This document shows positions 1 to 64,000 of a stretch of DNA of 64,000 bases, in pieces (the stretch's first letter is position 1; each line of letters begins with the position of its first letter). Made by a program: the position numbers and the translations under genes. The stretch comes from an uncultured virus (IMG/VR IMGVR_UViG_2061766007_000877) (taxonomy: Duplodnaviria > Heunggongvirae > Uroviricota > Caudoviricetes), in the IMG/VR virus record IMGVR_UViG_2061766007_000877. One strand, written 5' to 3'. The notes beneath the pieces were generated by a model that had not been told where the DNA came from, did not search any database, and was given only the letters and a program-made list of their open reading frames with translations.

Positions 1-284
1 TAGTATCCAATATGTTCCATCATTCAATCTCTATTCATCGTTCATTCAAATAACAGTACTGATCGTTTCAACTACAATAAATGTTTAATAAAGAATTCCG
101 CTTTGCAGTTCAGCTCAATAAAATTTTACAAAGAACATTCCGCTTCCACATAGCAGCTGCATTATCGAGATCGTCTTCTATAGGACTTTCTTAGAACAGC
201 AATGCAATTTACCGTTTATGTTACTTGAAGTAGCGATTCAGTGTATATTGTATTTGTTCAGTTAACCAATTCATGGAGGTCGTT

Positions 285-437
285 ATGTTCGTTGTTAGCT
301 ATTCAGATTTCGTAGATCAGTCATTTTATTCTGACTTTTCAGTTTCATATATGCCTGGGATTAAAGTTTCAGATATGAAATGTGCAAAAGTTATTGTGAA
401 CGTTGATTCTAAATCTGCATTTGTTTACAGTGAGTAA
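285..437 (+). CDS. small hypothetical protein (50 aa, MFVVSYSDF...VYSE)
   Basis: GGAGGT RBS at 275-280, ATG 285, open frame to TAA 435-437, next ATG at 439; not in the supplied ORF track. Confidence 0.6.
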   Translation: MFVVSYSDFVDQSFYSDFSVSYMPGIKVSDMKCAKVIVNVDSKSAFVYSE

Positions 438-438
438 T

Positions 439-1080
439 ATGATTGATGCAAACTTTGAAAGTGAAATTACAAATTTACTGATCAAGTATCGTGGGATTCA
501 GTCGTCAATAGAAAGCACAAAGTCTTCAATCGCTGAAGTAGAATCAAAGATACAAGAATTAGAGTGTGAGCGTAACACTTTAAAACTTTGCAAACCTATC
601 ATTGATGACATTATCAGTAAATTCTCTGATTCTTTATTGAGAAAATTAGAAGAATTACTGACAATAGGTTTGAAAAAGATTTTTTATGATCGTGATTATT
701 CACTTCAGATCAAGGTTGTAGACAAACGCAATACAAAGTGTGTTGAATTATTGCTTAATGATGGTGGTAACCTTATACCTGTTAAAAATTCAAACGTTGC
801 AGGTGGTGTGCTTGTCGTTATTGCCGCAATCATTCAGGTGTTCTATGTAATTAACTTGCCAAATGTTGCTAATTACATGTTCCTTGATGAGCAATTCTCA
901 CAAATATCTTTGCAGTATATTGACAATTTCATTGAGTTCATTAAAACATTGTGTAGTGAAACAGGCCTGTCTATTGTCCTGATTACTCATGATAATAAGT
1001 TCATGAAGTATGGCGATAGAATATATGTGGCTGACAAAGGTAAATTTACATTGCAAGAATCTGAATATGTAGAGGGATAA
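439..1080 (+). CDS. SbcC/Rad50/T4 gp46-like recombination ATPase, C-terminal half only
   Basis: N-terminal coiled coil, ABC signature-like VAGG, Walker B FLDEQF, H-loop ITHD; no Walker A. Confidence 0.8.
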   Translation: MIDANFESEITNLLIKYRGIQSSIESTKSSIAEVESKIQELECERNTLKLCKPIIDDIISKFSDSLLRKLEELLTIGLKKIFYDRDYSLQIKVVDKRNTKCVELLLNDGGNLIPVKNSNVAGGVLVVIAAIIQVFYVINLPNVANYMFLDEQFSQISLQYIDNFIEFIKTLCSETGLSIVLITHDNKFMKYGDRIYVADKGKFTLQESEYVEG

Positions 1081-1081
1081 T

Positions 1082-1759
1082 ATGAATCTCACTGAATATT
1101 TTTATTCTCTACCACAGATTGATAGACAATACAACAAGTATGCTGCATATTCACTCGCATTTAATAATCCATACAGACTTGCAACTGGCGTAGACGCATT
1201 TCGTTATAACAATTTTGACGCTTATCTAAAACAATTCATTGCAGATCAAGGTAAATGTATTGCAATGCCTAACATAGTAAACGGTGAAGTTACCGCAATT
1301 ATGTTTAGGTCTTGCGCTGATAAACAGTTTCGTTATTATAATGAATGTTCATACATTCCATACGGTGCAGGTGTGACAGAAAAGCCATATCACAAACCTT
1401 GGGTCATTGTGGAATCAGCACTTGATTCTGATTTCTTAAGAAACTTCTACCCGTTTGTTATTGCAACAAACGGTACAACTGTATCTAAAAATATCTTATC
1501 ATTCTTGATGGGTACATCTTCAACAGTTTATTGTGCATTTGACAATGACATTGCAGGAGATAAGGCCTTTCATTTTTTATGCACAAAGCACTCTGGAACT
1601 GATAAAGGATTCCACATTAAACGGTTAAAACCACCAATGAGTTTCGATGGTAAACCGTTGAAAGATTACGGTGAGATTATTGATTGCTTATATGCAAATC
1701 ATAAAGAAGACTATGATTATTATGTCTTAACTGTAAGAAATTCGTTGTTATATCTTTAA
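1082..1759 (+). CDS. DnaG-type primase TOPRIM/catalytic domain protein lacking a Zn finger
   Basis: VIVESALD (TOPRIM Glu), IATNGT, AFDNDIAG (DxD), KDYGE. Confidence 0.75.
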   Translation: MNLTEYFYSLPQIDRQYNKYAAYSLAFNNPYRLATGVDAFRYNNFDAYLKQFIADQGKCIAMPNIVNGEVTAIMFRSCADKQFRYYNECSYIPYGAGVTEKPYHKPWVIVESALDSDFLRNFYPFVIATNGTTVSKNILSFLMGTSSTVYCAFDNDIAGDKAFHFLCTKHSGTDKGFHIKRLKPPMSFDGKPLKDYGEIIDCLYANHKEDYDYYVLTVRNSLLYL

Positions 1760-1825
1760 TAAATTGTTGCCATCTGTGTATATATAATTTATTGTTAAGA
1801 TCGTTTTACTTAGGAGCTTATTTAG

Positions 1826-2700
1826 ATGCCAAGACATAGTAACAGTGCAGCAACAGCACCAATGCCAAAGTTGAGTGAGTTTATAGTTGATGGCACACCT
1901 ACTGATCTTTGTTGGGATTATGTCTCAACATTATCAAAGGTTGTTATTTCAAAATATTTTGCAAAGTATTTAGAGCATTTTGATAGAGATGATTTAGCAC
2001 AGCTTGCAACAACTGATGCAGTTGCATTTGTAATTAAAATCTCTACACTGCAGACAGACAGTGACATCAAGAATATGAGAAATGTTCTTTTCACTCGTAT
2101 TCGTAACACATTGTCTAATTTCATATTCAGATCTAATAAGCTTATAAGCACAGACGATGAGATTCTTGATAGACAAGTAGTGTATCCTAAATCATTTGAG
2201 ATTAAGTCTGATTTGATAGACATGCACGATTTGTCTATTGATTCTATTGATTCATTTNNNNNNNNNNNNNNNNNNNGTTATTCAAAACAAATGGCGCAAA
2301 ACAACAATATTATATAAATGATTCCAATAATACACTTGATGATTGGAAAGCTTATTCAGAGGTTAAGAATATGAAAACTCCATGTGATTTGATAGCATCT
2401 TATGATAAATATACAGACGATCAAATTGAGATGTTAGCAGATCGTCTTGATGCTGTTACTGGTCAAAATTATTTCAATACACTCTATCAATTATTAGGTG
2501 ATAAGTTTCTTGCATTTCTAGATGTCTTTCAAGAGGATAAATTTAACATTCCTTCAACAATTCTTGTAAGACACATTTTATCAGACGTTTCAATTTGTGA
2601 AGACTATGATAATGGAATGTCTGTTGAAGATCTTGCTACGAAGTATAATAAGACAGTGAACTCAGTTCAGAGGATTGTTAATTCAAAAGAGGTTATTTAG
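1826..2700 (+). CDS. putative phage transcription factor (sigma region-2-like N-terminus plus Mor-like HTH), joined across N gap
   Basis: FDRDDLAQLA resembles sigma70 region 2; C-terminal GMSVEDLATKYNKTVNSVQRIV is a Mor/sigma4-like HTH; the 2371 frame is open back to the gap at ~2258-2276. Confidence 0.5.
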
Positions 2701-2702
2701 TC

Positions 2703-3166
2703 ATGGCTAAAAAGGCTAAGGAAAATAACAATTCATTAGCAAAACAANNNNNNNNNNNNNNNNNNNNNNNNNNNNNNNNNNNNNNNNNNNNNNNNNNNNN
2801 NNNNNNNNNNNNGCAAACAACCTTACACTTATTGCCAGAAAGTTAACAGCATTTTTATCATATTTTTCAGCTGCATCACTAACTCGTCTAAACACATTGA
2901 ACAAGTTCATTGCAGATGCAGAAGAAAAGCTATATAATGTCAATGTAGAAAAGCTTGACATGAAAGAACTTAATGCACGATATAAAGAGGCAAGAAAGGC
3001 ACAGGCAGAGATTATGACTGTTTGCAGTCAAGTGTCTAAACAAGCAGTTGATACCGACAATACAGCTCGTGTAGATGAGATTTACAATCTACTTAAAGGT
3101 TTGTCTGCATCTACTCTAGAAGAATTGAAAAACGCACTGGTTGATGAAGAAGATTCAGATGGTTAA
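2703..3166 (+). CDS. hypothetical coiled-coil protein spanning an N gap
   Basis: ATG 2703 after GAGG (MAKKAKENN...), continues after the gap into the 2897-3166 frame. Confidence 0.5.
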
Positions 3167-3168
3167 TT

Positions 3169-3957
3169 ATGATAGCTGATTTAGTTGATGACAAATTAAA
3201 CATACGTCTTATAACCAGAAATGTTATGTCTGTATATTCAACGGATAGTGAGTATACAGACTCTTTTATTAGGAAGTTAAAGCATTCTGATTATACGATT
3301 GATGATAAACCTGTCTCACCAAATTCTTTCATCAGCTACATCAAGAGAGATTATAATATATACAAGAACATATTCAGATTTGTGTCAGATGACAAACACA
3401 TAGACGAAGATAAGTTCACAGAGTATCTGACATATCTTGATCTTAATCATTTGTTATGGCTTCATTTTTATCAACTTGATAGTGAAACTTTAAATATAGT
3501 TGAAATTTTAATGCAACTTGCAAGTGACAAACCAGTTGTAATAATTAACTATATTGATGGCAGCAAATATGTAGAAAAGCTGTTCTCACTTGTGTTTCAT
3601 GTTGGTCTTGAAGACAGGTTGATTATAATTCCTTATAAAGATATTGACAAGGCTGTGAATAATTCAACATGTCAGTGTTATGTGAATAGACCAGACGCAG
3701 CAAAAATCCAATCACGATTCCCTGATAATTTTCTTAATGAGACTTTTAAAACAACAAAGGGATATTATACAGGTCACCATCCACCTGTTTACGTGAAGGA
3801 TTTTAATATCGTTAAACCTATATCATACACATATTCAGTATATGAAATAGTTCTTATAATGTTGTTTAGCATTAAGATGCTCTACATACAATTCTTTAAT
3901 TGGAGAACAAAATGTCAATTGATTTTACCAAAGACTATTCAGACCACGTCTTGCTAG
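3169..3957 (+). CDS. hypothetical protein, possibly a degenerate ABC-ATPase fold
   Basis: 262-aa ORF; QLDSETLNIVEILMQLASDKPVVIINYID loosely follows signature/Walker B spacing. Confidence 0.45.
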   Translation: MIADLVDDKLNIRLITRNVMSVYSTDSEYTDSFIRKLKHSDYTIDDKPVSPNSFISYIKRDYNIYKNIFRFVSDDKHIDEDKFTEYLTYLDLNHLLWLHFYQLDSETLNIVEILMQLASDKPVVIINYIDGSKYVEKLFSLVFHVGLEDRLIIIPYKDIDKAVNNSTCQCYVNRPDAAKIQSRFPDNFLNETFKTTKGYYTGHHPPVYVKDFNIVKPISYTYSVYEIVLIMLFSIKMLYIQFFNWRTKCQLILPKTIQTTSC

Positions 3958-4205
3958 ACAACAAGCGCAAGTATAGAGAGATTTATAAACTTGCGCCATC
4001 TGAGGCAGCTGATATTAGCAAAGGTGATCTTGTTTTATTAAAAACTGCGTGTGGCTGTTACGGTGTATTTATGGCAACGGCTGATTCAGATGAAGACGGT
4101 ACACTTCATGTAACAAGATATGCAGACATTGAGTTTGCAAAGATGGGTAACGAAGATCCTTCTGATTCAATCGTTATAAGCACAAACAATCCTTGTATCT
4201 GTTAA
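3912..4205 (+). CDS. hypothetical protein
   Basis: GGAG RBS before ATG 3912. Confidence 0.6.
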   Translation: MSIDFTKDYSDHVLLDNKRKYREIYKLAPSEAADISKGDLVLLKTACGCYGVFMATADSDEDGTLHVTRYADIEFAKMGNEDPSDSIVISTNNPCIC

Positions 4206-4307
4206 ACTATAATATAACATAATGTATATAATCTCAAGTGGTAGTTGTCAACGGTACAGTGAATAGGTCGTTGTAACTTGATGACTAACAAATAAGGAGA
4301 AGAAAAC

Positions 4308-4916
4308 ATGGTAAAGGCTAGTGAATTTTGTAATGCTCAAAATGAGTGTTTTATTTTGTTAGATTCACTTGAAACGACAACAGATTATGCAGATAAGCTG
4401 CTTAAATTTGTTGGTTTTGCAGATGTTGACAATGATGATAACATATTGAAAATGACACCTTTAGCGGAAGAACATTTCAATAATCTTGTAAAAGTTGCAA
4501 AGCAGTTAAGTTCCTATGCTGATAGGTTCAATAACAAGCTGCCTCAATTAAAAAAGATTTTGAATAGATTTTCATCTGCAGATTACAAAGATGCTAGAAA
4601 GGCATTTTACACAACTTTGACAAAGCTGCTTTGTGATGCAGGTAAACCAATTGTTAATAGTAACGGTTCAGTATCTCCAAACAAACTTATAAGTATTCGC
4701 ATTGATGATGCTTATGAGAGAACCGGTACAGACATTGTTGAAATTCACGTATCATCTTTTAAGAATACAGATCCTCAATTATTTATTATAATGCCATTTG
4801 ATTCAAATTTAAGAATGAAAGTTGTCTATAACGATGACATTATTTATCAGACAGATATTGGCGATGGTAATGTAGCCGCTGAATCAGTTGCAGGATGTAT
4901 TTTAAGTAGAATGTAA
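4308..4916 (+). CDS. hypothetical protein
   Basis: AAGGAG RBS, 202-aa ORF, followed by a terminator. Confidence 0.7.
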   Translation: MVKASEFCNAQNECFILLDSLETTTDYADKLLKFVGFADVDNDDNILKMTPLAEEHFNNLVKVAKQLSSYADRFNNKLPQLKKILNRFSSADYKDARKAFYTTLTKLLCDAGKPIVNSNGSVSPNKLISIRIDDAYERTGTDIVEIHVSSFKNTDPQLFIIMPFDSNLRMKVVYNDDIIYQTDIGDGNVAAESVAGCILSRM

Positions 4917-4923
4917 TAGTTAG

Positions 4924-4952
4924 GCCCAAGGAAATTCACCTTGGGCATTTTT
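4924..4952 (+). terminator. intrinsic terminator
   Basis: GCCCAAGG..CCTTGGGC stem plus T tract after the 4916 stop. Confidence 0.75.
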
Positions 4953-5042
4953 GTATCTTATGCTATTAAATGTATAAGACCTCAGTTGTATAATATATTT
5001 GTTGTAATGGTTTTTAATAACTTCAATTAGGGGCTTATTTAT

Positions 5043-6122
5043 ATGGCAAAAATAGATTTCGCAAAACTTTATGGGGAAATGATCGACTTAACAGCCCGTG
5101 AGGAAAAGTTCTCGCCTTCAGGCAGCATTATTCTTGATGCAATTATTTCAAATGGTAGAGGAATTCCAGAAGGCACATTTATTGAAATCGCATCTGAATC
5201 AGGATGCGGTAAATCCACAATGTGTTTGCATATTGCAAAGAAGTATTGTTCACAGGGCAAGCGTGTTATTTATATCGACACTGAATCAGGTTTGAATGGA
5301 AATCAGATTGATTGCTTCGGTATGAGACAGTATGTAGACGACATGTTATTCATTCCTGTACGTNNNNNNNNNNNNNNNNATGATTTTCTTTTAAAGGTAC
5401 TTGAGGATAAAGATGTTGCTTTAATTATTTATGATAGTATAACAGCAACAGTCCCAGGTCGTTTAACTGAAAAGAATGTAGATGAAATGAACGAACCTGG
5501 TGTTGCAGCCCGTATTCAGTCAAACTTCATGCAGAAATTTAAAGCAAGGTTTAAGAACTCAAACAAAACTGTTATCTTTGTAAATCAATTAAGAACCAAA
5601 ATTGCAATGGGTTATGGGCAGGTTACAAAACTTGCACAGGCAGGTGGACAGGCATTAGGTTATTACATGGATGTTCGCATTATGATGAAGAAAATTAAAA
5701 TGCTTGAGCAAACATTGCCTGGGTATGAAAAACCTGTTCCTTATGGATGTGACCTAGCAATTTGGACTGATAAGAATCGTTATGCAAGACCTTTGTTAAA
5801 GAAAATGATTACAATTCATTTTGGTAAAGGTATTTCAAATGCAGGTGCAATTCGTTCTGTACTTGAATATCACGGTGTTGTAACAAGGGTATTGAGAAAA
5901 GGTTGGAATGTTAAATATCAAGGTGAAGATGTTCTTGTTGCGAAAGATGACATTGAAAACTTCATTAAAGATCATATTCAATACTTTGCTGAGGTTGCAG
6001 ATAGTTTAGGCGGAATTGCATTGATTCCAAATGCGGAAGATGAGGTTGTAGATTCATCAGCTGAACTTACAGAGAATGTGTCTGTTGATCTTGATGATGC
6101 TGACGAAACATCTGACGATTAG
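5043..6122 (+). CDS. recA: RecA/UvsX-family recombinase
   Basis: Walker A SESGCGKST, YIDTE, Walker B IIYDSI, FVNQLR, GGQAL, KNRY. Confidence 0.92.
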   Translation: MAKIDFAKLYGEMIDLTAREEKFSPSGSIILDAIISNGRGIPEGTFIEIASESGCGKSTMCLHIAKKYCSQGKRVIYIDTESGLNGNQIDCFGMRQYVDDMLFIPVRXXXXXXDFLLKVLEDKDVALIIYDSITATVPGRLTEKNVDEMNEPGVAARIQSNFMQKFKARFKNSNKTVIFVNQLRTKIAMGYGQVTKLAQAGGQALGYYMDVRIMMKKIKMLEQTLPGYEKPVPYGCDLAIWTDKNRYARPLLKKMITIHFGKGISNAGAIRSVLEYHGVVTRVLRKGWNVKYQGEDVLVAKDDIENFIKDHIQYFAEVADSLGGIALIPNAEDEVVDSSAELTENVSVDLDDADETSDD

Positions 6123-6129
6123 TTGAAAT

Positions 6130-6167
6130 TAAACCCTCTATGAAGTATCTAAATCATAGAGGGTTTA
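6130..6167 (+). terminator. hairpin terminator
   Basis: AAACCCTCTATGA..TCATAGAGGGTTT 13-bp stem after the recA stop. Confidence 0.7.
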
Positions 6168-6200
6168 GTTATATACAGCATTAAGTAGGAACTTAATAAC

Positions 6201-7826
6201 ATGAAGATTGACAACGATTGCTTTGCAGATGAGAAAGCTATTGATAAAATGGTATCAGATCTTGGTGGTGTAGATAAACAAGATGATAATGGCATGACTC
6301 CATTGTGCTATGCTGCATTTAATGGTATAAAGCCTAACCTAATAGTATATCTTATAAATAATAAACATGCAAGTCCAGATAAACAGTGTAAAGATAAAAC
6401 AACCCCGCTGCAAAATGCAATCATAGCGGGGTCTAAAGAGTCAATAGATGCACTTGTAGGTAACGACGTTCTTGTTTATGATAGCAAAGGTGATACTGTA
6501 GATGATAAGTCAAGCCCTGCTGCAGATCAGCCTAAAAAAGATGCTGTCGGGAATCCTTTACCTGAACGTGATGCAGACGGTAACATTGTTTATCAGTATT
6601 ATAATAGTGTTCTTGTTCCTTTAAATGATGGAGAAAGATACATTAGTGATAAGTATCAGCAAAGGTGTAAGATAAATAATAAAGCTGTGTTTGTACCGCC
6701 TCCTTCACCTAACTTATCAAAAGATCAGAGATACACAAAAATTACTTATATTCTTGATAAAGATGGCAACCATTCTCCAATGAGAGATAAAGACNNNNNN
6801 NNNNNNNNNNNNNNNNNNNNNNNNNNNNNNNNNNNTGAGAACGGTAGGGCTTTAAAGAATAACTATGAATATGTGTGGGATTATGAAGGGTTACCAAAAT
6901 ATCAGGTTGCATATAATCCTAAAAAAGTACATGCTAATTCACAAGCAACAGTAGACGGAAATTCAATTTTATCAGCATCTGCAAAGCCTAATGCAGAGGA
7001 CGCTACTGAGCAAGATACCTTATTAGATGCACTTATCCATACATTTTGTAAATGTACTGGTTCTACTCACAAACAACTTTCTCTTAAAGATTATAGAGAC
7101 AAAGATGGTAATGTACCAATATTTTTAGCAGTTGCAGCGGATTCAGTTCCACTTGTAAATTTGTTATTACAGCATGATAATAATAAATATGCAAGTGTAA
7201 ATTATTTTAACGATGCAGCAAATAATGCAGCTGCACTTGCAATAAGTATTGGCAACGAAGAAATCATAAATAAGCTAAAGCCATATATGTACTCAGTTTC
7301 AGACTGGGATGTCATTAAAAATATTGAAGAAAATATCACAGATAAAGACGTAATACCTGAAGACGGCAGACCTGGCTGTATAGGTGCAATGATGCCTATT
7401 ATGATGAATTTTGTTTATGGGTCATCAATATATAGCAATGTAACGTCACGTAAGTATACAACAAAGAAGTTAAGTAGCAACACTGACATTGACCTTCCAG
7501 ATACAAAGACAATACTTGACTATGCTGAAATTGCACTAAATTATTTACCAACATCACAGGTTTCAACTTTACGTAACACTATTCTTAATAGCTTTATAGC
7601 TGACAACACGGCAAAAGACATTTCAACTTCAGAGTTTCCACTTATAAAGAAAAAGTGTTATACGATTCTAAACATGCTTTATGAAAATAACAAGTTTGAC
7701 GATGTGACTGTTGTCAATACAGTAAAGAATNNNNNNNNNNNNNNNNNNNNNNNNNNNNNNNNNNNNNNNNNNNNNNNNNNNNNNNNNNNNNNNNTTGGCC
7801 ATGGTCATGGCTGGAAGATGACGTAA
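6201..7826 (+). CDS. ankyrin-repeat protein
   Basis: ANK-like motifs QDDNGMTPLCYAA, KDKTTPLQNAI, DKDGNVPIFLAV, NDAANNAAALAI; 3' end uncertain because of a gap. Confidence 0.75.
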   Translation: MKIDNDCFADEKAIDKMVSDLGGVDKQDDNGMTPLCYAAFNGIKPNLIVYLINNKHASPDKQCKDKTTPLQNAIIAGSKESIDALVGNDVLVYDSKGDTVDDKSSPAADQPKKDAVGNPLPERDADGNIVYQYYNSVLVPLNDGERYISDKYQQRCKINNKAVFVPPPSPNLSKDQRYTKITYILDKDGNHSPMRDKDXXXXXXXXXXXXXXENGRALKNNYEYVWDYEGLPKYQVAYNPKKVHANSQATVDGNSILSASAKPNAEDATEQDTLLDALIHTFCKCTGSTHKQLSLKDYRDKDGNVPIFLAVAADSVPLVNLLLQHDNNKYASVNYFNDAANNAAALAISIGNEEIINKLKPYMYSVSDWDVIKNIEENITDKDVIPEDGRPGCIGAMMPIMMNFVYGSSIYSNVTSRKYTTKKLSSNTDIDLPDTKTILDYAEIALNYLPTSQVSTLRNTILNSFIADNTAKDISTSEFPLIKKKCYTILNMLYENNKFDDVTVVNTVKNXXXXXXXXXXXXXXXXXXXXXXGHGHGWKMT

Positions 7827-7844
7827 CTCCTGAAGGTTCGGACT

Positions 7845-7858
7845 AATATCAATAAATA
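7845..7858 (+). promoter_or_regulatory. candidate phage late promoter (TATATCAA(A)TA family)
   Basis: AATATCAATAAATA upstream of portal; related motif upstream of several structural genes. Confidence 0.5.
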
Positions 7859-7893
7859 AGTATTATATTTAAGACTAATCTAATGAGGACGCT

Positions 7894-9405
7894 ATGTCAC
7901 TTAAGTCATTTTTCAAAAATATGTTTGGCTTAGGCCAAAAGGTTGAAGTTATTAAAGACTCCAACGATTCACGAGATGATAAATTAGAACAAATCTTTTC
8001 AGCAAAAGAAAATGAAGTTCTTACATCATTACGACAATTTTCAAATGATAGAGAATCTAGAATCGCAGATTACCGTCAAATGTTGACAGACGGTGTTACA
8101 ATGTCAGCTGTTGAGCTAATTTCTGAAGACGCGTCATTGATTGATGCTGATACAGGATTGGCTGCATGGGTTGATTCAGCAGATAATCCTGACTTTGCTG
8201 AAATGGCAACAGACTTTTTAAAGAACAAGCTTCGCATAAATGACATTATATATCCTCTTGCGTTTAACATTGTTGCTTTTGGTGAGTGCTTCCTTGATAC
8301 TAATTATTCAAATGAAGGTTACCGTAAAGAATATAATGTAGGTGATTATTTCACAATAGCAGAACCTGAGGATGTGATTCACATTTATCGTTATGGTGTC
8401 CCTCTTGGTTACTTACATCGTAAAGATAGTGTGACTGATAAACTGTTACCTGAAAGATCTTATATTCATTTTATATCAGATCGTGCTAACAAAGAATATA
8501 TTGATGCTAATGCTGATTCATATATTCAATATGGTGCATCATTTCTTGAAGCAGCAAGGCCATATTATAAGCAACGCCAATTACTTGATGATCTTCTAAT
8601 TCTTGCCCGTTTAACACGTAGTTCATTTTATCGTCTATTCTCTGTAGACGTCGGTTCTGCATCTTCACAAGATACAGCAAGAATGATTCGTGAACTAAAG
8701 ACTGCCGTTTCATCAAAGCAATCAATAAATGTTAGCACAGAGGTATTTAGTTCAAGATCTTCACCAATTCTTACAGGTGGTAACGTTTATTTCCCAACCC
8801 GTAATGGACAAGGTGCTGTTACTGTTCAGGAAGTTGGTGGTGAGGTCAATGTATCTGCTCTTGCTGATATTGACTATTTCGACGATCGCTATTATGGCGC
8901 ATTAAAGGTTCCTAAACAATTTTTAGGACAATCTGATGAAGCACCTGGTGGTCTTGGTGATACAACACTAACACAGTTGGATATTCGCTATGCAAGAACA
9001 GTTAAAAGATGCCAGCGTATTATTAAGTCAGGCATTAAAGATTTAGTTTACTGGTATTGTTCAATTCATAACATATTGCCACCAAGTTTCACTGTTGAAA
9101 TGCCTCGCATCTTAACTGCAGAAGATACACGTTTATCAGACATTCAAAAGTCAGAAATTGAGGTTACAAATTCAATCGTTGCATTGATTAAAGAGATTGA
9201 TGAGAATGCAGTTGAAAATTCTGATAAAGCAAAATTGATGGCTGCATTACTTGGTCGTGTATCAAATGATGAAGATATCATTGACGCATTGAATCTTCAT
9301 AAGATGTCTAAATCAGACGATGCTAATGATAATGAACAGTCTGATGAAAGCAGTTCAGAAGATGAGGGTTCAGGCGATGAAGAAGACTTTGATTTTAATA
9401 TGTAG
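7894..9405 (+). CDS. portal protein, T4 gp20-like
   Basis: YRQM...AVELISED, YGASFLEAAR, LARLTRS, FSVDVG, YFPTRNG, DIDYF...ALKVPK, DIRYARTV. Confidence 0.9.
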   Translation: MSLKSFFKNMFGLGQKVEVIKDSNDSRDDKLEQIFSAKENEVLTSLRQFSNDRESRIADYRQMLTDGVTMSAVELISEDASLIDADTGLAAWVDSADNPDFAEMATDFLKNKLRINDIIYPLAFNIVAFGECFLDTNYSNEGYRKEYNVGDYFTIAEPEDVIHIYRYGVPLGYLHRKDSVTDKLLPERSYIHFISDRANKEYIDANADSYIQYGASFLEAARPYYKQRQLLDDLLILARLTRSSFYRLFSVDVGSASSQDTARMIRELKTAVSSKQSINVSTEVFSSRSSPILTGGNVYFPTRNGQGAVTVQEVGGEVNVSALADIDYFDDRYYGALKVPKQFLGQSDEAPGGLGDTTLTQLDIRYARTVKRCQRIIKSGIKDLVYWYCSIHNILPPSFTVEMPRILTAEDTRLSDIQKSEIEVTNSIVALIKEIDENAVENSDKAKLMAALLGRVSNDEDIIDALNLHKMSKSDDANDNEQSDESSSEDEGSGDEEDFDFNM

Positions 9406-9430
9406 TTAGTTTATATTTGGAGGTACTTAT

Positions 9431-9958
9431 ATGAAAAAGAATTGCAATGAATCTGATAACATGAAGAGAGCTCGTATTATTGAAAAGCGTTTAATTCGTC
9501 TTGAAAATATGATGAAGAACGAATCCGCATTGCCGTATGATGTTATCAGTGATCTTAATAGTGTGTTTTATGACCATTTTGGTAATGAAGACAATTATGA
9601 CTCAGAGCGAGAATTTGAAGAAAATATGTTTGCTGCACGTGAAGGTGACAACGATATGATGGTTGATGACGCTATCATGTATTTAGCAAACGATTATGGG
9701 CATGACGAAGAAGGTCTTGAAGACTTCCGTGATGATATAGCCGACTATATCGCTGACTGTGCAGAAAAAGTCTGTGAACAAGAGGGTTGGGAAGACGAAT
9801 GGGATGACGAAGAGTTTGTGGATGTAGATGATGAATATGATGAAGCTCTAAAGCGTCGTGTTGCTCGTCTTGAAAAACTTATTGTTAATAATAAAGTTGG
9901 TACAAAGAAGCAGAAAGTTGAGAAGAGATCTTTAGTATCACGTTTTAAAAATAAATAA
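9431..9958 (+). CDS. acidic putative internal head protein
   Basis: GGAGG RBS; very acidic; RLIRLE/RVARLE motifs and NES sites; directly after portal. Confidence 0.5.
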   Translation: MKKNCNESDNMKRARIIEKRLIRLENMMKNESALPYDVISDLNSVFYDHFGNEDNYDSEREFEENMFAAREGDNDMMVDDAIMYLANDYGHDEEGLEDFRDDIADYIADCAEKVCEQEGWEDEWDDEEFVDVDDEYDEALKRRVARLEKLIVNNKVGTKKQKVEKRSLVSRFKNK

Positions 9959-9981
9959 CACACAGTGTTTTAAACACAGCT

Positions 9982-10013
9982 AACCCCAATACAGATTGTA
10001 TTGGGGTTGTTTT
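9982..10013 (+). terminator. intrinsic terminator
   Basis: AACCCCAATACA..TGTATTGGGGTT stem plus T tract. Confidence 0.8.
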
Positions 10014-10025
10014 GTATAGTTGTAG

Positions 10026-10037
10026 CTATATCAAATA
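10026..10037 (+). promoter_or_regulatory. candidate late promoter CTATATCAAATA
   Basis: lies between a terminator and the 10068 ATG. Confidence 0.55.
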
Positions 10038-10067
10038 GATGAGTAATTATTTCATTTAGGTGTAGTT

Positions 10068-10925
10068 ATGAATGATACTGCTATTATAAATAAATCAGAT
10101 AGTCGTTCTAAATCTCGTGCTGTGTCACAGTCTATACATGCAAAATTGTATAAAGTAAACGGCAACACTATAGAGTACACAGTAACATCAAGCACTGGCG
10201 ACAAACAATACTTAGTAAGAATACTTTTATTAGACATTACAGGCAACAAGCTTAAATCATTGCGCCACGCACTTAGCGGTAATTTAAAGATAAGTTGTAG
10301 CTGTGATGCATTTTTATATCAGGGATATAAGTTTATATCATTCAAGAATGATGCAGGAATAGATCCAGAGAATAGGCCACCTGATATTAGAAACCCTAAT
10401 AGAGAAGGAATGGCATGTAAACATATCATTGCAGCACTTAATCAAATGAAGAAAGACTACAAAGAAATTTATGCAATGGTTAAAGTGCAGGTTCCAAAAG
10501 GGAAAGATAAGCCACAGCCAACTGATATAAAAGACAACAGTAAAAGCGGTAGTCCTACTGAATTAGACATTAAGATTGTTACAGACTTTAAAACTGCATG
10601 TGACAAACTATATAAAGATTATCAGAAATATCTTAAAGATGGCACAGACGGTGACTTTGCAGAGAGTTCATTTTTCGATGGTACAGATCCATCAACAATG
10701 TTAAATAATTTATCAAAGCCAGTTGCAAAATCACTTAATGGCAAGTTTATTGGTAAATGTAAATCACTTACTGATATTGTTAATTTAATAGATCAGAAAA
10801 AGAATGGCTTCAATGTACTTCTTAGTTCAGATATTAAATCTTTGACAAAGAAACTAAATTCAACACTTAGTGAAACTACAGAGTCTTTGATAAACAATAT
10901 AATTCTTAACCTAATGTGTTCGTAA
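10068..10925 (+). CDS. SWIM-type Zn-finger protein
   Basis: CSCDAF...CKHIIAAL (CxC..CxH). Confidence 0.7.
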   Translation: MNDTAIINKSDSRSKSRAVSQSIHAKLYKVNGNTIEYTVTSSTGDKQYLVRILLLDITGNKLKSLRHALSGNLKISCSCDAFLYQGYKFISFKNDAGIDPENRPPDIRNPNREGMACKHIIAALNQMKKDYKEIYAMVKVQVPKGKDKPQPTDIKDNSKSGSPTELDIKIVTDFKTACDKLYKDYQKYLKDGTDGDFAESSFFDGTDPSTMLNNLSKPVAKSLNGKFIGKCKSLTDIVNLIDQKKNGFNVLLSSDIKSLTKKLNSTLSETTESLINNIILNLMCS

Positions 10926-10939
10926 TAAGGAAAGACATT

Positions 10940-13479
10940 ATGAGCTATAGTTACTCATCACGATTAGGATGCTTATTATACTTTGATGATGTAATAGGCG
11001 ATAAGTGTCTTTGCGAACCTACTATGTTATTCATTTTAGGGCTTGAGGCAATAACAACTGAACAAGAGGAGTATCTTAAAGAGGTTCCAGTACAAGGAAA
11101 CTTAATAGACCCTGAAACATTACTACCTGTAATGGAACTTGTAACTGATGAAGATAGATTAAACACATTGGTCATTCATAAAGATCGCGTAGGTGATTTA
11201 TTCAGTCATATCGTTGATTATTTGCAGTATTGCAATACAGGTAAAATAATAAGCTTATCTGATGATGAGATAGTGTTTAATTGCAATAGTCTTAAATCAT
11301 TTATGAATGAAAAGACAGGTACTGGAACAGACCGTGTTTGCCCAATTATTTTACATGAGTGCAACGAAGAAATTAATCTAGCACCTATTGATAGTTGTAG
11401 TTCAATAGCATCAAAGATTTCAGATATTTTTAATCATGCAGGATATGATATATCAGACAGAGATATTCCTTTATTAGGAAAAGGATTACTTACTGACGAA
11501 GCAACCATTGATGCTATTAACAATTACAATAACAGCCTTCGATCTGCACACAAGCAGATGAAGGCTGGCAGAAGTTTGTATAAGCTGCTTGATTATAAAG
11601 CTATGTACTCTTACGCATTAGGTGTTTTATACGGTTGTAAGTGTATAAGCCATACAGATGACTCTATGTGGCGCACTGATCCTTCTGATTGGTATGTAGG
11701 TGAATATGCAAGTCTTGTTAGTACAGCATACGAAATATTTAAGTTTCATTATAAGCATGCAATTCCAAAGATAGATAACGATGTCAGACTATTTGAAAAA
11801 TACAAAGGGATTCAGCTTAATAAGCTGTGGAACTTTGATAGTACATCAGTTGCACTGAAGTCAGACGAAAAGAACTGTGAATCATTATATATTGAAAACG
11901 ATTCAGTGGTTTCAGTTCATATTGTGTATTCACAGTCTACAGGGCCACAAAGACCTATACCAGGATCATACTTAAATACTAATGATAATACATGGCTCCC
12001 ACTGAATGAAAGTCTTATTTGCAAAGATCCTAAGAGAGGAATTACTCATAAATGTGATAAGCCTATAATTAGGTATATGGCAAATAATGAAGTAAAGCTA
12101 TCGAAAGCATATAAGTATGGTAACAATAAATACTTGTCACCAAACAGCACAGACACTTATTTTTGCTATGCTGGTAATATCGGATGGTCATCATTTAATG
12201 ATAAATCATTTCGTGATTGGTCAAAAGATAACCAAGTTTTAACTTTTGTTAAAAAAGGATTTGATAGCATACCTTCTGATGCCGTTCAATTAGCAAGAAA
12301 TAAATCAGATGGGCAGATTGTTGTATTTTACAAATGCTATCTTTCAGGAAAACAATCTGATAAGAATAGAAGATCACTGTATGGCATACTTCCTGATAGT
12401 ATTGTAGAAGCAGGTTTGGTTGTAGTCCCTGACGATGCAGAATTTTCAAGAATAGTGTCTGATGTAGATTTTGAAAACATTTACGATTTTCCAGTTACAC
12501 CTGTTGGATATACACTAACATCTTATTATAATCTTGAATCACAGATAAGTCTGTACATATACGATGAAGATAACACAATGATGTGGAATGGCAATGATGA
12601 TATGCCTGTTCCAATTGTTACATTCGGTTATTCTACAACCCCATCAGTTAAGATAAACACATTCGTAGATTCAGACGGTGATGTTCCTTTAGAGTATGAT
12701 TTAAGACATAATGACAACGATGGTTATTGGTCAAGCACATGGGAACCTAAAGAATGGAAGCAGCAATTTGAAAGTGACATAGTATTTAAGCTTTCTGGAA
12801 ATACAGATATCTTCAAGAATGAAACACTTGTTGTAGATAATGCAAATACTTATCTACAGTTCATTTCAGAACCTAACAACAATTATTATGTGTTCAACAA
12901 TCAGAATGTAGAGGCTCTTTCAACACTTCCACACGGGTTCATTAAATTNNNNNNNNNNNNNNNATTACAACGTATCCATGCAGTATAATATATAAAGATG
13001 ATTTTGGTAACTCATTGTTAGACAGCGAAGGTAACCCGTTAGTTTGGTATGATACAAATACTGGTCTTTATTGGAATGGCTTGTATGGGTTTAATAGATG
13101 GCAGGAATTAAAACCATCAACAATAAGCGTGTACATGTACGATTCATTTAGCAATGTTCGTAAACAGGTATACGATAAGCAAGATACTATGCAGATTTAC
13201 ATTGACGGCGCACCTGTTAGTTACTCAACATTTTATGCAAATTCAACATACGGCATAATAAGAGATACAGTTGAATTGTTTACACATGATCCTGTTACAG
13301 TGACTGAATGCTATTACGATGATTATAGTAATAAATATTGTATTCCTGAGGTTACTAGCGAATGGGTAACAAAGGAAGCTGTTGTTAATTTAGGTTACAA
13401 GTTTGTTGATGGCACAACAGAATTGTTTATTGGTGCAAGTGCATTTGAAGTCGTTTATGACGATCACCCAGAGGATTAG
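10940..13479 (+). CDS. large putative virion protein, family A copy 1 (joined across gap, ~845 aa)
   Basis: AAGGA RBS; frame after the 12949-12963 gap reads ITTYPCSIIYKDD into the 13015 ORF; collinear with 27300-30460. Confidence 0.65.
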
Positions 13480-13482
13480 CCT

Positions 13483-14349
13483 ATGAGAGAATTCTTTTAC
13501 GAGCCTGAAGGTGAATGGCGCACATACGAATACCTGTATAACACGTACGGCATAACAATTGGTAGTGCTACAGATGTTACATTATACAATGAAAGTTTAG
13601 AAGTATACCATGGCTGGGATTATGATAGCAAGACGTGGGTTGATGATATAGGTTACAAGCAGTGGTATACAGAAGATGACATTCCGTTATATAGAAAGTC
13701 AGAAACTACAAGGCCATCATTTTATATAGATCAGCCATTGAATCTTGACACATACACACGACGAACATCTACTATGTATGGTTATAATGATCAACTTAAC
13801 AGTTGGGAATATCTTCACAATAGATGTGGCATTACAGATACACCATCAAACGTTTATTATATGCGTAGTGGCGTCATTCTTTGTTGGTATAATGAGGCTG
13901 AAAATAAATATTGGGATGAACTTACAAAAAAGTGGTATGACACTGCACCTATATATGATGGCGACATTGATGTTGACGATATAAATAAAGTTGGTGCAAT
14001 GGGAATGTTTACATTTTACGATACAGTAGGCAATCAGTCTGCATACGGTTCGATTGTTAGCGGCAGTCAATTACAGCCTATATGTTTAAACTTCCCTAAC
14101 TCAGGACAGCTTTCATATACAAGAGTAAGTACATCTGAACTTACTGGTACATGGAGATTGCTAACTGCAATAAGAACTTCGTCTCCAGATAATCCCGCTG
14201 TTGTAATTGCAAGAAAAGTATCAGAAGATGAGCTTGATGTGTCCTCTTTGTCACATGGTACAGCATCTTCAACTGCATCAAGTAATACAAGCAGCACTTC
14301 AAATACACATAATAGAAACTTTACTGAAATAATTGAGTACGATTTATAA
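13483..14349 (+). CDS. putative fibre adaptor, family B copy 1
   Basis: N-terminal ~160 aa similar to 30472 and 33581; C-terminal domain similar to the C-terminus of 14374-16740. Confidence 0.6.
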   Translation: MREFFYEPEGEWRTYEYLYNTYGITIGSATDVTLYNESLEVYHGWDYDSKTWVDDIGYKQWYTEDDIPLYRKSETTRPSFYIDQPLNLDTYTRRTSTMYGYNDQLNSWEYLHNRCGITDTPSNVYYMRSGVILCWYNEAENKYWDELTKKWYDTAPIYDGDIDVDDINKVGAMGMFTFYDTVGNQSAYGSIVSGSQLQPICLNFPNSGQLSYTRVSTSELTGTWRLLTAIRTSSPDNPAVVIARKVSEDELDVSSLSHGTASSTASSNTSSTSNTHNRNFTEIIEYDL

Positions 14350-14373
14350 TTCAAACTCATAGGAGAGTGATAT

Positions 14374-16740
14374 ATGCTAGATTTTACTTTGACTAGTGAT
14401 GGTGCAACAGCGTTTTCATCTGCATCTGTAAATTCACCAGTAACAATAAGGTATATTGTATTATTTGATGATGAGAATAGTCAAATAGGTAATCCTATTG
14501 ATGAATTTACTGGTAATGNNNNNNNNNNNNNNNNNNNNNNNNNNNNNNTTATTGACTTTTCAATTACTGCACCTAATGAGAATAAGACAATAAAATACAT
14601 TGGGTTAAAAGATAGTGATAGACTACTTGCAAAATCAGAACCTCTTACTATAGTAAAGCCTGCTAACAAACAACTTAAGTTAAGAATTACAGGTAGACTT
14701 TACACAGATGCAGATCCTAAAGTGAACGTTTCAGAAAAATGTGCTTTTCTATGCACCACAATTGGTCTTCCTTACGCTACAAAATTTAGACAGGGTGTTG
14801 TCAGACTTGCAGATCCTAATATGACTTCTAGTGGTGATACACACAAAGACCACACTGTGTTTACAGCACAAGACACTATTTCAAAAATAGAAGAGTATAT
14901 TCATGGTGCAAATCAATATGTGCCTTGGGATATTGAAAGCACAAACCCAGTTGTCGGACACGCCACAGCATCACAGATTTCAGTTGTAAACAATTATAGC
15001 ACACCAACATCCACATCCACTTTAACTGCTGACTCAAATGGTCTAGTTGTTAGTACTGCTATCACTGGTTCAAATGCAGTAACAACATCGCCAAATTATA
15101 GTTCAACTTCTATTTCAACATCAGCAATTACAGGTGATGCTAAACTTACAACAAGTGGTTACATTGCTGCTTTATACTCAAATTCAATTGACACAACTTC
15201 TACTGAAACAGATGCAGCAAGAAAACTTGTAACATCTCATGCAGTTAGATCTTATGTAGAAGCAAAAGATGAAGCGGTGGTTCATTTATCAGGTCCTGAA
15301 ACAATTACTGGTGCTAAAGAATTTTCTGCTACAATAACAGCAAATGCAACGATTACAGGTGATGCAGTTCAATCAGAATATGAAGACGAAACAACTCATG
15401 AAGTTGTTTGGAATGATTCAAGTAACTATTTAAAGTTACCTACAGTTGAGGTAGTTAGCGAAGCAATTAGTGCAGTTGAATCAGCCTATCAAAGCGCAGA
15501 TGTTAGTTTGCAAACACAGATTGACGCTTTAAACGCTGGCCAGAACTTAGCAGATATGGTATCAACAAAAGCTGCATTAGATGCGTTGCCAGTTACTAAT
15601 TTAGAATCAGGTGATAAAGTACAGGTTCTTGCAGATGAGACCCATGATGGTGCATCAACTGTTTACAGTTTAACAAAACCAGCAAGCGGCTCACCTTCAT
15701 GGACATATATTGGTAAATATGGTCAGGACTCATATACAAAGACAGAGTCAGATGGTAGATACATACAACAAGATAACATTGCAACAACTTCCACAATTGC
15801 ATCACATTCATCAGATGAAGATTACGTACCATCCGTTCATGCTGTAAACTCATTGCTTAGTGGCTATGTAAAACTAACATCCAATAATGTAGACCAAACT
15901 ATATCATCTCCACTAGTTATAAAACAAAACACCTCAGCAACGGCTACATTGTCAATATCAAACGGTCAAACTGTTACAGCAAATAATACTTTAACAGTTA
16001 AAGCTGACAATAGCACAAATTCAGTTACAACAGTTTATGATTTAACGAATAAAGCATATCAAGTTAAAGTAGGTAGTGATACATTATTAGACCTACGAAA
16101 GACAACCGTATCAAGTACAGCAAAACCTGATGCAGACGGTGACCTTGTTGCTTCGTATCGTGATAAATCAGGTGCAACATTAAATGATGGTCGCCTTGTT
16201 ACAGTTGACTATTTAACAAACTATTCAGGTAACATGTCAGCTTATGCAAAGAAAGCTGATAATAATACATTTGAATCAGGCTACACAAATACATTCAATG
16301 GTACAGTTGCATTAAATGGCACAGTAAATGGTGACTCTGTTTATAGCACTTATGCTGCAAACACATGGGATACAGCATCAACGTCTGCTGACCTTGTAAC
16401 AGTTGGTGCAGTAGATGACGTAGTTGATGCTAAGATTACAGCTGCAACTCCAAACATATTAAAACAGGCATCAAATGTAAATGAGGTTGGCTCAATTGGT
16501 TTATTCCTTTATACAGAGGCTGGTGACGAAAAGACATACGGCGCAACAATAAATGGAGTTTATCTAAAAGCGGTTGGTATGTCATTACCAATGTCAGGTC
16601 AGATTTCATACAAAGCGGCTGCACTTGTTCCAGCATGCTCAGGTACATGGAAATTGTTAAGCCTTGCAGTTAAACGAACTGCAACTGAACCATGTCTTGT
16701 TATGGCACAGAAAATAAGCAATGACACACCTTCTGCATAA
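14374..16740 (+). CDS. tail fibre protein
   Basis: fibre-type N-terminus (FTLTSDG), ATKFRQGVVRLA fibre motif, ETITGAKEF, Thr/Ser-rich. Confidence 0.7.
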   Translation: MLDFTLTSDGATAFSSASVNSPVTIRYIVLFDDENSQIGNPIDEFTGNXXXXXXXXXXXIDFSITAPNENKTIKYIGLKDSDRLLAKSEPLTIVKPANKQLKLRITGRLYTDADPKVNVSEKCAFLCTTIGLPYATKFRQGVVRLADPNMTSSGDTHKDHTVFTAQDTISKIEEYIHGANQYVPWDIESTNPVVGHATASQISVVNNYSTPTSTSTLTADSNGLVVSTAITGSNAVTTSPNYSSTSISTSAITGDAKLTTSGYIAALYSNSIDTTSTETDAARKLVTSHAVRSYVEAKDEAVVHLSGPETITGAKEFSATITANATITGDAVQSEYEDETTHEVVWNDSSNYLKLPTVEVVSEAISAVESAYQSADVSLQTQIDALNAGQNLADMVSTKAALDALPVTNLESGDKVQVLADETHDGASTVYSLTKPASGSPSWTYIGKYGQDSYTKTESDGRYIQQDNIATTSTIASHSSDEDYVPSVHAVNSLLSGYVKLTSNNVDQTISSPLVIKQNTSATATLSISNGQTVTANNTLTVKADNSTNSVTTVYDLTNKAYQVKVGSDTLLDLRKTTVSSTAKPDADGDLVASYRDKSGATLNDGRLVTVDYLTNYSGNMSAYAKKADNNTFESGYTNTFNGTVALNGTVNGDSVYSTYAANTWDTASTSADLVTVGAVDDVVDAKITAATPNILKQASNVNEVGSIGLFLYTEAGDEKTYGATINGVYLKAVGMSLPMSGQISYKAAALVPACSGTWKLLSLAVKRTATEPCLVMAQKISNDTPSA

Positions 16741-16773
16741 ATATAAATCGTAATATAAGCACCATTTGCAACT

Positions 16774-16824
16774 AAAGTGAGATATCTACCATTAAAATGA
16801 GTAGATGTCTCACTTTTATTTTTA
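16774..16824 (+). terminator. long hairpin (terminator or processing site)
   Basis: AAAGTGAGATATCTAC..GTAGATGTCTCACTTT plus T-rich tail. Confidence 0.65.
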
Positions 16825-16845
16825 TCTTGTGTCCGAGGTGAGTAT

Positions 16846-19800
16846 ATGTTTCAAGTAACCTTGACAGCTTATGGTCAGTCTATAGTATCAGACTTAATAA
16901 ATATAGACGGCATTATATTACTATATGAGAAAGTAACCGTTGCATCGTTGTCAGATATTTCTTCATACACAGTTGTACACGATGAAGAAGCATGTGGTAA
17001 TTTAAAGAATAACGTAGGCAACGTATTTATCACTGATCTTAGCAACAACACATATCTTGCAAAGTCAATACTGTTTTACAAAAATGATGGCGGTCAGAAA
17101 AGAGTAGTTGCTGGTTATTCAGCTGATTNNNNNNNNNNNNNNNNNNNNNNNNNNNNNNNNTATGTTTGTCTTTTGACTTTTCTACATTTACGCATGGGTT
17201 CTTATTTTCTTCAATACAAGCAACATCTTCAACAGCATCTCATAATTCAGATGGTATAGTTCATATTGAAGACCCAACTGTTGATTCAGATAATACTTAT
17301 TCTGTTTATAACAAGCAACAGGTTGACGCTTTACTAGAAGACTATGTAACCACGAATGATTTAGAGACAAATGTACTTGAGTTTCTTGAAGAGCATCAAA
17401 ACGCAATTCTTGCTGGCAATAACATAACGATAACATCAAGTTCAAGCTTACTGCCATCAGGTTATGCACAGGTAGAGTATATTCAGAGCAACGGTGCATC
17501 ATATTTAGACACCGGTGCTGTACCTACTGATAATACAAAAATTGTATTAGACATCTTCAATAATACAACTGGTTCATTTTATGCTATAGGTGCACGTGCT
17601 AATTCATCTTCCACAATATTATTAGCACAGTCTGGTTCTTCAACAGGTTCAACTGTTTTAGGTTCATTCAATGGAACATCATTGACAGCCAAAACAAATA
17701 ACACAAATTGGTCAAGAACATCTGCAGGACAGAGATACTTAATCAGCATTGAAACAAACAATGGCACAGGCACATACTCAGTATATGATTATAATAACGA
17801 TCGTGAGTTCAACGCACAGATATCTTATACACAGTTAGGAACACAGACTGCACATATCTGTGTTTTAGGTTTCAACTCAAATAATGTATTAGCAGGCACA
17901 TCAAGAGTGTATAGATGCGAGATTTATCAGAATACAGTAATGGTATTTCAAGGTGTTCCTTGCTATAGAATCTCTGATGGTGTTTACGGTTTGTACGATG
18001 TTGTTTCAAATACTTTTAAGACATCCGTAACTTCAACTGCGCTAACTGGTTCAACAGAAATTCACGATACACTTACAATTTCTTCAAAAGATGAGAAAGC
18101 ACAGTGGGGTAAAATTACAGGAACTCTTTCAAATCAGACTGATTTAAGTACAGCTTTAGGTTTGAAAGCAAATTCTGCAGATCTTGCTGCAGTTGCAACA
18201 TCTGGTTCATATAATGATTTAAGTAACAAACCAACAATTCCAACTGTAAATGATTCAACGATTACAATCAAGAAAAATTCATCAGATACAGGTGACAGTT
18301 TCACAACAAACACATCTTCAGGAAAGACAATAAATCTTGGTTTATCGACAGTTGCGACTTCAGGTTCATATAATGATTTAAGTAATAAGCCAACAATTCC
18401 TACTGATACAAGTGATTTAACAAACGGTGCTGGTTACATTACAGGTTATACAGAGACAGACCCAACAGTCCCATCATGGGCAAAACAAGATAACAAACCA
18501 ACATATACATTGGATGAGGTCTCTGANNNNNNNNNNNNNGTTCCAACCACGCGTAAAGTAAATAATAAAGCGCTTTCATCAGATATAACTCTTAATCTTG
18601 ATGATGTATCAGACGGAACAACAAGGAAGCTTTCAAATTATGTTCCTACAACTAGAACAGTAAATAGTAAAGCGCTTTCTTCAAATGTAACACTTACACT
18701 TGACGATATTGCAGATGGTACAAATAGATCAATTCCTACTGTAAATAATGCAACTTTAACAATTCAGAAAAATGGTACAACTGTAAATACATTCACAGCA
18801 AACGCTTCATCTAATGTAACAGCAAATATAACTGTACCAACCACAGTTGCAGAATTATCAGATGCAAGTAATTATGCACAGACATCTTCACTTACATCAC
18901 TTGTTGCGACTGCACAATACAATTCAACAGATAAGACAATAGAATTTTATAATGCAGCAGGTACAAAATTAAATACTGACATTGATGCTACTGCATTTAT
19001 AAAAGATGGCATGGTTGATGATGTTGAGATAACAAACGGTAAGCTTGTAATTTCATTTAATACAGATTCTGGTAAAGAAGACATTGAGATACCAATTTCG
19101 GATATCTTTGATGCAAGCAACTATTACACTAAATCACAAGTTGATGGCCTTATTCCAACTGTAAACAATTCAACCATCACAATTAAAAAGAGCTCTTCAG
19201 ACACTGGTGATTCATTCACGACAAACGCTGCGTCAGGAAAAACTATAAATTTAGGTCTTCATGCAGTAGCAACATCAGGTAGCTATAACGACCTAGCAAA
19301 TAAACCAACAATCCCAACAGATACAAGTGATCTTACAAACGGTGCAGGATATATAACTGGTTACACTGAAACAGATCCTACTGTTCCTGCGTGGGCAAAG
19401 GAATCATCAAAGCCATCATATACACTTGATGAAGTTTCAGATGGAACAACTAGAAAATTAAGTAACTATGTTCCAACGACACGTAAAGTAAATAACAAAG
19501 CACTTTCATCAGACATTACATTATCCCTTGATGATGTTGCAGATGGTTCAAACAGAAGTATTCCAACAAATGTATCTGAATTACATAATGATAGTGGGTA
19601 CTTGACAGAGCATCAGGATATAAGTGGTAAGCAGGATGTTCTTACTGCAGGTGAGGGCATTGCAATAACAAGTGATACAGTTAAAACAACTGGTATTCCG
19701 TTTGGTATTGTAGACAGCACTTCAACTTCAACAGTTTATACTGTTACAGTCCCAGGTATTTATAAACTTGAAGACGGTGTTTGCTGTTTAGTTAAAAATG

Positions 19801-22800
19801 GTGTTATAACATCAGCTTCTGGGTTTACACTTAATGTTAATGGTTTAGGTGCAAAACCATGCTATTCAAACATGGCAGCTGCCACACGTGAAACTACCGC
19901 TTTTAATGTAAACTATACAATCTTATTTGTATATGATAGCACACGTGTTGAAGGCGGTGCATGGATTTATTATAGAGGCTATTATTCAGATGCAAATAGT
20001 ATTGCGTATCAGATAAGAGGTAACACTCATACTTTACCAACAACTGGTAAATTTGTAAGATACAGATTGTTATTTACAAGTGCAGATGGTACTCATTTTA
20101 TACCGTCAAACATTTCAACTTCAACGAATGCTACTGCAAAAAGAGATGTTGTACAAACACCTATAGATCCGTTTGGAGAGATTGTATATTACAGTACAAC
20201 CGCAGCAGTAGATGTAGGTGCAAGCCCAGGTGCAACGTATTTATGGACACAATATGCAGTAACATTAGGGTACAGCTTTAATAGAACTGGTGCTGCACTT
20301 GTTTTAACATTCCCAGTGCCAATTTACTTAAAGTGTGCTCCACAGTCAAACGGGTCTGCAATTATAGATGCTGATAATCCGTATGTTCAGGTATTACCTA
20401 ATACCGCTGATGGTAAGATATACATTTTCTTAGGCGTTGCAACAAGTGCAACAGCTATTGAATTACTTAATAATCATCCTATTTATTATCACGACGGTAC
20501 AGGTATAAGAATTTGGACTGGCAAAGATTGTTACTCAAAATCAGAGGCTGATACTGCATTTGTTCCTGTTGCTAGAACAGTAAACTCAAAAGCGCTTTCA
20601 TCAGATATAACATTGAATCTTGACGATGTGCTTGATGGGTCTAGCAGAGTTATACCTACTGATACTGGAGATCTTACAAACAATGCAGGGTTCATTACAT
20701 CAGCTGCACTTCCTACTGTAAATGATTCTACCATCACAATAAAGAAAACCGCATCAGATTCTGGTGATTCATTTACTACAAACAATGCAACAGCTAAAAC
20801 AATAAATCTTGATTTACACACTGTTGCAACAAGTGGTAGTTACAATGATTTAAGTAACAAACCTACAATCCCAACAGTTAATAATGCAAAGTTAACTATT
20901 AAGAAAACAAGTACAGACACTGGAACAGAGTTTACTGCAAATGCAAGCACTGATGTAACATGCAATCTTGATCTTGCAACAGTTGCTACAAGTGGAAGCT
21001 ATAATGATTTAAGTAATAAACCAACAATTCCTACTGTAAATAACTCAACAATTACTATTAAGAAAAACTCTGATGATACAGGTGATTCATTTACAACCAA
21101 CGCTTCATCAGGAAAAACTATAAATTTAGGATTGTCATCAATTGCAACTAGTGGGTCTTATAACGACTTATCAAATAAGCCAACAATACCAACTGTAAAT
21201 GATACAACAATCACCATTAAAAAGAATACAGATGATACAGGTGATTCATTTACAACAAATACAGCNNNNNNNNNNNNNNNNNNNNNNNNNNNNNNNNGGA
21301 AGTTATAATGATTTAAGTAATAAGCCAACAATACCAACTGTTAATAATGCAAAACTTACAATTAAAAAGAATGCTTCTGATACAGGCACTGAATTTACAG
21401 CAAACGCTTCAACAAATGTTGACTGTAATTTAGGTCTTGCAACAGTTGCAACTTCAGGCAGTTATAATGATTTAAGTAATAAACCAACAATTCCTACTGT
21501 AAATAACGCGTCATTGACAATAAACAAAGGCGGCACTGACGATACTGGTTCAAAGACATTTACAGCAAACGCATCTTCAAATGTAACAATCAATCTAGGT
21601 CTTGCTAATGTTGCCTCGTCAGGGTCATACAATGATTTATCAAACAAACCAACAATCCCAACAGTCAATGATACTACAATAACAATCAAAAAGAATACTT
21701 CTGACACTGGTGATAGCTTCACAACAAATGCTTCAACAGCAAAAACTATAAATCTTGGTTTAGCAACAGTAGCAACAAGTGGTTCTTACAATGACCTTTC
21801 AAATAAACCTACTATACCTACTGTAAACAATGCAACTCTAACCATTCAGAAGAATGGGGCATCAGTTGGTACATTTACTGCAAACGCAAGTTCAAATGCA
21901 ACTGCAAATATAACAGTTCCACTTGAAAGTATTTCTGTTGATGGTACTACACAAACAATCACTAATAGGAACGTAGATCTTCATATCCCTGCTGATATAA
22001 CAAACTCTGAACTTATCGGTGGATTTGTACGATATGATGTATCGGGTTCAGGAAGTCTTACAATTAAGAATACGTACGGGTTGTTCCCATATTCAGGTGG
22101 TACACAAACAACACTTCCTGCAGGCACTTATCTAGTAAGAGTAAGACTTCGCTCTACTACATCAAACTATTCTGTTACAGTAAATTTTGGTACACCTTAT
22201 ACAGTTACATCTTCAGGTGGTGTAATTGATGATTTACGTGAAGTAACACTTTCATCAGCACAAGGGTTCTCCGCCTCAATCACATCTGTTGCTGCAAGTA
22301 CATACTTACGTGTTGTAATTTATGAGCCAGGGAGTGTAGTTACATCAGTAGGCACAGCAGCAACAACAAACGATTATAACGATTTAGACAACATTCCTAA
22401 TGGCACATTAGTTATACAACGAAATGGTTCAAATGTAGCATCATTCTCTGCAAGTGCAAACTCAAATGTAACTGCAAATATATCAGTTCCAACAACAGTT
22501 GCCTCTTTGACAGATGCAAGCAACTACGTTACTACAACTAATACTTCACAAACAATAACAGGTGAGAAGACATTTAACACAATCGGTGTTTCAGGCTCAA
22601 TTAAACACGGAACAAATACTTATTCTTTGCCTTCTAATAACGGTACACTTGCATTAGACAACATTTATATATCACAGGGTACAATAGATAATGGGCATAT
22701 AGACAGCTCTGCAGATTATAGAAGTAGCGATGGCGATAGCTCACCAAGATATCACGGCTATGCAATTAGTATAGGAATAAATGAAAATGTAAGTCTAACA

Positions 22801-25800
22801 AATGGTACGCATATCTCTGTTTATGTTCCTGATAAAGTATATGTAGGATCTATTGGGTTTAAGATTTCAAGCACGTTATATTCAGCTTATCCAATCTGTT
22901 TCAGAGGTACAGATTCACAACATAATCCATCTATTCCTGCTGGATCTGTGTTAAGTCTAACATTTTATAACAACACATTTTATTCAGACTTCTATGATTT
23001 AGCAGATTTCGGTAAAGAGCATGAACCTATTGTAAGTGTTGGTAGACTTTCTACACACAATGGTGACACTTTTGGCGGTGCTTTAGTTGGTATACGCAAT
23101 GATGATTATACACTCGACAGGGTTATAACAGTAACAACATCAAGTGATGATATACCAATAGCATCTTCATATAACAGCAATATATTAGAGACAACACCTG
23201 TATATGCTTGCTTCTGGGGTGAATGCTATTCTTCACATCCGCATGTGCCATTTGGGTTTATGCTTTCACGTCGGCCTTATGATGAAGCTAGTATAACACC
23301 TACTGATTCAAACATTCCATTTATATTTGTACGCTCTGACAGTTCTACTGTAGCAAGTCATTATGCACAGAATCCTGAGAGTGATACATACTATTTCCAT
23401 GTACCTAATGCGCCAGTTTACATTTTAAGCTCAAGCTATAATAATCGTTGCGTGTCAATAGGTGGTTTGCCTACAGGATGTAATGGCCGTTTAATAGGCT
23501 TCTTACAACAAAGTTTGATAGATACTGATACACATCAAGCTGAAAATGCTGGTTTATTAAGACTTGTAAATAACACAAGCGCTAATTATGTTACAACAAA
23601 CACTGCACAGACTATTACTGGTGATAAAACAATAAATGAAAAGGATCTTTTTATTTCAGATAGTCAGTCTACTCCTGTTACAGATACAGTTGACACATTT
23701 GTAATGAAGAGAGGTCAAGAGTTTATTGCAGGTACACAAGCATCATCCACATATTCATGGACTGGTAAGACAAAGCAAAGTGCAATTTATGATGGCATGT
23801 GCATAAATTATTATTTGCCTTATGCTAGCAATGGAAATTACTCAGCTACATTAAATTTAACATTGCCTGATAATACAACAACAGGTGCTATTTCAATAAT
23901 TAGACCAGGTGCTGGTTCAACATATTGGGTTTATAACGATTTCCCACGTGGCTCTGTTATTCAAATGACATTGTTGTTAAACAGGGTTGTTGGCGGTACA
24001 ACTTATGAAAAAATATGGGTGATAAACGCATTCTATTATAGTGATAATAACTACTATGATAGGGTACTTACAAACAGCAGTGTTAAAGCCGGTACAAATG
24101 GAATTAAAGGTTATACACTAATTCTTCGTACAGGTGCAGCCACATGGGAGTCAATAGTTAATTCAAATAGTACTGGTACAGATAAGACTGCAAATACATC
24201 TGGGTTCTATTTAGACACAGTATACTATTATGGCAATAGTTCCGCTGTCTCAAGCGGAAGCTTCGCATCAGGTATATATTCAGATTACTCTCAAGTATAT
24301 GCAAGTCGCTTGTTCAATTTATCATCAGCACTTACAAGTGCAGCACCAGTATACTTAATCTTCACATACAACAGCTCAAATGGTAAATTTTATTTAGACA
24401 CTACAAGATGGTGGACACAGTCACCAACATCAGAATCTTCTACAGATGGTAAGTACTTTTTATATATTGGTAGAGCATATGTTTCTGGATCATACTCTTA
24501 TACATCATTAGAGAATAATCATCCGCTGTTCCATGTAGTTGGTACAAATCTTGTGCAGATAGATGATATTTCATTTTTACCTTTTAAGCTTTACACAGAA
24601 AGCCAGAGCGCTACATTTACTACAATACTTGACAACACTGTTACTTTGTCAGGTAAGTCACTGATACTATACAATGATTACACAGATGCCTCAGTGTATA
24701 CTGCATCAGGACACGATAACGTAGGCACTTTTGGATTTTATGCAAATGATAATTTGTTTTATCAAATGACACCGACAAATGTTGGTGCATTAAGTATAAA
24801 AGGAAAGTATTACTCTAAGACTGTAAGCGACCTTATTGCAAGTGATGATGCAATAACATATTATGTAAAGATGACTGACATAACTCCGTCAACTATTTCA
24901 ACAGGTGCACTTTTATTTAGTTTGCCAGAAAATAGCAATTCTTCACATGAAGACATTGAAGATGGTGACACTGTTATTGGCAGGCCAGTGTATGAGATAG
25001 CCGTACAGAGAAATGAATCTACTAACGTAGCTGAATCATTAGCAATTATTAAAAATGACCCAAATGGGGGTGGTGCAGATGCTAGCCTTAGATGTGATAC
25101 ATTTATAGGTGATTTAGAAGGCAAAGCTGATTCTGCTACTAAAGCAGGCATATTAAGTATAAGTACAGACAATACATACCCTGTTACTTTTGCAGATTCG
25201 TTTAACAATAGCTCAAATAATGTGTATTATAAACAGTTACATATAGACGATTCATCAACCAATGCTTTAAAATATAATCCTAGTACAAACACATGTTATT
25301 GTGGTAAATTTAGTGGTACACCAATTATTCCTTTTGGTTCTGCATCATTATCATCTAACACTTGGACAGTCTCATCACCATCACCTAATCCAACATCGTC
25401 TGGTTATCCACCAGAAGGTGCAGTAGTAAGTGTACTTTTTGGTAGTATAAACTCAGTGTCAAGCCCACAGCTTAAGTTTGGCAGCTGGGATGCAAGACCT
25501 ATTTACAGACTTTCGTCATACGCAGGTACCACAGCAAACGAATCATGGTCTGCACAGTCAACTGTCTTACTTAGATACACAGGTGGCTCTAGTGGTCAAT
25601 GGAGACTACTAAATGGTAATTGTTACCCAACATCCACTGCTAGTGGCACTACAAATATAATACCTTCTAGTGCTAACACGTATGATTTAGGCTCATCATC
25701 ATACCCATGGAGATACGTTTATATATCAGGCGGTAATTCAAGTTATTATGCTGTCTTTGATAATAGCGGTAGCGAGCCTACATTTAGACCAAGCACATCA

Positions 25801-26661
25801 AATTATGGTTATCTTGGTACATCTAATTATAGATGGTATGTTGGTGCCATTAACAACCTTCTGTCAACAAATGCACTAACAGGATTGTTAGTAACATGCA
25901 GTACATCTGCAAATCAGCAGCAAAAGGATATTTCAATAGGCGGTCCTACTATGCTTGTAGGTAATAGTAGTACTTTAGGTGCAATACCATTTAATGGCTT
26001 TAGGATATCAGTTAAATTTGAAGAAACCAACTCAGCATCATCACCTACACTTTGTATAAATGGTAATGAAAATACTACACACCCTATAGTTTACAGGGGC
26101 ACATCAGCAGTAACAACAGGTAACTATTATAAATGGCAGGCAGGTGATATAGTTGATCTTGTATATGATAGTTCAAATTCAGTATATGTTATAGCTGGAT
26201 GGCAAACTTATGCTGTAAATGCATCAACAGCATCTACATGCTCTGGTAGATGCACAGCAATTTACGGAACAGGTAATTATTCAATACAAATGGCACTTGT
26301 TCTTGTAAAAAATACAACATCTACAAAATATTTTATACAAAGAGGCACATCACTTAAATTGAACACCAATTTATCAGCTAGAACATCACCAACCGGAACA
26401 GCTTCTACAATTACTGGACTTACAATAACAGCGTGGTATTTAACAAGGTTTGCATTGTCTAGTAATGCAAGTACTATATCGTCATCAATGTCAAATGACT
26501 TACGAATAGTGCCAACTCAGAGTGATGCCTCATCTATAACAGGTATCACTGATACAACACCAGTTGCATTAACAGGTACTACATTTTATAATTTAACTGA
26601 CATATTTGTGCTGGCAAACACTACAGTGTTTGTACCAGTGTTACTTTACAGATATTCATAA
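16846..26661 (+). CDS. very long tail fibre protein (~3270 aa, joined across N gaps)
   Basis: frame changes only at gaps ~17129-17160 and ~21266-21297; lectin-like YAQVEYIQS..GLYDVV domain; fibre repeats; followed by a fibre chaperone gene. Confidence 0.75.
18190..21920 (+). repeat. coding repeats in the tail fibre: 10x SGSYNDLSNKPTIP (a 7-unit tandem run of ~159 nt at ~20720-21920), VPTTRKVNNKALSSDITL units, TDTSDLTNGAGY/ETDPTVP units
   Basis: read directly from translation and sequence. Confidence 0.9.
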
Positions 26662-26680
26662 TCTTATTTGGAGATTAAAT

Positions 26681-27100
26681 ATGGACATTATTTCAGTAAA
26701 ATACATGGACATGTCAAAAAGTAATCTAATTGTTGAGTACACGAATGACACTGGTGAGTCAGAGTTTTATTCATTTAATATAGACAGCGAATATGAGCAG
26801 GATGATTATAGTGATCTAAGATCATCTATAATTAGTATGATTAAAAATGAAGACATTAAACCTGATTTCTCTGAAAGTGCAATTTTTATATCATCAAGCC
26901 TTGTAAGAGCTGCAAGAGATAGTATGTTAGAAGAAACTGACAAATACTTTACAATTTCAGATATGCCAGCGAAGAAAAATGAAGATCTTGAGTCTCTTAA
27001 AGAATACCGTCAGGCATTAAGAGACATTACACAGCAGAAGGGATTTCCAACTGATATAACATGGCCATCAAAACCGAAGTGGCTTGATGAAAGAAAGTAG
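26681..27100 (+). CDS. tail fibre assembly chaperone
   Basis: VRAARDSMLEETD...YRQALRDITQQKGFPTDITWPSKP; GGAG RBS. Confidence 0.85.
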   Translation: MDIISVKYMDMSKSNLIVEYTNDTGESEFYSFNIDSEYEQDDYSDLRSSIISMIKNEDIKPDFSESAIFISSSLVRAARDSMLEETDKYFTISDMPAKKNEDLESLKEYRQALRDITQQKGFPTDITWPSKPKWLDERK

Positions 27101-27178
27101 TACATATCAANNNNNNNNNNNNNNNNNNNNNNNNNNNNNNNNNNNACCCGCTTTTAACTGTGTGATATTTTATGCACT

Positions 27179-27209
27179 AGGCCGTGTTTTCTACACGGCC
27201 TTTTATTTT
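27179..27209 (+). terminator. intrinsic terminator
   Basis: AGGCCGTGT..ACACGGCCT plus T tract. Confidence 0.75.
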
Positions 27210-27231
27210 GCCTATAGCAATACGCCTCATT

Positions 27232-27270
27232 CTATATCAATAAAGGGAGTTAGATAAGTTCTAACTCCCT
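27232..27270 (+). promoter_or_regulatory. candidate late promoter CTATATCAATAAA followed by a 5' hairpin
   Basis: motif, then GGGAGTTAGA..TCTAACTCCC. Confidence 0.55.
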
Positions 27271-27299
27271 ATTCTTATAAGATTATTTTGGAGAGTGCA

Positions 27300-30200
27300 A
27301 TGAAATATACCTCTCAAAACGGATGCTTCTTTTACTATGATAGAGACACATATAGTTGGGAATTATGTGAACCAACTCTTATGTTCCTATTGGGTTTTGA
27401 AGCAATAACAATGTATGACAAAGCAAAGTCAGACCACATTCTGATCTCCAATAGAATATATGACACAAGAACAGGTGAAATTGATGAGATGCAAGACTTC
27501 CCAATTTATGATGAGGTTTTGACATTCCTATCATCACTAGGGCCTGTTGAAGATAATGAGTTCTATGTTCAATATAATTGTTATGGTCTAAAACTTTTAA
27601 TGAATGAGCTTACAGGAACAGGAACTGATCGTACTGTACCTGTAATTTTCTTAAATGATGCAAATAGAAAATTAGTAGACCCTAACAAATATCCTTATTC
27701 AGATAAAGCAGGTAAGTCATACTACGATTTGCAGTCAACACTTATTCTAAACATTTTCAAGTATGCTGGCTATAACACACTTGATGAAGAAGTCCAGTAC
27801 TTTGATGAAGATAACGTTGGTGTAGATGAAAATGACCCATTAAATACAAACGTTCCTCCACTTCTTAGTGAAATACGTGCATATAATAACAGTCTTTACA
27901 TTTTTCACGAAGAAAGACAGGCATCAGGTGGTGTGTATAAACTACTTGACTATAAAGCAATGTATTTATATGCACTTGGTGTGTTATATGGGCTTCGTTG
28001 TTTAGGCTATGATGGCAAAATGATTTGGCGGTTTGATCCCGCTTACTGGTATTTTGGAAAGTATCAGAATCTTGTTAAAACTGCATGGGCGGTTTTTAGA
28101 TTTCACTTTACACATCCTATTTATGAATTAGATGCTCCTGAAGAACTTATTGATAAGTATAAAGATATTCAATACAACAAGCTCTGGAACTTCATGAACA
28201 ACGAGGGGTCAGATATTCAGCTGTACAATAATGAAGTGTTTGCATACGGTTTACATATAATACCAAGGGATCTTGTTTCAGCAGATGAAGTAAATCGTGT
28301 ATCAGTAAAACCTATAATTTATTTATATCCTACTGATGAAGACGTTCGTGAAGGTAAGAAAGGTCAATATATTGAGTTTATTCGTGATACTGGTGAGTGG
28401 TCAGAACCTAAAGATGTAGAAGGCAATGAAAATTCATCTTATGATTTAGTCTCATCTTATGAGCCANNNNNNNNNNNNNNNNNNNNNCTGATGTTTACAC
28501 AAGATACATTGCCCATGATAAAGTAACAATACGAAAAGCATTACGTTTTACTCGTAATATAAAAGATCCTGAAAATCCTAATCAAACACTTGCACCACAC
28601 TACTTGTCACCAAATGATGATACACTTTGCACTATACCACGCAACACAGAGTTAGAAGTACTTGATGCATATAATGGCTATTATCAAGTAACTTATACCG
28701 TTGAAAGTGGTGAACTTGTTATACCATACACTGGTTGGATTGACGCAAAATCAACAGAAAGCATATTAGATGTTGATGAAGAATCAGTTGATACATTTGT
28801 AGATGGTTCATTTTATACAGACGAGTTTACAGGTGTAGGCAAAATAAAAACTACATCTTCGTGTGTAATGCGCTATCACCCAGGCGGAGATAAAGATTAT
28901 TTCATAGGTGCAGGCAATTTAGGTTGGACAGATTTCGATTTAGAGTATTGGAAAAACTTTAAAGAGTACATTGCATCTGAATATGATCTTTACGGTGAAA
29001 AAGATAAATTTGTAGTAGGTTCATTTTATACAGAAGAATTTGACTGTGAAGGAAGTGAATTATTCGACACTGATGCTTGTTCTGTATTATCAATGGAACC
29101 TCATGACTATGATAAACTTTATCCTGCACGAATAGGGCAGGCATGTTCAAAAGTTGATGGCTCTGTTGTTTCATATTATAAATGCAACGTGGATGACGAT
29201 ACTTATCTATACGGCATATTTGATGGGCTTGCTACTATTGATGAGAACACAGGTAAGTGGAAGTTTGATGATGTTGCTTACAATTTCAAGTACATAATAT
29301 CAGATTTTGATTTTGATGCAATTTACAATTCAAGCGATGCTTCATCTTATGATTTGAAGGATTATTTCAATTTGTCACATCCAATCAAGCTGCTTGTAAG
29401 CAGAGTGGATTCTTCATTTGAGAATGGCACATTCTTTAATGGTACGGATCAGGTGTATCTTGCACTTTATGGTTATACACCTAAAGAATCATATCCTATT
29501 GATGCTTATACATATAATTCAGATTTGAATGACATTGAAGAATACAGCATAAGAAAGTATTATAAAACTATTGAAACAGGCGAAGGCAGCAGTATAGAAA
29601 CTTATTATTGGTCTAATAACTTTGATGCTGAAGTAGGTGAGTACGGCAATAAATACAACTGGAGAACCGCATACAGTGTGCCTAATAGTATATTTGAAGA
29701 AGGTATTACAACAGTAACTGTATATTTGAATGTACAGAAACTTTTTGAAGATGCAATAGTATATTCAAACATAAGTAACGGTATTCAAACATACGTACTA
29801 AATACAAATACGAGCTATCCTTCAAAATATGGTCAGTATTACGACCCAGGATCAGGTCAGCTTGTTGACATCGTTCCTATGGGATTTGTGAATTATGCAG
29901 ATCTTCATGATAGAATTGGTGCAACAACTTATCTATGCCAAATTATAGAGAAAGATCCAAATGGTGACGATCTTATCATTGATGGCGTTCCTTATGTTTG
30001 GCGAGACGATCAAACAAATACATATTGGAATGGCTTCACAAAAGAATGGCAAGATACTGTCCCAACACGTCGCAATGCAACTATGTATAACTCCGCAACG
30101 AACGAAACGCAGGGCGTTACAGACGATACAACCAATCGTACAATCAGTGTCGAAGATGGCATTGTTCTTACATACGACGAGTTCTATGCTCAATACCCAA

Positions 30201-30460
30201 CATGCGGTATTCTGCGTAATGACTTCCTTCGTGTTTACAACCCAAGCAAAGAAGGCGAAGGCATCATAAGTTGCTACAGAGATACAAAACTCAGTTCCAA
30301 CGAAGCGGATCATATTGTTTGTATTCCAACAATTACACAATGGGTATCAAGAAGTCAGTTACTTCCAATGTATGGGTACTGGATTGTAGACGGTACAGCC
30401 TCGTTGTATGATGGTGACGAAGAGGTCGATGTTGTTTACGATGATGACCATCACGATTAA
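27300..30460 (+). CDS. large putative virion protein, family A copy 2, with an SH3b-like domain (~1050 aa, joined across gap)
   Basis: CEPTLMF, TGTGTDR, YKLLDYKAMYxYALGVLYG shared with 10940; TIPRNTELEVLDAYNGYYQV..GWID is SH3b-like. Confidence 0.65.
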
Positions 30461-30471
30461 TGGTATGTGTT

Positions 30472-31222
30472 ATGAGCGATGATAAACTATATTGCATAAA
30501 CGGTGAGTGGATGTCATACAGCGACGCCCATAACATATATGGCTACACATTATCGAAAGCTGTTCAGCTAACACTTTACAGACAAGATACTACACCTGTA
30601 AATATAAGAAAAGATACAAGTAATGACACATTATGGGATAGCCCAAACCACCGTTGGGTCGGCAGCATTGCAAATCTTAATCTATATCAAAAATTAGGTA
30701 AAATAACATTATATAAGTGTGAATCGCCTACTATATATGACAGCTATAATCAGGCGCTGTCAAGCACAACAGCTACACATGTAGACGTAGAAAGCCTAAT
30801 AGTTCCTATTACAGAACTTTATGAGACAGAGGGTATAACAACACATCCATGCAAAAATTATTACACAAAGGATGGTGAGATACTTTGCTGGTATGATGAT
30901 GTAGAAAATCTGTATTGGAACAACAAGGTTGGGTATAAAATNNNNNNNNNNNNNNNNNNNNNNNNNNNNNNNNNNCCCTATAGACATGTCTGATTTTGAC
31001 ATACTTAATATAGACTTACGCCCAATATTAGAGCAATATAATCTAACTCAAGATCAAATGTCTAATGTTGAATTTATGAGATTCAACGTCGAGATGAATG
31101 TTGAATTTCTTGATGAAGGAATGTCAATATCTGATTATGATATGCTCAATCTGCCTATAGAGATGCAGTTGCAATTATATAATGTTACTCAGCAAATGCA
31201 ACTTATATACATTAGGGTATAG
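30472..31222 (+). CDS. family B copy 2 (probably joined across gap)
   Basis: N-terminus homologous to 13483 and 33581. Confidence 0.55.
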
Positions 31223-31225
31223 CTT

Positions 31226-32479
31226 ATGAGAATTACACAGACATACGGATGGACGTCATCACCATCATTTGCAAATTATGCTGCTTTATTAGAAGAATTT
31301 AAGTTGCTTTTAATGGATTCTACTATAACGGAAATACCAGCAGCATTTGTAGGTCAATACAATAGTAGTTACAGCTTCAGTGGCTCATACGGTATTAGAG
31401 GATATCGTATGATACGAAAAGTTATACTTGAATGCCTAGATATAAGTGAAGATGATTCTGATATAGAACAATATTGCGACGTTCAATATCCAGCTACAAT
31501 ATACACATCACCAGACAGTTCAGAATATAAATATTCATGCATAGTTACTCGTATAGTAGACTCTAAAGCTGCAGATGCAACGAACAGGGTATACTATCTT
31601 ATAGGGACTTTCAGATATTATAACTACTATTACGACTACAATCGTAATACATTTGTTTTAGAGAATGTTATTTTATGCGAATCTTTGGGTACAGCTGAAA
31701 ATGAGCACAATCTTGCACTATCACAGTGGGGAAAGCCATATGCTGACAGATCAATTGGTAATTATCATTGGAATTATAATTTACCTATTACAGAATCTAA
31801 GATAGTAAGTCAGTCACTAGCAAGATATTATTCATCATCTACAAGTAGTTATAACTCTGGATATTATAATTGTAATGAAGCAATTAATGCAGTAAACAAT
31901 ATGTGCTTATACGGTATGTACTCCAGTTCAAGCTATTCGCAAATTTACCCAGACGCTTTGTTTAATTCATCAGGCTCTTCTTTTAAAATTCAAGGTCACT
32001 TAGACGATAATGGCATATTAACTTTAATTTATACAATTTATAACAATGTGTTAAATATTAAAAAAGTTAGATTTCCAAACGCTATGCTGTCAGATATACA
32101 CAGTTACTCATGTATAGCAGACGCATATAATGGAATGTTTGGCATATGGGTAAAAGGGTCATATCTTGGCGGTACAGACGGAGTAAATGATAGAGTATTT
32201 TCAGCATACAGACGTTGGCTTTTACCTACAATGAATACTTTAGATACTTTATTAGCAGGGCCAGGCGTGTTATATAGTGGCTCATCTGACAGTCAAATGT
32301 CAGAAGCATTTGTATTTGGTATAGTACAAACGCCATACTTTATAACAAATAACGCAGACATAACACATAATTTTCAAGCTGGTCAGCTTTTACAAGGTAA
32401 TACTTACATATACGGCGCAGTAGGCGATATTATATTACCATGGGATTCATCTGTACTATGGATGTCTCTATCTAGTTAG
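31226..32479 (+). CDS. Tyr/Ser-rich putative virion protein (family C)
   Basis: 417-aa ORF; C-terminal GQ..G.Y.Y..W motif shared with 32491 and 40865. Confidence 0.55.
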   Translation: MRITQTYGWTSSPSFANYAALLEEFKLLLMDSTITEIPAAFVGQYNSSYSFSGSYGIRGYRMIRKVILECLDISEDDSDIEQYCDVQYPATIYTSPDSSEYKYSCIVTRIVDSKAADATNRVYYLIGTFRYYNYYYDYNRNTFVLENVILCESLGTAENEHNLALSQWGKPYADRSIGNYHWNYNLPITESKIVSQSLARYYSSSTSSYNSGYYNCNEAINAVNNMCLYGMYSSSSYSQIYPDALFNSSGSSFKIQGHLDDNGILTLIYTIYNNVLNIKKVRFPNAMLSDIHSYSCIADAYNGMFGIWVKGSYLGGTDGVNDRVFSAYRRWLLPTMNTLDTLLAGPGVLYSGSSDSQMSEAFVFGIVQTPYFITNNADITHNFQAGQLLQGNTYIYGAVGDIILPWDSSVLWMSLSS

Positions 32480-32490
32480 TAGGTGGGTTT

Positions 32491-33489
32491 ATGACAACAA
32501 ATTATAACTATAGTAATATATACACGGCTTTAGAGACTACCGATGCAAATTTTAGAAGAGCTCTGGCTTTAGATGATTCAGTAGACATATCTTCAATATC
32601 ATCATCAATTAAATCGACCGTTTGTTCTGCATGGAGATTTCCTGCTGCATTAGCTGATGCATTTGGGTTAGACATAGATAATCCTTTACAAGTAAAAAGA
32701 GTATGTAGAACAAATTATTCATTATGCTATTGGGTAATGCAGCATCCAGCTAGTGGCCGATGGTACTTTTATGATACTAATTATAACTTTCATGAATCAT
32801 CTGCAGACTATTCACAGTGGGAAATGGCTAATCCATCTGGTACAACTGTGGCAGATATCGGGCTCATTGAGCCATACGTTGGTGGGTTTAACGTTAGTGC
32901 AGGTACTAAAGTTAGATGTATGACAGATTTAACAAATGGCATAGTAATATTATTATATAATGCTTATAATATACAAACCAATGAATCAGGTTCACCACAC
33001 GCCCCATGTGTGATTTCAGGGTTTAATAATCTTAATGGCTTACTAGGCTGTAGATTAGCAATAATTAGACCAAATATAACTAATGGTAATACTAGTTCAA
33101 ATTATGCCAATGCAGTATCATCAAATAGCGGAACTATATTAGACAATGGAATAAAGTATAATAGATTTAATATTAAGTGTTTTTGGTCAGAGCAACGATA
33201 CGATAATTCAAATAGAATAAATTATTATAATTCTTATGGTGCATATTATAATGTAAATTCTTCCACAAATTTAGTAGTGTCTCCATTTTGTGTTGAAACA
33301 GAAGGAAAATACGACGCTTTTTCTACAAACTCAATTGGGTTTGGTATAATACCAACATCAGTGGTAGGTAGAACTCCAACTGTAGGATTAAGCTTGCCAA
33401 TGGGATATCAATTTATGCAAGGACAGTATGTCCATTTAGGCGATGGCTATATAGTAAAATGGAATAGATCATTGGGTAGCTTGTGGTAA
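32491..33489 (+). CDS. Asn/Tyr-rich putative virion protein (family C)
   Basis: 332-aa ORF; shared C-terminal motif. Confidence 0.55.
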   Translation: MTTNYNYSNIYTALETTDANFRRALALDDSVDISSISSSIKSTVCSAWRFPAALADAFGLDIDNPLQVKRVCRTNYSLCYWVMQHPASGRWYFYDTNYNFHESSADYSQWEMANPSGTTVADIGLIEPYVGGFNVSAGTKVRCMTDLTNGIVILLYNAYNIQTNESGSPHAPCVISGFNNLNGLLGCRLAIIRPNITNGNTSSNYANAVSSNSGTILDNGIKYNRFNIKCFWSEQRYDNSNRINYYNSYGAYYNVNSSTNLVVSPFCVETEGKYDAFSTNSIGFGIIPTSVVGRTPTVGLSLPMGYQFMQGQYVHLGDGYIVKWNRSLGSLW

Positions 33490-33580
33490 TAGCATAAGAA
33501 ACTTTTAACAAATACCTATACTATATCAATNNNNNNNNNNNNNNNNNNNNNNNNTCTTTTTCTTTATAGTGGAAATACCT

Positions 33581-35377
33581 ATGAGTGATGAACGACTGTA
33601 TTATATAAAAGAAGCCATTGGGGATGATAAGTGGCTAACTTATGAACAAGCCCATCGCTATGGTTGTACTCATGTAAAGCCTAGCTCAATAACAGTATAT
33701 GATGCTAACTTACAAACAGTAACTTTCCGTGTAGACCCTGAAACAAATACATTCTTTGATCTTCGTCAAGATGTACCACATGACTGGTTAGTAAGTCTTG
33801 ATTCATTAGGTCTTTATAGAAAGCTTGGTAACATTACATTATATAGAAGTGAAGTACCTACAACTTATGAAAGTTATACTTCCATTGTTAGCTCATCAAC
33901 ACCAACACATGTGTTTATTCAAGGTGAAGGTTTAGTCTCGATAAGATATCTTTATGAGCGCAGAGGTATTACACAACATACTTGTAAGAACTTTATGATT
34001 GATAAAGGCATCTTACTTGTGTGGTATGATAGTGTTGAAGATCTGTATTGGGATAACCACTCTGATGTAATGACATGGGTCATTGAGCCTCCAGAGATAG
34101 AGGTTACAGAGAACAACTATATTATACCATTTCCAAATCCAATATATGAGCAAAAGCAGTGGGAATACGATTTATCTCAGCTACCATACACATTCACCTC
34201 TTATGGCACGTTTGTTCCTGCACATCAGACAGTAGAACTTATAACAGCCTTTAAGAACTGGGATCAGTGGGATTTAGAATCTGCACAGCAACGATGGACA
34301 AGAGATAGCAAAGACCATTGGGACATAATACCTGTACCTCCTATTAGACTTATTTCATTTGATGAAACGTCACAATATTTAAGTGAGGGAATGGTTTCAG
34401 CATTTTACGATGATATAATTAAAAATGGCATTCCAATCTATGTCATTGCAGAAGATGGCGTATATGATGCTGGAGGCACTTTAAGAGAGTTTGGGTATGC
34501 TTTTACAGGTGATTATGAATATGTATGGGTTGATTCTGATGCAGATGTACCATTGTATCAAGGTACAAATAAGTCCATTGCAGGACAGTCTCATGATGAC
34601 ATTTATGAAGTTTTATACTATATAAGTAGAAAATATTATTTACCAGAGACTGTACACAACATGGGTTATACTTTTACAAAGGGCGAAGACATAGAAATAT
34701 GGGACAGCAATCTTATTGGTAAAAAGTTATGGGAAGACACTCAATGGCTGTATTTAACACAATCAAACAAAAATCCAGTCTTTATACCAGTTATAGATGG
34801 CACCGCTAAAAAAGCATCTGCTAAGTTAATAAGCGGTAGTTACATATTAGACATTGAAGCAAAAGATGCTGGCGCAGACGGTAACAGATTATCTATAGGT
34901 GTATCTTACGGGCCGCCATTTTACTTTTACATTTATAGAGATGGCGTGCTTGTTCATTCAGGCACAAACAATAATACAGAAAATGATTACGTTGTAATAT
35001 CAGGTAGTTGGCCAGGAAACCAAACACCAGGAAGCCCAATCACAGCACAGCTATCAGGTGGTACAGATGTTGACTCAATTGGTGCTCCTCTTTATTACGA
35101 AGATGGCAGTCAGGTTACAGTAAATGACTATATTAATTATCGTATAACAAATACAGTTCAGCTTAAATCTTGTACGTGGGCAGAATTTCAACAGTTAAAT
35201 ACATACACATCTAGCCTATTTGCTGACTCTAGCAAGTTTAGATTCGTATCAGATGAACACGGTAACTTGTTATTAGAGTATACTGGCACACCAATACAGA
35301 CAGCAATGTTAGGCTTTTCATTTAATTGGGATCAACATGGAGAAGCTTTAGATGGGAAATGGACTGCAAACCCATAA
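33581..35377 (+). CDS. family B copy 3 with a long extension
   Basis: LYRKLGNITLY, GITQHTCKN, WYDSVEDLYWDN match 30472; CTATATCAAT motif upstream at 33521. Confidence 0.6.
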   Translation: MSDERLYYIKEAIGDDKWLTYEQAHRYGCTHVKPSSITVYDANLQTVTFRVDPETNTFFDLRQDVPHDWLVSLDSLGLYRKLGNITLYRSEVPTTYESYTSIVSSSTPTHVFIQGEGLVSIRYLYERRGITQHTCKNFMIDKGILLVWYDSVEDLYWDNHSDVMTWVIEPPEIEVTENNYIIPFPNPIYEQKQWEYDLSQLPYTFTSYGTFVPAHQTVELITAFKNWDQWDLESAQQRWTRDSKDHWDIIPVPPIRLISFDETSQYLSEGMVSAFYDDIIKNGIPIYVIAEDGVYDAGGTLREFGYAFTGDYEYVWVDSDADVPLYQGTNKSIAGQSHDDIYEVLYYISRKYYLPETVHNMGYTFTKGEDIEIWDSNLIGKKLWEDTQWLYLTQSNKNPVFIPVIDGTAKKASAKLISGSYILDIEAKDAGADGNRLSIGVSYGPPFYFYIYRDGVLVHSGTNNNTENDYVVISGSWPGNQTPGSPITAQLSGGTDVDSIGAPLYYEDGSQVTVNDYINYRITNTVQLKSCTWAEFQQLNTYTSSLFADSSKFRFVSDEHGNLLLEYTGTPIQTAMLGFSFNWDQHGEALDGKWTANP

Positions 35378-35380
35378 TAT

Positions 35381-36404
35381 GTGTACTTTACAAATCACGG
35401 TCGTCAAGCGCCAGGTATAAGTGTGTCTTCGAATGTAGCATACCCATTATATTATGCAGATGGTACACAGATACCATATAGTAGCTTTGACAGCCTTGAG
35501 ATTGTTCGTTTCATAAATCAAATATATGGCTCTGACACTATTACAGAAACTGACTTTGGTGATCAAAGCTACTATAGGCAATTTAATAATATTGGCGGTT
35601 ACTTATACTTTATAAAGAATAGTGAAAACACATGGACATATATGATAGGAATGTCCGTTATGTGGCAGAGGTCATACAACCATTACTTCTATTTACAGTC
35701 AGATGGATCATCAAAAACGTATACAAGTAATGACTATTGGTTTATTTTACAAACAAAAGAATACCTTGACAGATTCGGTTTTACTGAAGGTGTAGATTAC
35801 ATTGACACATCATGGACAGGTAGTTATCATTATACATTATTACCATCAATGTATAGTAGGTCACAGCTTATAGCTGCATGGGATAATAACGGTAATAATA
35901 TTACATCAAATTTAAGATTATCAACTTCAAGGCATATTACAATAAATGATGTACAGACCAGCATACTAACAGTAGACTCTACAAATGCTACATCTGAAAT
36001 AATGGGCTACTTATTAAAAGTTGTGCCATATAACATTACTTACTATGATTTAGTAGTTGCATGTAAGTATGATAGCTCATATAGCGATAGAGTTAGACCA
36101 GTTAACTTTACAAATACAGATGGTGGTAATTGGTGGGCAGAGGTATTAACAGAATTAGATAAAAACATCNNNNNNNNNNNNNNNNNNNGATACCTCATGG
36201 GGATTTTATGGTGAGGTAGACTACAATCCTTCGTACACTTATGAAGTATTACAATTTTATTCAGACTTGGGTAACACTCCTGTAGATTTAGACGTGTCTA
36301 AATTTTATATAGCTGAAAGTTCTGATGTAGCTGCTATTTTCTGCTCTGAACAAGATGGTACTGTTGTGAAGTCTTATAAATTAAGAATTTACTTTTATAA
36401 CTAG
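35381..36404 (+). CDS. hypothetical Tyr-rich protein, in frame with the upstream gene (joined across gap)
   Basis: GTG start 3 nt after TAA; frame after the 36170-36188 gap is open to TAG 36402-36404. Confidence 0.5.
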
Positions 36405-36424
36405 CATTTGTAGTGGGTTACACG

Positions 36425-39400
36425 ATGGCTAATCAAGTATATGAAAAATGGTGGATGAATTTAACAGAAGATGACTGTGGTATATATTATAGAAGCACAT
36501 GGTATTCTACTGAACAAGATCTTAATTCGGGAGGCNNNNNNNNNNNNNNNNNNNNNNNNNNNAAACTATATTTAGGTGAAGTATGGTCAATGTTTAAGTA
36601 CCATGGAGATTGGTACAATATAGACAACAACTATTATACGTATAGTCAGGCACATACATACGGCTATTCTGTAAATAGATCTATAACGCTCCACTACATC
36701 AATAAGACAAAGCTTACTCATTGTATAGGCTACTATAATTCAATAGACGGGTATTTTGTNNNNNNNNNNNNNNNNNNNNNNNNNNNNNNNNATTGCAAGA
36801 TTTGCATAATGCAAATTATGAAGTAGGTACGTCTAATGTACTAATTTATAAAACAGACGAGCTTGTTAAATATTCAGCAATAGTAAATGAAGTAGATAAT
36901 GTGCCTCATTATTTTGTACCTGATTTGTTTATAACAGATTGGATTACAGAAGACCAGTTTTCATTATATAAATTATCATTTCTACCTAGCGTAGAAATGA
37001 ATTGGAATTTGGGTGCATCATTTTCAAATAATGTTGGTCATGGTGGTCATAGCCAATATTCATCGAACTTTTATCAGTGCGAGCGTGGTTTTACACAGGT
37101 AACTATAAACAACATGCACAATTTGTTTGGTAAGGTAGCCACAAGGGGTGAGTGGGNNNNNNNNNNNNNNNNNNNNNNNNAAAAGTGATCTTGCTGGATA
37201 TAAGCTATGGTTCGAAGGATATAATGGCTCATCTGCTGGCGGTAGTATAACCAATGTGGTTGCTAGTTTTTACACAAATAACACATCTTTAAATGTGTAT
37301 AGCACAGCTTATGGTCAGTTTTCACCTATTGCAGTTACTTATAATAAGTCTACAGAAGTAGTAAAGGTATACAATAATTCAAATTACGCATACAGCGCAT
37401 TTAAGATACTTCATAACAACGAGATATACTACTACGTATTAGACAATAACCATAATTATTGGACAACTTCACTTGAATCAATAGGTTATTCACTATCGTA
37501 CAACGACTCGCTTAGGATAATATACACTTATTACGGTGATGTTGTCAATATACCTATAGGTTATCATATTAACAGAATTGACTGTAATATTGCATATACG
37601 TTTCCAAAGTATGTCACTACTGAAGGTGATCAGATGATAGTGGCATATGACGGGAAAGATGTTTATACCAATGAATTGAACTACATGATGTTACAGCAGT
37701 CAAGTAGTAACAACTATCCTTATTTGTGTATACTACAAGGCACTGGTTGGCAATCATCATCACCGCACTTAACAGGTGTTAGATTTTCATCAGATGGTAA
37801 TGACAATAATTCAAACGTAGCCATTTCAGAGGCATTATTTAACGGAAGTGACGCTTCCGCTGGTGACTATTTCATTTATATTAAAGGTACAGATTATAGT
37901 TCATACGCATTATCATCTCGTCCTGCACGCCTTTTCATGTATCCTACATATCAAAGCAAAGCCTCAGTAGATCCTTACATGTTTAAAGCACCTCAGTCAA
38001 TTTGGTCGTTTACAAATGGTGTATTTTCATGGTTAGGTGATACTACAGATTCACATGATTTGGCATATTACTATTACAATGATTGGAAAGAATCAACAGG
38101 TGGCAACGTAAGATTTAACATACATATAGAGCCTAATACAGACGCTGATATGATTAGAAATATAGTTATATACGATATTGTAAATGGCTCAACAAAGACA
38201 GTAGAGTATTGGCCACATAATGGCTATCTTTATAATTCAGTATATTATACAGAACAGCAGTTGTTATTATTAGGCTATTCACTTACAGACATACATAATG
38301 ACTATGAATGGGAATCTGTTACATCATTAAAATTATCAACTGAGCAAACACTTACAATATACTATAACAGTAACATAGGTTATGTTGTTAAAGATGTTGG
38401 TACATTTACCAGTGAAATAGCATTAAATAATGCTGGCTATATTATAAACCCAGTATATGATATATCACAAGTAAGACTTTACTTTGATGGTAATAACTTA
38501 AACGCAGATACTTATAAGACAAGACTATCTACAAATTGGGCTACTATAAATGATACACAGTATGTAAGACGGTTATATTTAGACAGCGAATTAACAGAGC
38601 CAGCTGTCTATGAATCAGGCAAGCTGTATTATTACAACGATTCACTATCATCAATGGATGCACCTGGGTATCATATAAATAATATTGCAAGATTCCCTGA
38701 CTATACAGTTACTGATAATAATCAAAAGACATCGCTTGTAAACATAATATCAGAGCATGGTACACCTAATATGCCACTTGTTACTAGTGACGAAGGTGGC
38801 GGTTTATGGATATACGGTTGCAATAACAAAGAAGGTACTAATACAGTTATAATACCAACATTTTATGCAGATTGTTATCGTACNNNNNNNNNNNNNNNNN
38901 TTATTTAGAAAATGAATATACTCTTAACTACATTACAACAGTTAATCATTCAAGATATTATCGCTCGCCTATTGGCGGCTTCTTTACAGAGCAGGAACTA
39001 CTAAGTAAAGGCTACACAAGAACACCGTCAAGCACAGTACTTTGTTCAGACACTAATGTAGAACTTAATATTGATGACATATATAACGCTATGTATAATA
39101 CCCAACATGGGTATTATATAAATAGTCACTGGTATGCAACTGTGCAAGCATTAAATAATGCTGGTTATTATTTAGTTGAAAAGTCAGAATTGAAAACTAT
39201 TTATTGTAAAACATCTCCAGGAGGTGGATGGTATTACAATAATAGTATAACAAGCAAGTCCACTTCTTTTAATACATCATACAAGAAGGCTGTATATACA
39301 GATTCATCATATACACAACTATGGCAATGGGACGGTCATAAATGGTTGGTTGACATTGAAGCCACAGGGCAGAGCGAGAGTTGGCTTAAATCAAGATTAA

Positions 39401-39609
39401 AAGATATGCCATCTTCAACTACAAGCGGTACAAATTGGACAATGCTAATTATGCCTATTACATCACAAGGCAACCCGCTGTCACAGTATAGATCAGCAGA
39501 AATAGGTGATCAGATGTATTTCTATATTGCAACAAACTATTATACATCATTGAGCACATCTGGCGATTACTGCACAGTTTCAAAAGTGTTTTATTGGAAA
39601 CTTATTTAG
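36425..39609 (+). CDS. large Tyr/Asn-rich putative receptor-binding protein (~1060 aa, joined across gaps)
   Basis: frame changes coincide with N gaps; repeated (W/Y)xT...LxxxGY motif. Confidence 0.55.
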
Positions 39610-39616
39610 GTATAGC

Positions 39617-40202
39617 ATATGAAAGTACAAAGATATTCTTATCGTATACCTGATTACTATGGTGATAATGATTGGCATATAGACAACATTGACAATGATA
39701 GTATATTTTCTTTAACGAATCCGCTTACAAGCGGATTCGTTAGGTTGAGCGGTCAGTGGATTAGGATGAGTACCTCATCCTATGACCAGTCAGTTATTTC
39801 TGAGGCAGGCGCTGGTTACTTTGTTGTTAAAAGTAATAGCAACTATCATGTTTCAAGTGGCGTTAGTTACATGTACATTGACATCACATCAAATGATACA
39901 TTGACATTCAAAGCAATGGCTAGATCGGAAATAAACTATGACTATGTAGTAGTTCAACTAGACGGCAGCACAATTTTTAATGGCAAAGGTGTGTCAAGCT
40001 TCTCTTCATTTACAGTATCAAACGCTGCTGGTAAGACACTTACAATATATTACCGTAAAGACAGCTCTGCTGATAATGATCAGGATCGTGGATATCTTGC
40101 AATACCTAACAGCTTTACACAAATAGAGGATTAGCATAATATATGAAAGTACCAAGATATTCTTATCGTATACCTGATTACTATGGTGATAATGATTGGC
40201 AT
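39617..40202 (+). repeat. 62-nt direct repeat (39617-39678 and 40141-40202), 1 mismatch
   Basis: atatgaaagtac(a/c)aagatattcttatcgtatacctgattactatggtgataatgattggcat occurs twice. Confidence 0.95.
39619..40134 (+). CDS. constant-leader protein 1 with a beta-sandwich (CUB/jelly-roll-like) domain
   Basis: MKVQRYSYRIPDYYGDNDWH leader; SEINYD..LTIYYRKDSS motif. Confidence 0.6.
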   Translation: MKVQRYSYRIPDYYGDNDWHIDNIDNDSIFSLTNPLTSGFVRLSGQWIRMSTSSYDQSVISEAGAGYFVVKSNSNYHVSSGVSYMYIDITSNDTLTFKAMARSEINYDYVVVQLDGSTIFNGKGVSSFSSFTVSNAAGKTLTIYYRKDSSADNDQDRGYLAIPNSFTQIED

Positions 40203-40811
40203 GTTTCATGCTATGAAAGTCAAGATTTAAGTACTATTGACCCAATGAAGATTGCTGTAAAAGGCACGTCATATACATTGCCGCGTTGGTTTGGCTCTGT
40301 TGTAAAATTAAAATCAGAATGGTTGTGGCGTCATAGTTTTTCAAGTATATCACAGAGTTATGCTTATCCATATACTGATGAAGGTGGCACATCAATATAT
40401 ACCTATTTATATTATACTAGACACTACAATGGATCAACCGGTTCAAATGGAAGTACAGCAGTAACTAGTTTAGGTGTTGGTGTAACAAGTACAAGCTATT
40501 ATTATGCAGCTGGTGGTTCAGTTATTGATAAGATTTACATTGTAGACAGCTCATTAAATAGACTGTCATGTTCACACATAAGATTTGGAGGATATCAGTC
40601 GTGGTATCCTGCAAACATAGGAGGGTATCCTTCATATCCAAGTACAGCTTCAAATAGAGGTATTATAGTAAAGTTTAAAGCGGTATATGAAGCCGATTTG
40701 CCGTCTGACATGTATAGTGTTGCTGACGGTATAATAACATGGAACACTTCACATCCTATTTACCGTTTGTTATATGGGCTTGAGGTTACATGTGTAAAAC
40801 TAGAACAGTAG
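40143..40811 (+). CDS. constant-leader protein 2
   Basis: MKVPRYSYRIPDYYGDNDWH leader, body unrelated to protein 1. Confidence 0.6.
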   Translation: MKVPRYSYRIPDYYGDNDWHVSCYESQDLSTIDPMKIAVKGTSYTLPRWFGSVVKLKSEWLWRHSFSSISQSYAYPYTDEGGTSIYTYLYYTRHYNGSTGSNGSTAVTSLGVGVTSTSYYYAAGGSVIDKIYIVDSSLNRLSCSHIRFGGYQSWYPANIGGYPSYPSTASNRGIIVKFKAVYEADLPSDMYSVADGIITWNTSHPIYRLLYGLEVTCVKLEQ

Positions 40812-40864
40812 TATCTATATAATAGCAAAGACTTTAACAATCCTGCTTATAAGGATATAACACT

Positions 40865-42406
40865 ATGGCTGAAGAATATAAAGGTTTTAGAATATTTAAT
40901 ACGATGTTTCAGCATTTATGGACAAACTCGCAAGGTGTTCAAATACAATATGAGGATGATACTTATGGTGAACCAGAAGCAGCTGTTGATGCAACAAAGA
41001 TACCAACTGGTGAGTTATATATAAATAACGAGTTTGCTGGTTTTTATCCTAACAGTAAATATGGTGTAAAAGCAATGCTTGAGAGAGCATGTGCGTGCTT
41101 AGTAAAAAACGATGGCGCAAATGGAAATGGTTGCGGGTGGGAACTAGATCAAGATCTGTACACACGGTTAAACGCACTTGATGGCACAGATAACGCATAT
41201 CACCCGTATAAGGAAAAGAACCCTTTATTATGGACTTCTAATGGTCAACAAACATATACTGACTCAGACGGCAAATTACATAAAGCATCTAAGTCTGTAG
41301 CGTTAGTGCCGTGCAGTTATGTGTATGCAATGTTTTTTAAGAACATTGTAACTGGTTATAAGCTTATGGTCGCACTTAATTATGTAGGAATGCATTCATA
41401 TTATAGTTCTTACACATCGTCAGGTGGGTTTAACGACGCAGGATGGCTATATAATCATGTTCATAGTGGTATGGGTTTAATTTTATCTGGTCATGAGTCA
41501 GAGTATTGTAGAATAGGTGGTTTTATGATGTCAATGATTCCTCCTGCAAATCCAGGAGGAGTTCAAGACGACTGGCACCCTGAGTTCTCTATAAGAAGTG
41601 ATAATTTTTACCCTCCAACAATGTTCCCTATTGTATGTCAGTACGCATCAAACGCATATTATAACGCGTACTATGGTAACGGCAGCACATCATATCCAAA
41701 TTATCCGTATGCAGCATATGGTAGTGCATCTTTAGTAAGAACTGGCACAACAGAAAGTCCAAATGGTAGCTCAGTTAATTATAGTGATAAGGGGTGTGTC
41801 GTTGGAACAAATTCAAAGATTTCTATACTTCTTGATACAAAGGGTAACATTGGCATAAGTTCTTATCATAAGTATACATACACGTCAAATCCAATTTTAT
41901 TTTTAGGGCCGTTCTTTAAGAAGAAGCTATATGACTATGACGAGCATCCACAGCGTTACTTATGTAGCTTTGGCTATGACTGTGCTAGAAATACAGATTA
42001 TAGAACTGACAGCCCTAGTAGTTCACAATATCTTTATAGTGGTTGGAGTGTATGTGCGTGGAACTCAACTTCTATAGGCAACAGTTATATGTTAGAAACT
42101 AATATATCAACTGGAGACCCAGCGTCAGATCAGATATATGCAGCCTATCCCGCTGTTGATGATACAGTACACACAAATTACCGTTATTCAAAAGCATGTT
42201 ACACACCAATCGGGTTGATTGATGAAGATGTCATTAGATGCTCAAGAACAAATGGTCTTATAAGAGGTCAGACATTTAATAATGGGGAATGGTGTTACAT
42301 TTACGGTGTAGGTGTTCAGACAGGTACAACAGCATCTTCATACCTGTATATGTCAATAAGATGGGATAAAGATAGGAATGGTACAAAAACCTTTATTGGC
42401 TACTAA
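40865..42406 (+). CDS. putative virion protein (family C C-terminal motif)
   Basis: AAGGA RBS; 513 aa; GQTFNNGEWCYIYG..IRWD. Confidence 0.6.
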   Translation: MAEEYKGFRIFNTMFQHLWTNSQGVQIQYEDDTYGEPEAAVDATKIPTGELYINNEFAGFYPNSKYGVKAMLERACACLVKNDGANGNGCGWELDQDLYTRLNALDGTDNAYHPYKEKNPLLWTSNGQQTYTDSDGKLHKASKSVALVPCSYVYAMFFKNIVTGYKLMVALNYVGMHSYYSSYTSSGGFNDAGWLYNHVHSGMGLILSGHESEYCRIGGFMMSMIPPANPGGVQDDWHPEFSIRSDNFYPPTMFPIVCQYASNAYYNAYYGNGSTSYPNYPYAAYGSASLVRTGTTESPNGSSVNYSDKGCVVGTNSKISILLDTKGNIGISSYHKYTYTSNPILFLGPFFKKKLYDYDEHPQRYLCSFGYDCARNTDYRTDSPSSSQYLYSGWSVCAWNSTSIGNSYMLETNISTGDPASDQIYAAYPAVDDTVHTNYRYSKACYTPIGLIDEDVIRCSRTNGLIRGQTFNNGEWCYIYGVGVQTGTTASSYLYMSIRWDKDRNGTKTFIGY

Positions 42407-42561
42407 TATCAAATAAAACGGATACCCAAAGTTCTCATTTCAAATCATATAAAGCAAGTACAACATTATATCTACTACATGTGGTAGATTTGTATTTGCT
42501 TATCTTTGTTACAAATTTTCTACTATTTGTTTAATCACTCTTGATTAAAAGGAAGGATATT

Positions 42562-43215
42562 ATGCTCAAAATTGATTGCCTTGATTTAGCCGACAATGAT
42601 TTTAATGTTGTTGAACTTGGCCACCTTGAAGGTGATGCTGTTGTTAAAGTAAGTGGTACACCAGTTGCTGCTGGTAAATTCCGTATGGCAAATGGCGGTA
42701 TGTGCACTATGTGTGCTATCGACGCTGCTGGTCGGTCATTAGACAATAGTGATGAACCAAAAGCCATTGAACTAAATAAACCTGAAGATTTAACTGTTGC
42801 ATTAAGTGGTACTTTAAAACGCAGCTTCCCTGTTCCTGCAGGTGTTACATCAGTTGATACTCGCTGCAAAGCTGCAACAGCTGTTCGTTTTGCCGGTCAG
42901 AGCCTTGGCGCACCCGATGCAAACGGCAAAGTTACTTTACCAGCCGCTGTTGACAAAGATCGCGAAGTTGAGTTAGAGATTGATGTTGCTGTTGCTACAG
43001 GTGCAGCTCATGACAGCAATGCAAATCACAAACTAGAAATTGTTCCTGACAACAAAGAAGGCCTCCTCCACTTTGCAATACTTTGCAATGTTGGTAAAGC
43101 TACTGACCACAAACCTAACAAGACACACTTCGAAGTTCGTGGTGCAAGACCTTGGAAGGTTATGGGCAAGGATCAACCTGTTGAGTTCAAACACCCAGCA
43201 GCCGCTGCTGAATAA
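42562..43215 (+). CDS. abundant head protein, probably capsid decoration
   Basis: capsid-like codon bias, Ala/Val/Gly beta-rich, own candidate promoter and terminator, just upstream of protease and MCP. Confidence 0.5.
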   Translation: MLKIDCLDLADNDFNVVELGHLEGDAVVKVSGTPVAAGKFRMANGGMCTMCAIDAAGRSLDNSDEPKAIELNKPEDLTVALSGTLKRSFPVPAGVTSVDTRCKAATAVRFAGQSLGAPDANGKVTLPAAVDKDREVELEIDVAVATGAAHDSNANHKLEIVPDNKEGLLHFAILCNVGKATDHKPNKTHFEVRGARPWKVMGKDQPVEFKHPAAAAE

Positions 43216-43241
43216 TTTATCACTGCTCTAAAGCAGATGCA

Positions 43242-43274
43242 AGCGCATATAGAAATTCTATATGCGCTATTTTT
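43242..43274 (+). terminator. intrinsic terminator
   Basis: AGCGCATATAGAA..TTCTATATGCGCT plus T tract. Confidence 0.8.
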
Positions 43275-43395
43275 ATCTTTGAATTTTGGTAAGTACCATT
43301 GTTGCAAATATATCAAATTAAAGTAATGGTTAGAAATCTTTTTATTAAAATATCTAATTCAAATTAGAGTGCCTTATATTACACAGGAGGCTAAC

Positions 43396-44415
43396 ATGAA
43401 GGTATATACTGAATCTATTATATCTGAAATGAAGCCTGTAAAACCTAGCAACGATTCAAGTGCTCTATGTTTTCTTGAAGGACCTTGCATGCAGTTCGGA
43501 AAGGTCAATAGAAATAATCGTATCTATTCAAGAAAACTTGTAGAAGATCGCATATTAAAAAATCCTACAGTGCAGGAAACAATAAAGAATCGTGCAATGC
43601 TTGGCGAAGGTGGTCACCCTGAGAACCGTGTAGATATTAGTTACCCTGAAGTTGCATTAGCCGTTGAAAAACTTTGGATTCCTGAAGGTGATGGCGATAT
43701 GTTATGGGGTAGATTTGCAATTCTCGACACACCTACAGGTCGTATTCTTAACACACTTGTTAAGTATGGTACAAAGCTTGGGATCTCTGCTCGTGCAGTT
43801 GCCGATTCAGTTCAGCGAGATGGCCACGAGGTTATATTAGAGAATTCTTACGAGCTAATTACATTTGATGCAGTTCCTGAGCCAGGGTTCAAATGTGCAA
43901 GACTTGAACAGGTTGACTCAGTATCAAAATCAGTAGACAAGATGTCAACAAAAGAGTTGAAAGAATCCGCTGCCGCACTACGTTCTTTCAAAAATCCAGT
44001 ATTTGAATCCCGTATTCGTATGCTTGATAAAGAAATTTGTAAACGTGAGAACAAAGCCGATATTCATGCTATTCTTGAATCAGTAAATCGTCTTGCAGAT
44101 GCTGTAGACAAATCCGCCAACAAATTACGGAATATCAAATACGAAAAGCAACTAACTTCTCTTATAAAAGAAGCAAAGGGCATTATTAGTGATGTTAAAC
44201 AGACAAAGTCAGTTATGAATGAGTCTAAACAAAGAACAAGCACTAATAAAAAAGAGTCAATATCTAATATATGTAATGAGGATATGAGTATTACAAAGTT
44301 TAATACTGAAACTCATCTAAATGAAAGTATCAATGTGTCAAAACTATTCAATAGTGATAATACATCTGCCTTAGAAAGAATGTGTTCAAAATTTAGGAGG
44401 AACTCTTATGAATAA
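43396..44415 (+). CDS. prohead protease, T4 gp21-like, with C-terminal helical extension
   Basis: NRNNRIY, GEGGHP, TPTGRIL, GISAR, FDAVPEPG; AGGAGG RBS. Confidence 0.9.
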   Translation: MKVYTESIISEMKPVKPSNDSSALCFLEGPCMQFGKVNRNNRIYSRKLVEDRILKNPTVQETIKNRAMLGEGGHPENRVDISYPEVALAVEKLWIPEGDGDMLWGRFAILDTPTGRILNTLVKYGTKLGISARAVADSVQRDGHEVILENSYELITFDAVPEPGFKCARLEQVDSVSKSVDKMSTKELKESAAALRSFKNPVFESRIRMLDKEICKRENKADIHAILESVNRLADAVDKSANKLRNIKYEKQLTSLIKEAKGIISDVKQTKSVMNESKQRTSTNKKESISNICNEDMSITKFNTETHLNESINVSKLFNSDNTSALERMCSKFRRNSYE

Positions 44416-45889
44416 TGTTGTTTTAGAAGCCTGGAAACAGAAGGTCGACGTTGTATCTGATATCCGCGGTGGTATGAGTGACGATGCTCGTGAGACACTT
44501 GCTAAAGTTCTTAACAATACAAACAATGCTCTTAACGATTTACGTGCTCTCCGTGGTATTAAAAATGAAAGCGTTTGCCGTGACGTTCCATCCTCACAGT
44601 ACAGTGGAATTGATTGGTTCCCTGAGCACTCCATTGACATGGTTAGTGCAATTTACGCAAGCCAGATTATTGATGATATTGTTTCCGTTCAGTCAATCGA
44701 CAGCCCAATTGGTGTAATCCGTTTCCTCCAGTATGTTTACGGTGAAACCCGTGGTCGTGCCGTTCGTAATGATGTTGCCATCGACGAATGGGGTGCAATG
44801 AGAGGTGTTGATGCCGGTAAACATGTTGCATGTGAACGCATCGTTGATGAACAAACTCGTGCAGCCGCTAATGGCACTGTTGATTGCTATCTACAGCGTC
44901 TTCCTGTTAAGGTTGAGAATGATAACCGTTTCTGTGATGAAGCCTACATTGATTTAGTTCGTCAGGGTGACAATCAGGCATATCGTGCTCGTAAAATCTC
45001 CGATGATTCTTGGAAGGTAATGCCTCTTGATTCAACCGGTCGTGAAGGTAATGCTGTTCAGAACATCGTGTTCTCATGCGATCCTGAATCTGGTCACTTA
45101 ATCCTTACAGATAATAATACTCCAAACAAAGTTGTTGTAACTGATGAGGCTACATTTGCTGTTACATATTTCCAGGATCTTGCATATTGCCCAACCGATT
45201 CAATGAATCTCGAACTTCGCCTTAAGACAGAAATGATTAAGGCCGTTCCTCACAAGATCCGTGCTAACTTCTCATTCGATGCTTCCTATGCCCTTTCAAA
45301 AGTTCATGGCATCAACATTGAGGAATCACTCGTTAACGCTTGCACAGCTGAAATTCGTCAGGAACGTGATAACGAAGTTATCAACATCCTCCGTAAACAA
45401 GCTGCTCTAACATCAACTTGGGACCGTACAATTACATCCTACATTTCACAGGCAGAACATGATCAGAGCTTCCTCGCTGAACTCTTTGCATGTGCTTCCC
45501 GTATCAATTATGAGACCAAACGTGGTTTTGGTAACTGGGTTGTTGTTGGTCGTCAGGGTCTCAATATTATTAAATCTGCTAACGGCCGTTTCAAAGCTGC
45601 TGGTGGTTCACTTCCTAACAATGGTGCATTTGTTGTTGGTACAATTGATGATGGTGACCTCAAGGTTATCTACTCACCATACTTCCCAGAAGATGAATAC
45701 CTCGTTGGTTACAAGGGTGCCGATAACAATGACGCTGGTTTCATTGTTGCTGACTTCCTCCCAATTACAAAGACCGATCTCGTAATGCTTGATGATTTCG
45801 TTGGTCGTCAGGGTCTCGTTAGTTACTATGGAACAAAGATGATCAATCCAAAAATGTATGTTTCTGGTAAGATCCTCCACAGCAAATAA
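44408..45889 (+). CDS. major capsid protein, T4 gp23-like
   Basis: IVSVQSIDSPIGVI, HKIRANFS, HGINIE, EIRQERDNEVI, GNWVVV, LVGYKG; strong highly-expressed codon bias. Confidence 0.92.
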   Translation: MNNVVLEAWKQKVDVVSDIRGGMSDDARETLAKVLNNTNNALNDLRALRGIKNESVCRDVPSSQYSGIDWFPEHSIDMVSAIYASQIIDDIVSVQSIDSPIGVIRFLQYVYGETRGRAVRNDVAIDEWGAMRGVDAGKHVACERIVDEQTRAAANGTVDCYLQRLPVKVENDNRFCDEAYIDLVRQGDNQAYRARKISDDSWKVMPLDSTGREGNAVQNIVFSCDPESGHLILTDNNTPNKVVVTDEATFAVTYFQDLAYCPTDSMNLELRLKTEMIKAVPHKIRANFSFDASYALSKVHGINIEESLVNACTAEIRQERDNEVINILRKQAALTSTWDRTITSYISQAEHDQSFLAELFACASRINYETKRGFGNWVVVGRQGLNIIKSANGRFKAAGGSLPNNGAFVVGTIDDGDLKVIYSPYFPEDEYLVGYKGADNNDAGFIVADFLPITKTDLVMLDDFVGRQGLVSYYGTKMINPKMYVSGKILHSK

Positions 45890-45923
45890 TCAATTCCGCT
45901 CACATTAGTGAGTAAATAAAATC

Positions 45924-45956
45924 ATACCCTCTAGTTTATTACTAGAGGGTATTTTT
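45924..45956 (+). terminator. intrinsic terminator
   Basis: ATACCCTCTAGT..ACTAGAGGGTAT plus T tract. Confidence 0.85.
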
Positions 45957-45974
45957 GTATAATGAGGTTGCATT

Positions 45975-47008
45975 ATGAGTATGCTTGATAAAGTAGCTTC
46001 ACTTGTTAAAAAGTTTATACTACCAAAGAAAGATGAATGGGATTTGACAAACTCATTAAATCTTTATAAAGAATTCATTGATAAGGGTTACTATGCAAGT
46101 TTTGACCACANNNNNNNNNNNNNNNNNNNNNNNNNNNNNNNNNNNNATGGCTTGTTGAGTTGCTAATCGGTATTGCATTTTACGCAATAAAGTTTGATGA
46201 TTCTACAAAGTCATATTTCTCTCCAGAGCTTTTAAAGAAAGCAGGTTACATTGATCCATGTGTTGCACATGGCATTGTAAAAAGAGAATGGATAGAAAAG
46301 ACATCGACCGGTAAAAGCCCTATAGATCCACGATATGAAGGTGAAATTTCAGGTTTAGGAATTGCAAATTATGATTCTTCAGGGTTAACTGATTTCTATA
46401 CAGGAAAAATTCTTACAGCACCTCTTCCAAGACTTAATGAGAATAATACATTAGTATCTGTAACAGAGAAAAGAGAGGTAACTTATAAAGGAAAACAGAT
46501 AAAAGGATGGGGTCTTAGTTATGGTGATAGGTTGCTTTCACTAACAAATGTATGTTGGAATCCAGAGATTGCATGGGTTGATGATTCGTGTAATTTATGC
46601 TGTAAAGATACAGACGATCTAAAATTCAAATGTGTTGGTGCAAGTTACTCATCGAAGAATCTTCCATCTGTTGATAGAAAAATATGGTATGAGTGGTCAC
46701 GTTATTATTTAACAGGTGAAGGTTCAAGGGCTGTAAACAATGTAATTTTCCCTGCAGCAAAATGGTTTTGTTCTTATTGGGCGCCTTATTATTCATGGTC
46801 AAAGAATGGAAGATTACAAGACATAGATCAAATAATGATGTTAGCTGCAATTGCCAATTCAACACCGTCTATTGCAAAGAAGTTGTTTGGTAAATCTGTT
46901 ACACAGATGATTGATGCTTATGCAACGAACTCACACCGTAAGAGAAGGGTATATAACACACTTCGTGCAATTTCAATCGTACACTATTTGCAGGGCATAA
47001 AGTATTAG
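45975..47008 (+). CDS. hypothetical protein, possibly a cell-wall hydrolase (joined across gap)
   Basis: frame after the gap reads WLVELLIGIAF; basic, Trp/Tyr-rich; function speculative. Confidence 0.4.
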
Positions 47009-47090
47009 CATACAAATTTCCATATCACTTTCATTATATCTAAATTACAGTATAATACATTTACGTGTATATTTGTTTGGAGGCTATATA

Positions 47091-48002
47091 ATGGCAAAGA
47101 TTGATTGGAAAAAGATATGGGAATCTGTCATAAAGAATTCAGAGCTGTTCCCAATTAAAGCAATGGATAAAGATACATTGTCTATATCATGTCCTACACG
47201 CTTCAGCAATGCTGGAGAGTTTGCAATAGATATAACACCAACATTCAATGATGCTTCCATTGCGTTACAGCTAATGCTATTTAATGAGAACTTATCGTTA
47301 GACGAGCTTGATTTGAAAGACGTAGATACAAAGTCTAAATCAACATCATTTAATAAACTGGCAAACGCACTCGTAGAGTATGAGTTATCAAATAGAATAA
47401 TGGACAGATTCACAATCAAATCAGATGGTTTTAAGTCTGATAAAGAAGCTGAAGATGCACTTATTGATTATATAAATAGTAAAGCAACGGAGAGTGGAAG
47501 AATGTTTGATGATAAACTTGACGAGTTAAACGACATGTTTGCTGCAAAGAAAGAGAGTCGTGCTGATCGTTATAATAGCACTATAAACTCAATTCGTGAA
47601 AGCCGCAGAGTTATTCTTAAGAAGGTTGAGTCTATTCTAACAAGTAACTTTGGTTGGAAATCTTCAAAGAATGAAGATTACTCAGATTCAACAATGCAGT
47701 GCTACGATGATAACGGTCGCCTAATGGCAGTTGTTTCATTAGCAGATAATAATGTAATTGTTGACTTGGCAGAAGGTGTTACAGCAAAAGTTAGCATGAT
47801 TCAATCTGATGAAGAGATTGAGGCTGAACTTGTAAATGACATTGATAATGCTCAACCTGTGTTAGCAGATAGAGAAGTTGAACATCTTAAAGATGTAGTT
47901 AATCCAGTTGATGAAGAGGAGGACTATTTAGAGAGTCTTTCACGTCGTGTAACAAAGCTTGAGAGTCTCTTTATTAGTCGCAAACTTCGTAGAATGCGAT
48001 AA
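47091..48002 (+). CDS. putative internal head protein
   Basis: GGAGG RBS; several xES sites; C-terminal LSRRVTKLES motif. Confidence 0.5.
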   Translation: MAKIDWKKIWESVIKNSELFPIKAMDKDTLSISCPTRFSNAGEFAIDITPTFNDASIALQLMLFNENLSLDELDLKDVDTKSKSTSFNKLANALVEYELSNRIMDRFTIKSDGFKSDKEAEDALIDYINSKATESGRMFDDKLDELNDMFAAKKESRADRYNSTINSIRESRRVILKKVESILTSNFGWKSSKNEDYSDSTMQCYDDNGRLMAVVSLADNNVIVDLAEGVTAKVSMIQSDEEIEAELVNDIDNAQPVLADREVEHLKDVVNPVDEEEDYLESLSRRVTKLESLFISRKLRRMR

Positions 48003-48043
48003 TANNNNNNNNNNNNNNNNNNNNNNNNNNNAAGCCTAGCAAT

Positions 48044-48568
48044 GTGTATGCACTGAACGGTAAAGCATATCGTTTGCAGCCTGGTGCAAATACATTAACA
48101 TTAGAATATGAAGATTATCTTTCATTAGCAAAGGCATTAGGTATTACGCCAGTTCCAAATCCTGATGCTCCTAAACATGTTGAAGAAAAGCCAGTTGAGA
48201 AACCAGTTGTAACAGAAAGAAAATCTGCACATGAAGATTTTGGTAAAACACTTGATGCTTTATTGAAGAATAAAGATAAGCATGAAGATATGGTTCATAC
48301 AGAAGAGCCTGTTAAAAATGAAGAACCAGAGCCCGTTGCAGAAACTCCTAATAAAGATGCAGATGAACAACCTACCAATGATGAACCTGCACCCGTAGAC
48401 GATTCTGTTGCTACTAATGAACCTGTTGAAGATAATAGCGCTGTTGATTATTCAGCAATGTCATATAATGATCTTAAGGCTGAATATAAACGTATAACTG
48501 GTAATAATTGTAAATTAAAGAAAGCTGAAGTAATACAATTCTTACAGGAACACGATTCAAATGTTTAA
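48044..48568 (+). CDS. protein with Pro/Glu-rich linker and C-terminal Rho-N/HeH-like domain (start probably in gap)
   Basis: MSYNDLKAEYKRITG..KKAEVIQFL. Confidence 0.5.
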   Translation: MYALNGKAYRLQPGANTLTLEYEDYLSLAKALGITPVPNPDAPKHVEEKPVEKPVVTERKSAHEDFGKTLDALLKNKDKHEDMVHTEEPVKNEEPEPVAETPNKDADEQPTNDEPAPVDDSVATNEPVEDNSAVDYSAMSYNDLKAEYKRITGNNCKLKKAEVIQFLQEHDSNV

Positions 48569-49211
48569 CAAATCAGCTCTGCTAGACAATGTTAAAATTA
48601 GGTTAGGATATCCAGTTGTTGATTTAGCAATTACAGATGAGATGATCTGTAAGCAAATAGATTTTGCAATAAATAAAATCATTCCATATCTAAATAATAT
48701 GGAAGTGCTTACCGTTTATGGTAAGACTGTTAAATTTGAACATAAGAAAGTATATGCAGTAATTCGTGTGACATCTTCACATGATGATCAAAGTGCAAAC
48801 CAAGAACGGGCTATCAATCAAGGATTCTATGTTATAAACAATTCTAAATCTTTGATTGATTGCGCTGTTTGGAATTATTATACAGATTCAGTTCAAGATG
48901 ATCTTAACCCTATTGGATTTCGCCTTATAGGTGATACATTATATATAGATGGCGGTCTTGCTCCGTGGACTGTTGAGGCAATAACAGATAATTCAATTAG
49001 TACAATGACAGAAGATTATGTCAATTGGATTCTTGATTATTCTGTTGCTTTGACAAAATGTATCGAAGGTGAAATACGTTCAAAAGTAAAGATAACAGGG
49101 GCGCCTGTTGAAACAAATGGTTCCGAATTGAAACAAGAGGGTATTACAGAAAAATCTGCTCTTGAAGAAAAACTCGGTACTTCACTTGGTCTATTTTATG
49201 CAACTCGTTAG
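48561..49211 (+). CDS. neck protein, T4 gp13-like
   Basis: VKIRLGYPVVDLAITDEMI..IDFAI; NGSELKQEG..LEEKL. Confidence 0.8.
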   Translation: MFNKSALLDNVKIRLGYPVVDLAITDEMICKQIDFAINKIIPYLNNMEVLTVYGKTVKFEHKKVYAVIRVTSSHDDQSANQERAINQGFYVINNSKSLIDCAVWNYYTDSVQDDLNPIGFRLIGDTLYIDGGLAPWTVEAITDNSISTMTEDYVNWILDYSVALTKCIEGEIRSKVKITGAPVETNGSELKQEGITEKSALEEKLGTSLGLFYATR

Positions 49212-49248
49212 ATAAATTTATACTAACTTTTATATAAGAGGATTTGCT

Positions 49249-49750
49249 ATGTCACGTACAAATGAAATTAAATCAATTATGCGTAAACTTCGCGATAGCA
49301 AGAATGAGTCAGTTGAAGAAAGCAAAGCTGCAGATCGTNNNNNNNNNNNNNNNNNNNNNNNNNNNNNNNNNNNNACGAAGAAGATGATTCAGAGAATGAT
49401 GCTTCTGAAGCTGATCTCCTACTTGCTCGTTTAGAAGATATTATTGCTCGCTTCGAAAAAGTAATTGCAGCTGCAGAAGGTGGCGATGAAGAAGATGGCA
49501 TGAGTGAAGAAGAGGAACCTGCTGNNNNNNNNNNNNNNNNNNNNNNNNNNNNNNNNNNNNNNNNNNNGAGGAACCTGCTGAAGAGGAAGAGGCCGCTGAA
49601 GAATCTTATGACCGTTCACTTGAAGACCGCCTTGCTGCACTAGAACGTCGTTTTACAGAATCTCGTCGTCGTGCAATGTGTAAATCATNNNNNNNNNNNN
49701 NNNNNNNNNNNNNNNNNNNNNNNNNNNNNNNNNNNNNNNNNNNNNNNNNN
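49249..49750 (+). CDS. acidic scaffold or core-like protein (gapped; end falls in an N run)
   Basis: MSRTNEIK.., DLLLARLEDII, EEPA repeats, LEDRLAALERRFTES. Confidence 0.5.
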
Positions 49751-49776
49751 NNNGTCTGTTTACTATAAGGAGTTAC

Positions 49777-50190
49777 ATGAAGTCAATACTATCACCTTAT
49801 GATGATGTTTCATTCAATGAATACCTTTTACAGTACATCAAGAAACGTCTGAAACAAAAATGTGCCATCTTCACAAAAGATGATGCAGATAGGCGATACT
49901 TTCTTGATGATGACGATCCTTTGAATTACTACACATCAGATGATATTATTAAATCATTACAGCTTAATGGTCGTGTTGTTTATTTCAGTAATCAAGAACT
50001 TATCAATCATGCTGTATATGATTTAAGTCAGAGATTTTGGTATGATGAACTTTCACACATAAACAATATCATTCACAAAATCTTTTTAGACTTCAAAAGA
50101 ACATTGATAAATGAAGAAAACTCATTGCAGCCTCGCAAATTGTCTCATAACAAAAGAGCCCGTCAGAGAGTTCAAGGGGTTAGGCAATGA
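49777..50190 (+). CDS. hypothetical protein
   Basis: AAGGAG RBS. Confidence 0.65.
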   Translation: MKSILSPYDDVSFNEYLLQYIKKRLKQKCAIFTKDDADRRYFLDDDDPLNYYTSDDIIKSLQLNGRVVYFSNQELINHAVYDLSQRFWYDELSHINNIIHKIFLDFKRTLINEENSLQPRKLSHNKRARQRVQGVRQ

Positions 50191-50660
50191 CAAGTTTATT
50201 ATTTAGTGCAAAAGAAAGACAATTAGTTCTTAATCAAGTAGACGAGGCATATAAATTATTCGGAATAGACTGTATTGTTTATGACGTGTCGTCAATGAAT
50301 ATGTACCTAGATGATCGTATACTAAAATCAGGTGTTCCTTACAAAATCTTGCTTCAAGACTATGTAGACACACGACTGTTATCAAATCTAAAATGGTCAA
50401 CTGTTGATGCAGATAGAGAAGCAATCGTTGCATTAGCGCCTATACAATTATGCGGAAAGAACTACAATCTTCGAGAGTTTAACATTATTAGATTGTGCAA
50501 CGGTGACACTTATCAAGTACGTGAAGTTAATTCTACATACCTACTTCATACACATTACGCACTTAAGCTAATAACATATAGAGATGAGCCTAACAGGCCT
50601 CGTGAAGAAAAGCAAATGAAAACTAACTATCTTAAAACAATTCACGAGGAGATCGAATAA
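50187..50660 (+). CDS. neck/head-completion protein, T4 gp14-like
   Basis: LNQVDEAYKLFGIDCIVY; YQVREV; position in the neck cluster. Confidence 0.6.
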   Translation: MTSLLFSAKERQLVLNQVDEAYKLFGIDCIVYDVSSMNMYLDDRILKSGVPYKILLQDYVDTRLLSNLKWSTVDADREAIVALAPIQLCGKNYNLREFNIIRLCNGDTYQVREVNSTYLLHTHYALKLITYRDEPNRPREEKQMKTNYLKTIHEEIE

Positions 50661-51403
50661 TGACAATAGACATTCGTGATTATGATTTAGCTATTACAAA
50701 TAGAATCCATGATTTTTATTGTAATACACATTGGATAAATAGACCACAAATACCAATTAAAGAAATACGCGATAGAAAAGTTCTTAATGGAAGTGATGTT
50801 GAATTTCCTTTAATAACAGTAAGACGAACATCTTGTCCTATTATTTCAAAGGAATACAATTCATGGTCACGCGCTGTTACAGGTCAGCAGTATAACACAA
50901 AACCAATTCAGAATCCTGTGATAGGGCACGATCTTAATAAGTATGACCCAGAACTTGCAAAACGTATATCTTCAACAGGTCACTTTGATAATGTTACTCT
51001 TGTCAATTCTACATTTGAACTAACATATTACATAGATGTTATTTCATTTGAACGTGATAACTTTGATACTATACTTGTTGAGTTGCAAGAGAATTTATAT
51101 AAAGTACCTTATTTAGGATTTCCAAATCTTAAATCAGATGGTTCTCAAGATCAATTAGTAGAAGGTCAGTCATGCCACTTATTCTTAGAAGAAGTAGAAG
51201 ATACATCTGATCTTGAAAACTTTGACTCTGGTAACGCATTATATCGTGCAACGATTACTGTTAAATTAAACGCATACATCTATCGCAAGTTCAAGTCGAA
51301 GGCTGTAGAGAAGTTTGTGACGACAATAACTACATTGGGACACGGGAATCCTATCGAGAGTACAGAATCAATCATTACAGATAATAACAACATTGGGGAA
51401 TAG
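50660..51403 (+). CDS. tail terminator/sheath stabiliser, T4 gp15-like
   Basis: FPLITVRR, FELTYYIDV, YRATITVKLNAY; position. Confidence 0.55.
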   Translation: MTIDIRDYDLAITNRIHDFYCNTHWINRPQIPIKEIRDRKVLNGSDVEFPLITVRRTSCPIISKEYNSWSRAVTGQQYNTKPIQNPVIGHDLNKYDPELAKRISSTGHFDNVTLVNSTFELTYYIDVISFERDNFDTILVELQENLYKVPYLGFPNLKSDGSQDQLVEGQSCHLFLEEVEDTSDLENFDSGNALYRATITVKLNAYIYRKFKSKAVEKFVTTITTLGHGNPIESTESIITDNNNIGE

Positions 51404-51406
51404 CCT

Positions 51407-53275
51407 ATGTCTGATATAACACTTAGAAGTAGAATTATATATGAGGCTAATATAGGTGCTATTATCTGCCACACACCAAAGACAAGCAATGACGAATTAG
51501 TTGATGATCTTTTGGTTGACCACCATTGTATGCTTATTGACAACATTGATGATTTTGAGAAGTATTTTGGTGACCCATATATAAACCCAACAGAGTATTC
51601 TGATGCTGTAATGGCACATCGTCTTGTAAAGCAAAACGTTCGCATGTACGTTTCATCTGTTGATGAGATGCAGCATAACAATGATGGCTTTAATACATCT
51701 TACAATGGTTATACGGAGTTTTATTTTCTAGATAGCAACAAATTAAGAACAGTAGGTTATAAGTTAAAGTCTGATATAAAATTTTGTCAACCAATAATTC
51801 AAGCGCAGCGAGATGTAAACGTTTTAACATTGCAAGTATCACTATTCTTAATGAATAGAGCTGCTACAAAGACAAATATACCACAAGGACCCGCTGGTTC
51901 AGAATTTGACCCATCATGTGGCACGGTAAATGTTATTGACACATCAAGACTTTATAGGACTTATGCGTTTGACTTTGATGTTTCAAAAGTAACAATAAAA
52001 GATGAGAATGATAATCTTGTAGAAGTTACAAAGACATCAGATCAAGATGTTATTGATGCTCTTGCAAAGTACGGTCTTGAATTAAAACCATTAAATACAT
52101 TTGGTACAACAAGTGGCCTTATAGATAAGTTTGCATCTTATGACTTATTTAGAATAACAGAGGATCAGTCAAGATATCCTGAGACTGTAAAGAATTATGG
52201 GTACAATTCACATGGTGAACTTGTTGATGAAGACGGTAATCGTATATCTTCAATATATACAGGAAGAACTGCTCTTGACTATGAATATGACTTGCATGCT
52301 GATAATTACGCATATAACTTTTCAGACCATGATAAGATAGTTGAACAGTATGGGAACATTATAGAGAATATGCGTACAAAACTACCTGCACCACTGTATT
52401 TGTGCTTAGGTAGAATAGGTAGATCATCAACTGTAATGAGTGAAGATGAGTCATACATTGTAAGATCAGTAATTGGTGAGCTTAACCCTTATTATACATC
52501 TGTTATTCAAAACCTATTACTTACATCATTTGACCCAAATGGTACACAGGTATTATCTTATAATGACGAAACTACATATACAGAAGGATGTGACACATAT
52601 CTATTTATTAACACACCAGATATACCTGTGTCTTCTGCATACAAATGGCTAAATGCAGTTGATGAATATAGTAACACAGTTGATTTGTTAGATCATTTCA
52701 ATTGCGACATATATCATGGGTCTATTATAGAGTATGAGAATAGCACATTAAGTTATTCACCACCTCACCGCATGGTACTTCAGGCAGCAGCTGTTGTTTT
52801 CTACAATCTATTGCTAAACAGTGATACTATATATCTAACAAATGCAATAGGTGGTCTTAATATAGCAAATGGTAGTATTAGAACATTAGTTTCAGAAAGT
52901 TCAGCAAAGAAACTTGCAAACAGTAGATGTAATACAGTTGTTACTTTTGACACAGGATACCCGTCAACGTACGGTGATAGATCTTTATCAACGCTTCCTA
53001 ATTTAAGATATAGTCATATATCACGCAACTTTTTATTGATCAGACGTTTGATAAAAGAATATCTTGAAACAAAGAAGTTCATTCTAAATACCGTTTACTC
53101 TACTGATATTTGTGTTAGTTATATCACAAACAGCATTCTTGAACAGTTTAAGTTGCACGATATATTAAGAAATTACACAATAGAGAAGTCAATCTCCCGA
53201 CAAGCTGTGTCTATTACAATTACACTGTACTTCACACAGATGGCAGGCGGGCTTAACTTAGATTTTACAATATAG
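51407..53275 (+). CDS. tail sheath-like protein (divergent)
   Basis: IDNIDDFEKYFGDP; C-terminal YGDRSLS..LRYSHISRNFLLIRR; adjacent to tail tube. Confidence 0.7.
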   Translation: MSDITLRSRIIYEANIGAIICHTPKTSNDELVDDLLVDHHCMLIDNIDDFEKYFGDPYINPTEYSDAVMAHRLVKQNVRMYVSSVDEMQHNNDGFNTSYNGYTEFYFLDSNKLRTVGYKLKSDIKFCQPIIQAQRDVNVLTLQVSLFLMNRAATKTNIPQGPAGSEFDPSCGTVNVIDTSRLYRTYAFDFDVSKVTIKDENDNLVEVTKTSDQDVIDALAKYGLELKPLNTFGTTSGLIDKFASYDLFRITEDQSRYPETVKNYGYNSHGELVDEDGNRISSIYTGRTALDYEYDLHADNYAYNFSDHDKIVEQYGNIIENMRTKLPAPLYLCLGRIGRSSTVMSEDESYIVRSVIGELNPYYTSVIQNLLLTSFDPNGTQVLSYNDETTYTEGCDTYLFINTPDIPVSSAYKWLNAVDEYSNTVDLLDHFNCDIYHGSIIEYENSTLSYSPPHRMVLQAAAVVFYNLLLNSDTIYLTNAIGGLNIANGSIRTLVSESSAKKLANSRCNTVVTFDTGYPSTYGDRSLSTLPNLRYSHISRNFLLIRRLIKEYLETKKFILNTVYSTDICVSYITNSILEQFKLHDILRNYTIEKSISRQAVSITITLYFTQMAGGLNLDFTI

Positions 53276-53306
53276 AGTATTTATTTCCAATATATGGAGG
53301 ATATCA

Positions 53307-53900
53307 ATGGCTACAGAACTTGATGCAATGAAAGGCGAGTGCTATGCAACTGCGTCACATTTCGCAAATAACTCTGCTTTTGAAGTACAGCGTACAAACC
53401 ACTTCGAAGTTGTTATTAACTTAGCGCCTCTTAAACTTGATGGTGATACTGGTGAAGCATTTGCAGATCACATCAGAATGTCAGTAAAAGAAATTGGTGC
53501 TCCAAAGATTACAGCAGAAGCAATCACACTAAAACACGGCAACCACGCTGTTAAAGTTGCAGCTGCACCAACATTTGAAGATCTTCAGATTACAGTCTAT
53601 GATACTCTTGGGACAGATCAGATTAAACTTCTCCAGAGTTGGTTTGATAAAGTATTTGACCATCGTACAAAATTGATGGGTCAGGTAAAGGACTATAAAA
53701 CAGACGCATTCCTTTATATGTACTCACCAGATTGCAAGAAAATGCGTACATGGCATTTAATGGGTGTTTGGCCTAAAGATTTCGGTCAGGCATCAGGCTT
53801 CTCATTTGATTCTGCTGATGCACAAACAATACAGTTCACATTGTCAACAGACTCTTATTGGGAAGATGAAGGCAAGGGTGAGTTCGGTACATCTGTATAA
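53307..53900 (+). CDS. tail tube protein, T4 gp19-like
   Basis: QRTNHFEV, FEDLQITVYD, WFDKV, YKTDA, WHLMGVWP, FTLSTD. Confidence 0.85.
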   Translation: MATELDAMKGECYATASHFANNSAFEVQRTNHFEVVINLAPLKLDGDTGEAFADHIRMSVKEIGAPKITAEAITLKHGNHAVKVAAAPTFEDLQITVYDTLGTDQIKLLQSWFDKVFDHRTKLMGQVKDYKTDAFLYMYSPDCKKMRTWHLMGVWPKDFGQASGFSFDSADAQTIQFTLSTDSYWEDEGKGEFGTSV

Positions 53901-53985
53901 TAGTTAAACATAGTAGTTTAACTTATGTATATTAAAGGGTATAGTCTATGTGGCTGTACCCTTTTATTTTACTTTGGAGCTTATT

Positions 53986-54660
53986 ATGAAAATCATTGCC
54001 CTTTCAGACCAGCATGGTAATTTAGAGCCAATAAAAGAAGAGTGCGATGTAGTTGTTATTGCAGGAGATTGGTCTCCTCTATATTGTCAACAAGATTGCG
54101 TGTCTGTATTGAATTGGTGGGATAGACGATATATTCCTTGGATGAAGACTATAAAAGCAAATCATTTTGTTGTTATTCCAGGCAATCATGATCTTGCATG
54201 CACATTTAAGTTCTTTAAAGATGAGCTTGATAGAATTTTAGTACGTCACAAAATGATTGACAAAGTGCATTACTTATGTCATAGTTCAATCATCATTGAC
54301 GATAAGAAATTTTATGGCAATCCAAATAGCGAATCACCATCAGGTTGGGCTTTTTCAAATCAGTATAACCAAGTTTACAAATTTGACAAAGACACTGATA
54401 TTCTAGTTACTCATCAACCACCTCGTGTTGGAGACGTTGGCTATGTTCATCAGTTCAATAAAGAGTTTGGCTCAAGAGAGTTGCTTAATCGTATTCTTGA
54501 ATCAAACATAGAATTAAATATTTGCGGACACATTCATACTGGTTCACATAAAGAACACTTTGTTGTATTAAATAATAGAAATACAGCAAGTGTTTACAAT
54601 GTTTCAATTCTTGATGAAGATTATAGGGTTGCTTACGAGCCAACCATTATTGAACTATAA
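53986..54660 (+). CDS. calcineurin-like metallophosphoesterase
   Basis: LSDQHG, IAGD, PGNHD, THQPP, GHIH. Confidence 0.9.
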   Translation: MKIIALSDQHGNLEPIKEECDVVVIAGDWSPLYCQQDCVSVLNWWDRRYIPWMKTIKANHFVVIPGNHDLACTFKFFKDELDRILVRHKMIDKVHYLCHSSIIIDDKKFYGNPNSESPSGWAFSNQYNQVYKFDKDTDILVTHQPPRVGDVGYVHQFNKEFGSRELLNRILESNIELNICGHIHTGSHKEHFVVLNNRNTASVYNVSILDEDYRVAYEPTIIEL

Positions 54661-54668
54661 GGATTTAT

Positions 54669-55498
54669 ATGATAAACTATCTCATCGACGTATCATGGCT
54701 TCTATATCGAGGGTATTTTGCTTGTGCCCATATTTGGCAAGAATATGCTGAACTTCACTATATAACAAAAAAGATTGAGGGTCTGCTTTCAAGAAAAGAC
54801 TGTGTTGTTCATTTATGCCTTGATGGGTTTTCAACAAAAGGCAAGAAGCTATTAGGTGAACAGTATAAAGCAGGCCGTCATCAAGAGGGCGGTTATAACG
54901 TATATCAGGGATTAGCATCATTTATTAAGATGCTACACAATGATCGCATTAAGACATATTATAATCCAAATTATGAATCAGATGAGATTATATTCACATT
55001 ATCAAAGACACTAGATGGTAGGAAGAAAATTCTATCAGGTGATAAAGACTTATTGCAGTCACTTGATAGAGATACTGTGATTGAATCTTTCAAAGGTTTG
55101 GTTACAACAGAGGAATCTTATAAAGCAGAATACGCTGAAAAGTTTTTTGAAATTGAACCAAGAAAGCTACCAATTTTTAGAGCTATTGCTGGTGATGCAA
55201 GCGATACATTAAAACCGCNNNNNNNNNNNNNNNNNNNNNNNNNNNNNNNAACTTGCAGCAAAGATAGTTAACCTACTTGACTATAATGGAGAATGTCCTT
55301 CTGTTGAGCAACTTAAAAATGTATCAATAGATTTTAGTGATAGTGAAAAGAAGTGGGTTGATAAGTTAATTGATGCCTACAAGCCATNNNNNNNNNNNNN
55401 ACGTCATAACAGATCCACTTCACTGTGATTATAAATATCCTGAAGTAGAATTGAGTGATTTTCTTAAATCGAAAATTGAGCACTTAAACGCTCTATAA
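54669..55498 (+). CDS. 5'-3' exonuclease / flap endonuclease (T4 RNase H-like), joined across gaps
   Basis: LIDVS, YKAGR, YESDE, SGDKDLLQ, AGDASD. Confidence 0.85.
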
Positions 55499-55509
55499 CA
55501 TGATACTTT

Positions 55510-56505
55510 GTTATAAATTAAAATAGCCCATAATGGATATCCATTATGGGCTTTACTGTAGTATTATAATAGCTTGTCAGTCACAGTAAGCAAAATTCAT
55601 TTATGTCCTTCTTTGAGATGCACCATTTGCCAACTTCAGGATGAGACTTACCATAATAATTACAGTACTGATAGCAGAAGTTTGGTTTTGCCGAATTTAA
55701 TTTTTCTATTAGTTCTTCGTATGAATTGATCTCATTTAATGATATGTAATCTGATTCTTCTNNNNNNNNNNNNNNNNNNNNNNNNNAAAGATGTCTATAT
55801 ATGCTATATGTGCGCACAAGTATATTTTCCCATCTCTATAACTACAGCATGTAGATTTGAATTTACATGATGATAGACAATCAATTCTATCGTTAGTTAG
55901 GCGAATATGCTTATAACGCCATATAAACTTTTTATCGGACTTTCTATAGACACCTGTAGCAATATTCATTTTTCTTAGTTTATCTATTACAACACAGATG
56001 TTAAGTAATTTGTAGTCAGTTATCATAATTTGTATGTTTGACCTACTGCATGTGTTGTAAAATTCGTCTGTCATCTTTTCTAGTAAGATGCCATTAGTAA
56101 CTATTATTATATTACTCTTGTTAAATATTTCTCGTGCAACTGTTAGACATTCACATATTTGTGGGTGTAATAACGGTTCACCGCCAAGAAGTCTTAGCGT
56201 TGATAAGTTATCTCCTATTTTACTTTTTAACAATTTTAGATCTTTTACAACATCATCAAGCGATGTATATGTTAATTTATCTAATAATGATGCGTAATGG
56301 CTGCATCCAGCACATTTTAGATTGCATGAGTCAACTAGATGATATTCAATCGTTAAATTTTCTATATTCATTGTTAGTTATGCCTCATCTTCTATAATAG
56401 AAAGTGTATAATTTACGTGTGTTTATTTGATATAGCTTTGAAATTGAAGATATAGTTATAAATTAAAATTTAGCCCATAATGTTGTATATTCCATTATGG
56501 GTTTT
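55510..56505. repeat. imperfect ~45-50 bp direct repeat with hairpin (55510-55554 and 56455-56505) flanking the radical SAM gene
   Basis: gttataaattaaaat(tt)agcccataatg..tccattatggg in both copies. Confidence 0.85.
55581..56371 (-). CDS. radical SAM protein with C-terminal Cys cluster (joined across gap)
   Basis: CNLKCAGC (CxxxCxxC), GGEPLLHP, VTNG, DGKIYLC..FCYQYC. Confidence 0.88.
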
Positions 56506-56531
56506 CCTTTATACAGTAGCATAGGAATTTT

Positions 56532-58046
56532 ATGATAGATAAAAATTATACTCTTACTGATATACAGAAAGATGCAGTCGAAAGATTGAAGCAATTTTCC
56601 GCACACATTGTTGCATTGTCGCCTGGGTGCGGAAAGACTTTGCTTATACTTGACTTAATTTCACAGCTGCTTGAAGATAACAACGATAAGTGCCTGTTCT
56701 TTATTCCTAAATCAGCACGAGCAGCATTTGAAAAAGAAATGCGTAATCGCATTAAGCAAGATTACATTTTAATATGTGCAGGAAAGAATTTTTCATACAG
56801 TGAAATGGCAAAGCATAGATTCATATTTGTTGAGAACACATTAGTCAGCAAGTATGTAGAAGATCTTGTTTCATTAGCAAATACAAATACATGTCACCTT
56901 GTAATAGATGAAGCACATTCATTGCAGAATCCTGAATCAGTGTTCTGTAAAGCTGCATGGGAGATTCGCTGTTATTGTAAAAGAATATATGCAATGACAG
57001 CAACACCATTGTTAAATTCAATAGAGGGCTTATTTAACCTCTATCATTTTGTATATCCGCGCACATTTGTTTCATGGTTCAGATTTCGTGCAAGATATTG
57101 TATTACACAAGAACACATTATAAAAATGAAGAACCGTAACGGTGCACTTATACAACGCAAGGTAACTGAAATTGTTGGCTATCAAAATATGCAGGAATTG
57201 AATGAGACTCTTGACAAGCTAACAATTAAAGGCTGTGTTCATTATAATGTGAACTTTAACTTTTTAGAGTGCCCATTAGACGAGCAAAGTGAAAAAGCAT
57301 ACCGCTTTGCCTCAAACGGATTATTTGACATTCTATATCACCNNNNNNNNNNNNNNNNNNNNNNNNNNAAAAAACCAACTGATAACATATCTGAAAATCA
57401 AAAGGATTTTGGAAGCAGAGTACATGATCTTCAAAGATGTGTAGATGGGTGTGATACTGGTGATAATGACCCATTATTTGTTTCAAATAAAACAAAGTTG
57501 CTTATTGAACAGTTGATTAAGATAATGAGTAGCAATGAATCTGTGCTTGTTTATTTTGAGTATAAAGATTCATTAGAGATGGTTGAAAGAATTCTTCTTG
57601 ATAAGCAACAAGAAATCGGATTTACAAAGATATACCGCCTAACAGGTGATGAGAAAGAAGATACTCGTGCAAAGATAGAATCTAATCTTGGTCTCAAAGA
57701 GATTGTTTTATGTTCACAGGCTGCCTCTCAATCACGAAATTTGCAAAGGGCAAATAATTTAATTTTGTGGAACGTTCCTTGGTCAATCGGAAGAGTAATA
57801 CAGGTTTGCGGAAGAATCTGCAGAGTTGATACATCATACGATCATCAAAACCTTATTACATTAACTGTTAAAGATACTATTGATGATTACAAGGTTACAC
57901 TGTTTAAAGATCACTTATCACTTATTTCAAAGTTGCTTGGTGATGAAGGCACTGGGGTTTTAACCGATTGCGAATATCTAGACATAGATAGATCCAATAT
58001 GAAGGAACTTAAGAACAGTTTACTATGGCGTCGAAATAAGAGGTAA
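56532..58046 (+). CDS. SF2 (SNF2-like) helicase
   Basis: SPGCGKT, DEAH, TATP, SRNLQ, QVCGRICR. Confidence 0.88.
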   Translation: MIDKNYTLTDIQKDAVERLKQFSAHIVALSPGCGKTLLILDLISQLLEDNNDKCLFFIPKSARAAFEKEMRNRIKQDYILICAGKNFSYSEMAKHRFIFVENTLVSKYVEDLVSLANTNTCHLVIDEAHSLQNPESVFCKAAWEIRCYCKRIYAMTATPLLNSIEGLFNLYHFVYPRTFVSWFRFRARYCITQEHIIKMKNRNGALIQRKVTEIVGYQNMQELNETLDKLTIKGCVHYNVNFNFLECPLDEQSEKAYRFASNGLFDILYHXXXXXXXXXKKPTDNISENQKDFGSRVHDLQRCVDGCDTGDNDPLFVSNKTKLLIEQLIKIMSSNESVLVYFEYKDSLEMVERILLDKQQEIGFTKIYRLTGDEKEDTRAKIESNLGLKEIVLCSQAASQSRNLQRANNLILWNVPWSIGRVIQVCGRICRVDTSYDHQNLITLTVKDTIDDYKVTLFKDHLSLISKLLGDEGTGVLTDCEYLDIDRSNMKELKNSLLWRRNKR

Positions 58047-58048
58047 TT

Positions 58049-59344
58049 ATGGCAATTAACATATCAGGTTATGTACAAGTTTGCGAGTATATGATAATAG
58101 ATCCTTCTAAAAGGAAGGATAAGCCGGGTAGAAATTTACTTAACGCTTTTAAGTGTGGCCCGTCACCTGCAGTTATTAGTGATGGCAAGGTTATTGTAGA
58201 TGATAATTTACAATCACAAGATAGCGAAGAATCTCCACAAGAAGGAAATAACAATCAGCAGGGCAATGATTCCGGTGCTCAGCAAAATGATTCACAGCCT
58301 GTAGGAAATAATGCAGAAGGAAGTAATGAAGAAGGCGGTAATGCAGAAGGCGGTAATGAGAGTTACCATTATTCAATTCTTGAGTCATATCTAAATTTGA
58401 AGCCTATGTTTGAAGATGGTGAAACTTCAGACAGTGGTGGTAATGACTCTTCAGACTCAGGTGGCAGCGATGCATCAGATTCTGGTAGTAGTGATTCTTC
58501 AGATTCTGGTAGTAATGATACATCAGATTCTTCAGATAGTCATGATTCAGGTAATAACAATTCTGAATCTGATGATAACAAGTCTGATTCTAACGACGAT
58601 AAAGAAGATAGCTTTAAACCAGGGCCACACATGTATGTTCAAGTGCTTCTTCCTAAAGAGGGATGTACTGTCTGGCATCTTGTGTTAGATAGCCGTGCTG
58701 ATAAAGAGGCTGTTCGTAAAGCACTTATGTCAAAGAAATTCAAATCAGCATATACTATTGCTAGTAAAGATATAGGTGATGATGGCATTGTTCCTTTGTC
58801 AGCCACAACATATATGTATAAAAAGTCAGATGCTAATGCTCCATTTGTTGGTTATTGCAACTATGCAATGGATTCAGGTTCAGAAAAGGCAGAAGAAGAT
58901 TCAGATACTGTTATTATTGCTATTGCACCGTTTGATGGTAGAGGTGCACCAAGTGGTAAACCTGGAAAGCCTAATGAAGATACTGTATTTAGAGCGGTGT
59001 ATAATATTATAAATGCAGATAAGTTAACAGACGGTGCAATTAGTAAGTTAAAGAATCAAAAACCTAAAGAGGGCGATGATGAAGAAGACGATCGTAGACA
59101 TTATAGAGATGATGACGACGAGAAAGATGCATCTGGCTCAACATCAGCTTTAGTAAGTAAATGGCTTAACAGTAAATTTGAGTGTGTTGGTAATTATTCA
59201 ACATACGATAACTTTAATAAATTAAGAGCCTTTGTCTTAGCACAGGTTACAGCAAAGAATCTTTCATACGATGAAACGGCATCACACGCACCGCTTAAAT
59301 ATTCAAAGATTACAGAAGTTAAAAAGAGTCTTATATTCTATTAA
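58049..59344 (+). CDS. hypothetical protein with Ser/Asp/Gly/Asn low-complexity repeats
   Basis: DSSDSG-type repeats at ~58420-58610; duplicated gaaggcggtaatg. Confidence 0.65.
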   Translation: MAINISGYVQVCEYMIIDPSKRKDKPGRNLLNAFKCGPSPAVISDGKVIVDDNLQSQDSEESPQEGNNNQQGNDSGAQQNDSQPVGNNAEGSNEEGGNAEGGNESYHYSILESYLNLKPMFEDGETSDSGGNDSSDSGGSDASDSGSSDSSDSGSNDTSDSSDSHDSGNNNSESDDNKSDSNDDKEDSFKPGPHMYVQVLLPKEGCTVWHLVLDSRADKEAVRKALMSKKFKSAYTIASKDIGDDGIVPLSATTYMYKKSDANAPFVGYCNYAMDSGSEKAEEDSDTVIIAIAPFDGRGAPSGKPGKPNEDTVFRAVYNIINADKLTDGAISKLKNQKPKEGDDEEDDRRHYRDDDDEKDASGSTSALVSKWLNSKFECVGNYSTYDNFNKLRAFVLAQVTAKNLSYDETASHAPLKYSKITEVKKSLIFY

Positions 59345-59420
59345 ACCTATAATATAGTTTTGTGTATATACGTCATGGCACTCTGCTGTACCATGACGTA
59401 TTTTTGTATAAGGGAACGAC

Positions 59421-60919
59421 ATGATTCAAATTGTTAAATCGCTATTAGGCAGTAGTGATGTTGAATTTTATAATGAACTTCAAGTAATTCTTTCAGACGA
59501 AAACAAGAACATCCTATCAGAAGATGAACGAGAAGTTTTTAGGTATCTTGATAGAGAGTTCAAGAACAACAAGCAATTCCCAACAGAAGCTATATTCTTA
59601 TCAAAGTTTTCACAATATGGTTACCAACTAAATGAAGTAGAGCCATTCTCAATATCTGATCTTAGTTATTACAGAAAACAGTTCATAACAAAGCATCAGA
59701 ACATACATAAATCAAAAATCTTACAAAAGATGGCTGCACAGGCTGNNNNNNNNNNNNNNNNNNNNNNNNNNNNNNNNNNNNNNNNNNNGCAATTCGTAAA
59801 CAGGCATCTTTTGATACAGATGTTGAAGAGGCGCCTTTATCTTTTCGTGAAAGATACACGAAAAGTATGAAAGATAACGCGGGTCTTAAAACATTTGTAG
59901 ATCAGATAGATGATGAAANNNNNNNNNNNNNNNNNNNNNNNNNNNNNNNNNNNNNNNNNNNNNNNNNNNNNTTCAAAACTACATGGGCTGCAAATATGGC
60001 AATTAAGAATGCGCTTCTTGGAAAGAACATTGCATATATTTCATTAGAAGTTTCAAAAGAACAGCTTGAATATTCAGTAATGAGCTTGTTTTCAAATGAT
60101 ACTCGTTTTACGAGAATGGGATATCACCCATTAGAGCTTAAAAAGATTATACAGAATAAATTATATGAAGATGAATTGAACTTCTTATGTGATGTACTTG
60201 AACCTGAATATCGTCGTGTTATTGAACCTCACTTTAGAATCATTGATAGATCATGTTTCAAATCGTATGGCGAAAGCGAGTTTGTAGATGTATTATATCG
60301 TATTGACGATGAAATGCCTATTGATGCAATTTTTGTAGATCACGTTGGCGAACTTGCTTTAAGAAGCCCATTGTATAATGGTAATAACACAGGTGCTATT
60401 ATCAATAAGTATGTTTCATTTTTTGGCGAATTGACAGTTGACTTTCGAAAGAAAGATGGTCAAAAAAGACAAGTGACAACTGTATTAGTAGCACAGACAA
60501 ACAGAAGTGGTTGGAAAGAAGCGTTTGCATCTTTTAAAAAATTATCAATGGTGAATCGTCCTGGAGATAAAAATAAATCACTTAACACACAGGTTGAAGG
60601 TTATAGGTTAACAGCATTATCAGATTCAAATGAGCTTGAGCGATTCTCAAATATTGTCATGTCTGTATTTGCAAATGACGATATGAAGGCAGCAAATCAG
60701 GCGTATGTGCAGGTTCTTAAGACGAGATATGGAAATAATGTTCCACCAACACCTGTTGACATAGATCCTAAATTTTATTCATTTGGTGGAGATGCATCAG
60801 TTGATGAATCTGAATTATCAGCTGATCTTGTTGACTCATTATCATCCTGTGCTGCAAATTATGGATCAGCANNNNNNNNNNNNNAATCAAATAGCTTTGA
60901 TGATAATTTCGGTCTCTAA
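59421..60919 (+). CDS. DnaB-family replicative helicase (T4 gp41-like), joined across gap
   Basis: (masked)KTT, YISLE, FVDH, AQTNR, ELERFS, LKTRYG. Confidence 0.85.
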
Positions 60920-60929
60920 TAATCATTTT

Positions 60930-60967
60930 AATCACCACATTCAGAAGTTTGAATTGTGGTGATTTTT
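60930..60967 (+). terminator. intrinsic terminator
   Basis: AATCACCACA..TGTGGTGATT plus T tract. Confidence 0.75.
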
Positions 60968-61002
60968 CTATTATATCTATTACTATGAACTAGAGTGTCA
61001 TT

Positions 61003-62147
61003 ATGGATTTACCTAATGAAATAATCAACACAAAATTAGAACTTAATACAGCACTTATGGGAAAACTTAGAGTAGATCTTGATAGTTTAAAAGACACGTT
61101 TATCGGTAAGACATTTGGTATGCTTACAGTCATTGATGTGTTTAGAGATGCTAATAACAATAATTGTTTTACATTTACATGTAAGTGTAAATGCGGTACT
61201 ATAAAAAACATCTCAAAGTCTAACTTATTAGGTGGCAGAGTAAATTCATGTGGCTGTTATAGATACACTAAAGAGTGCCATGATAAACAATACGCATGGT
61301 ATAAAGACAGCAGTAAAGTTGATGCCCGTAATACGAAGTGCAGGGAATGGTGTAGAAATAATTATGAAAAGGTTTTAGAAACTGCTGCATTTAATAAGCA
61401 ATCTAGAATAGACAACCCTGATAAGTTTGCAAATATTGCAGATCNNNNNNNNNNNNNNNNNNNNNNNNNNNCGATTTCACCGCTTTAAAAGATTTTGTTA
61501 GTAATGAAACTTTTAATAGGCTGTGTAATGGAGAAATCACTACTAAGGATAGCATATTAGTTAGATGCCCTGTGTGCAGTGAGTATCATGAGTGTATAAT
61601 GCATAATGTGTTTCACACAAATAAAAGTGAACTTAGAAGTGGGCATATACCAATGTGTAGTAACTGCAAATGCTTACTTACTACATCACAGTACGAGAGA
61701 GAAATTGAAGCCTATGTGTCAACTTTTTATACTGGTAAGTGTATAAGAAACTCACGTAGCATAATTTATCCGCTTGAGTTAGATTTGTATTATCCTGAAA
61801 AGAAAATTGCCATTGAATATAATGGCAGCTATTGGCACTCAACAGAATTTAAAGATAAGAATTATCATTATAATAAGTTTATCTCATGCAAACAGCTAGG
61901 CATTTTGTTAGTTNNNNNNNNNNNNNNNNNNNNNNNNNNNNNNNACTCTATTAAAATGTACCTAGCAGATACTTTTTCAGATAAAGAAAATAAAATATCA
62001 TTCACTGATGACATGTCTCTAATGAACAATAATTACCCGTCACCTAAAAGGTATCAATTCGTTAGTGAGCATATTGATAACTATACTGATTACAGAAACT
62101 ATAAGATTTACGATTGTGGTTATTCAAAAGTTTGTAGTTTATTATAG
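61003..62147 (+). mobile_element. free-standing homing endonuclease-like gene (Zn-binding repeats plus PD-(D/E)XK/Vsr-like domain), joined across gap
   Basis: IGKTFGMLTV..CKCKCG..SCGC, CPVC, CSNC; ELDLYYPEKKIAIEYNGSYWH. Confidence 0.7.
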
Positions 62148-62158
62148 GATATATAATT

Positions 62159-62603
62159 ATGCTTACTAATGACTTGTATAGTACAAAATTAGAGCTTAAC
62201 GTCATAGATTATTTTTGTACTTTTGAATGGCTATTGAGTTATGTAGGAATTGATTTTCCTAAAGAATCCTCTACTTGCTTCTGCCCTTTTCACGATAATA
62301 CTCATACAAAAGCTGCTAAGTTTTATAAAGAANNNNNNNNNNNNNNNNNNNNNNNNNNNNNNNNGTTTTGCTGAAGGCAAGCAATACAAGCCACATCATC
62401 TGCTAACAATGGAAATTGTTCCATTCACTGTAAATCATGTCTTCTCTGCTATTTGGGCTAATTTATCAGATGAAGAAAAAAGTATTTTCTCTGATGACTT
62501 AAAAGAGTATCAGGTAGGAAAAGATTTTAGCAAGTATTATGATAGTTACAAAAAGTGCAAATTAAAATACTTTGATTTATTATCTATTCTTAGGAATTCC
62601 TGA
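62159..62603 (+). CDS. stand-alone CHC2 zinc-finger (primase zinc-binding domain) protein
   Basis: CFCPFHDNTHTK; second CxxC probably in the gap. Confidence 0.7.
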
Positions 62604-62637
62604 AATGCAATCTTAACATGTTAAGGAGATAGGAAAT

Positions 62638-64000
62638 ATGATTAAAAATGAGACTAGGGAGTCTGCACATTTAAAGTCCCGCGTTAAAGACCTTTCTGTG
62701 GTCCCAAATCTAGTAAGCTTCACTGGCTTATTCACTGCTATCACTCCTATTGCAAAATTAGAGAAGAATCCTGATACTGGTTGTTACGATCCTATTCTAA
62801 TTCGTGATACAGATAGCTTAATTGCAAATTTTGGTGATCCTCGTATTGACCCTGAAAAATATATTGACCTTTACAGCATTATGCAGGTTGTTGGTAATGG
62901 TACCTCTTGCTATGTAGCAAAAGTTGATTCAGGCCCAACCGGTATTTACGAGTTTGTATTAGTTGAAGAAAAGAATGTTATTGATGAAGCTAATATAGCA
63001 GCTGATTTAGANNNNNNNNNNNNNNNNNNNNNNNNNNNNNNNNGTGGTTTACATAATGAGTATTCAATAATAAAAATTATTGCACACCCATCACAAGACG
63101 CTAAAGCCTCTGCAGAAACAAGTAAGACTGTTGATTCTACAACATATACCATCACATATACAGCTGTCGATAACGGCAGTGAACTTAATGGGCATAAAGT
63201 ATCAATCCATGCTAAAGACGGTGCACCTTCAGTTTATGTTGTCGATTTAAAAGATGAAAATGGTGCATCAACCACCTATGATATTGACACTTCTGGTGAA
63301 ACACCAAGTTTACCATCAGATGCAAAGATAACATTGAGTGGTTGGGCATCCGCCGCTGGCCCAATAGACNNNNNNNNNNNNNNNNNNNNNNNNNNNNNNN
63401 NCTTCAGCTGATCCAGATCAGAGAGATTGGGAACTAGACAATGTAGCTACAAATTTTGAAAACGACACAACAGCTGGCCATGAAGGTGAAAAGATACTTA
63501 CAGTTAGTGTGTTAGGTGATAGAGCTCCAGGCAGTATAACGATTCAAAGTGCAGAACTTGATCCTGAATATGGTAGAGAAAAGTTTGGCCAGGAAACTCC
63601 AACTTCTCAATTAGATGACGTTTTACGCCAGCACACAGACACTGGTGAAAAAGATCCTTATCACGGTAAGACTGTTTATGAAAGTAGATGGCTAAATCGC
63701 AAGTATAATATCATTGACATTAAAGACGGTACAACAACCATCTCACATGATAACTACACAGTTGCATGGGATAGCAAAGACGGTAAATATATTTTAAGAG
63801 TTGTATTTGAAAGTGGTGCAGCTCCAGCTGGAACAGTTACAATTGGCGCTGTTGCTCGTGAAGATAAAGCAATTATTGCATACTCTTCAATGGCTGAACC
63901 TCTTGAGATTAAATACACATTAACACAGGCAAAACCATACTCATTGAAGTTATTTTATCTAAATGTTGACGCGGTTAGTAATGGCAATAAGTTAGGGTCA
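62638..64000 (+). CDS. tail sheath protein (T4 gp18-like N-terminus), runs off the window
   Basis: AAGGAG RBS; PILIRDTDSLIANFGDP, GNGTSCYVAKV. Confidence 0.7.

Follow-up and report, generated by a model that had tools for sequence, protein, structure and literature searches.

A shared N-terminal module in two adjacent genes of an uncultivated T4-like phage, a putative docking element of adhesin-like proteins

Two adjacent genes of an uncultivated phage, referred to here as p1 and p2, open with almost the same 62 nucleotides and then encode bodies that share no obvious similarity. This arrangement raises three connected questions, namely why the DNA of the two gene starts is so alike, whether the common start acts as a handle by which different bodies are exchanged, and what the two small proteins might do on the phage. 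An initial annotation of this DNA had proposed an exchangeable cassette system, composed of a constant docking peptide that is fused to variable binding domains and a repeat that serves RecA/UvsX-type recombination. Here, we describe the locus within the window, by which we mean the whole 64,000-nt stretch of DNA that was analysed, then consider how the shared start arose and what the module it belongs to may be for, and finally compare the locus with known attachment systems.

All large open reading frames of the window lie on the + strand and, judged from its genes, the source phage is a distant, uncultivated T4-like myophage. In addition to the recombinase, portal, tail-fibre, head maturation protease and capsid genes listed in Table 1, PHROG matches include a tail tube protein and helicases, and the best tblastn match of the capsid protein, among 1965 mostly T4-type records, is to a Listeria myophage (30% identity). 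The public runs that carry the stretch are bovine gut metagenomes. Among 50,697 phage records, none showed DNA similarity to positions 39000-42500 and none was matched by p1 or p2 in tblastn, and the capsid protein, used as a probe for relatives in IMG/VR, returned no confirmed locus. Both genes are separated from adjoining genes by gaps of only 8-9 nt, and together they close a 15-kb run (27288-42406) of family-less, Tyr/Asn-rich genes, which has the fibre genes on one side and those for the head protease and the capsid on the other. The first terminator-like site beyond them is found at 43242-43268, and p1 and p2 are part of a late structural operon. PHROG, Pfam and PDB sequence searches of p1 and p2 gave no significant family and, because no family matches, their putative membership of the virion is suggested by gene position. 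The upstream gene product and the 513-aa protein encoded downstream of p2 received no assignment in Pfam or PHROG either, and PDB sequence searches with the p1, p2 and 513-aa families returned nothing meaningful. In the ESM Atlas, the best scores were 0.80 for p2 and 0.93 for the 513-aa neighbour, with low counts of shared features, and these matches are taken as leads only.

Table 1. Coordinates of the features of the window discussed in the text
Feature	Position	Strand	Basis or remark
UvsX-like recombinase	5043..6122	+	phrog_97, E 1.2e-37
Portal protein	7894-9405	+	PHROG match
Tail-fibre proteins with Tfa-like assembly protein	17166-27100	+	PHROG matches
Upstream gene product, C-terminal ~235 aa	38902..39609	+	45% identity with relative; candidate docking partner (putative)
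Leader repeat copy 1 (RBS-proximal bases and p1 codons 1-20)	39612..39678	+	repeat search; exact 62-mer
Segment missing from the X5 contig (leader 1 and p1 body, 524 nt)	39617..40140	+	junction 39616->40141
p1 gene (171 aa; N-module 1-38 and body ~39-165)	39619-40134	+	ORF, homologues, AlphaFold2
Ancestral N-module of p1 (38 aa)	39619..39732	+	hhalign; DNA-identical to p2 in first 20 codons only
Leader repeat copy 2 (p2 codons 1-20)	40136..40202	+	96% over 67 nt; 61/62 in core
p2 gene (222 aa; N-module 1-38 and beta-rich body)	40143-40811	+	ORF, homologues, AlphaFold2
Ancestral N-module of p2 (38 aa)	40143..40256	+	hhalign; profile matches start at residues 1-5
Conserved 513-aa gene downstream of p2	40865..42406	+	follows the single leader gene of the relative; alternative candidate partner
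Head maturation protease	43369-44415	+	PHROG match
Major head protein (capsid)	44408-45889	+	PHROG match

The 62-mer at 39617-39678 occurs again at 40141-40202 with one mismatch, reading ATATGAAAGTAC(A/C)AAG...GATTGGCAT in the window, and two matches to it were seen in none of 100 dinucleotide shuffles. The sole mismatch (A/C at 39629/40153) falls in codon 4, which specifies Gln in p1 and Pro in p2. A repeat search extends the pair to 67 nt at 96% identity and a spacing of 524; the identity between the copies begins 2 nt before the ATG and ends at codon 20. All 19 identical leader residues are encoded by the same codons, for which P=2.9e-6 if synonymous divergence were saturated (calculated with the codon usage of the window). 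Outside the repeat, identity drops to 19/60 in the next 60 nt and to 16/40 in the 40 nt upstream. The whole window contains six families of direct repeats of at least 30 nt, and the leader pair alone reaches 96%; the others, which are tail-fibre repeats and one 50-nt pair, have 63-86% identity, making the leader pair the only near-identical repeat in the window. What the initial annotation had reported of the gene starts, that is, a one-base Gln/Pro difference, no synonymous differences, an abrupt divergence after the shared part and other paralogues that are more diverged at the DNA level, was reproduced in each of these respects. It had also drawn attention to the hexamer TAGCAT just upstream of both starts. 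The hexamer is indeed present there (39613 and 40132), but as a special signal it was rejected: it lies 0 nt from the ATG in the first case and 5 nt in the second, its 18 occurrences on the + strand of the window do not exceed the ~22 expected, and it belongs to a spacer of the 'AGG..TAGC.T ATG' type found at other starts. The stop codon of p1 falls inside the TAGCAT of copy 2.

At the protein level the similarity extends further than the identical DNA. When the p1 and p2 families are aligned with hhalign, columns 1-38 and no others align (probability 98.6, E 5.3e-16), and pairwise BLASTP of p1 against p2 gives nothing convincing past residue 58, in agreement with the earlier observation that the bodies behind the shared start are unrelated. 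The shared 20 residues are best regarded as the front half of an ancestral module of ~38 residues at the N terminus, with the consensus MKVP...YR.P.(Y/F)YGDNDWH..N......LS..NP, and not as a free cassette leader. The conserved unit of 16-20 residues that had been proposed is too short by this measure, and between phages the module has diverged in the same way as the remainder of the protein. In a collection of 5.8 billion proteins, p1 has one full-length homologue (60% identity) and p2 has five (43-56% identity), every one of which begins with a related but diverged leader. Across all searches, p1-type homologues comprise P0006, P0012, P0015, P0017 and L001:6001-6513, and p2-type homologues comprise P0001-P0005, P0014, P0016 and P0018. 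A profile of the module, built from the first ~40 residues of nine sequences and run against 1,835,955,588 representatives, gave 12 matches at E <= 1e-3, of which 10 are real and carry the module at residues 1-5. The bodies of four of these are p1-type (P0006, P0012, P0015 and P0017) and those of the other six are p2-type (P0001, P0003, P0004, P0014, P0016 and P0018). The two remaining matches are to repeat proteins, P0013 (2872 aa) and P0019 (578 aa), whose similarity to the profile is broken up into 7-10 short stretches; both were dropped as spurious.

Searches of viral and metagenomic DNA point in the same direction. A degenerate leader pattern found one phage lineage in IMG/VR (two contigs), the same contig in JGI metagenomes and no match in GTDB genomes; an exact 48-mer and a back-translated 9-residue pattern had no match in IMG/VR, and profile-based locus searches of IMG/VR and JGI metagenomes added no lineage to the one known. 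This lineage, a distant relative referred to as L001, has a p1-type gene only, in the order 534-aa protein, single p1-type gene, 513-aa homologue, protease and capsid gene, and the last ~220 residues of its 534-aa protein are 45% identical to the end of the upstream gene of the window. Since the relative has a single p1-type gene, p2 was either gained as an extra gene in the window or lost in the relative. A six-frame HMM search detects two module copies in the window and one in the locus of the relative, which is also the only copy in its whole 155,974-bp record. In the collections covered, the module is confined to two protein families, and no wider repertoire of bodies was found.

These searches bear most directly on the cassette system of the initial annotation, in which one constant leader would serve many bodies and the repeat would be maintained as a swapping handle. 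One leader does precede two unrelated bodies here, the number of genes at the locus varies (p1 and p2 together, p2 only in run X5, described below, and p1 only in L001), and parts of T-even adhesins are swapped by recombination at conserved motifs, as set out in PMC3157838. We nevertheless regard such a system as unlikely, given that a search of 1.84 billion representatives for further bodies yielded two body families only (10 of 10 real matches), that the one IMG/VR and JGI relative has a single gene of this kind where the window has two, and that the leaders diverge between phages, which leaves no constant DNA handle across the population. The locus is poorly described as a 'constant N, variable C cassette array'.

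To understand what the bodies may be, p1 and p2 were modelled with AlphaFold2 (p1: pLDDT 77.1, pTM 0.71; p2: pLDDT 71.3, pTM 0.69). The module is predicted as low-confidence coil or short strands: residues 1-38 of p1 form a low-confidence coil, and residues 1-32 of p2 fall below pLDDT 50. The underlying alignments were shallow, with 6 and 10 rows, and the low pLDDT of the tails may stem from this shallowness. The models agree to this extent with the docking role that the initial annotation gave to the leader, as a low-confidence tail in both is what would be expected of a docking peptide. The p1 body (residues 37-165) superposes in VIA-align on the C-terminal domain of VesC (6bqm) with Z 10.7 and rmsd 2.5 over 110 aligned residues, on MAM domains with Z 8.0-8.5 and on CBM16 domains with Z 7.1-7.4, and Foldseek E values against jelly-roll domains range from 3e-4 to 3e-3. 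At the fold level, the predicted p1 body is a MAM/CBM-like jelly roll, which is in keeping with the binding-type body that had been suggested. The same domain is found at the C terminus of 16 longer proteins, several of which have BspA-type LRR_5 or Lcl_C domains, and this occurrence suggests a surface-binding role. The p2 body had no Foldseek match at E <= 1e-3 in PDB or BFVD, and its best VIA-align score against 48,161 chains, Z 5.2 with 57-59 residues aligned, does not rise above noise.

The prohead protease of T4 recognizes a cleavage motif of the Leu/Ile-x-Glu type, and the specificity in the phage of the window may differ. A protease of this kind is central to a second explanation, according to which the shared leader would be a capsid-targeting propeptide like the T4 CTS of IPI-III, bringing the proteins into the prohead and being removed by the protease encoded two genes downstream. 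The setting fits, as the phage is T4-like, has the protease and capsid genes and encodes p1 and p2 close to them, and PMC9026906 describes identical propeptides on the diverged bodies of IPII and IPIII and a proposal that the CTS can load varied proteins. The cleavage site enters that source through the mention of a gp21 'cleavage logo'. The proteins themselves fit less well. Residues 1-38 of p1 contain no Glu and therefore no cleavage site of the above type, and the position of a cleavage-type Glu is not conserved in the module alignment. Further, p1 is acidic (computed pI 4.74) and p2 about neutral (7.66), whereas the IPs are 'basic proteins' in that source, the body of p1 is a MAM/CBM-like domain of extracellular type that is also present in LRR surface-type proteins, and the module has 38 residues compared with 10 for the CTS. 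A capsid-targeting function is accordingly improbable.

The structure of the module leaves aside why the first 20 codons are identical at the DNA level. The 20-residue leaders of relatives match those of the window at 7-19 of 20 positions, next to bodies that are 35-60% identical, and the orthologous leader of L001 differs at 19-20 of 60 nt. As leaders diverge between phages in this way, the DNA identity in the window is local and recent, and the leader nucleotides are not preserved across lineages. In place of the constant region implied by the initial annotation, the identity points to a local homogenisation. The same divergence counts against selection on the nucleotides themselves, that is, against an mRNA regulatory element such as a translational operator or RNA structure that would keep the 62 nt identical. 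It is true that the identity covers the initiation region from 2 nt before the ATG, but the segment has no stable RNA structure (z -0.75, -0.81 and +0.55 compared with shuffles), Rfam gave no match in 38000-43500 except a sub-threshold one at 43197, and the DNA is not conserved in L001, making this explanation very unlikely. What remains is a recent recombinational copy, by gene conversion or unequal exchange, as the probable origin of the identity. The window p1 leader shares 18 of 20 residues with that of P0001, a p2-type protein, and 8-12 of 20 with those of the six p1-type relatives, which suggests, on the basis of this one p2-type relative, that p2 was the donor and p1 the recipient of the tract. 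Residue 4 is Pro or another residue, and not Gln, in all 14 comparable relatives, in line with a change to Gln4 in p1 after the conversion. We consider this evolutionary part of our reading, in which p1 and p2 are old paralogues at their front ends only, to be well supported and very probably correct.

A repeat of this kind could also affect how the locus is assembled and how it varies in the population, and Logan contigs from four runs (X1, X3, X4 and X5) were aligned to 38901-42500. In X1, which is possibly the source run, the contigs break at both copies, contig 4 spans 39649-40183, and the shared 49-mer forms a separate unitig with a depth of 21.7, compared with 8.1-9.4 in the flanks. Contig 9 of the independent run X3 (39678-41385, depth 10.8) connects the p1 body, by way of leader 2, with p2 and the DNA that follows, and a contig of the independent run X4 (39322-39734) links the upstream gene to p1 across leader 1. 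Although the X3 contig has its first base precisely at 39678, it is unbroken at leader 2, and the two leaders of X3 may be less alike than those of the window. A further joint in X3 (40893->41502), with a side of 22 and an interruption of 1127 foreign letters, was taken to come from another organism or a repeat and was set aside. An assembly artefact, in which p1-only and p2-only strain variants were stitched in tandem through the shared leader, is suggested by the breaks in X1 and is hardly credible in view of the X1 and X3 contigs that cross from the p1 body into leader 2, as far as p2 in X3, and of a 49-mer depth about twice that of the flanks.

The excision of 524 nt that the initial annotation had predicted is present in one contig. 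In X5, which belongs to a third study, there is a contig of 395 nt in which 39616 is followed directly by 40141, with exactly 524 nt left out; its depth is 3.43, and it has 144 nt on its shorter side and 12 ambiguous bases. In its p2 part, this contig has the same three differences as X3, a run in which p1 is present. We think that the deletion is probably real, the alternative being a k-mer path through the repeat with both p1 junctions unsampled at ~3-fold depth. X5 has nothing over 39621-40100, and 10 of 30 bins are empty in this run, which makes the gap by itself uninformative. The locus is polymorphic, with p1 and p2 in the window and X3, p2 only in the single X5 contig and p1 only in the relative.

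Taken as a whole, our reading, which we hold to be likelier true than false while leaving considerable room for doubt, is that p1 and p2 encode adhesin-like virion proteins that are alternatives to each other and share a docking module, and that the repeat drives their gain and loss. According to this model, a module of ~38 residues would have been fused long ago to two unrelated beta-rich bodies, and a short conversion tract of 62-67 nt, which starts 2 nt upstream of the ATG and reaches as far as codon 20, would later have overwritten the p1 leader with the p2 leader, after which Gln4 would have arisen in p1. The module would serve as a putative virion-attachment element by which both small proteins are attached at one common site to the fibre or baseplate structure that neighbouring genes encode; the conserved end of the upstream gene product is the first candidate for the docking partner, and the 513-aa protein is the second. 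The bodies would then be alternative binding heads, with a predicted MAM/CBM-like jelly roll in the case of p1. A by-product would be that the phage's own homologous recombination could act on the 62-nt direct repeat, and recombination between the copies would remove leader 1 and the p1 body (524 nt) and leave a p2-only phage. The likely recombinase is the UvsX-like protein encoded in the window, in line with the RecA/UvsX involvement proposed earlier. The assignment of docking and receptor-binding functions, which draws on gene position, predicted disorder, the p1 fold and analogy, is in our view evenly poised between right and wrong.

A bolder version of this model would have the identical leader repeatedly re-homogenised and acting as a built-in switch, yielding progeny with p1 and p2, with p2 only or with swapped genes, including exchanges with co-infecting relatives. 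If this were the case, the population would hedge its adhesin set and host range, much like bacterial phase variation, and the hedging would rest on a previously undescribed 38-aa docking module. We regard a switch of this kind as rather unlikely. Under our preferred reading, in which the recombination is a side effect, the locus would still be of interest. If the module is a docking tag, it would be a short plug through which small binding domains are mounted on an uncultivated T4-like phage of the rumen, and it would represent a new family, unrelated in sequence to the known 'conserved peptide' and gp38-type attachment parts, which would be useful for interpreting the host-range loci of metagenomic phages.

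By analogy, the design of p1 and p2 would work most like the conserved peptide of secondary RBPs (RBP2), with docking as the candidate function. Such systems include the Klebsiella phages KP32, KP34 and K11 (Latka et al. 2019, 2026; PMC6872550, PMC13352976). In these sources, the conserved peptide has 29 residues in KP32 and 7 and 11 residues in K1E, K1-5 and SP6, is needed for incorporation into the virion and accepts foreign bodies. The resemblance lies in a short N-terminal peptide on differing bodies (7-29 residues there and ~38 here), which is separable from the folded body, and in a gene that adjoins that of the presumed carrier. In contrast to the conserved peptides, to which the p1/p2 module has no sequence relation, the module is found in two adjacent genes whose peptide is DNA-identical in the window, its role in attachment is putative, and the bodies are small beta domains of 133 and 184 residues and not the beta-helical depolymerases described in those accounts. 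Pfam and PHROG searches of the neighbouring genes revealed no T4 gp10-like branching domain.

A second comparison, closer in terms of phage lineage, is with the gp38 adhesins of T2/T6-type phages, which have an N-terminal attachment domain and undergo exchanges at conserved motifs (Trojet et al. 2011, PMC3157838). Both systems belong to phages of the T4 superfamily. They would also have in common a small protein whose gene follows one of fibre type (a putative assignment for the upstream gene of the window), the division into an N-terminal attachment part and a C-terminal specificity part, and recombination at conserved stretches that reshuffles the locus. They differ in that p1 and p2 have no homology to gp38 (no PHROG or Pfam family and no tblastn match in the 50,697 phage records), are two tandem genes as opposed to one and have a much shorter attachment part; the architecture of glycine-rich motifs and hypervariable segments is a feature of gp38. 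The CTS of IPI, IPII and IPIII offers a third comparison, in that an identical N-terminal leader is found on diverged proteins in one T4-type genome, according to PMC9026906; unlike these, the p1 module lacks a Glu-containing cleavage site, p1 and p2 are not basic, and p1 has a surface-binding-type fold. The likeness of the p1 body to MAM and CBM domains is one of fold, with 108-121 residues aligned to the C-terminal domain of Vibrio VesC 6bqm (Z 10.7), the MAM domain of PTPRK 8a1f (Z 8.2) and CBM16 2zex (Z 7.4), and at a sequence identity of just 10-14% it shows no function.

Set beside these systems, p1 and p2 are a family-less addition to a known design and not a new class of mechanism. What the locus brings together is a conversion tract of ~62 nt, the occurrence of both genes in tandem in independent samples and a candidate deletion with end points exactly at the two copies, and in this combination it illustrates how short homologies remodel sets of adhesin genes in the wild.

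The stretch of the window at 27288-39609 and its counterpart in the distant relative (L001:640-5995) form a mosaic, expandable module of Tyr/Asn-rich genes without an assigned family. One part of a 534-aa protein of the relative corresponds to the N-terminal part of window gene 33569-35377 (33% identity), and the other to the C-terminal part of 38872-39609 (45% identity). Within the window, 30460-30993 is paralogous to the N terminus of 33569-35377 (43% identity), and two relatives' genes match 27288-28526. By eye, a short motif, 'YY..(T/S).(E/Q)..L...GY', is seemingly repeated among the Tyr/Asn-rich proteins of the module.

The window contains 36 N runs of 13-65 nt, many of them at or close to gene junctions (see table for examples). 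Because the open frame switches at three such runs within 36413-39609, the single protein that the initial annotation placed at 36425-39609 reads instead as four ORF pieces, and the region may comprise several genes.

Coordinates of features in the window
Feature	Position	Remark
ORF pieces of 36413-39609	36413-36826, 36793-37188, 37148-38908, 38872-39609	
Example N runs	36760-36791, 37157-37180, 38884-38900, 27111-27145, 33531-33554, 46111-46146	
224-aa Ala/Val/Gly-rich protein	42541-43215	directly 5' of head protease
Strong terminator-like hairpin	43242-43268	3' of gene 42541-43215

In an independent run (X3), a contig has its first base at 39678, exactly where leader copy 1 ends, and crosses leader copy 2 unbroken, unlike the possible source run; the degree of likeness of the two leaders may vary among strains. 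In the tail-fibre genes 17166-21308 and 21199-26661, a repeat unit of 159 nt (53 aa) occurs as many as 11 times, with 63-86% DNA identity between copies (18204-21852).

The gene for the 224-aa protein has a higher local G+C (0.39-0.40 versus about 0.34), and its product matches a 213-aa protein of the relative only weakly (34% over 79 aa). A sub-threshold Rfam match to the trpB motif overlaps 43197-43279.

The body domain of p1, the first of the two leader-sharing genes, has no Pfam model. It spans about 125 aa, is characterized by the motifs ...SNSNY.V..G.A.MYIDI... and ...YRKDSS....DRGYL.IP, and occurs both as stand-alone proteins of ~100 aa (database proteins P0007-P0011) and, as an unnamed domain, at the C terminus of LRR_5 (BspA-type) and Lcl_C proteins (P0020-P0035).
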